From positions 1 through 37,111 of the forward strand of contig CAZZWJ010000001.1 of the NCBI GenBank assembly GCA_964657875.1: 37,111 bases of DNA. Direction: 5' to 3'. The stretch is from an uncultured Solirubrobacteraceae bacterium. GTDB taxonomy: Bacteria; Actinomycetota; Thermoleophilia; Solirubrobacterales; Solirubrobacteraceae. Under the pieces are notes generated by a model that was not told where the DNA came from, ran no database searches, and worked only from the letters and a program-made list of their open reading frames with translations. The translations under genes were made by a program, and so were the position numbers. Every line of letters begins with the position of its first letter. The first letter of the stretch is position 1. Positions 1 to 37,111 of the stretch are shown here, in pieces.

Positions 1-2
1 CG

Positions 3-716
3 CCGACGGCGTTCACCGCCGACCGCGTTCGCGACGAGAAGCTCAAGGTGCTGGAGGCGATCGTGCCGCCGTCGGTCGATGTCGTCCCCGACATGACCGT
101 CCGCGCCCAGTACACCGCGGGGGTCGTTGGCGGGGTCAGGGTCCCCGGCTACAAGCAGGAGGACGGGGTGGCGGCGCAGTCGCGCACCCCGACCTACGTC
201 GCGCTGCGACTGCAGGTGTCCAACTGGCGCTGGGCGGGCGTCCCGTTCTACCTGCGGACCGGCAAGCGCCTGGCCCGCAAGATCACCGAGATCGTGGTCA
301 CCCTCAAGCCGGTGCCGCACGTCGCGTTTCAGAGCTCGGGCTCGGTCGGCATCCAGGCCAACCAGATCATCTTCACGCTGCAGCCCGACGAGGGCGTGTC
401 GGTCTCGATCGGAGCCAAGATCCCCGGCACGCGGATGCGGATCCGCCCGGTGAACATGGAGTTCCGCTACGGGACCTCGTTCCTGTCCCAGTCGCCGGAG
501 GCCTACGAACGACTCATCCTCGACGCGATGCGCGGGGACCCGCTGCTGTTCACCCGCAATGACGAGATCGAGGCGCTGTGGGGCATCATCGACCCGATCC
601 TCGAGGGCTGGTCGGCGGATACCAAGACCCCGCTGGCCGAGTACGAAGCCGGCTCGATGGGCCCGCAGTCGGCGGACGCGCTGCTCAGTGGCGGTGCGAG
701 GTGGCGGCGGCTGTGA
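3..716 (+). CDS. zwf: Glucose-6-phosphate 1-dehydrogenase, C-terminal part (5' truncated by window edge)
   Basis: Frame open from base 3 (PTAFTADRVRDEKLKVL); motifs RAQY, NWRWAGVPFYLRTGKRL, QPDEG, EAYERLILDAMRGDxxLF. Confidence 0.97.
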   Translation, partial: PTAFTADRVRDEKLKVLEAIVPPSVDVVPDMTVRAQYTAGVVGGVRVPGYKQEDGVAAQSRTPTYVALRLQVSNWRWAGVPFYLRTGKRLARKITEIVVTLKPVPHVAFQSSGSVGIQANQIIFTLQPDEGVSVSIGAKIPGTRMRIRPVNMEFRYGTSFLSQSPEAYERLILDAMRGDPLLFTRNDEIEALWGIIDPILEGWSADTKTPLAEYEAGSMGPQSADALLSGGARWRRL

Positions 717-1795
717 GCGAGGACGTCTGGTCGGCCCAGGACACGACGCCCGACGCGATCGAAGCCGCCCTGCGCGAGCTCCTCCGGGAGCGGCATGCAA
801 ACGACACCTCGCTGGCGCCCGCCCGCGTCCTCAACCTGATCGTGATCATCGACCGGGAGTTCAAGGCGGAGGTCAAGGAGCGTCTGGAACGGGCCGGTCA
901 GTACCACGCGTCGCGCACGGTGCTGTGCGCGGTCGCGCCCGAGCGCACCGAGATGGACGCGGTGGCCACGATCAGCTACGAGGATCCCCACGATGGACTC
1001 TCGGTCGTGCGCGAGACGATCGAGATCGACATCGGACCCGAGCATCTGCTCGCGTTGCGCACGATCGTCGACCCGGTGCTCATCTCCGAGATCCCCACGG
1101 TCTGCTGGTCGCCGGGTGGCCACGCGGAGACGGTGAGCGAGCTGCTCGGGGTGATCGACGTCATCCTGGTCGACTCCGACGACGCCGATGAGCCGCGCGA
1201 GGCGTTCGCGCGGGCGGAGCTGATCCGAGAACGGGTCTACGTGGTCGACCTCGCGTGGCTGCGCACGACCCCGTGGCGCGAGCGCCTGGCGGCATCGCTC
1301 GGCCAGCGTCCGCGGATGCTCGAGTCGCTGCTGTCGATCGAGATCCGCTACCGAGACGGCTCGACGGCGAGCGCGCTGCTGCTCGCCGGCTGGCTGGCGT
1401 CGCGCCTGGGCTGGGATCGCGGGCCACTCACGCGCGGTCACACCGAGATCGGCCTGCACGGCGCCGTGCGCAACGGCAAGGGCCAGACGGCGGTGACGCT
1501 GCGGCGCTCCGACCAGGAGTCACCCGGCCTGGCCGGGGTCACCGTCTCGGCCGAGCACGGCGTCTCGCTGTCGCTGCAGCGCGGGGTCGGCGGCCTGGAC
1601 GCGACCGAGCACCTCGCCGACGGCCGCCGCCAGGACTGGAAGATCCTCGGTGCCTCGCGCGGCGAGGGCGGGATCCTGGGGGAGGGGATCCGCCAGGCGC
1701 TGTTGCGCGACCCGATCTACGGACCGGCGCTCGGCGCCGGCCGTGAACTCTGCCCTCAGTCGGTGCGAACTCCCCCGATACCCCCTTTGACATGA
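713..1795 (+). CDS. opcA: G6PDH assembly/effector protein OpcA
   Basis: GTG at 713 overlaps the zwf stop (GTGA); motifs ARVLNLIV, HASRTV, DLAWLRTTPWRERLA, LLLAGWLASRLGW; canonical position after zwf. Confidence 0.9.
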   Translation: MSEDVWSAQDTTPDAIEAALRELLRERHANDTSLAPARVLNLIVIIDREFKAEVKERLERAGQYHASRTVLCAVAPERTEMDAVATISYEDPHDGLSVVRETIEIDIGPEHLLALRTIVDPVLISEIPTVCWSPGGHAETVSELLGVIDVILVDSDDADEPREAFARAELIRERVYVVDLAWLRTTPWRERLAASLGQRPRMLESLLSIEIRYRDGSTASALLLAGWLASRLGWDRGPLTRGHTEIGLHGAVRNGKGQTAVTLRRSDQESPGLAGVTVSAEHGVSLSLQRGVGGLDATEHLADGRRQDWKILGASRGEGGILGEGIRQALLRDPIYGPALGAGRELCPQSVRTPPIPPLT

Positions 1796-1811
1796 GCGTG
1801 AGGAGAACGTT

Positions 1812-2531
1812 GTGAGCGTGACGATCGAGATCGTGGAGGATCCGGCACGGTCGTGCGCGGCGATGATGGTCGGGGCGGCTGCGGCCGGAGGGCACATCGT
1901 GCTCGCCGGGGGGTCGACGCCCAAGGCGGCCTACGAGCACTTCGTGGCTGCGGTGACCGCCGTCGGCCTCGACCTGTCGGCGACGACCCTGTGGCTCGGC
2001 GACGAGCGCTGCGTGGATCCCGACGACGAGCGCAGCAACTTCAAGATGGTGAAGGAGACGCTGCTCGATGCGCTGCCCGCCCCGGCGCCGGCGATCCACC
2101 GCATCCAAGGCGAGCTCGGCCCCGAGGCGGGTGCCGAGGCGTACGAGCGGAGCCTCAGCGAGGCCCGCCACCCGCGCTTTGATCTGATGCTCCTGGGGAT
2201 CGGCCCCGACGGCCACACGCTGTCGCTGTTCCCCGGCCAGTCGACGCTCGAGGAGGATTCGCGGCTCGTCGTCGGCGTGCCGACCGCGGGCCACGAGCCG
2301 CTCGTGGCGCGCGTGTCGATGACCCTGCCGGCGGTCGGCCTCGCCCAGCGCGTGGTGCTGCTCGCCGACGGTGAGTCCAAGGCGGACGCGATCTCCAAGG
2401 CGTTCGGCCCCAACGCCCCGGCCGACCCCGCGATCCCCTCCTCGATGCTCGCCGACCACTGCGCCGAGCTCATCGTGCTCATCGATCCGACGGCCGCATC
2501 CAAGCTCCCCGATGGAGTCAGCGCGACGTGA
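1812..2531 (+). CDS. pgl: 6-phosphogluconolactonase
   Basis: LAGGSTP, GDERCV, SNF, DLMLLGIGPDGHTLSLFP; AGGAG RBS; follows zwf-opcA. Confidence 0.95.
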   Translation: MSVTIEIVEDPARSCAAMMVGAAAAGGHIVLAGGSTPKAAYEHFVAAVTAVGLDLSATTLWLGDERCVDPDDERSNFKMVKETLLDALPAPAPAIHRIQGELGPEAGAEAYERSLSEARHPRFDLMLLGIGPDGHTLSLFPGQSTLEEDSRLVVGVPTAGHEPLVARVSMTLPAVGLAQRVVLLADGESKADAISKAFGPNAPADPAIPSSMLADHCAELIVLIDPTAASKLPDGVSAT

Positions 2532-3553
2532 GCGCGGTCGTCGGAGTCGACGTCGGCGGCACCAAGATCGCCGCCGCCTGCCTGCGCGACCGCGCGCTCG
2601 GCGACTCGGTGATGGTCTCCACGGACGTCTCCGGAGCCGATCAGATCATCGAGCAGATCGTCTCGGTGGTGGCGCATTGCCGCCCCGATGGCCTTGAGGG
2701 CGTCGGTCTCGGACTGCCGTCGGTCGTCGACTTCGCCACCGGCCGCATCGTGAGCTCGGCGAACATCCCGCTCGCCGACGTGCCGCTGCGGGAGGTTCTG
2801 AGCGATCGGCTCGGAGTGCCGGTGTTCGTCGACAACGACGCGACGGTGGCGGCGCTCGCGGAGGCTCACGACGAGACGATGACGATGGTCGCACGGGATC
2901 TCGTGATGATCACCATCGGGACGGGGATCGGCGGCGGGCTGGTGCTCGGCGGGCGGATCTACCGGGGGGCGACCGGCGGCGCCGGCGAGCTCGGCCACAC
3001 GATCGTGGCCATGGATCCCGGCGGCGATCCCGGGGCTGCGGTGGCCACGGCCGGCCACTTTCCCCAGCCCGGCTCGCTGGAGGGCGTCGCGGCCGGTCAC
3101 GCCCTCGACGGCCTCGCGGCGGCCTTCGCCGCCGAGCATCCCGCCTCAGCGCTCGGGCGACGGGCCGCCGGCGGCGAGCCGGCTTCCGGACCCGAGCTGG
3201 TGCGCAGCGCCGAGGCGGGGGAGACGGACGCGGGGCGGGTCGTCGAGCTCTGGGCCGAGCGGGTCGGGATCGGCATCGCCAACGCGATCAACACCTTCGA
3301 CCCCGAGGAGGTCGTCATCGGCGGCGGTGCCGCGCGCACCGGCGAGCGGCTGCTGGAGCCGGCTCGGCGGATCGCGGCCGCCTACGTGCTCCCCGGCCTC
3401 GGCCGGGCGACGACGATCCGCCTCGCCCGCCACGGGGTCCGCGCCGGGGTGCTGGGGGCGGCGCTGCTCGCCGTCCACGAGCTCGCGGATGCCGTGCCGC
3501 CTTCACCGACCGAGCCCGCCGGGCCTGTCCACTCATCCTCAGGGAGGTCATGA
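2528..3553 (+). CDS. ROK-family sugar kinase (probable glucokinase)
   Basis: GVDVGGTKI, VDNDATVAALAE, GTGIGGG, GAGELGH; no N-terminal HTH; the Cys cluster of Zn-binding ROKs is absent; start overlaps the pgl stop. Confidence 0.9.
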   Translation: MSAVVGVDVGGTKIAAACLRDRALGDSVMVSTDVSGADQIIEQIVSVVAHCRPDGLEGVGLGLPSVVDFATGRIVSSANIPLADVPLREVLSDRLGVPVFVDNDATVAALAEAHDETMTMVARDLVMITIGTGIGGGLVLGGRIYRGATGGAGELGHTIVAMDPGGDPGAAVATAGHFPQPGSLEGVAAGHALDGLAAAFAAEHPASALGRRAAGGEPASGPELVRSAEAGETDAGRVVELWAERVGIGIANAINTFDPEEVVIGGGAARTGERLLEPARRIAAAYVLPGLGRATTIRLARHGVRAGVLGAALLAVHELADAVPPSPTEPAGPVHSSSGRS

Positions 3554-4017
3554 TGATCGTCGCGTGTGGATTTGACCACGCCGGCTACGTGCTGCGCGAC
3601 CGGTTGCTGGGAGTCGTCCGTGATGCCGGCCACGAGGTCCTGGACTTCGGCACCGACCGGCCGGAACCGATCGACTATCCCGACAAGGCGCTGGAGGTCG
3701 GTCGGGCGGTCGCCTCCGGTGAGGCGGAGCGGGGGATCATCATCTGCGGCTCAGGCGCCGGGGTGTCGGTCGCCGCGTGCAAGATCCGCGGCGTCCGCGC
3801 GGCGACGATCCACGACACCTACACCGCCCATCAGGGCGTCGAACACGACGCGGTCAACGTGCTGTGCATGGGCGGCCGGGTGATCGGCGTCGAGGTGGCG
3901 GCCGAGGTCCTCGCCGCGTTCCTGGGCGCCGTCGTCTCCGACGAGGAGCGCCATGTCCGCCGGCGGGCCAAGGTGGATGAGATCGAGCGCACCCAGGGCG
4001 CGGTCGACGAGCTCTAG
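3550..4017 (+). CDS. rpiB: Ribose-5-phosphate isomerase B (RpiB/LacA/LacB family)
   Basis: DHAG, DYPD, ICGSGAGVSVAACKIRGVRAA, H-D-x-NVLCMG, RHVRR. Confidence 0.93.
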   Translation: MMIVACGFDHAGYVLRDRLLGVVRDAGHEVLDFGTDRPEPIDYPDKALEVGRAVASGEAERGIIICGSGAGVSVAACKIRGVRAATIHDTYTAHQGVEHDAVNVLCMGGRVIGVEVAAEVLAAFLGAVVSDEERHVRRRAKVDEIERTQGAVDEL

Positions 4018-4020
4018 GCC

Positions 4021-4584
4021 ATGGCCGACAACCTCTACGTCATCCGTCACGGTGAGACCGAGTGGTCGGCGTCCGGACGCCACACGAGCGTCACCGATCT
4101 GCCGCTCACCGAGTCCGGTCAGGCCCAGGCGAGCGCCGCCGCCGACAAGCTCGCCGGAATCGGCTTCGCCACCGTGCTGTGCAGTCCGCTGCGCCGGGCC
4201 CGGGAGACGTGCCGGCTCTGCGGCTTTGCGCAGGCGGCGCAGCTGTGTGAGGAGCTGCGGGAATGGAACTACGGCGACTACGAGGGTCTCACCTCACCCG
4301 AGATCCACGAGCGCGAGCCGCAGTGGAGCCTGTGGGCCGACGGCTGTCCGGGCGGTGAGTCCCCGGCCCAGGTCGGCACCCGCATCGACCGGCTGCTCGA
4401 GCGGGTCGCCGGTGTCGACGGCGACGTCGCCTGCTTCGCCCATGGCCACATCCTGCGCGTGCTCGCCGCCCGCTGGTGTGGCATGGACGTCAGCGCCGGC
4501 GCGCGCTTCATGCTCGTCACCGCCGGGATCGGGGTGCTCGGTCATGAGCACGCGACTCCGGTCATCTCCCGCTGGTCGGTCTGA
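4021..4584 (+). CDS. Histidine phosphatase family protein (Gpm2/Rv3214- and Shb17-like)
   Basis: RHGETEWS, GRHTxxTDLPLT, SPLRRARET, EWNYGDYEG, GES, AHGH. Confidence 0.9.
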   Translation: MADNLYVIRHGETEWSASGRHTSVTDLPLTESGQAQASAAADKLAGIGFATVLCSPLRRARETCRLCGFAQAAQLCEELREWNYGDYEGLTSPEIHEREPQWSLWADGCPGGESPAQVGTRIDRLLERVAGVDGDVACFAHGHILRVLAARWCGMDVSAGARFMLVTAGIGVLGHEHATPVISRWSV

Positions 4585-4609
4585 GGTTCGTCGCATCCGT
4601 GCGACAGAG

Positions 4610-4693
4610 TGCGGCTGAGAGGAGTCGAACCTCCACGCCCGTGAGGGCACGGCGACCTGAACGCCGCGTGTATACCAGTTTCACCACAGCCGC
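4610..4693 (-). tRNA. tRNA-Leu (anticodon CAG), 84 nt, CCA not encoded
   Basis: Reverse complement GCGGCTGTGGTGAAACTGGTATACACGCGGCGTTCAGGTCGCCGTGCCCTCACGGGCGTGGAGGTTCGACTCCTCTCAGCCGCA: acceptor stem, anticodon stem CGGCG/CGCCG around TT-CAG-GT, long variable arm, GGTTCGA T-loop. Confidence 0.97.
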
Positions 4694-4707
4694 GAGGTGG
4701 GTCTGAG

Positions 4708-4716
4708 AACGTAGCA
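4708..4716 (-). promoter_or_regulatory. Possible extended -10 element for tRNA-Leu
   Basis: TGcTACGTT on the minus strand, ~15 nt upstream of the tRNA 5' end. Confidence 0.45.
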
Positions 4717-4800
4717 AAGCCGTCGGGCCACGCTCTCCGGGCGGCTGGAAATCGCCGCCGATTCTTGACAGTCGGGCTGCGGATCGGAGACGGTCAGCGG

Positions 4801-5301
4801 ATGACCGCAGAGACGCAGACCCAAGAGACGGGAGCCCCGAGCCTCGTCGACAGCCTCGAGGAGTACCTCGTCGCCATCCCCCGCGCCGAGCGCCCCGACG
4901 CGCTGCATCAGGTGTTCTACGGCTTCTACACCCGCGTTGCGGTGATCGATCGCACCACCTACGAGCTCGCGCGATGGGCGCGGCTCGAGGTCCCCGCGAT
5001 CGGTGACGTTCCGGCATCGCTCACCGAGGCGCTGCGGGACAACTCGCTGCTCGTCGGCCAGGAGCTGTTCACCAGCCGGATGCGGGCGATGAGCGCGATG
5101 GGCTACATCGCCAAGCGCCTCACCTCGCTGCTCAACGGGGCGCCGCCGACCCGGCCCTATACGCTCACCCACGCGGTCGCCTTCGATCAGGAGCGAGGGG
5201 AGATGCGCTCCTATGACCTCGCGACGCCCGGGGAGCATCCCGAGCTGCCCTACGACCCGACCGGATACGACCCCCACGAGGAGTCGCTGCCCCCGGAGTG
5301 A
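4801..5301 (+). CDS. Hypothetical protein (166 aa) between two tRNA genes
   Basis: ATG at 4801 with GGAG upstream, GC-rich third positions, globular-looking composition; no recognised motif. Confidence 0.75.
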   Translation: MTAETQTQETGAPSLVDSLEEYLVAIPRAERPDALHQVFYGFYTRVAVIDRTTYELARWARLEVPAIGDVPASLTEALRDNSLLVGQELFTSRMRAMSAMGYIAKRLTSLLNGAPPTRPYTLTHAVAFDQERGEMRSYDLATPGEHPELPYDPTGYDPHEESLPPE

Positions 5302-5358
5302 GCGCGCTAGGCTGAGGGCCCGTGCAGGGTCCCCCCGGTCCCTGCCGACAGCATCCTC

Positions 5359-5431
5359 GCCGCTATCGTCCAGGGGACTAGGACGCCGCCCTCTCACGGC
5401 GGAAACCCGGGTTCGAATCCCGGTAGCGGTA
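5359..5431 (+). tRNA. tRNA-Glu (anticodon CTC), 73 nt, CCA not encoded
   Basis: GCCGCTA/TAGCGGT acceptor stem, anticodon stem CCGCC/GGCGG around CT-CTC-AC, GGTTCGAATCC T arm. Confidence 0.97.
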
Positions 5432-5654
5432 CTCAGAAACCCCCATGTTCACGGGGTTCGTGCGGCGTCCCTGATCGGCCTTCGCAGGGAGACATCGCCC
5501 ACGGCGGTCCCGCAGCGTCTGAGCAGGGGTCACCGCAGACGCGGCGGCTGAGCTCCCCCTCCCGTGAAGACCCAGCGCCGAGCCATGCACGCCGCCTCTC
5601 CCGGCGGCGCCAGCTGCCGCCGCCCGCGATCAGACCCGCTCGGCGGTAGAGCAG

Positions 5655-7232
5655 TCAACCGATCGCACCTCCGTGCCTCTGCCACTCCCGCTCGCGCAGT
5701 TTGAACTTCTGGATCTTTCCGGTTGAGGTCCGTGGCAGCTCGCCGAACTCGATCGCGGCCGGGCATTTGAAGCCGGCGAGCCGGTCGCGGCAGAACGAGA
5801 TGAGCTGTGCCTCGTCGGCATCCTCGCGGTCTCGCAGCTCGACGAACGCCTTGGGACGCTCGCCCCACGTCTCGTCAGGCATCGCCACGACGGCGGCTTC
5901 GAGTACGGACGGGTGCTCGGAGAGAACCTGCTCGACCTCGATGCTCGAGATGTTCTCCCCTCCGGAGATGATGATGTCCTTGGAGCGGTCGCGCAGCTCG
6001 ACGTATCCGTCGGGATGCCAGACCGCGACGTCGCCGGAGTGAAACCAGCCGCCCCGGAACGCCTCCTCGGTTTGGGCGTCCTGTCCGTGGTAGCCGATCA
6101 TCACGCTGTTGCCGCGCATCACCACCTCGCCGAGGGTCTCGCCGTCGCGAGGAACGTCGCCCATCTCCGCGTCGACGACGCGGACGAGGTCCGCCCCGTT
6201 GTAGGTGTATCCCTGTCGGGCGAGGATCCGCGCCTTCCCCTCGGGCTCCAGCGTCTCCCACTGCGGCTGCCAGCTGCATCCCATCGCGGGTCCGTAGACC
6301 TCCGTGAGCCCGTAGAGGTGACGGGGATGGAGGTTGAGCTCCGCCATACGCTTCAGCAGTGCCGGCGAGGGTGGCGAGCCGCCCGTCGGGACGGTGACGG
6401 GGTGCTCGAGCTGGTGGGCGCTGGGATGATTCACGATCGAGATGTGCACCGTCGGCGCGGCGCTGTAGTGAGTGACACCCTCGGACTCGAACAGCTCCCA
6501 GACCCGGTCGGGCTCGACGCGGGGCAGGCAGACGTGCACCCCCCCGGCGGCCGTCACCGCCCAGGTGAGACACCACCCGTTGCAGTGGAACATCGGCAGG
6601 GTCCACAGGTGGACGGAGTCATAGCCCAGCCCGATCTCGAGCGCGACGCCGTGCGCGCGCAGGTACGCGCCGCGGTGGGTGTAGACCGCGCCCTTGGGTC
6701 GCCCGGTCGTACCTGACGTGTAGTTGATCGAGATCGGCTCGTTCTCATCGGCGAGCTGGGTCTCGGGTCGCTCGGGCGAGCCGCGCAGGAGCAGCTGCTC
6801 GTAGGGATCATCCGGCGCTCCGGTGTCGTGGATCGCGACGATCTCGATCCCGTCGGTGTCGATCGGCTCGACCAGTTGCGCCAGGCGTCGGTCGAGCAGA
6901 ACCGTGCGCGCGCCGCAGTCGCGCACGATGTACTCGATCTCACGCGGGCTCAAGCGCGTGTTGAGCGCGACGAGGACCCCGCCGGCGAGAGGAACGCCGT
7001 AGTGAGCCTCGAGCAGGGCCGGCGAGTTGGGCGCGAGGATCGCGACGCGATCGTGGCGCTGGAGCCCGGCGGCCAGCAGCGCGCTCGCCAGCCGGTGGGC
7101 GCGCTCGCCGAGCTCGCCGTAGGTCAACCGCCGCTCGCCGTGCACCACGGCGGGGCGCGTGCTCAGCGACTGCGCGCACCGGTCGAGGAAATTGAGCGGA
7201 CTGAGCTCAAGTCGTGACGGCGTGATCTCCAA
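5655..7232 (-). CDS. Acyl-CoA synthetase (AMP-forming; medium-chain/LvaE-like subgroup)
   Basis: LSPLNFLDR N-terminus, YTSGTTGRPKG, WTLPMFHCNGW, YGLTE, GWFHSGD, DRSKDIIISGGENISS, PRTSTGKIQK; TTG start with GAGGAGG RBS. Confidence 0.93.
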   Translation of the reverse strand: MEITPSRLELSPLNFLDRCAQSLSTRPAVVHGERRLTYGELGERAHRLASALLAAGLQRHDRVAILAPNSPALLEAHYGVPLAGGVLVALNTRLSPREIEYIVRDCGARTVLLDRRLAQLVEPIDTDGIEIVAIHDTGAPDDPYEQLLLRGSPERPETQLADENEPISINYTSGTTGRPKGAVYTHRGAYLRAHGVALEIGLGYDSVHLWTLPMFHCNGWCLTWAVTAAGGVHVCLPRVEPDRVWELFESEGVTHYSAAPTVHISIVNHPSAHQLEHPVTVPTGGSPPSPALLKRMAELNLHPRHLYGLTEVYGPAMGCSWQPQWETLEPEGKARILARQGYTYNGADLVRVVDAEMGDVPRDGETLGEVVMRGNSVMIGYHGQDAQTEEAFRGGWFHSGDVAVWHPDGYVELRDRSKDIIISGGENISSIEVEQVLSEHPSVLEAAVVAMPDETWGERPKAFVELRDREDADEAQLISFCRDRLAGFKCPAAIEFGELPRTSTGKIQKFKLREREWQRHGGAIG

Positions 7233-7268
7233 GGAGTCCTCCTCGTACGTCGGTTGGGTTGCGCACGG

Positions 7269-8051
7269 CTACACGCTCGTCCAGCCGCCGTCGACTGCCA
7301 GTACCTGTCCGGTCACATAGGAGGACGCGGAGCTCACCAGGTACAGCACGGCGCCGTCGAGCTCGCCCTCCCGCCCACGGCGGCCGAGCGGCGCACGCCG
7401 CGCGACCCACTTCTCGCCGCTCTCGGAGGCGAACATCTCCGCGGTCATCTCCGTCTCAAACCAGCCGGGAGCCAGGCAGTTGACGCGGATGTCGTGTTGC
7501 GCCCACTGGGCCGCGAGCTCGCGGGTGAGGTTGACGAGCCCGCCCTTGGACGCCGCATAACCGGCCTGGGGAATCTGCCCGCATCCGCGCAGACCGAGGA
7601 TCGAGGCGACGTTGACGATCACGCCCCCGTCCCCATGGTCGACCATCGCCTGTGCGACGGACTGCGCGACGGCGAACTGAGCGGTGAGGTTGGTGGCGAT
7701 CACGTCGGAGAACCGCTCAAGAGATTCCTCGAGCGCCGGGCCGGAGTCGATTGTGCCCGCGTTGTTGACGAGCACGTCGACCCGCCCGAAGTGATGCTCG
7801 ACCGTGCGCATCGCCGCCGCGACCTCGTCCTCGCAGCGAAGGTCGCACGGCACGGGCAGGGCGTCGCGCAGACCCCCGCACAGCTCCTCGAGTCGCTCGG
7901 CGCGCCGGGCCAGCGCCACCACGCTGGCCCCCGCGCCGTCCAGGACTCTCGCAAAACGGGCGCCGAGTCCGGAGCTTGCGCCGGTGACCACTGCCACCTT
8001 TCCATCGAGTCGAAAAGCCGCCAGTGGATCCAGTCGATCCGGTACGGTCAC
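7269..8051 (-). CDS. Short-chain dehydrogenase/reductase
   Basis: TGASSGLG, NNAG, YAASK, IRVNCLAPG, VDGG; GTG start at 8051 after GGAGAAGG. Confidence 0.93.
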   Translation of the reverse strand: MTVPDRLDPLAAFRLDGKVAVVTGASSGLGARFARVLDGAGASVVALARRAERLEELCGGLRDALPVPCDLRCEDEVAAAMRTVEHHFGRVDVLVNNAGTIDSGPALEESLERFSDVIATNLTAQFAVAQSVAQAMVDHGDGGVIVNVASILGLRGCGQIPQAGYAASKGGLVNLTRELAAQWAQHDIRVNCLAPGWFETEMTAEMFASESGEKWVARRAPLGRRGREGELDGAVLYLVSSASSYVTGQVLAVDGGWTSV

Positions 8052-8128
8052 GTTACCCTTCTCCCTGATCGTGGCCAACGTAACCTGTGCACCGGTGGCA
8101 CGGGGTGAAAGCGGGTATGAACACCCAC

Positions 8129-8500
8129 ATGGCAAAGGACAGCACGACTCCAATCTGGCGGACGGTATTTGATGCCGTCGAGGGACCGCTCACCCGGGCC
8201 GCAGAGTCACGGGTGCAGACCAACCGCTTCATGGACGGGCTCGCGCTCAGCTGGCGCGTGCAACGGCGGCTCGACCGGGAGCTGCGCCACGGCCTGGAGA
8301 TGTGGCTGGGTGCGCTCTCGCTCGCCACGCGCGGCGACGTGGAGCGACTCTCCAACGAGGTCGCCCGCGTCGAGCGCGAGCTGCGCGCGCTGCGCCGTGA
8401 GCTCGAGCGCGGACGCACGGGACCCGGCACCCGCGCCCCCGCGCGCCCGCGCGCGAGATCAGCCAGTGGGGGTCGCGCCCGACAGCGCGACGGCAGCTGA
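8129..8500 (+). CDS. Small PhaE-like coiled-coil protein (putative PHA synthase partner subunit)
   Basis: LSLATRGDVERLSNEVARVERELRAL resembles the PhaE C-terminal LxLPTRxDV coiled coil; stop overlaps the phaC ATG; start could also be 8117. Confidence 0.65.
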   Translation: MAKDSTTPIWRTVFDAVEGPLTRAAESRVQTNRFMDGLALSWRVQRRLDRELRHGLEMWLGALSLATRGDVERLSNEVARVERELRALRRELERGRTGPGTRAPARPRARSASGGRARQRDGS

Positions 8501-9543
8501 TGGCTCCCGCCCCGCTTGAGCGCCACCTGCTGAGGGTCCGCAATTCGCTCGTCCACCACGCCGGGCTGCAGCGCACGCCGGTCGGTCGCTCCGCGCGGGA
8601 GCTGGCCTGGAGGCGCGACACCGCACGGCTGTGGCGCTATCAGGCGTCGGGGGAGCGCGTGGGACCCCCGATCGTGATCGTCCACAGCCTCATCAGCAAG
8701 AGCTACGTGCTTGACCTGCTGCCCGGCACCAGCCTGATCGGCTTCCTGCTCGACGAGGGGTTTGATGTGTTCCTGCTCGACTGGGACCTCGCCCGGCCCG
8801 CCGACGCCGAGAACACGCTCGAGAACTACGTCGAGGACTACCTGCCGGGAGCGCTGGCGGCGGCATGTGTGCTGGCCGGCGCCGACGACGTGACGCTCAT
8901 GGGGTACTGCATGGGCGGAGTCCTCGCGCTGCTGTACGCCGCCGCCGGGACCGAGCCCCCGGTGCGCAACCTCGTGACCCTGACGACGCCGTGCACCTTT
9001 GCGCCGATGGGCTTCATGAGCAACATGTTCCTCGAAGGGCGCCTGGATCCCGATGATGTCATCGACGCGACGGGCCTGGTCCCGGCCGAAGTCATCGACG
9101 CAGGGTTCTGGCTGCTCAAGCCCACCGACGACATCGTGCAGTCGGTCAACGTCTGGGAGCGGGGCTGGGACTCGCGCTGGCTGGGTGGCTTCAGCGCGAT
9201 GAATCGCTGGGCGCGTGACCAGATACCGTTCCCGGGGGCGGCCTTCGCGCAGGTCGTGCAGACGCTGATTCGAGACGACGCGCTCGCCTCGGGCGTCATG
9301 CCCCTGGGTGGTCGCGACATCCGCCTGGCCGACATAAAAGCGGCCTTCCTCAACGTCTTCTGTCGCGACGATCAGCTCGTGCCGCCCGATGCGGCGCGCC
9401 CGCTGAGCGGACTGGTGGGGGCCGGTGACGGCGACGAGCTCGAGCTGGACTCGGGTCACGTCGGGTTGGTGGCGGGGAGCGCCGCACGGCATGCGCAGCC
9501 GCGAATCGCCGAATGGATCCATGCTCGCAGCGACGATCACTAG
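8500..9543 (+). CDS. phaC: Class III-type poly(hydroxyalkanoate) synthase PhaC
   Basis: 347 aa; SLISKSYVLDLLPGxS, GFDVFLLDW, Cys lipase box GYCMGG, conserved W (NRWARD), D (DDQLVP), H (GHVGL). Confidence 0.85.
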   Translation: MAPAPLERHLLRVRNSLVHHAGLQRTPVGRSARELAWRRDTARLWRYQASGERVGPPIVIVHSLISKSYVLDLLPGTSLIGFLLDEGFDVFLLDWDLARPADAENTLENYVEDYLPGALAAACVLAGADDVTLMGYCMGGVLALLYAAAGTEPPVRNLVTLTTPCTFAPMGFMSNMFLEGRLDPDDVIDATGLVPAEVIDAGFWLLKPTDDIVQSVNVWERGWDSRWLGGFSAMNRWARDQIPFPGAAFAQVVQTLIRDDALASGVMPLGGRDIRLADIKAAFLNVFCRDDQLVPPDAARPLSGLVGAGDGDELELDSGHVGLVAGSAARHAQPRIAEWIHARSDDH

Positions 9544-10502
9544 ACGGCGGTGACGCGGGGTGGCCGTGAGAAGCTCCGCACCCACGCGCTGAGCAGCGCC
9601 GCCGGGTTGTCCCACCCGGGCGGGTGCGCGGCCAGGACCCGCTCGAGCATCTCGTCATCGACATCGATTCCGTCACGCCAGGCCGTCGAGGAGGCGACCG
9701 TGGAGGCGCTGATGAAATCGCCGATGAACGGCAACGCCGCACTGTCGTGGTCCATGAGCAGCAGGTGCCCCTCGCCGGGGACGATCACCAGCCGGGCGTT
9801 GGGCATATAACGCCCGAGCAGGTATGAGTTGGGAAGCGGCATCACCGGATCGTCGTCTCCGCTGATGACCAGCGTCTCGGGTGTTACGGCGCTCAGCCAC
9901 TTCAAGCTGCCCGGGCTCCCGGCGAGCGCCGCCAGCTGTGCGCAATATCCATACGGGGTCGGAGGGTGGCGCAGTCGGGCGTCGCCGTGACGACGCACGA
10001 AGCCCGGATCATCGCGCGCACGACCCCCCATCAAGGTGCCGATGACCCTCTCGTAATAGGGGCGCCAGTAGTAACGCAGTGGCGTCGACATCTGCGCGAG
10101 CGTCCACGGTGACCCTGGGACCCCGCCCCAACCGGGGGTCGTCCCGGCGAGCACCAGGCGCCGGATGCGTCCAGGGGCTCGACGGGCGAGGAACTGCGCG
10201 ACGAGGCCGCCGAACGAGTACCCCAGGACATCGACCTCGGCGTAACCGAGGCGGTCCAGCAGGGCCTCGGCAAGCAGGGCGAGGGAATCAAGGCCAAGCG
10301 GGAACAGCGGACTGGAGGAGCGGCCGGTGCCGGGCGCGTCGAACGCGATCACCCGGCTGCCGGGCACCGCCCGCTCGAGGCTGGCCCACATCTCCAGGTG
10401 GGCGCCGATGCCATTGATCAACAGCAACGGCCGCCCCTCGCCGGACTCGCGCACGTGCAGCCTCACCCCTGCGACCTCCACCGATCTCGCCTTCGCCGGC
10501 AC
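9540..10502 (-). CDS. Alpha/beta hydrolase, intracellular PHA depolymerase (PhaZ)-like
   Basis: PLLLINGIGAHLE, FDAPGTGRS, GYSFGG nucleophile elbow, GDDDPVMP, GHLLL; adjacent to phaC; GTG start at 10502 is approximate. Confidence 0.8.
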   Translation of the reverse strand: MPAKARSVEVAGVRLHVRESGEGRPLLLINGIGAHLEMWASLERAVPGSRVIAFDAPGTGRSSSPLFPLGLDSLALLAEALLDRLGYAEVDVLGYSFGGLVAQFLARRAPGRIRRLVLAGTTPGWGGVPGSPWTLAQMSTPLRYYWRPYYERVIGTLMGGRARDDPGFVRRHGDARLRHPPTPYGYCAQLAALAGSPGSLKWLSAVTPETLVISGDDDPVMPLPNSYLLGRYMPNARLVIVPGEGHLLLMDHDSAALPFIGDFISASTVASSTAWRDGIDVDDEMLERVLAAHPPGWDNPAALLSAWVRSFSRPPRVTAV

Positions 10503-10525
10503 CCGTTCGAGGCTATCGGGGTGCG

Positions 10526-11707
10526 CTAGCGCAGCGCGGCTTCCGAGCTCTGCGCCTCGGGTGCCTCCTCGGCTGCGGGCTCGACCGCCACCTCGGGCTC
10601 GATGGCCTGGGGGTCGCGCAGGCCCGGGAGCCCATAGGACTCCAGGTAGACGACGTAGAAGAGAATCCACAGGACCAGCCAGTCCATCCAGCCCAGCGGG
10701 CTGCCGTATATCGAGCCGACGACGACCGGCTCGCCGAGGATGTGTGGGGCGAGCACGTAGGAGTACAGAGCGAAGGTTCCGATCCCGAGCGCGAGCGTCA
10801 ACACGACGCGCACGAGGTAGTTCACCGCCTGGCTGAAGCCGGTCGGGCGGTTGTCGAACACGTTGGCCCAGATGATCATCCAGAACACCCAGCAGACGCC
10901 GATCTGCGCGGGATATTCGTTGAAGTTGACGCCGAGCAGCGCCTTGGTGTGGCTGCCGAGGATCGCCTCGACGAGCAACCGAAGGACGAAGTACAAGCCG
11001 ATGCCGACGACGATGTTGCCGACGAGCGAGGCGAGCGCCTGCCCGCCTCCCGCCCCGGCCAACCGCCACGGCCAGTTTTCGATGAGCAGGCCGGTGACGA
11101 CCGCGACGATGATGATGGAGTACACGACGCCGATCGTCGTCGGGATGTTGAGCAGCACGTGACCCGGCTTCGCCCAGGTCTCGAGGTTCGGCAGCGCGAA
11201 CAGTGCGTAGAGGACGACGGTCGGGCCGGTGACCGCGCCGATCTCGGCAATGCCCACCCACGGCTGCGCGAGACCCTTGTGGCGCCACGGCCAGTGATCC
11301 CAGTTGATCACGACCGTCAGGTAGGTGAAGAACCCGAACAGCACGAACAGCGCGGCGAGAAAGAAGCCGTTGCCCATCTTCACCCCACTGGAGAACGCCG
11401 GGTCGAAGTGGCCCCAGCCCTCGAACAGATAGGAGATGCCGATCGCCAGCCCGACGGTGACGCCGATGAGCGTGAGGCCCTTGAGCGGTTGGCGCAGCCG
11501 GTCGAACCAGTGGAACTCGAGGTTGAAGCCGAAGAACACCACCATGAGGATGGCCCAGAAGAGCATCTCGTCGAACGGCTCGGGGTAGGTGAAGACGACG
11601 CTTGTCTTCGGATCGACGAGCAGGAACCAGAAACCGAGCGCCAAGCCGCATACCACGACCAGGTTGGCCAGTCCAAACCAGTACCAGGGAACCGTCTTCG
11701 ATTTCAT
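10526..11707 (-). CDS. Uncharacterised polytopic membrane protein (~10-11 TM, Trp/Phe-rich); possible permease
   Basis: ATG 11707 with GAGAGGTGG RBS; many hydrophobic segments; repeated WDHWPW / IENWPW / FDNRP motifs; acidic tail. Confidence 0.8.
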   Translation of the reverse strand: MKSKTVPWYWFGLANLVVVCGLALGFWFLLVDPKTSVVFTYPEPFDEMLFWAILMVVFFGFNLEFHWFDRLRQPLKGLTLIGVTVGLAIGISYLFEGWGHFDPAFSSGVKMGNGFFLAALFVLFGFFTYLTVVINWDHWPWRHKGLAQPWVGIAEIGAVTGPTVVLYALFALPNLETWAKPGHVLLNIPTTIGVVYSIIIVAVVTGLLIENWPWRLAGAGGGQALASLVGNIVVGIGLYFVLRLLVEAILGSHTKALLGVNFNEYPAQIGVCWVFWMIIWANVFDNRPTGFSQAVNYLVRVVLTLALGIGTFALYSYVLAPHILGEPVVVGSIYGSPLGWMDWLVLWILFYVVYLESYGLPGLRDPQAIEPEVAVEPAAEEAPEAQSSEAALR

Positions 11708-11946
11708 GGCGTCCACCTCTCTCCCGCAGCTCGGCACCGTGTGACCATGACACTGTCGCAAAGGTCAGGGTGCACGAAGACGTCTCCGTGTCACTTGCCG
11801 CGACCGGTCATGGAATACCTCTCAGGTCCGTCTCCGGACCGTCCTCTCAGCAACTGATCATCTGCGCCGGCGCCCCCGCCGTCAAGAATGTGTCGACCCG
11901 TCGCAGAATGTGCAACGCGCCGACGATTAGGCTTGATGTGTTGTGG

Positions 11947-11973
11947 TTGACGCGGGGACGGTTGGGTTACACT
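11947..11973 (+). promoter_or_regulatory. Possible sigma70-type promoter of the lyase-ligase operon
   Basis: TACACT (-10-like) at 11968-11973; TTGACG at 11947-11952, but the spacer is only 15 nt. Confidence 0.35.
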
Positions 11974-12023
11974 CATGCTCGAGTAGGCGGTGCAACCGCA
12001 GACGCGACGGCTGGGAGGGTGAG

Positions 12024-13763
12024 ATGGGCTCAGAAGGTTTCGAGCCGGTGGCGAACATCGTCGCGCGGTTCCTGAGAGGTCGCGGGATCGACCGCGTGTT
12101 CGGGCTCCAGGGTGGCCATATCCAGCCGATCTGGGATCAGCTGGCACGAGGCGGCGTGCGGATCGTCGACGTGCGAGACGAGGGCGCCGCGGTGCACATG
12201 GCCCATGCCCATCGCGAGTTGACCGGGGAGATGGGCGTGGCGATGGTGACCGCCGGGCCCGGGGTGACCAACGCGGTCACCGCGGTCGCCAACGCCTCGG
12301 TGTCGCGGATCCCGCTGATCGTGATCGGGGGGTGCCCGCCGCGTCCTCAGGCGAATATGGGCCCGCTGCAGGGCATCCCGCACGTCGAGATCCTGAGACC
12401 GATCACGCGCGGCGCGCGCACGCTCGGCGTCGCCGATCAGGTCCTGCGCGAACTCGATGAGGCGTGGGCGCGCGCCGAGGGCGACCGCGGCGAGCCCGGT
12501 CCGGTGTACATCGAGATCCCGACCGACGTCCTGCGCCAGGAGGTCCCGGCGGCCCTCATCACCGAGGAGCATCTGCGTCCCAAGCCTCGCCGGCGGCCGC
12601 GGCCCGAGCCCGACGAGGTGACCGCGGCGGCGGCGCTCGTGGGCGGGGCCGAACGTCCCGTCGTGATTTCCGGTCGCGGTGCGCGCGTGGCCGGTGGCAC
12701 CGAGCTGATGCGCTTCCTCGACGCCTCGGGCGCCGCCTACCTGGATACCCAGGAGAGCCGCGGTCTCGTTCCCGACGACCACCCATCGGTCGTGGGATCC
12801 ATGCGTTCGCGCGTGATGCGCGAGACCGACCTGGTGATCACCGTCGGCCGCCAGCTGGACTTCCAGCTCGGGTTCGGCTCACCGGCCGTCTATCCCGAGG
12901 CGCGGTTCGTGCGGATCGCCGATACGGCCTCGGAGTTGATCGACAACCGTCGCGGCGAGGCTGAGCTGCTCGCCGATCCAGGGGCCGCGCTCGACGCCCT
13001 CGTGCAGGCGCTCGACCGCCAGGGCTCCAACGGGTCGGCCCAGCGTGCGTGGCTGCGGGAGCTGCACACCGAGCATCTGCGCAAGGCGGCGGAATACCGG
13101 GAGGGGCTCACCGAGAGCCCCGCCGGCGACGACGGGTTGATGCACCCCAACCGGATCTTCGATGCGATCGCGCGGGCCGGTCTCGAGGACGCGGTGATGA
13201 TCGCCGACGGGGGTGACTTCCTGAGCTTCGCACGGCTGGCGATGCGTGGCTGGCGCTATCTGGACGCCGGGGCGTTCGGGTGCCTTGGAGTCGGCGTGCC
13301 GTTCGGTATCGCAGCCGCGCTCGCCCATCCCGAGCGTCCCGTGATCGTGGCGACCGGCGACGGTGCGTTCGGGATCAACGCCATGGAGATCGACAGCGCG
13401 GTGCGTCATGGCGCGAAGATCGTCGTCCTGGTCGCCAACAACCGCGCCTGGAACATCGAGCGCTATGACCAGCTGGAGAACTACGGCCTGGTGGCGGGGA
13501 CCGAGCTCGGTGACTGCGACTACGCGGCGATGGCGCGCGGTCTGGGCGCGCATGGCGAGCGAGTCACCGAGCCCGGCGAGCTGGCCGGCGCCCTGGAGCG
13601 GGCGGTTGCGGCCGCCCCGGCGCTGGTCGATGTCGTCGTGACGCGGGACGCCCCGTCGCCGGACGCCGGCAAGGGCCTGGGCTTCGTGCCTGACTTCCAG
13701 GCGCTCACGCCTTGGGACGAGAAGGAGATCGAACGGCGCGAATCAACCGCGCCGGTTGGGTAG
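12024..13763 (+). CDS. ThDP-dependent enzyme, 2-hydroxyacyl-CoA lyase (2-hydroxyisobutyryl-CoA lyase-like)
   Basis: [33 protein letters not shown]...NN ThDP motif, [24 protein letters not shown], all matching my recollection of the Actinomycetospora chiangmaiensis lyase; GGGAGGG RBS. Confidence 0.85.
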
Positions 13764-13784
13764 CGGCAATCGAGGGAGAGACGG

Positions 13785-15422
13785 GTGCGCTCGTATACCA
13801 AGCTGACAAACGAGGTGAAGGACGGCTGGACGATCGGACAGATGCTCAGCCGGCAGGCTCGCGAACGGCCAGACGCGCCGGCGCTTCAGTGGCAGACCGA
13901 TGAGCCACTGTCCTACGGCGAGCTCCACGAGCGCTGCCGACGGGTCGCGGGAGGCCTGCGCTCCCTCGGCGTGCAGCCGGGCGACAAGGTGCTCATCATG
14001 TTGCCCAACCGGCTGGAGATCGTCCTGTCGTGGTTCGGCGTGACGCTGCTCGCAGCGGTCGAGGTTCCGGTCAACACCGCCTACGAGACCTCCTGGTTGG
14101 CGCACGAGGTCAACGACTGCGGCGCCGAGATCGCGATCGTGGACGCGGAGTTCCTCGAACGATTCGAGAGGATCAGTGATGATCTCGAGCAGCTGAAGAC
14201 GATCGTCGTGGTCGGCGATGGCGCGGATGGCGGTGCCCGCACCGAGGGTCTCGATGTCCACGCCTGGAGCGAGCTCGTCGAGGCGGAGCCGATCGACGAG
14301 CCGGAGGAGACCCACTTCAACGACGTGATGGGAATCCTCTACACGTCCGGGACCACCGGCCCGTCGAAGGGCGTGATCGTGCCCTACGGGCTGAGTGGGA
14401 TCTTCGCTCAGGCGGTGATCGACTCAGCGCAGCTGACCGACGAGGATGTCGCGTACGTGTGTAACCCGTTGTTCCATGGCAACGCCCAGTTCATGCAGGT
14501 TCTGCCGATCATGCTGTGCGGCGGTCGGGTGAGCCTCTGGCCCAAGTTCAGCGCGTCCCGGTGGCTGTCGCAGATTCGCGACTGCGGCGCGACGATCACG
14601 AACACGATTGGAGTCATCCTCCAGTTCATCCACGGCCAGGAGCGCCACGACGACGACGCCGACAATCCGCTGCGCCGGATTCTGGTGCAGCCGGCGCCGA
14701 AGGACATCGTCGAGGACTTCGAGGAGCGCTTCGGCGTCACCTGCCTTGAGGGCTACGGGATGACCGAGATCGGTGTCGTGACCTACCGTCACATGGACGA
14801 CGAGCTCAAGCCTGGAGCGGCCGGCAAGCCGATCGATGAGTGGTTCGAGGTGCGGATCGAGGATCCGGAGACGGGCGAGCCGCGGCCGGCGGGCGAGCCG
14901 GGCGCGATCGTGGTGCGCCCGAAGTCGAGCGGAATCCTCATGCAGGGCTATCACAACCTGCCGGAGAAGACGCTCGAGAGCTGGCGGGAACTGTGGTTCC
15001 ACACCGATGACGTCGCCATGCTGGACGAGGACGGGCACCTGATCTTCGCCGATCGCGCGAAGGACATGATCCGGCGGCGTGGAGAGAACATCTCCTCCTA
15101 CACGATCGAGTCCAACGTCCAGGAGCACCCGGCGGTGAGCGAAGCCGTCGCGTTCGCGGTCCCGTCGGATCTCGGCGAGGGATCCGAGGACGAGGTGAAG
15201 ATCTGCGTCATCCTCAATGACGGCGAGGACGTCGCCCCGCAGGAGCTCCACGACTTCTGCGCCGAGCGGATGCCCATGTTCGCCGTTCCGCGTTTCATCG
15301 AGTTCCTCGAGGAGATTCCGCGGACCCCGACTCGAAAGGTCCGCAAGAAGGAACTGCGCGATCGCGGGATCACCGACGAGACCTGGGATTGCGAGGCGGC
15401 CGGGGTGGAGGTCGGCAACTAG
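13785..15422 (+). CDS. ATP-dependent acyl-CoA ligase, CaiC (crotonobetaine/carnitine-CoA ligase)-like
   Basis: YTSGTTGPSKG, PLFHGNA, FSASRW, FEERFGV, YGMTE, DRAKDMIRRRGENISS, PRTPTRKVRK; GGGAG RBS. Confidence 0.9.
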   Translation: MRSYTKLTNEVKDGWTIGQMLSRQARERPDAPALQWQTDEPLSYGELHERCRRVAGGLRSLGVQPGDKVLIMLPNRLEIVLSWFGVTLLAAVEVPVNTAYETSWLAHEVNDCGAEIAIVDAEFLERFERISDDLEQLKTIVVVGDGADGGARTEGLDVHAWSELVEAEPIDEPEETHFNDVMGILYTSGTTGPSKGVIVPYGLSGIFAQAVIDSAQLTDEDVAYVCNPLFHGNAQFMQVLPIMLCGGRVSLWPKFSASRWLSQIRDCGATITNTIGVILQFIHGQERHDDDADNPLRRILVQPAPKDIVEDFEERFGVTCLEGYGMTEIGVVTYRHMDDELKPGAAGKPIDEWFEVRIEDPETGEPRPAGEPGAIVVRPKSSGILMQGYHNLPEKTLESWRELWFHTDDVAMLDEDGHLIFADRAKDMIRRRGENISSYTIESNVQEHPAVSEAVAFAVPSDLGEGSEDEVKICVILNDGEDVAPQELHDFCAERMPMFAVPRFIEFLEEIPRTPTRKVRKKELRDRGITDETWDCEAAGVEVGN

Positions 15423-16224
15423 GCCGGCGCACGGCCGGCCGCCGGCCGCCGGCGCCGAGCTCGCGCGTCACGGTCAGGAGCGCCCGCTCGACATGCTCAC
15501 GTTCAGTCGCGAACTGGGCGCGGGTCATGCTCACGCCGAGCGCGGCGACCGGTCGCCCGTCCGGGTTGCAGACCGGCGCCGCGAGCGAACCGAAGCCGAC
15601 GTCGTACTCGCAGCGGTCGGTGGCCACGCCGCGTTCGCGCACGAGGGCCAGCTCGTCGCGCAGCCTGCCCGGGTCGGCGATGGTGCGCGGGGTGAAGGAT
15701 CGCAGCCCGTGCCGCTCCACCCAGTGCTCAAGGCTCGCCGCGTCCAGCCCTGCGAGCAGCAGCTTGCCGATCGACAGTGCATGCGCGGTGTGGCGGATGA
15801 GCGGCTTCTCGAGGTTGCCCATCCGGGGCAGGCCCTGACGCCCGATGTCCCGCACGAGGGCAACCCCGTCGACCGAGAACATGCCGATGCACGTGCGGCG
15901 TCCCGTGCGTTTGAACACCTCGCGCATCCCGTCCTCCAGAAGACGCTCCGCATCGGGCATCAGGGGGGCGGGCTCCTCGGGCGCGGGCGCAGGCGCCCCG
16001 GGCTTGTCGACGATCAGCCGGTAGCGCCCGGCACGCCCGACCCGGGCGATGAACCCCTCGGCCTCGAGGCTGGCCAGGAGGTGGTAGGCGGTGGAGCGGC
16101 TCTTATCCAGGTAGCGCGCAATCTCCTGCGCCGAGACGCCGCGGGGATTCTCTGCGATGTAGGAGAGCACGCACAGGACCGCTCGGGCGGTGCTCAGTCC
16201 GCGATCCCGGGTGACGCTCGACAT
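15370..16224 (-). CDS. IclR-family transcriptional regulator
   Basis: HTH EIARYLDKSRSTAYHLLASLEAEGFI; effector domain HALSIGKLLLA, FTPRTI, ELALVRERGVA, SLAAPV. Confidence 0.92.
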   Translation of the reverse strand: MSSVTRDRGLSTARAVLCVLSYIAENPRGVSAQEIARYLDKSRSTAYHLLASLEAEGFIARVGRAGRYRLIVDKPGAPAPAPEEPAPLMPDAERLLEDGMREVFKRTGRRTCIGMFSVDGVALVRDIGRQGLPRMGNLEKPLIRHTAHALSIGKLLLAGLDAASLEHWVERHGLRSFTPRTIADPGRLRDELALVRERGVATDRCEYDVGFGSLAAPVCNPDGRPVAALGVSMTRAQFATEREHVERALLTVTRELGAGGRRPAVRRPSCRPPPRPPRNPRSRR

Positions 16225-16233
16225 GGACGCGCC

Positions 16234-17316
16234 TCACGCTCCGATGCCGGCCCGGCGGCAGGCCTCGGTGGCCAGTTCAGGGACGCCGGCGGCCATCTGG
16301 GCGAACCACGGGTCGCGCTCGTTGCCGGCCTGGAAGCGCTGATAGCTCTGCTCAAGAAAGATCGCGGCCTTCCACAGCGCGAGCACCTCGTACCAGCGAA
16401 GGTGCTCGATCGAGCGTTCGGTCAGCTCGGCGTAACGCGCCGCCAGCTCGTCACGGTCGGGGAACCCCGGCTCGCGGGTGACCGCCTGGATCTCGCTCAT
16501 CACGGTCGGCGCCGCGTCCCGAGCCGCCCAGTGCGCGGTGAGGTAGCCGAGGTCTGCGAGCGGATCCCCGACGGTGGCCATCTCCCAGTCCAGGACGCCG
16601 AGCAGGCGAACCGGAGGCTCGGCGCCGAAGATCAGATTGCCGATGCGGAAGTCACCGTGCACAACCGTCGACGGTGCGGGTGGCGGGAGGTGATCCCGCA
16701 GCCACCGCGTGGTCGCCTCCAGCTCCGGCAGCTCGCGCATGCGCGCGCGCTCCCACAGATCCTCGAAGCGGCGCAGCTGTCGCTCGAGATAGCCGTCCGG
16801 CTTGCCCAGATGCGCCAGCTCGCGCCGCGCGGGCCAGTCGATCGCGTGCAGCGCCGCCAGGGCGACGATTGCCTGGTGCGCGATCTCCGCGCGCCGCGAC
16901 GGGGTGGCCAGGGCCTCGGGGGTGCGCGTGCCGAGCACCACCCCGTCCAGGTACTCCATGAGGTAGAACGGCGCCTGCAGCACCGACAGGTCCTCGCACA
17001 CGGCAATGATCCGCGGCACCGGGATCTGCGTGCCCGCCAGACCTCGCAGCACGCGCGCCTCGCGCAGCACGTCATGGGCCGACGGTGGAAGCGGAGGCAG
17101 CGGCGGGCGTCGCAGCGCCACGCGGGCGTCGCCGCGCTTCACGAGGTAGGTCACGTTGGAATGACCACCGATGAGCCGTGTCGCGGTGACCGGGCCGGAT
17201 CCGAGCCCCTCGCGATCGAGGTAGCCCTCGAGGCGATCGGTAGCCAGCAGCAGCGCGTCGCCCTCCTGCTGATCGACCACGCCTGCGGCCGGATCTGATG
17301 CTGCGCCTCGGCTCAT
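16234..17316 (-). CDS. APH-like phosphotransferase (ACAD10/11 kinase domain / LvaA-like)
   Basis: GGHSNVTY, LRRPP, SAHDVLRE, PFYLME, GKPDGYLERQL, VHGDFRIGN, LDWEMATVGDPLADLG. Confidence 0.9.
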   Translation of the reverse strand: MSRGAASDPAAGVVDQQEGDALLLATDRLEGYLDREGLGSGPVTATRLIGGHSNVTYLVKRGDARVALRRPPLPPLPPSAHDVLREARVLRGLAGTQIPVPRIIAVCEDLSVLQAPFYLMEYLDGVVLGTRTPEALATPSRRAEIAHQAIVALAALHAIDWPARRELAHLGKPDGYLERQLRRFEDLWERARMRELPELEATTRWLRDHLPPPAPSTVVHGDFRIGNLIFGAEPPVRLLGVLDWEMATVGDPLADLGYLTAHWAARDAAPTVMSEIQAVTREPGFPDRDELAARYAELTERSIEHLRWYEVLALWKAAIFLEQSYQRFQAGNERDPWFAQMAAGVPELATEACRRAGIGA

Positions 17317-17448
17317 GCTCTCCCTCCTATCGCCCGGGCAACCTCACCTGACCGAGCGTTCGCCCGGTACCTAACGAGCGCTCACCACGGTAGCAAAACG
17401 GCGGATGCCGTCAAGCCGCCACCGCCCGGCGCTCGCCATGACGGCGCC

Positions 17449-18162
17449 TCAGGACGCGGAGTGCAGTGGCGGACGGGCCGCGAGGAGAGCGTCGAGCTTG
17501 GCCTCGACGCGGTCCAGCTGGCTCGCGCCGGCGATGGGCAGGTGCGTCTCCTGCCCGCGGACCGGGGACTGCGGCCCCTCGGCGACGCCGTTGAGGTAGA
17601 CGTCGAGCAGCACGCGGCCGATCTGCTCGGGTGCCAGATCGCCATCGGGGTGGTACCAGAAGATCGACCAGTTGAGGGTGTTGAGCAGCGACAGGGTCAT
17701 CCATTTGGCGTCGAGGGAGGCGCGCAGTCGCCGGTCCTCCTGGGCGGCCTCGACGAGTCGCCGGATCCGCGTCTCGTATTCGGCGCGCGCACGGCGGACC
17801 ACCGCATGGCTCTCCGGCGAGAGCGCCCGCATCTCGATCAGCATCGTGGCGTGCATGTCGGCGTTCTCGAGCGCCGAGGCCACGTGGGCGATGACCGCGG
17901 CCTGCAGGCGGGCCATCGAGTCCGTGAGCCCCTCCAGGGCCACCGTGACCGCTGCGTCGATGCGCGTGAGGCTCTCGACGCACAGCTCGAGCAGCAGCGC
18001 GTCCTTGCTGTCGACGTGGTGATAGAGCGCGGCCTTGGTGAGTCCGAGCGAGTCCGACAGTGCTCGCGTGCTGGTGCCCGCGTATCCGTGATTGCGGAAC
18101 AGCCGCGCCGCTTGGACCAGCAGGCGCGCACGCGTCGTCTCGGTGGGTGTGAGTGCCGTCAA
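17449..18162 (-). CDS. TetR/AcrR-family regulator (KstR2/PaaR-like C-terminal domain)
   Basis: AARLFRNHGYAGTS, LGLTKAALYHHVDSK, LNWSIFWYHPDG; start uncertain (TTG 18162 or ATG 18210). Confidence 0.9.
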   Translation of the reverse strand: MTALTPTETTRARLLVQAARLFRNHGYAGTSTRALSDSLGLTKAALYHHVDSKDALLLELCVESLTRIDAAVTVALEGLTDSMARLQAAVIAHVASALENADMHATMLIEMRALSPESHAVVRRARAEYETRIRRLVEAAQEDRRLRASLDAKWMTLSLLNTLNWSIFWYHPDGDLAPEQIGRVLLDVYLNGVAEGPQSPVRGQETHLPIAGASQLDRVEAKLDALLAARPPLHSAS

Positions 18163-18411
18163 CGATCGACAATTCAAGCACGCAGGCCCGCGGATGACGG
18201 TGATTCGCATCGCGACGAACGCGTCGCGGAGAGACTGCTTTTCACATACTGCGACACCGTCCACGGAACTTGACGTCACTGGCGTGGGAGGGAATCATCA
18301 GGCCCTCGGGAGAGGACTCATCGGTCGACGAGACGCTGCGGCGATCCCTTCGACCGGCCGGTCCTGAGGCTTCCGTTGGCGCGATCGTCCAGACCAGAGG
18401 AGAGAGTCCAG

Positions 18412-19926
18412 ATGTCGCAGTTGCTCACCGTCGACACCAATGCCCGCACCGTCGACCATGTCCAGATGCTCATCGGCGGCCGGTGGTGTGCCGCCGCCAG
18501 CGGCGCGAGCTTCCCGGCCCTCGACCCGAGCACCGGGCGCGAGATCGCCGCCATCCCGCGCGGCGACGCCGCCGACGTCGATCGCGCCGTCGCCGCGGCC
18601 AAGGCGGTGGCGGTCGAGTGGCAGTTCACCGACGCGATCGCGCGGGCGGCGCTGTTGCGTGGCCTCGCCGGCCTGGTGACCGAGAACGCCGACGAGTTGG
18701 CGCACCTGGAGGCGATGGACTCCGGGCACTATCTCTCCAAGGCCCGGGAGCTCATGGGCGCGATCCCGATCTGGCTGGAGTACTTCGCCGGGCTGGCCGA
18801 CAAGGTCGGTGGGCGCACGATCGAGGTTCCGGGCAACAAGCTCGACTTCACCCTGTTGGAGCCGCTCGGGGTCACCGCCCATATCGTGCCCTGGAACTAC
18901 CCGCTGCTGATCCTCGTGCGCTCCACCGCTCCGGCGCTCGCCCTCGGTAACACGTGTGTCGTCAAGCCCGCCGAGCAGACCTCGCTGTCGGCGATCAGGT
19001 ACGCCGAGCTCGTCCAGGAGGCCGGCTTTCCCGACGGCGTGTTCAACGTCGTCACCGGATTGGGCCCCGAGGCCGGCGCCGCCCTTGCCGCGCATCGCGA
19101 CGTGATGGGAATCACGTTCACCGGATCGGTCGAAACCGGCAAAGAGGTCGCCAAGCTCGGCGCCGAACACGTCGCTCAGGTCAATCTCGAGCTCGGCGGC
19201 AAGAGTCCGACGATCGTGTTCCCCGACGCCCGCCTCGACGACGCGGTGGAGGGGGCGGTCCAGGGCTTCTGCTCCCATGCCGGTCAGGTGTGCGTGGCCG
19301 GGACGCGGCTGTTCGTGCACCGCGACATCCAGGACGCGTTCCTGGAGAAGCTCGTCGCGCGCCTGGACTCCGCGAAGATCGGTGACATCTACGACGAGGG
19401 CACCCAGATGGGTCCACTCGTCTCCAAGGAACAGCTCGAGCGCGTCCAGGAGTACATCGAGATCGGCAAGCTCGAGGCGACGCTGCACTACGGCGGCGGC
19501 CGGCCGGATGGGGCGGACGAGGGCGGCTACTTCCTCGAGCCGACGGTGTTCACCGACGTCTCCAACACCGACCGCATCGCCCGCGAGGAGATCTTCGGCC
19601 CCGTCGTCTCAGTGATCCCGTGGTCAGACGAGGACGAACTGCTCGCGCAGTGCAACGACTCCGACTTCGGTCTCTACGCGGTCGTGTGGACCCAGGACAT
19701 CACCCGGGCGTTGAACATGGCCCGCCGCTTGCAGACCGGTGGCGTGATGATCAACGACTGGTTCGGGGAGCTGCCGATGAGTCCGCACGGTGGCTACAAG
19801 CAGAGCGGCACCGGCCGCGAGGAGGGGCTGGAGACGATCGCCAGCTACACGCAGGTCAAGCACGTCAGCGTCAACCTCGACCCGTCCCCGCGTGACAGCG
19901 CCGACTGGGCGAGCGCCCCGCTCTGA
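18412..19926 (+). CDS. NAD(P)-dependent aldehyde dehydrogenase
   Basis: PWNYP, KPAE, FTGS, LELGGKSP, GQVCVAG catalytic Cys, EEIFGPV, GGYKQSGTGRE; GAGGAG RBS. Confidence 0.96.
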   Translation: MSQLLTVDTNARTVDHVQMLIGGRWCAAASGASFPALDPSTGREIAAIPRGDAADVDRAVAAAKAVAVEWQFTDAIARAALLRGLAGLVTENADELAHLEAMDSGHYLSKARELMGAIPIWLEYFAGLADKVGGRTIEVPGNKLDFTLLEPLGVTAHIVPWNYPLLILVRSTAPALALGNTCVVKPAEQTSLSAIRYAELVQEAGFPDGVFNVVTGLGPEAGAALAAHRDVMGITFTGSVETGKEVAKLGAEHVAQVNLELGGKSPTIVFPDARLDDAVEGAVQGFCSHAGQVCVAGTRLFVHRDIQDAFLEKLVARLDSAKIGDIYDEGTQMGPLVSKEQLERVQEYIEIGKLEATLHYGGGRPDGADEGGYFLEPTVFTDVSNTDRIAREEIFGPVVSVIPWSDEDELLAQCNDSDFGLYAVVWTQDITRALNMARRLQTGGVMINDWFGELPMSPHGGYKQSGTGREEGLETIASYTQVKHVSVNLDPSPRDSADWASAPL

Positions 19927-19950
19927 GCAAGCGCAAGGAGGAGAAGAAAC

Positions 19951-20604
19951 GTGAGTGCCAATGACACCGAAACCGCCCCGGAGCCGTTCGGGGCCAGACA
20001 GACCGATCCCGATCCGCGTCTGACCTGGCGCAACGAGAGGGCTCGTCTGGGCGGGTATCTGCCGGGAGCCGAGTTCAACGATCGACAGGTGGCGGTGCTC
20101 AATGCCGCCGCGGACACGATGATCCCCCCGGGCAACGGGTTTCCGGCGCCAAGCGAGGTCGATGTCGTCGACTTCTGCGCGCGCTACGTCACGCCCGCCG
20201 ACCGCGAGCTGAAGTTCTTCCCGCTCGCCGCCGAGACCGACTTCAAGGCGCAGTTGGACGATCTCGGTCAGGCCTTCATCGACGGCTCGGCGGGTGAGCG
20301 CGCCGAGAAGCTGACCGCGCTCGAGAGCGAGGACGCGGAGGGCGGGGGGTTCTTCACCCAGCTGCGGGCGCTCGTCTACTACGGCTACTACGCAAGCCCG
20401 GTCGTGACCGAGGCGATCCGTCAGAACCTGCCCGCGGCCCACGACTACCACGGGCCACCTCAGCCCTACGGCTACGTCGGCAAGGTCGAGCCCTGGCCCG
20501 AAGGCGCCTGGGAGAACCCCAACGGAGGGTACGTGGCAACCGAGGACATCGTCCGAATCGACATCCCTGATGACATCAAAGCCGAATACGGAGTGCAGTC
20601 ATGA
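19951..20604 (+). CDS. Gluconate 2-dehydrogenase subunit 3-like small subunit
   Basis: LNAAADTMIP...PAPSEVDV and FFTQLRALVYYGYYASP; coupled (ATGA) to the GMC gene; AAGGAGG RBS. Confidence 0.75.
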   Translation: MSANDTETAPEPFGARQTDPDPRLTWRNERARLGGYLPGAEFNDRQVAVLNAAADTMIPPGNGFPAPSEVDVVDFCARYVTPADRELKFFPLAAETDFKAQLDDLGQAFIDGSAGERAEKLTALESEDAEGGGFFTQLRALVYYGYYASPVVTEAIRQNLPAAHDYHGPPQPYGYVGKVEPWPEGAWENPNGGYVATEDIVRIDIPDDIKAEYGVQS

Positions 20605-22310
20605 CCTTCCACACGAATGGGGACAATGGATCGGGTGCTGACAGCACCGACGTCCTGATCATCGGCTCCGGGATGAGCGGAGCGGCGTTTGCCAACCGGC
20701 TCTGCGCGGCCGGGATGAAGTGCACGATGCTCGAGCAGGGTGACTGGATCCACCCGACGATGTATGACCACTACCACGATGAGTTCGACATGGAACGCAA
20801 TCGTGGCTGGTCTTATGACCCCAACGTCCGCCAGGGTCCCGAGGACTACCCGATCACCGGAATCACGACCCCCTATCTGATCAACGCCGTCGGCGGCTCG
20901 ACGATCCACTATGCCGCGCACTGGCCGCGCTACAAGCCGATCGATTTTCGCAAGGGCACCGAGCACGGCCTGGCGGGCAACATCGATTGGCCCATCACCT
21001 ACGAGGACCTCGCGCCCTGGTACGACATCAACGACGCGGAGGTCGGGATCTCGGGCGTGCACGGGGACCCGGCATACCCGCCCCGCCCCAATGCCCCGCG
21101 CCAGAAGCCGATCAACCCCGGCAAGCTCGGCCTCAAGTTCGCCAAGGGCCTGGACCATCTCGGCTGGCACTGGTGGCCGTCTGACAACGGGATCATCACC
21201 GAGGACAAGGACGGGCGACTCCCCTGCAACGAGTGCGGCAACTGCCTGCAGGGCTGTCCACGCGGATCGCTGGCCGGCATGGACGTCAGCCTGCTTCCCA
21301 AGGCTCTCGCCAACGGCCTGGATCTGCGGGTCAACGCGCGGGTGGCCCGTATCGAGGCGAAGGACGGGAAGGCGACGGGCGCCGAGTACATCGACCGGAT
21401 CACCGGCGAGCATCACTTCATCTCGGCGAAGATCGTGATCCTCGCCGCGAGCGGCATCGGCACGCCGCGGCTGCTGCTGATGTCCGCGCAGAACGGCCAT
21501 CCGGACGGCCTGTGCAACGCCAACGGTCTCGTCGGCACACACCTCATGCACCACTCGTTCGCGTTCGTCGACTGCTGGTTTGACGACCCGATCCAGGGTT
21601 ACAAGGGCGCGTTCGGAGCGCCCCTGTACTCACACGAGTTCTACCACTCCGATCCGAGTCGCGGATTCGTCAACGGCATGGCGATGCAGGTCGGGCGAAG
21701 CTTCGGCTCGGCGTACACGGCGATGGGCACCCACACCGCGAACATCGCTCCCTGGGGTGAGGGGCATCGCGACTTCTTCGACTCGCACTTCGCGCACCAC
21801 CTGCTGGTGTTCATGTTCGGCGAGGACCTTCCGGTGAGGGAGAACGCGGTCACCCTGGACCCCGCGGCCAAGGACTCCGACGGGCTGCCGGCCGCGCACA
21901 TCGAGTTCAACCCGACCGAGAACGACCGACGGCTGGTGGACTTCGGCATCAAGCGGATCAACGACGTGGCCGATGCCCTCGGCGCGACGGAGACCAACAA
22001 CACCGGGGTCCTCTCGCCACCGCCGGCGTGGCATCTCATGGGTACCGCGCGGATGGGCAACAGCCCCGAGGACTCGGTCGTCAACATGTACAACCAGACC
22101 TGGGAGCTGCCCAACCTGTTCATCGCCGACGGTTCCTGCCTGACGACGGGTGGAGCTGTCAATCCGACGAGCACCATCGGCGCTCTCTCCACGCGGGCCG
22201 CGGAGTACATCAAGCAGAACTACCAGGAGATCGTCGACCAGACGGTGACGCCCTCCAACAGAGACGCGCCCTCCCTGGCGACGACCAACGAGGCTCTCGC
22301 CCTGGCGTGA
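20601..22310 (+). CDS. GMC-family FAD oxidoreductase with Fe-S-type Cys motif
   Basis: IIGSGMSG FAD motif, VGGSTIHY, DWPITYEDLAPWY, CNECGNCLQGC, TPRLLLMS, HLMGTARMG, NPTSTI. Confidence 0.93.
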   Translation: MTFHTNGDNGSGADSTDVLIIGSGMSGAAFANRLCAAGMKCTMLEQGDWIHPTMYDHYHDEFDMERNRGWSYDPNVRQGPEDYPITGITTPYLINAVGGSTIHYAAHWPRYKPIDFRKGTEHGLAGNIDWPITYEDLAPWYDINDAEVGISGVHGDPAYPPRPNAPRQKPINPGKLGLKFAKGLDHLGWHWWPSDNGIITEDKDGRLPCNECGNCLQGCPRGSLAGMDVSLLPKALANGLDLRVNARVARIEAKDGKATGAEYIDRITGEHHFISAKIVILAASGIGTPRLLLMSAQNGHPDGLCNANGLVGTHLMHHSFAFVDCWFDDPIQGYKGAFGAPLYSHEFYHSDPSRGFVNGMAMQVGRSFGSAYTAMGTHTANIAPWGEGHRDFFDSHFAHHLLVFMFGEDLPVRENAVTLDPAAKDSDGLPAAHIEFNPTENDRRLVDFGIKRINDVADALGATETNNTGVLSPPPAWHLMGTARMGNSPEDSVVNMYNQTWELPNLFIADGSCLTTGGAVNPTSTIGALSTRAAEYIKQNYQEIVDQTVTPSNRDAPSLATTNEALALA

Positions 22311-22365
22311 GGCACACCGGCTCACGTCATGCCGTGAGCTGTCCGAACCGCATGGGGACACGCAG

Positions 22366-22395
22366 CGCCCCGGGCCCTCCTGAGGGTCCGGGGCG
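22366..22395 (+). terminator. GC-rich hairpin after the GMC operon
   Basis: CGCCCCGGGCCCTC-CT-GAGGGTCCGGGGCG inverted repeat with one G-U pair; no U-tract. Confidence 0.6.
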
Positions 22396-22459
22396 GTCGC
22401 GTTCTCATCGGTCGCGCGAGGCCGGCGCTGCCACTCCCCGCAACGCGGCACGGAAGCCG

Positions 22460-22570
22460 TTGCGTCTCGCGCACCTTCGTGAGGGGCTCGGCGACTGAGC
22501 CCAGCTGCGCCAGGTGATCGACAACCTGTGGGGGAGGGGCGACATTCATCGTCTCGTTGCCTGCCCCTGG
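22460..22570 (+). pseudogene. Collapsed remnant of a sensor histidine kinase
   Basis: Reads LRLAHLREG-LGD*AQLRQVIDNL, then in a shifted frame GGGATFIVSLPA; these resemble three HisKA/HATPase motifs in the correct order. Confidence 0.55.
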
Positions 22571-22879
22571 GACATCCCCACCGAGCGACCGCGACGGCGC
22601 GGGCCACCGACCGAACGGTGATCACCACGGACCCCCGCGGATTCGCCGATCTGCCGGGAGTCAGTGACAAGGCGCCACGCTGATCGGAGAGCCCGTCGCG
22701 GTCCTCGCTCGTCTTCAGTCCATCGGCATGAGTCATTTTGCATGACGCGTTGGGCCGGAGATGGAACCTTTCGGGCTGGCCAACCGTCTGGAAGGGTGCA
22801 AGTGGAGTCGCTCCCGGCGGCTCCGGACCCGAGTAGACGGAGCGCCCATGACTTCGATACGCAGTCGCGGGGTCGGCCG

Positions 22880-23401
22880 ATGAGGCTGACACGACGCAGC
22901 CGGTCGCAGTTCGAGGAGTTCGCCGCGGCTCACGGGGCGGGCCTCGTGAAGCTCGCGTTCGTCGTCTGCGGCGATCATGAGCAGGCTCAGGATGCCGTTC
23001 AGGAGGCGCTCATCCGCGTCTACGAGCGGTGGCCGCGGATCAGTGATCCGCTCGCCTACGCCCGCCGGTCGGTCGTCAACGCGACGCGGGAGGACTGGCG
23101 GCGCGATCGGCGCTCAGACCGCCTGCATCGTGAGATGGCGGACCTGCCGGTCGGCGGTGAGTCCAACGACCCGCAGGACCGCGTGCCGCAGCGCGACGCG
23201 CTGATGGCGGCGTTGGATGCGCTGCCCCACGCCCAGCGTGTGGTCGTCGTACTGCGCTACGGCATCCAGCTTTCGGAGGCCGAGACCGCCTCCACCCTCG
23301 ATATCCCGATCGGCACGGTCAAGAGCCGCGTCAACCGCGCTCTCGGGCGGTTGCGTGAGGTTCTCGACGCCGAGATGGTCACTTCAATCACGGAGAAATG
23401 A
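22880..23401 (+). CDS. ECF RNA polymerase sigma factor (SigE-family)
   Basis: FEEF, AQDAVQEAL region 2, AYARRSVVN, LPHAQRVVVVLRY, ETASTLDIPIGTVKSR region 4. Confidence 0.93.
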   Translation: MRLTRRSRSQFEEFAAAHGAGLVKLAFVVCGDHEQAQDAVQEALIRVYERWPRISDPLAYARRSVVNATREDWRRDRRSDRLHREMADLPVGGESNDPQDRVPQRDALMAALDALPHAQRVVVVLRYGIQLSEAETASTLDIPIGTVKSRVNRALGRLREVLDAEMVTSITEK

Positions 23402-24399
23402 GCATGATGAACGACAGCGATCTGCTTCACGAGCTGCAGGAGGGCATGCGTGAGCGTGCCGAGTGCATCGACGTTCCAGACGGGCTGGCCTTCGAGGCCC
23501 GCCGCGCGGTGCGGCGCCGGTCCGCCGGTCGTGCCGTGATCACCGGCGTGCCGGTGCTGGCGGTTGCCGGCACGGCGACCGTGCTCGCGCTGGGCGGCGC
23601 CGGAACGTCGCACCCGGCCAGCGCGGGGCCGGGCGGGTCCGCCTCGTCGATCTCACCGGGGCTGAGCCCCCACGCGCAGGACACCGCCTATATCGTGCGG
23701 CGCGCCCGTACCCACCTGGCCCATCTCGCGGTCGCCGGCGAGGGTCAGGTCCTCGAGCAGACCGCGACACTGGACAACGGCACCGCCGATCACCCCGCCT
23801 CGAAGAACGTCGACTGGATGTACATCGACCCGCAGTCCGGGGTTGCCTACCAGCGCAGCGTGGACAGCTCGGCAGATGGCACCGATCTGCAGACCAACGC
23901 GCTCGTCACCACGCCGACCGATGGCAGCTTGCAGACGCAGGTCACGTCGCTGGACCCGTCCTCCAGCACGTACTTCACCTCTGACAGCGCGGTCTCGCAG
24001 TTCGTCAACTCCTCAGTGTCCGGCACGCAGCTGGGCATCAGGAGCACCGAAGAGCAGATCGCTCAGGCCCTGGGCGACGGTCAGGTCACCCAGGAGGGGA
24101 CCGCCACCGTCGACGGGCAGTCGACGATCGAGCTCTCGGTCGCGCCCCCCTCGCCGTCGACCAGCAGCCAGTCGGCGGACACCACGATCACGCTGTACGT
24201 GAATTCGCAGACCGGCCAGCCGGTGAGGGAGGTCGACGGATCAGCCGGGAACGCCACGACGACCCTGGACTGGCTGCCCACGACCGCCGCGAGCATCGCG
24301 CTCACCCAGGTCCAGATCCCGGCGAACTACACGCAGGTCTCCGGCCCCAAAACCGGCTACTGGACGTCGAGTGTCCCGCTGATCTTCCTCGGATACTGA
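23398..24399 (+). CDS. Putative anti-sigma factor (single TM, Ser/Thr-rich extracytoplasmic domain)
   Basis: ATGA-coupled to the sigma gene; short N-terminal domain, basic RRRS stretch, one TM segment, then a beta-rich extracellular domain. Confidence 0.7.
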   Translation: MSMMNDSDLLHELQEGMRERAECIDVPDGLAFEARRAVRRRSAGRAVITGVPVLAVAGTATVLALGGAGTSHPASAGPGGSASSISPGLSPHAQDTAYIVRRARTHLAHLAVAGEGQVLEQTATLDNGTADHPASKNVDWMYIDPQSGVAYQRSVDSSADGTDLQTNALVTTPTDGSLQTQVTSLDPSSSTYFTSDSAVSQFVNSSVSGTQLGIRSTEEQIAQALGDGQVTQEGTATVDGQSTIELSVAPPSPSTSSQSADTTITLYVNSQTGQPVREVDGSAGNATTTLDWLPTTAASIALTQVQIPANYTQVSGPKTGYWTSSVPLIFLGY

Positions 24400-24812
24400 C
24401 CCGGCCGACAGCCGACAGCTGACCGCCCCACGCGACCCACGCGGAGCGGTCGGTTGGCTGGCGTGGGGACGACGTCCATCTCATCCGCGCGAACGGGGAG
24501 GCGCGGAAGGTCATCAGCGGACAGCAACCCCGCCTCGATCACCGACCCAGCCAGCCTGGTGGGAAGCTCCGGGCCCTTCTCAGCGGGGGGGTGACGCACC
24601 CTACCTCGGCTGTGCGGGGGTCAGTTCCATCACCCCTGGGGCGGAGCGCCGTTCGGCAACCACGTCACGGGCGGTGGGTGAGCCGGGTCTCATCGTTGCC
24701 GAGAACTGCAGTGCGGTTCCGGCGATCGCCGGGCATCCGCCCGCGTCGCCCAATATGTGTTTGTTTGGTGATCTGGGGGAGAGCGGGTGGTCATGACAAT
24801 AAGCTGGCGTGC

Positions 24813-25808
24813 GTGTCGGCCATCACCGCTGCGCCGGCAGCTCGCGTCCGCGGACTGACCAAGCGCTACGGAGACGCGGCAGCGCTCCTCGACATCGACC
24901 TCGAGGTGGTGCCCGGAGAGCTCCGGGGTCTGCTCGGACTCAATGGCGCAGGCAAGACGACGCTGCTGCGGGCCCTGTTCGGCCTCGTGCGCATCGACGC
25001 TGGAACGGTCGAGCTCTTGGGCCAGGCGCGGCGGCCCGCCCGCGGTCGGCCGTTGCCCGGAGTCGCCGGGTTCGTCGAAGAGCCCGCGTTCTATGCGTAC
25101 CTGAGCGGGCGGGCGAATCTCGAGCTGCTGGCCGAGCTTGACGACGATGTCTCGGCCGACATCGATGGGGCGCTGGCGCGGGTGGGCCTCGGCGGGCGAG
25201 CCGGTGACCGGGTCGGCCGCTACTCCACCGGGATGCGTCAGCGGCTCGGGATCGCGGCCGCGCTTCTGCGCCGGCCGCGGCTGCTGCTGCTCGACGAGCC
25301 GACCAGCGGGCTGGATCCGGCGGGAGTGCGCGCGGTCTCGGGGCTGTTGCGAGAATTGTCCAGCCAGGGGGTCGCGGTCATCCTCTCCAGCCATCTGATC
25401 GGCGAGCTGGAGGGGCTATGCGACAGTTACACGATCATCCGCGCCGGACGGGTCGTGTGGGACGGGAGCGCGGATCAGCTCGAGACCCAGGCGCCGGGCA
25501 CCGTCTTTCTGCTGTCCACCAGTGACGATGCCCGGGCGCTGGAGCTCTTGCGGGGTCGCCGAGGACTGACGGTGAGCCGTGACGACGGGGGGCACGGCGT
25601 GCGGCTGGGCGTCGCCCGGGGCGCGCTTGACGGTCTCGTCTCAGCACTCGTGCACGCCGGCCTGGAGGTGCGCCGTCTGGAGCTGCTCATCAGCCCGTTG
25701 GAGAGCATGTTCTTCTCGATGACCGCCGCCGGCGGCGGCGAGACCGGCCCGCAGGCGTGGCTTGAGGCCCAGGCGCGGGCTCGGGACGAGATCGTGGTCT
25801 CCCGATGA
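24813..25808 (+). CDS. ABC transporter ATP-binding protein (ABC-2 exporter type)
   Basis: Walker A GLNGAGKTT, signature YSTGMRQR, Walker B LLLLDEPTSGLD, SSH; GTG start approximate. Confidence 0.93.
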   Translation: MSAITAAPAARVRGLTKRYGDAAALLDIDLEVVPGELRGLLGLNGAGKTTLLRALFGLVRIDAGTVELLGQARRPARGRPLPGVAGFVEEPAFYAYLSGRANLELLAELDDDVSADIDGALARVGLGGRAGDRVGRYSTGMRQRLGIAAALLRRPRLLLLDEPTSGLDPAGVRAVSGLLRELSSQGVAVILSSHLIGELEGLCDSYTIIRAGRVVWDGSADQLETQAPGTVFLLSTSDDARALELLRGRRGLTVSRDDGGHGVRLGVARGALDGLVSALVHAGLEVRRLELLISPLESMFFSMTAAGGGETGPQAWLEAQARARDEIVVSR

Positions 25809-27148
25809 GCGCGACGACCCCGGCGGCGGCCGCGCCGTCGACCTCTCCGCTGGCCCTGCGCGGGGTCCGCTCAACGGCTCGCAGCGAGCGCCGCAAGCTG
25901 ATGGGGCAGCTGCCGCTGCGCCTGCTGACCGTCGTCTGCCTCCTCGGCTCGCTCGTGTTCGCCGTGCTGCTCAAGGCCCAGAGCGGCACCCCGAGCGACG
26001 CGCTGTTCGGCTCCCTGGTGCACACCTCGGGGTTCGCGGTGTCACTCGTCGTGCTGAGCTTCGCGGCCAGTTGGGGGTTCCCGATCGTCGCCGGGGTCGT
26101 CGCGGGGGACCTGTTCGCCGGCGAGGACCGACAGGGGACCTGGAAGACGATCCTCACCCGCTCTCGGACGCTCGAGGAGATGTTCGCCGGCAAGACGATC
26201 GCGGCGATGACCGCCGCCCTGGGCCTCGGCGTGCTGCTGGCGATCGCCAGCCTCGGCGCCGGATTGGCGCTCGTCGGCGCCCATCCCCTGGTTGGCCTCG
26301 GCGGACAGCAGCTGGCCGCCGGCCACCTGCTCGGTCTCGTCGCCCTCAGCTGGCTGATCTGCCTGCCCCCGCTGCTGGCCTACACGAGCCTGGCGATCCT
26401 GTTCTCCGTCGCCACCCGCAACGGGATCTTCGGAGTGCTCGGCCCGGTGACGGTCGCGCTCATCACCCAGCTCATCGACCTGGTCGGCAGAGGGATATGG
26501 GTGCACCTCCTGCTCATCGGCTCCGCGTTTGACGCCTGGCACGGGCTGTTCGCCGATCCGGTGTTCCTCGGCCCGCTGCTCGTCTCGCTGCTCGTCTGCG
26601 CGCTGTGGATCGCCGGGTCTCTGGGGGCAGCGTGGATCATCCTCGCCCGCCGGGACTTCACCGCCGACAGCAGCACCGCACGGACGGGCTGGGCGGCGCC
26701 CGTCCGGATCGCGGTCGGGGTCACCGCGCTGGTGGCGCTGCTCGCGGTCGCCTCCTCGTGGGGGCCGATCGGGGTCACCGCGTCCCGTCTCACGGCGCGG
26801 CTGGAGCCGGCGTTTCGCCGGCTGACCGCCCTGCAGCAGACGCTGCTCGGCCATTCGATCCCCGCCGGGGCCCACTACCGCATCCTTCCGCTCTGCAACA
26901 TCCGCGGGCATCGCGGGCGGGGACCGGGTGACTGGACCTGCATCATGAACGTCTACATCGTGCTGCCGGGATCCAAGCAGCCGTTGACCGACACCCCGGT
27001 CAGTTACGACGTGAGCGTTCAGTCCAACGGGTGCTACAAAGCCAGCTCGCCGCCGGCCTACGTCGGGCAGCCGACGATCCGCAGACCGCACGGGCAGACG
27101 GCGCCCAACCCGCTGGTGATCATCTACGGCTGCGTCGACATCCTCTAG
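25805..27148 (+). CDS. ABC-2 permease with an extra Cys-containing C-terminal domain
   Basis: GDLFAGEDRQGTWKTILTRS motif, ~7 TM, then a soluble tail with four Cys. Confidence 0.85.
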   Translation: MSATTPAAAAPSTSPLALRGVRSTARSERRKLMGQLPLRLLTVVCLLGSLVFAVLLKAQSGTPSDALFGSLVHTSGFAVSLVVLSFAASWGFPIVAGVVAGDLFAGEDRQGTWKTILTRSRTLEEMFAGKTIAAMTAALGLGVLLAIASLGAGLALVGAHPLVGLGGQQLAAGHLLGLVALSWLICLPPLLAYTSLAILFSVATRNGIFGVLGPVTVALITQLIDLVGRGIWVHLLLIGSAFDAWHGLFADPVFLGPLLVSLLVCALWIAGSLGAAWIILARRDFTADSSTARTGWAAPVRIAVGVTALVALLAVASSWGPIGVTASRLTARLEPAFRRLTALQQTLLGHSIPAGAHYRILPLCNIRGHRGRGPGDWTCIMNVYIVLPGSKQPLTDTPVSYDVSVQSNGCYKASSPPAYVGQPTIRRPHGQTAPNPLVIIYGCVDIL

Positions 27149-27169
27149 TCGACGGCCCGCAGCGGGGCT

Positions 27170-30061
27170 TCAGCCGTCTCCTGGGGGATTGGGCCGACAC
27201 GCCCAGCTGATCGGGCAGCTCGCGGTCCCGCGACCGGAGGTGCCCGCACGAGCGCCCGTTGATCTGGCGACGTGGAAGACGTTGGGGTCAACCCGCAGCA
27301 TCTGGCGCACGACCGCCGCGCGATCGACTTCGTCAGGCGACGCGTTGGGGCCGGCCGGCGGGGCGGGATCCTTGGCGCCGTGCACCGACGCCCAGAGGAC
27401 CTGGTCGGAGATCGCCTGGGGAACGCTGTCGAGGTGACTCCAGGGCAGCTCATCGGAAAGCTTGGCGTCGGGAGAGGTCGCCGTGTTCTTGGCCGTCAGC
27501 GGGTAGGCCGGCATCCGGACGGTATACGGCGCGTCGTCGGGCCTCTGCTTGCCGCTGACGAACGCGTCGTACATCGGGGTGGCCATCGCGTCGTTGAGCG
27601 AGAGCGGATCGAGCCCGAGGATCAGCTCCATCGTGCGCAGCGTCGAGTACTGGTCATACCGAGTGGGGATCACCGCTCCATGCCGGGCCCAGGGACTGAT
27701 CACGAGCGCCGGGGAGCGGTGGGAATCGACGTGGTCGGCTCCATCCTGGGAGTCGTCCTCTTCGACGAAGATCGCGGTGTGGCGCCAGATCGCGGAGTGT
27801 GAGATGGCATCGACGATCTGCCCGAGGGCGAGGTCGTTATCGGCGATGAACGCCTGGGGTGTCGGGTCACCGGTCGTGGTCCCGTTCGTATGATCGTTGG
27901 GGAGGATCATGTAGTTGAACCGGGGAACCGTGTGGGTTGCCAGCTGGGTCTGGAACTCGCGGTACCAGTCGTCGAAACGGCTCCGCGGGGCGAACGCGGT
28001 GCCCGTACCCGCATAGGTCCCGGAGTCCTGGGTGCAGGACGCCGGAACGGCGGCCGCACTCGTGCACCCGATGAACAGGTTGTTCGGATACGTGGGGTCG
28101 ACCCCGGCCTCGACCGCGGCGAGCTGAGGCCGGTTGGGCGCCTTGCCGGTGGAGAGGGTGCCGATCGCCTCGCCGTAGTCACGGAAGCTGACGTGCTGCT
28201 TGGCTGCCTGGTCGAAGATGAAGAAGTTGGGCGGGAAGGTCACCGGGTACAGCCCGAAGTCATACGTCGCCCGGCGGTTTGAGTAGTTGGCCGCGGTCGC
28301 CTTCTGGACGTAGTCGTTGGCGTCGCCGCTGGTGGTGATGATGTGGCCGTCGACCGACACCTCGGAGTCCTCATAGAAATGGTCGAGCAGCGGGAACCGG
28401 CGACTCAGCGCGTGGGCGTTGGGAGTGATTCCACCGGTGGGCCCGCTCACGCCGTTGTCGCCGAACAGTTCGAGCTGGGCGTCACCGTCGCCGCGCGGAT
28501 CGGAGCCGAAGACCTGGTCGTAGGTGCGGTTCTCACGGACGATGTAGAACACGTGCGTGATATCGGTGCTCGGGTGGCCCGTCCTGGCGGGAATCGGGCT
28601 CCCGACCGGCTGGCTCTCCGGGTTGGAGGGCTTGGCCTGGGCGTTGGCCGCTCTCGTGTCGGCGACCACCTGACGGTCGGTCGGGATCGGCAGCGTGCCG
28701 ACGCGTCCGATCAACAGATCCAGCACGTAGGTGCCGTAGGTGTTGGGAGGCGTCTGCCGGGGCGTCTTGGCGCCTCCGAAGTAGTACCTGGGGTTGGGTC
28801 CGGAGCCGAGGCCCTTACCGGCGATCCAGATGAGCCGGCCCTCAGGCGTCGTCTGCACGCTGTCGGGGTAGGCGGCGGTCGGGATGCGGCCGATCAGCCG
28901 GTAGGCGGGTAGACCGGGGATCGTCTGCTGGGCGCGAGAGCGCCGGCGATGACGCGGCGTCGCCTTCGTCGTCGCCGGCCGAGGCGACAGCGAGATCGCC
29001 GCGATCGCGTCCTCTCCGGCGTCAGAGGCGTACAGGGTCGTCCCGTCGGGGGAGATCGCCAGGTTCGTCGGCGAGGTCCCCAACGCCGGCTTGCGGGCGA
29101 CCGACACGAGGTGACGAACTCTCCGTGACCTCGTGTCGACGACCGCGATCAGATCGCGGTCGGCGACCGCGACGTAGAGCAGTGGGCGCTTGGGGTCGGC
29201 GACCATTCCCTCGGGGTGGCTGGCCAGATCCCCCCGACGGCCGCCGAGGCCCGTGATCGTGTCCGTCACCTTGGCGGCCCGGGGATCGATGACCGACAGC
29301 GTGCCGTCATATTCGTTGGAGACATAGGCCCGACCCTGGGGGTCGAACGCCACGCCCTCGGGATAGCGCCCCACCGGTACAACCGTCTGGCCAAGCGTTC
29401 TCAGGTCGACGACCACGGCGTCGTCAGCGGCATTGAGGGCGACGACGAGGTATCGCCCGTCGGGGGACACGGCGAGCCCCTCGGGCTGTGCGGTGCCGAC
29501 TCCCGAGACGGACGGGAGGGAGTCGATCCGTCCGCTGCCCCCGGTCGTCGGAGGCAGCACGAGCGGCGTGTGCTCCACCCCCAGACCCGTCCTCGGGTTG
29601 ACCGTGAACATGTGGATGACGTCACCCTGGTCGCCCAGCGTCGGCCCCTCGGTCGGCGAGCTGCCCAGGGGCGTGCCGCTCACGTAGGCGTGCTGCCCGC
29701 CGGGCGCGAACGCAACGCCGCCGTAGCAACCGGGGAGCGGCAACGTCTGGACGATCTTCCCGCTGGCCACCTTGATGACCTTGATGTCGTCCTTGCCGTG
29801 ACCACAGTCAGCCACCCAGATGAAGTGACCCCCGGGGACGACGGCGCTCCCGGTGGGAAAGTCTCCGACGGTGGTCAGGCGCCCGGCGGGGTGGAGCAGG
29901 TGGCCGTTCGCGGTGAGATGCCGGGCCGGGCCGATCCGACCTGTCTTCACGCTCTGAGCGATCGCAACCCCGGACAGGGCCAGGAGCGCGAGCGAGGCAA
30001 ACGCGAGCAGCACGATGTGGGGTGTGCTGATTCGTCGGGGGTGAGCGCGCCGTTGAGACAA
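27170..30061 (-). CDS. Secreted YncE/YVTN beta-propeller plus phosphoesterase (alkaline phosphatase-like) fusion
   Basis: Signal peptide ending VAIA; repeats PEGLAVSPDG, VGRYPEGV, LAISPDG; HVFYIVRENRTYDQVFG, PNDHT, EDDSQDGADHVDSHRS; TTG start uncertain. Confidence 0.88.
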   Translation of the reverse strand: MSQRRAHPRRISTPHIVLLAFASLALLALSGVAIAQSVKTGRIGPARHLTANGHLLHPAGRLTTVGDFPTGSAVVPGGHFIWVADCGHGKDDIKVIKVASGKIVQTLPLPGCYGGVAFAPGGQHAYVSGTPLGSSPTEGPTLGDQGDVIHMFTVNPRTGLGVEHTPLVLPPTTGGSGRIDSLPSVSGVGTAQPEGLAVSPDGRYLVVALNAADDAVVVDLRTLGQTVVPVGRYPEGVAFDPQGRAYVSNEYDGTLSVIDPRAAKVTDTITGLGGRRGDLASHPEGMVADPKRPLLYVAVADRDLIAVVDTRSRRVRHLVSVARKPALGTSPTNLAISPDGTTLYASDAGEDAIAAISLSPRPATTKATPRHRRRSRAQQTIPGLPAYRLIGRIPTAAYPDSVQTTPEGRLIWIAGKGLGSGPNPRYYFGGAKTPRQTPPNTYGTYVLDLLIGRVGTLPIPTDRQVVADTRAANAQAKPSNPESQPVGSPIPARTGHPSTDITHVFYIVRENRTYDQVFGSDPRGDGDAQLELFGDNGVSGPTGGITPNAHALSRRFPLLDHFYEDSEVSVDGHIITTSGDANDYVQKATAANYSNRRATYDFGLYPVTFPPNFFIFDQAAKQHVSFRDYGEAIGTLSTGKAPNRPQLAAVEAGVDPTYPNNLFIGCTSAAAVPASCTQDSGTYAGTGTAFAPRSRFDDWYREFQTQLATHTVPRFNYMILPNDHTNGTTTGDPTPQAFIADNDLALGQIVDAISHSAIWRHTAIFVEEDDSQDGADHVDSHRSPALVISPWARHGAVIPTRYDQYSTLRTMELILGLDPLSLNDAMATPMYDAFVSGKQRPDDAPYTVRMPAYPLTAKNTATSPDAKLSDELPWSHLDSVPQAISDQVLWASVHGAKDPAPPAGPNASPDEVDRAAVVRQMLRVDPNVFHVARSTGARAGTSGRGTASCPISWACRPNPPGDG

Positions 30062-30206
30062 AGTGAAGAGTCATATAAGCGCCCGATCCTCATGCTGGTG
30101 GGTTCATCCGGTGAACGCGGGGTCGCCGAGTTGTGGTCTCGGCGTCCTCCAGCCGGGGGTCATCCTGACTGCGCGTTGCCGGGCAGAGCCTTACCGTGGA
30201 GGTGAG

Positions 30207-31841
30207 ATGACGACGTTTTCCGATCTCGGGCTCCGCGACGAGTTGCTGCAATCGCTGACGGAGCTCGGCTACGAAGAGCCCACCCCGATCCAGGCGGAGA
30301 CGATCCCGCCGCTGATCCTCGGGGGGGACCTGCTCGGGCAAGCGGCGACCGGCACCGGCAAGACGGCGGCGTTCGCGCTGCCGCTGCTGCAGCGCGTCAA
30401 GCTCGGCGGGTCTCGACCGCGTGCGCTCGTGCTCGTGCCGACGCGTGAGCTGGCGACCCAGGTCTCCGAGGCCATCCACAAGTACGGACGGCACCTCGAC
30501 GCCCGCGTCCTGCCGATCTACGGCGGCGCCCCGATCGGCCGCCAGATCAAATCGCTGGAGCGGGGCGTCGACGTCGTCGTCGCGACGCCCGGGCGGGCGA
30601 TCGACCATCTCACGCGCCGGACGCTCAAGCTCCAGGACGTCGAGGTCGTCGTTCTCGATGAGGCGGACGAGATGCTCGACATGGGTTTTGCCGAGGACAT
30701 CGAGACGATTCTCGACCGGACGCCCCCGACGCGCCAGACCGTCCTGTTCAGCGCGACGATGCCACCGCGCATCAAGCGGATCGTCGCCAAGCAACTGACC
30801 AACCCGACGACGATCAGCGTCGGCCTGCGGGACGCCGAGCCGGGGGAATCGCCGCAGATCCGCCAGATCGCGTACGTGGTCAACCGGGCCCATCGGACCG
30901 CGGCGCTCGGCCGCATCCTCGATGTCGAGCAGCCCGGTCAGGCCCTCGTCTTCTGCCGGACCCGTTCCGACGTCGACCAGCTCGCCGAGACCCTCAATGG
31001 CCGTGGCTACCGCGCCGAGGCGCTGCACGGCGGACTCAGTCAGGATCAGCGCACCCGGGTGCTCGGTCGGCTGAGGTCAGGGACCGCCGACCTGCTCATC
31101 GCCACCGACGTCGCCGCTCGCGGCCTCGACATCGATTCACTCACCCACGTCGTCAACTTCGACGTGCCCTCCGCCGCCGAGGCCTACGTCCACCGGATCG
31201 GGCGCGTCGGCCGGGCCGGCCGTCAGGGCGTCGCGATCACGTTGGCCCAGCCGCGCGAGCACCGGATGCTGAAGACGATCGAGCGCCTCACCAAGCAGCC
31301 GATCGAGATCGCGACCGTCCCGACCGTCGCCGATCTGAAGGCGCGTCGGCTCGAGCTCACCCGCGCCGCGCTGCACGAGTCGCTGCTGCAGGACGATCTC
31401 GAGCCGTTTCGCGTCGTTCTCGACACCCTCTCAGACGAGTTCGACGTGCTGAACGTGGCGCTGGCCGCGATCAAGCTCGCCCACGAGACGACGTCCGGTG
31501 GCGACGAGGATGCCGAACGGGACATCCCGCAGATGAGCCTGCAACCGGACAAGCCCGCCAACGGCCCCCGGCGTCCCCGTCGCACCAGCGCCGGCGAGAC
31601 GGCGCGGATCTACATCGGCGTGGGCCGCGCCGCGCAGGTCCGCCCCCAGGACCTCGTCGGGGCGATCACCGGCGAGACGAAGCTCCCGGGTCGTGAGATC
31701 GGGACGATCGAGATCGCCGACCGCTTCAGCCTCGTCGAGGTCCCCCTCGACCGCGCCGACGAGGTCATCCAGGGCCTGAGGAAGACCCGGTTGAAGGGTC
31801 GCAAGGCCACCGTTCGTCGCGAGAAGTTCGACCCGCGATGA
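30207..31841 (+). CDS. deaD: DEAD-box RNA helicase DeaD/CsdA-type with C-terminal DbpA RNA-binding domain
   Basis: Q motif, ATGTGKT, PTRELA, TPGR, DEAD, SAT, ARGLD, HRIGRVGR, C-terminal VRPQDLVGAI; GGAGGTG RBS. Confidence 0.93.
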   Translation: MTTFSDLGLRDELLQSLTELGYEEPTPIQAETIPPLILGGDLLGQAATGTGKTAAFALPLLQRVKLGGSRPRALVLVPTRELATQVSEAIHKYGRHLDARVLPIYGGAPIGRQIKSLERGVDVVVATPGRAIDHLTRRTLKLQDVEVVVLDEADEMLDMGFAEDIETILDRTPPTRQTVLFSATMPPRIKRIVAKQLTNPTTISVGLRDAEPGESPQIRQIAYVVNRAHRTAALGRILDVEQPGQALVFCRTRSDVDQLAETLNGRGYRAEALHGGLSQDQRTRVLGRLRSGTADLLIATDVAARGLDIDSLTHVVNFDVPSAAEAYVHRIGRVGRAGRQGVAITLAQPREHRMLKTIERLTKQPIEIATVPTVADLKARRLELTRAALHESLLQDDLEPFRVVLDTLSDEFDVLNVALAAIKLAHETTSGGDEDAERDIPQMSLQPDKPANGPRRPRRTSAGETARIYIGVGRAAQVRPQDLVGAITGETKLPGREIGTIEIADRFSLVEVPLDRADEVIQGLRKTRLKGRKATVRREKFDPR

Positions 31842-31898
31842 CCGGCCGACTCGTACCCCGACCCGCGTATACGCCGCGGTCGCGCCGCCGGCCCGATC

Positions 31899-31932
31899 TG
31901 ACCCGACTCTCGCGCGCCGAGGTCGGGGGTCG
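31899..31932. terminator. Imperfect hairpin between convergent deaD and enoyl-CoA hydratase genes
   Basis: GACCCGAC(T)CTCG-CGCGC-CGAGGTCGGG(G)GTC. Confidence 0.5.
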
Positions 31933-31934
31933 GT

Positions 31935-32789
31935 CTACTTAAACGCCGGCGCGGGCCAGTCAGCCATCACGTCCGGCAGCCCGACGCTGACCCGGTCGGG
32001 GAAGGCCGCCGGTCGCTTCTCCAGAAACGCCGAGATCCCCTCCGCGGCATCGTCGGATCGGCCGCGATGGAGCATGCCGCGTGAGTCGGCGCGGTGGGCG
32101 ATCATCGGGTGCTCGGCCCCGAGCATCCGCCACATCATCCGTCGGGCGAGCGCCACCGATACCGGCGCGGCGTTCTCGACGATCTCCCTCGCGATGCCCC
32201 GGGCGGCCGCCAGCAGTTCGTCCTGGGGGTGAACACTGCGGATCAGGCCCGCCTGCAGCGCCTCCTCGGCGCCGAACACCCGGCCGGTCGCGACCCACTC
32301 CATCGCCTGGCTGATGCCGACCAGCCGCGGCAGAAACCAGCTCGAGCACGCCTCCGGGACGATGCCCCGTCGGGCGAAGACGAACCCCAGCCGTGCCTCG
32401 TCGCTCGCCAGCCGGATGTCCATCGGCAAGGTCATCGTCGCCCCGACCCCGACGGCCGGCCCGTTGATCGCCGCGATCACCGGCTTGGTGCAGTCGAACA
32501 CGCGAAGCGTGAACTGCCCCCCGCCGTCGCGCGGAACGGCATCCGACGAGCCTCGTTCACCCCGGTCGAACGTCGCCCCGCCCGCGGCGAGATCGGCACC
32601 GGCGCAGAACCCCCGGCCGGCACCCGTGACGATCACCACGCGCACCTCGTCGTTGCCGTCAGCCTCGTCGAACGCCGCGATCAGCTCCCGCTGCATCGTC
32701 GGAGTCCAGGCGTTGAGTCGCTCCGGCCGATTCAACGTGATCGTCAACACGCCGTCAGCGAGTTCGGTGATGATCTGCTCGTAGCTCAT
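31935..32789 (-). CDS. Enoyl-CoA hydratase/isomerase (crotonase family)
   Basis: ITLNRPERLNA, FCAGADL, KPVIAAINGPAVGVG, GIVPE, AFLEKR; GAGGAG RBS. Confidence 0.94.
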   Translation of the reverse strand: MSYEQIITELADGVLTITLNRPERLNAWTPTMQRELIAAFDEADGNDEVRVVIVTGAGRGFCAGADLAAGGATFDRGERGSSDAVPRDGGGQFTLRVFDCTKPVIAAINGPAVGVGATMTLPMDIRLASDEARLGFVFARRGIVPEACSSWFLPRLVGISQAMEWVATGRVFGAEEALQAGLIRSVHPQDELLAAARGIAREIVENAAPVSVALARRMMWRMLGAEHPMIAHRADSRGMLHRGRSDDAAEGISAFLEKRPAAFPDRVSVGLPDVMADWPAPAFK

Positions 32790-32876
32790 CCTGCTCCTCT
32801 CCGGGATCTGCAGCGATCCTACGTCCCTGGATGCATCGCGCTCCGAACCTGACGGGCCATCCGTGACCGGGGCACC

Positions 32877-32905
32877 CAGACCGGGGGCGCGGAGCCCCCG
32901 GTCTG
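32877..32905 (-). terminator. Perfect 12-bp hairpin downstream of the DUF305 gene
   Basis: CAGACCGGGGGC-GCGGA-GCCCCCGGTCTG. Confidence 0.65.
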
Positions 32906-32923
32906 AGCCCGATCGCTCCGGTT

Positions 32924-33553
32924 CTATGCCCGAGGGACGCCTCCGGCGGGGGAGGTGCTCCCGTACCACCGGGCCCGCCAGCGGTTCATCTCGCCGATCT
33001 CCCGGTCCTGCGCGTCGATGATCCGATGCGCCAGCGCGCGCAGCTTCGGGTTCTCGCCCTTCGCGAGCTCGGCCTGCGCCATCCGGACCGCTCCCTGGTG
33101 GTGGGGGATCATCATGTCGATGAACGCGCGGTCAAACGGCCGCATGTGGGGCAGCGAGGTCATGCTCATCGACATCCCCATCTGGTCGACGGGGAGCCCG
33201 AGGCTCTGCGCGTCGCTCGTCATCCCCGCGTTCATCTGCCCACCTGCCGGCATCGCCGCGGGCGTCACGCCCAAGGTGCGGGCGATCGGTGTCATCTGCG
33301 CGATCTCCGCATCCTGGGCGCGGATGATGCTCGCCGCGAGCGTCCTGATCTGCGGGTGACCACCCTGCCGCTGGGCGACCTTCGCCATCTGCACCGCCAT
33401 CATGTGATGCGGGATCATCTGCTGCACGAAGGCGCGGTCGGCACGGTTCGCCGTCGAACCGGTGTGGCTCGAGCTGCCGCAGCCGGCGATGACCGCTCCG
33501 GGAAGGAGCAGCGCGGCCAGGACAGCCATCGATCTGACGTGTCGATTTCTCAT
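32924..33553 (-). CDS. DUF305 (CopM-like) ferritin-like lipoprotein
   Basis: Lipobox IAGC; two repeats of DRAFxxxMIPHH...AxxIIxAQxxEI; Met-rich linker; AAGGAG RBS. Confidence 0.9.
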   Translation of the reverse strand: MRNRHVRSMAVLAALLLPGAVIAGCGSSSHTGSTANRADRAFVQQMIPHHMMAVQMAKVAQRQGGHPQIRTLAASIIRAQDAEIAQMTPIARTLGVTPAAMPAGGQMNAGMTSDAQSLGLPVDQMGMSMSMTSLPHMRPFDRAFIDMMIPHHQGAVRMAQAELAKGENPKLRALAHRIIDAQDREIGEMNRWRARWYGSTSPAGGVPRA

Positions 33554-33646
33554 CTCGACGATCTCCTTGTCTTGCGTCTGGTGCACTCGCGCGGACGCGA
33601 GCACGGGGCCCGGGACCGCGACGCTCCACGCGTCGCGGGGGAACCG

Positions 33647-33979
33647 TCACAGCCGCAGAACGCCCAGGCGGAGAAACCGCGGTCCGGCCCGAGCCGGGAT
33701 CGACCAGCGACGAGCCACCGGTCGACACCGGGGAACCCGGAAGCCGACCGGCCGCGGCGGATGAGTCCGCGCGGCCCGACGGACCACCGCTGCCGCCGCG
33801 AGCAGCAGCGCGCCGGCGGCGAGCACCGCCAGGCACACCGAGTGGCCCGGCATCGCGTGCATGTCCATCGGCATCGCGTGGTGCACCACCACCGCGCCGC
33901 CCAGGCCGAGCAGGATGAGCATCAGCGCCGAGCGCCGACGCGCGCCACGCATCGCCCGGTGGACCGAAATGAGGCTCAT
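33647..33979 (-). CDS. Small two-TM His/Met-rich protein (DUF6153/DUF2946-like) with C-terminal RAGP
   Basis: AGGAAAGG RBS; TM - HHAMPMDMHAMPGH - C - TM - Pro/Arg linker - ARAGP - LGVLRL; directly upstream of DUF305. Confidence 0.75.
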   Translation of the reverse strand: MSLISVHRAMRGARRRSALMLILLGLGGAVVVHHAMPMDMHAMPGHSVCLAVLAAGALLLAAAAVVRRAARTHPPRPVGFRVPRCRPVARRWSIPARAGPRFLRLGVLRL

Positions 33980-34004
33980 AGACCTTTCCTACGCTACCCG
34001 AGCG

Positions 34005-34048
34005 CCGACGGTTGAGCCGCACGTGGGCACCGACGGTTGAGCCGCACG
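34005..34048. repeat. Exact 19-bp direct repeat, two copies, 25-bp period
   Basis: CCGACGGTTGAGCCGCACG at 34005-34023 and 34030-34048. Confidence 0.9.
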
Positions 34049-34152
34049 CCGTCGACGCCGGCAACCCCGAGCGGCGACGAGCGCGACGGAAGGGGTTGCG
34101 TCTCTTCAGATGGCAGCGGTGACGGCGAACCCCGCGCCGGTGGCGAGGCCGA

Positions 34153-36018
34153 TCACCACCCCCGCTGGCGCTTGAGCACCCGGAAGAGCTCCTCGTAGGG
34201 TCCGGCGAGGTAGGCGTCGTCACCCGCCGCGAGCCGCGTGCCGCGGCGGGGTGGGTGCTCGAGCGTGTCGCTGCCGTCGGGGGAGACGCCCCGTCCGATC
34301 GCGATCACCCGGAGGTTCGCCCCCAGCTCGGCCATCGCCAGCCCGTCGAGGCCGCCGCCCTCGGCGACGTGCAGGCGCGCGAGCAGGAACGGGTGGCTGC
34401 CGACGTAGAAGCTGAACAGCACCTCCATGCCGAGCGCGGCCCCGGCGAACCACGGCGCCGCGATCGCCAGGGTCGACCACACGTGGCGAAACGCGAAGCT
34501 GCCCTCCAGGTGGTGGCCGAGCTCGCGCTCGAACACCCGCAGCACGACCGGGGTCTGCTCCCAGCGGGTCCCGAGGCGATCGCGAACGGCAAGCCCGGTC
34601 TCGATGTTCGTCATGTCGTCAGAGGTGACGATCGCGACCGCGGCGGCGGCCGACAGGTTCACGGTGTCGAGCGTCTGCGCCATCGTGGCGTCGCCGAGGA
34701 TCAACGGCACGCCGCGCGCGCGGACCTGGTTGAGGTAGGGATTGCCCTCGTCTCGCTCGACGACGACGACCTCGCGGCCGCGGGCGAGCAGCCCCTCGAG
34801 CACCTTCATGCCGACCGCGCCGAGACCGACCATCACGACGTGGCCGCGCATTCCCGGGATCTGGGCCTGCCCGAGGGACTGGGCGATGCGCCGGGAGACG
34901 AGGACGTTGGTGAGCAGCGCGAAGATCGTCGTCACCAGCGTGGTGCCCGCGATGATGAGGAGGATCCCGAAGATCTCCATGTACGTGGCCTGGCCGGAGT
35001 ACGAGTAGTCCCCGAACCCGACGGTGGCGATCGTCTCGACGGTGAAGTAGACGGACTTGACCAGCCCGAGGTGGGAGTAGCGCACGGCCCCGGACGGCGT
35101 CGTCCCCACGGCGTTGCGGTAGCCGAAGTGGAGGATGAGCGTCGAGATCACGAGCAGCGCGACCCCGAGCCCGAGTGCGATGCGCATCGAACGGTCGGCG
35201 TCGCTCGTCAACTGGGCGTAGAACCGACGCAGCTTCGCGAGCAGGCGCACCCCCGTCTGCTGCATCTCCGCGCCGGCGCTCAGCCGGGCCGCGAACCCCT
35301 GCGCGTGGACCTCCTCCCGCGTTCCCAGCAGGGTGACCCGATCGCCCTCGGCGACGCGGTGGTCACGGCCCGGGCACACGACCGGGCCCAGACGTGAGTC
35401 GCTGACGACCCCCAGCGGCACGAGGCTCCCGTAGAGCCCGCGCAGCGTGTCGCCGCGGTCGGCCGTCACCTCGACGGTGACGAAGTGCGTGGAGCCGATG
35501 CGGATGTCATGCGCCCGGCGCTTGACGCACGCCTCGATCACCGCCGGCGCGAACAGCGACGCGACGTCGATCACGGTCGCCTGACCGGTGATCTCCTCAA
35601 CCGCCCGCGCCACCGCGGGGTTGTCGAGCTGCGCCACCACGCGCACGTCGGGCCGCAGTCCGTGCACCATCAGGACCGTCTCGAGCGTTCTCAGGTCGCT
35701 CGCCTCGATGCAGATGACCGACTCGGCGCCGGCGATGCCCGCATCGAGAAGCGCATCGTCGGTCCGCGAGCCGCGGGGGATCACCGGGACCTCGAGATGG
35801 TTCAGTGCCCGCAGATGGCGCTCGCGGCTGCCCTCGTCGTCGATCACGACGACGCGCGCGCCGGCGGCGATCAGCTGCTCGATGGTCCGTACCCCGACGG
35901 CCTGCAGGCCGCAGACGATCACGTGGCCGGTCCACCCGCGGCAGCCGACCTCAGCGGCGGCGACGCTCTGTGTCGCCGATGGTTCCACGTCGGACAGCTG
36001 CGGGATCGTCTCCGACAT
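34153..36018 (-). CDS. Potassium channel family protein with TrkA/RCK domains on both sides of a 2-TM pore
   Basis: HVIVCGLQAVG and HVVMVGLGAVG Rossmann motifs; pore YFTVETIATVGFGD. Confidence 0.9.
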   Translation of the reverse strand: MSETIPQLSDVEPSATQSVAAAEVGCRGWTGHVIVCGLQAVGVRTIEQLIAAGARVVVIDDEGSRERHLRALNHLEVPVIPRGSRTDDALLDAGIAGAESVICIEASDLRTLETVLMVHGLRPDVRVVAQLDNPAVARAVEEITGQATVIDVASLFAPAVIEACVKRRAHDIRIGSTHFVTVEVTADRGDTLRGLYGSLVPLGVVSDSRLGPVVCPGRDHRVAEGDRVTLLGTREEVHAQGFAARLSAGAEMQQTGVRLLAKLRRFYAQLTSDADRSMRIALGLGVALLVISTLILHFGYRNAVGTTPSGAVRYSHLGLVKSVYFTVETIATVGFGDYSYSGQATYMEIFGILLIIAGTTLVTTIFALLTNVLVSRRIAQSLGQAQIPGMRGHVVMVGLGAVGMKVLEGLLARGREVVVVERDEGNPYLNQVRARGVPLILGDATMAQTLDTVNLSAAAAVAIVTSDDMTNIETGLAVRDRLGTRWEQTPVVLRVFERELGHHLEGSFAFRHVWSTLAIAAPWFAGAALGMEVLFSFYVGSHPFLLARLHVAEGGGLDGLAMAELGANLRVIAIGRGVSPDGSDTLEHPPRRGTRLAAGDDAYLAGPYEELFRVLKRQRGW

Positions 36019-36085
36019 GACCGCGATCCTCCCGAGCGCGGTGGCGGCGTTCTATGGCCGAGTGGCCCAGTCGCCCGGGGGGCGA

Positions 36086-36535
36086 CTATCCCGTTGCGGT
36101 CGGCTCCCGCACGGCGACCTGTCCGACGGGCGCGGGGGCAAGCGTGCGGATGAGCAGGTACAGCATCGCCAGCAGCAGGGCGGGAGCGAGCGTCAGGCTG
36201 GGGATCACGTCGCCATGCTCGATCCCGGAGGCGACGATGGCGACGATCATCGTGATCGAGAGCAGCGCGGCGGTCGGCACCACCCAACGGCATCGCGCGA
36301 GCGCCACGCCGCCCAGGGTCTCCAGGACGCCGGCGAAGATCTCGAGCTCGGAGGGGAAGGGGAGACCGAAGTCCTGAAATGCGTGCAGCTCCCAGTGGTG
36401 AAAGACGAACTTGACGAGGCCGGCGAAGATGAAGATCACGCCGCTCGCCACCGCGACGCGGGTGAGCGTGCGATCGCGCCGGACGCGGCCGTCGGGCGCG
36501 GCGATCAGCGTGCGGATGAGGGTGGCGCGGTTCAT
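36086..36535 (-). CDS. DoxX-family membrane protein
   Basis: RVAVASGVIFIFAGLVKF, FxxFGLPFP, GVLETLGG, four hydrophobic segments. Confidence 0.85.
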   Translation of the reverse strand: MNRATLIRTLIAAPDGRVRRDRTLTRVAVASGVIFIFAGLVKFVFHHWELHAFQDFGLPFPSELEIFAGVLETLGGVALARCRWVVPTAALLSITMIVAIVASGIEHGDVIPSLTLAPALLLAMLYLLIRTLAPAPVGQVAVREPTATG

Positions 36536-36747
36536 ACTGCGACCATGTCCCCACCGGCGGCGGGCATCAGCGTGGGCATCGCGGTCATGGTCGCACAGGT
36601 CCGTGCCGGTGGCGCCGAGGTGGCGGCTGCGCGGGGAGGCCGGGCCGGCCGGCGGTTCACAAGATCATCACCGCGAACGCCCCGCGTCCCTTCATCGTTG
36701 CGCCTGCTCAGACGGAAAGCGATCGACGCGTCACCCAAGGGAGCAGC

Positions 36748-37111
36748 ATGAAACGTCGTGTGGCAGGGACAGGAAACCAGCAGCGAGCGACGGGTCCGCG
36801 TCGCCGCGCCGGGCGCCGGATCGCGGTCGCCGCCGCGACGCTCGCCGCGGCGGGGACCGGGCTCGCGCTCACCGTCTCGGGGCCGGCGGACGCGCAGCCC
36901 GACCATGATCAGCCGACGCGCTCGCAGGCCGCGGTCCCGTCGCGCGTCGCCGCCCTGCCGGTGGCGGCCCGCCATGCGCTGCGCGGCCGCGTGCACGTCA
37001 AGGGTCGCCGGTACTTCGACGGCGTCGGGGTCAAGCCGGGGACGATCAAGCACGTGTGGCTGATCATCCTCGAGAACAAGTCCTACGACGCGTCGTTCAC
37101 CGGCCTGAACA
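36748..37111 (+). CDS. Secreted phosphoesterase (phospholipase C / acid phosphatase family), N-terminal part, 3' truncated
   Basis: Not in the ORF track. AAGGGAG RBS, ATG 36748, Arg-rich signal peptide with hydrophobic core and ADA cleavage-like site, then IKHVWLIILENKSYD; frame open to the window end. Confidence 0.85.
   Translation, partial: MKRRVAGTGNQQRATGPRRRAGRRIAVAAATLAAAGTGLALTVSGPADAQPDHDQPTRSQAAVPSRVAALPVAARHALRGRVHVKGRRYFDGVGVKPGTIKHVWLIILENKSYDASFTGLN

Follow-up and report, generated by a model that had tools for sequence, protein, structure and literature searches.

A CaiC-like acyl-CoA ligase, predicted to replace 2-hydroxyisobutyrate-CoA ligase, in a 2-hydroxyacyl-CoA lyase cluster of an uncultured Solirubrobacteraceae bacterium

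Gene organization of the locus

The window, a stretch of 37,111 nucleotides from an uncultured Solirubrobacteraceae bacterium (genome G000), carries two operons on the plus strand and regulatory and accessory genes on the minus strand. The first operon begins with a gene for a ThDP-dependent 2-hydroxyacyl-CoA lyase of the AcHACL type (12024..13763, plus strand), identified by NF058623, PDB entry 7PT1 and its pocket residues; its ATG is preceded by GGGAGG. The gene for a CaiC/PRK06155-like acyl-CoA ligase (13785..15422, plus strand) starts with GTG at 13785, 21 bp past the lyase stop, a spacing that implies a single operon; an ATG aligned with this GTG in the related genome G1023 supports the start. 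This ligase, a predicted 2-hydroxyisobutyrate-CoA ligase, occupies the slot of the characterised ligase HCL. Divergent from the lyase gene lies a gene for a membrane protein of 393 amino acids and about ten helices (10526..11707, minus strand), a candidate diol or hydroxy-acid permease. Further minus-strand genes encode an IclR-family regulator (15370..16224), which adjoins the ligase gene in G1023 and G1011 too, an apparently accessory APH-family phosphotransferase (kinase; 16234..17316) and a TetR-family regulator (17449 to about 18180, start codon uncertain), which also adjoins the aldehyde dehydrogenase (ALDH) gene in G1023, G1011, G145, G503 and G504. The second operon encodes an MpdC/IbcJ-like ALDH, predicted to act on 2-hydroxyisobutyraldehyde (18412..19926, plus strand), a Gluconate_2-dh3-type small subunit of a GMC enzyme (19951..20604, plus strand; 217 amino acids) and an MpdB-like GMC flavoprotein, a predicted 1,2-diol dehydrogenase (20601..22310, plus strand). 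The open reading frames and motifs listed by the sequence-only reading were all found in place, and Pfam and NCBIfam confirmed the families of both regulators, the kinase, the ALDH, the small subunit and the GMC protein.

A promoter-like box is common to the membrane protein gene and the ALDH-small subunit-GMC operon. The site facing the former (11857..11915, minus strand) consists of TTGCACAT-TC-TGCGAC followed by TTGACG-17-GATGAT, and the site facing the latter (18240..18298, plus strand) of TTTCACAT-AC-TGCGAC followed by TTGACG-17-AATCAT. The locus L001 is 99.7% identical across 13,415 bp with the gene order unchanged, and G1023 has every cluster gene in the order of the window; the arrangement is therefore no assembly artefact. 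An adjoining PhaC block was considered as a pathway part, but PhaC relatives are far commoner in the genus (37 of 150 genomes) than the lyase (3 of 300), so we treat it as a mere neighbour.

The membrane protein has no Pfam or NCBIfam match and is automatically labelled 'AAT family amino acid transporter', within a family that is uncharacterised. Its confident model (pLDDT 90.6) has no clear PDB match: Foldseek returned nothing at E 0.001, and the best VIA match was to a designed helical barrel (Z 8.7, rmsd 6.2, 228 aligned). The lack of a clear match speaks for neither a new fold nor a known one. The protein is encoded at the same position in G1023 (78% identity) and G1011 (69%), and was not found in G145 and G504.

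Identity of the lyase

The lyase scores 978 on NF058623 (cut-off 600) and aligns to 7PT1 with 878 bits and about 70% identity (403 of 574 columns, counted by hand on the alignment). On sequence comparison, the ThDP enzyme of the window is an orthologue of AcHACL, which bears out its earlier naming as a 2-hydroxyacyl-CoA lyase. Acetolactate synthases and oxalyl-CoA decarboxylases (OXC) have a common fold with it and give weaker family matches, but all of these lie far under their cut-offs (best 358 vs 587; OXC 231 vs 557), and OXC entries of the E. coli and O. formigenes type in the PDB reach at most 167 bits. Comparison of 12024-13763 with all three groups thus places the protein with AcHACL, and it is most improbable that it belongs to either of the other two.

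The lyase keeps AcHACL residues Q41, G43, H44, E65, T88, L127, Q128, I492, E493, L566 and V569. As mapped by hand on the 7PT1 alignment, the catalytic E493, Q128, H44, T88, Q41 and E65 correspond to E479, Q116, H32, T76, Q29 and E53 of the window enzyme. All four size-limiting residues (L127, I492, L566 and V569) are kept, the C-terminal lid (564-575) has the single change Y572F, and one CoA contact carries R362K. In AcHACL, pocket residues and lid limit substrates to C4-C5 (PMC8760513, PMC13327070). Relatives that are mostly alphaproteobacterial keep the same pocket; they have a third ligase type at 75 of their 79 loci and an mpd-type GMC or small subunit at none of the 79; pocket conservation alone therefore leaves the substrate unfixed. 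Apart from L001, a GTDB scan with the lyase returned only relatives of 60-65% identity, and phylum searches covering 1 in 400 other genomes each reached no canonical Actinomycetospora cluster.

Comparison with known clusters

The sequence-only reading had called the gene context unfamiliar. This does not hold, as the ALDH-small subunit-GMC genes mirror mpdC-small subunit-mpdB of the published cluster of A. chiangmaiensis DSM 45062 (GntR, AcHACL, HCL, MpdC, small subunit, MpdB; PMC7176365). The two clusters have an orthologous lyase with the same pocket, a ligase gene directly 3' of it, and linked to these the three genes in the same order, with similar product sizes (504/217/569 amino acids in the window, 501/220/550 in PMC7176365 Table 1). 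In contrast to the A. chiangmaiensis cluster, the window has the unrelated CaiC-like ligase in place of HCL, IclR and TetR regulators instead of GntR, a split into two operons and an added membrane protein.

The likeness to MpdB and MpdC was judged through a presumed MpdB clade and IbcJ. The ALDH shares 68.5% identity with IbcJ of Mycobacterium sp. ELW1, whose own role is assigned by homology; other ALDHs of G000 reach at most 42% to IbcJ. The GMC protein is 63-65% identical to 550-amino-acid Actinomycetospora and Mycolicibacterium GMCs (63% to those of Actinomycetospora) and falls as sister to their clade, not inside it, in a quick tree; this clade presumably holds MpdB, judging by length, taxa and JGI labels. 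The ibc cluster 1 of ELW1 likewise combines IbcJ with a GMC, IbcH (42%), but unlike the window it has an alkene monooxygenase and an epoxide hydrolase and mainly uses a B12 mutase (PMC13188929), and the ELW1 lyase is a divergent paralogue (48%).

A ligase outside the known families

The sequence-only reading had placed a CaiC-type ligase 21 bp after the lyase gene. The position and the CaiC-like best matches stood, while membership in the family did not: the best family match is PRK06155 (NF004808) with 491 bits, under the cut-off of 722, and CaiC (NF005947) follows with 274 against 651. Both are ATP-dependent acyl-CoA ligase families, and no characterised family fits. The ligase is not HCL either. 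HCL (PDB 6HDW; WP_011831862 of PM1, WP_149383989 of ELW1) is PaaK-like and about 465 amino acids long, and its likeness to phenylacetate-CoA ligases, stated in the sequence-only reading for the characterised enzymes, proved right (best match of PM1 HCL, TIGR02155). With HCL the window ligase has in common the slot, the predicted reaction and the ANL superfamily, but it has 545 amino acids, no significant alignment to the HCL of G1011 (E 0.078) and no match to those of PM1 and ELW1; 6HDW is not among its matches at E 1e-40. The model (pLDDT 80) gave generic ANL-fold matches only, and no carnitine-pathway genes lie near the ligase gene. Literature searches found nothing linking 2-hydroxyisobutyrate with CaiC, nor on 2-hydroxyacyl-CoA lyase in Solirubrobacter and, judging by titles and the opening lines of abstracts, nothing on this CaiC-like ligase.

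The clearest comparison comes from G1011, a genome of the same genus, with the order membrane protein gene, lyase (79%), HCL, IclR, TetR, ALDH (82%), small subunit (63%) and GMC (83%). Its HCL matches 6HDW with 664 bits and is 60% identical to that of PM1; in the window and in G1023 the same slot is filled by the unrelated CaiC-like ligase, which was not found in G1011 (best 37%). Orthologues of the CaiC-like ligase (at least 60% identity) occur in 8 of 104 genomes of family f22 and in G1023. Each of these nine other whole-genome orthologues, from two families, has an AcHACL-family gene no more than about 1 kb away. The neighbouring genes of the cluster do co-occur in other genomes. HCL orthologues were found in none of the eight ligase-bearing genomes tested, three of which are only 63-77% complete. 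In family f22 the lyase encoded before the ligase is mostly a divergent paralogue (C41, altered lid), and in G475 and G504 the ligase or lyase genes carry frameshifts. In G145, G503 and G504 the GMC falls inside the presumed MpdB clade (76%) and an IbcK-like hydrolase is encoded 3' of the ligase (39% where compared, in G503 and G504). In G454 and G501, hcmB-meaH-hcmA lies 5-7 kb from the CaiC-like ligase; hcl is missing between hcmB and meaH, and the hcmA product has I90/D117 as in PM1 HcmA (65-66% identity). Where lyase and mutase clusters are without HCL, the CaiC-like ligase thus stands in its slot. A metagenome scan with the ligase alignment (3 of 64 parts, saturated by general ligases) gave one orthologue among 80 loci (61%), on a contig starting inside the gene.

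These data argue against the ligase being a passenger or serving some other acid, with the CoA ester supplied by a CoA transferase or a general ligase, or the lyase running as a synthase from formyl-CoA and a carbonyl compound. No characterised enzyme matches the ligase, the genome has further acyl-CoA ligases and family III CoA transferases, and a glutathione-independent formaldehyde dehydrogenase is encoded next to formate dehydrogenase. Against this, however, stand the nine of nine orthologues adjoining a lyase in two families, the 21-bp spacing and the mutual exclusion of HCL and the CaiC-like ligase in the tested genomes, and we consider such a role improbable. Instead, its genomic position suggests that the CaiC-like ligase probably represents a second ligase family, non-orthologous to HCL, that would act on 2-hydroxyisobutyrate and on C4-C5 tertiary acids like it. 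It likely replaced HCL in place, drawn from family-f22 clusters. What is new here is the ligase; the lyase pathway and the ALDH-small subunit-GMC architecture are already known.

Proposed pathway and substrate

We propose, with a probability of roughly 70%, that the cluster breaks down 2-methylpropane-1,2-diol and other small tertiary diols like it via 2-hydroxyisobutyrate to acetone and formyl-CoA, the CaiC-like ligase doing the job of HCL. The membrane protein might conceivably import the diol or the acid. Going by homology and gene order, the GMC enzyme with its small subunit would oxidize the diol to the aldehyde and the ALDH the aldehyde to the acid. The CaiC-like ligase, to go only by its position, may form the CoA ester, which the lyase, given its strong homology, should cleave with ThDP and Glu479, the equivalent of E493. 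Acetone would then pass to the Mim monooxygenase and formate to formate dehydrogenase. The sequence-only reading's route from diol through aldehyde, 2-hydroxy acid and CoA ester to a carbonyl compound and formyl-CoA is the likely one.

As that reading noted, no gene for formate or formyl-CoA disposal lies in the window. This is no anomaly, because formate dehydrogenase is encoded on contig C42 (NF041513, 1887 vs cut-off 1400) and the A. chiangmaiensis cluster also lacks such a gene, its acetone (Mim) and formate dehydrogenase genes lying elsewhere in the genome. Unlike the selenocysteine formate dehydrogenases reported for A. chiangmaiensis (PMC7176365), the G000 enzyme (1081 amino acids) reads open without an in-frame TGA. 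The Mim acetone monooxygenase lies on contig C46 (MimD, NF045941, 167 vs cut-off 150); diiron monooxygenases occur widely across the genus (57 of 120 genomes, including the unpublished G937 and G903, which enter into this count only), so Mim is permissive rather than specific support. Formate-THF ligase stays under the cut-off in G000 and is present in four of four family-f22 genomes; formyl-CoA transferase (TIGR03253) exceeded the cut-off in none of four.

The sequence-only reading had further held that a different substrate is used. This is mostly unsupported, as G1011 has the same cluster with a true HCL and the size-limiting residues of the lyase are unchanged. In a version of this idea that we regard as unlikely, exchange of the ligase altered or broadened the range of substrates, and the cluster mainly handles C4-C5 tertiary acids that carry additional hydroxyl groups or are unsaturated and that stem from isoprene oxidation or from branched polyols of plants. 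Cleavage of 2-methylglycerate, 2-hydroxy-2-methylbut-3-enoate or 2-methyltetrol-derived acids would then release formyl-CoA together with acetol, methyl vinyl ketone or hydroxyketones. In favour of this, AcHACL can bind (S)-2-methylglyceryl-CoA and converts the C5 ester with a better Km (PMC13327070), and an isoprene-diol route has been proposed for Rhodococcus variants (PMC7176365). The window GMC forms a separate clade, in G493 the strand of the ligase also carries, upstream of it, a sugar-type ABC transporter, with an FlK-type thioesterase between, and G000 (92.7% complete) yielded neither an isobutene-type monooxygenase nor an IbcK-like epoxide hydrolase. However, G1011 pairs the same GMC clade (83%) with HCL, so the divergence of the GMC does not follow which ligase is present, and two genomes combine the CaiC-like ligase with an HcmA-type mutase. 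The kinase is likewise weakened as a mark of a different substrate, since G1011 carries it 4 kb away alongside HCL. Still more doubtful is the bolder proposal in which a ligase family and a permease fold, both new, adapt one-carbon cleavage to naturally occurring tertiary polyhydroxy acids, namely 2-methylglycerate and acids derived from 2-methyltetrols, with isoprene oxidation or the methylerythritol of plants as their origin. The cluster would then be the soil sink for these compounds and would hint at the natural substrate of the AcHACL/HCM pathways, which has long been sought.

Implications

The core chemistry of the cluster is already known. If the diol-degradation reading is right, activation of 2-hydroxyisobutyrate would have arisen at least twice in evolution, AcHACL would partner at least three unrelated ligase families, and a search for hcl only would overlook pathways of both kinds, lyase and mutase, in these actinobacteria. 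G1011 and the window form a clean natural experiment, with one cluster type and two ligases. The membrane protein, a transporter candidate, turns up repeatedly next to short-diol genes, and a second ligase for tertiary 2-hydroxy acids may be of use in synthetic C1 and methacrylate-precursor pathways.

Layout of the cluster

ORF, motif, and Pfam/NCBIfam checks found all named genes and motifs where the sequence-only reading had placed them. The lyase and CaiC-like ligase genes, 21 bp apart, form a first operon (12024-15422, + strand), and an ALDH, a small subunit, and a GMC protein are encoded by a second (18412-22310, + strand). The genes for IclR, an APH kinase, and TetR lie between the two on the opposite (-) strand, and the gene of a membrane protein (10526-11707, - strand) is divergent from the lyase. 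A second assembly (L001) has the same arrangement with 99.7% identity over 13,415 bp; this contig, whose genes are actinobacterial, sits in a MAG titled Burkholderia sp. and is probably mis-binned.

Beside the cluster (5655-10520) are genes for a PRK08162-like acyl-CoA ligase, an SDR, a short helical ORF (8087-8500), a class III-like PhaC, and a PHA-depolymerase-like hydrolase. Most of them also flank the clusters of two other genomes of the genus, G1023 and, rearranged and without the SDR, G1011; the PhaC gene also adjoins the cluster of G145, a genome of family f22. The window further encodes a 963-aa protein with a YVTN beta-propeller and a phosphoesterase (27170-30061, - strand) and, downstream of an ECF sigma factor gene, an unannotated anti-sigma-like protein (23398-24399).

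The lyase and the oxidation operon

The assignment of the ThDP enzyme as a 2-hydroxyacyl-CoA lyase was borne out by scores of 978 against NF058623 (cut-off 600) and 878 bits against the A. chiangmaiensis lyase (AcHACL, PDB 7PT1), the next family reaching 233 bits. A hand count gave 403 identities to 7PT1 in 574 columns (70%). Residue roles were taken from sections of PMC8760513 and PMC13327070, according to which the pocket residues restrict AcHACL substrates to C4-C5 tertiary acyl groups. All acyl-pocket residues are conserved in the window lyase (Q41, G43, H44, E65, T88, L127, Q128, I492, E493, L566, and V569), and among the positions checked it deviates only at R362K and Y572F. The lyase is present in three of 300 other genomes of the genus.

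The sequence-only reading had called the gene context unfamiliar, which was not supported. The cluster described in sections of PMC7176365, GntR-lyase-HCL-MpdC (501 aa)-small subunit (220)-MpdB (550), where HCL is the known 2-hydroxyisobutyrate (2-HIBA)-CoA ligase, is induced by 2-HIBA and lacks a formyl-CoA disposal gene, the Mim and formate dehydrogenase genes being located elsewhere. The window operon has the same order with products of 504, 217, and 569 aa, and by these features would be the already known oxidation operon. The ALDH shares 68.5% identity with IbcJ of strain ELW1, whose role is assigned in PMC13188929. The identity of the GMC protein is 63% with the 550-aa GMCs of Actinomycetospora and 65% with one from M. 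vaccae. In a quick IQ-TREE of 32 rows it falls in a six-row clade (support 100), sister to a ten-row clade (100) with the Actinomycetospora and M. vaccae proteins, in which we infer the characterised MpdB to be included.

Probable replacement of the ligase within the genus

The neighbouring genes co-occur with lyase homologues elsewhere, as the first reading required: all of them in G1023, where the complete cluster has the same ligase (85%), and all but the ligase in G1011. The order in G1011 is that of the window (membrane gene, lyase 79%, IclR, TetR, ALDH 82%, small subunit 63%, and GMC 83%), with the gene after the lyase encoding a 464-aa HCL (664 bits to PDB 6HDW, 60% to HCL of strain PM1). 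The window ligase gives an insignificant alignment with this HCL (E 0.078), and no CaiC-like orthologue was found in G1011 (best match 37%). Since the lyase of the window groups with that of G1023 (FastTree 0.87) to the exclusion of G1011, the loci of AcHACL and L005 encode HCL, and the window ligase falls among f22-type ligases, HCL would probably be ancestral and the swap to the CaiC-like ligase derived.

The CaiC-like ligase in other genomes

Ligase orthologues (60-73%) were found in eight of 104 f22 genomes, whereas a single draw of 400 further genomes from the family to which the window belongs gave none (three candidates scored per genome); the nearest named proteins are from Rubrobacter. 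An AcHACL-family gene lies no more than about 1 kb from the ligase gene in all eight f22 genomes and in G1023. The ligase-bearing genomes represent about three lineages, not ten, as kin are not independent. Three of them (G145, G503, and G504) share the order TetR-ALDH-DUF779-small subunit-GMC-lyase a-ligase-hydrolase-lyase b, with a GMC inside the presumed MpdB clade; the hydrolase, compared in G503, G504, and G458, is 39% identical to IbcK. In G454 and G501, lyase a-ligase lies 5-7 kb from hcmB-meaH-hcmA, and the hcl gene, found between hcmB and meaH in PM1 and ELW1, is absent from that spot. The mutase of both is 65-66% identical to PM1 HcmA and has I90 and D117, which we take to be marks of 2-HIB-CoA mutases. 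An I90V mutant is named in a section of PMC12025749. On the short contigs of G493, G458, and G475, neither mpd nor hcm genes are visible.

A search for HCL was negative in all eight ligase-bearing genomes covered (G000, that of the window, G145, G454, G501, G503, G504, G493, and G1023; completeness 63-100%, with G458 and G475 outside the sample), the best matches being PaaK-like at 30-33%.

Several features accompany these clusters. Lyase a and/or the ligase is split across frames in G475, G504, and G501 (L104, L109, and L112), through decay or sequencing errors. Immediately upstream of the G493 ligase (L102, 13279-17021) are genes for a thioesterase of the FlK type, a candidate formyl-CoA thioesterase, and for an ABC transporter of the sugar type, a candidate for polyol uptake. 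The G145 cluster (L089/L090) has an APH kinase and DUF6285 pair at one side (L089, 3031-4616) and, at the other, a Cox-like molybdo-hydroxylase set with an NDMA-dependent methanol dehydrogenase and MadBC. An uncharacterised, divergent lyase paralogue (C at 41, altered lid; L089 11579-13336, L105, L112, L091, L086, and L087) recurs beside 2-HIB-CoA mutase genes in PM1, ELW1, G454, G501, and G006, a further genome of the genus, where it adjoins the mutase; G145, G503, and G504 carry both this paralogue and the canonical lyase.

Membrane protein and promoter box

For the 393-aa membrane protein, 160 relatives were found at E 0.001; the best named one is from a Solirubrobacterales MAG (68%), so the actinobacterial host of the window likely belongs to this order. 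The protein has no Pfam/NCBIfam family match and no clear PDB fold match by structure search; its confident model has about 10 helices. Its gene is present in all three same-genus clusters and in neither of two f22 genomes examined. Only two relatives are on plasmids: a distance of 13 kb separates one from the hcm cluster of PM1, and the other is flanked by genes for acetoin reductase and 2,3-butanediol dehydrogenase.

Only two sigma-70-like promoters occur in 12.5 kb (0.6 expected), facing the membrane gene (11915-11857, - strand) and the ALDH operon (18240-18298, + strand). Both carry the box TT(T/G)CACAT-N2-TGCGAC 14 bp before CTTGAC, an activator-like distance. The box occurs twice in 3.06 Mb and never in three Markov simulations; as the two sites themselves served to define the pattern, the genome count is partly circular. 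With the strict pattern, G1023 has two copies and G1011 has one; a further G1023 copy lies in a roughly 600-bp insert in the ligase/IclR interval (L217, near 12497). As the membrane gene and the diol-oxidising operon thus appear co-regulated, the protein might perhaps be a diol or hydroxy-acid permease.

Precursor and product genes

On other contigs of the window's genome are an actinobacterial formate dehydrogenase (C42; NF041513, 1887 vs. 1400), whose neighbour is a glutathione-independent formaldehyde dehydrogenase, and a Mim/Prm cluster (C46; MimD, 167 vs. 150) in the published order of reductase, amidohydrolase-sized ORF, Zn-ADH, and GroEL. Because soluble diiron monooxygenase genes are widespread in the genus (present in 57 of 120 genomes, many with two clusters), the Mim cluster indicates capacity rather than linkage. 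Neither an IsoA-type oxygenase nor an IbcK-type hydrolase was found in this genome, and a profile search found no FTHFS or formyl-CoA transferase above cut-off. Hydrolysis of formyl-CoA by general thioesterases, as has been proposed for A. chiangmaiensis, would be the default. The formate dehydrogenase reads open, whereas the alpha subunits of G145 and G503 (L203 and L204) have an in-frame TGA, likely selenocysteine.

Substrate of the pathway

The mostly alphaproteobacterial AcHACL clade is widespread, with about 660 stretches fitting the search patterns. A further 79 GTDB loci (L002-L080, mostly alphaproteobacterial) have lyases at 60-65% identity. Directly upstream of the lyase, 75 of them encode a ligase of a third, long-chain type; one has HCL, and three have neither; a GMC or small-subunit match was found in none of the 79. 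The acyl pocket is identical in 11 aligned lyases of this set and differs in a Cupriavidus plasmid lyase. Because the same pocket accompanies a third ligase type and loci without GMC or small subunit, the pocket by itself does not identify the substrate. Support for 2-HIBA comes from the ligase slot of G1011, the MpdB-type and mutase contexts, and the mutual exclusion with HCL.

The mainly open-access literature yielded no CaiC-like stand-in for HCL, although the supplementary AcHACL alignment of PMC8760513 may list homologues. The chemistry and the cluster are already known, and the replacement of HCL would be the new part. With a probability of roughly 70%, we consider that the window cluster encodes a route from a diol via 2-HIBA to acetone and formyl-CoA, in which the CaiC-like ligase is predicted to stand in for HCL.
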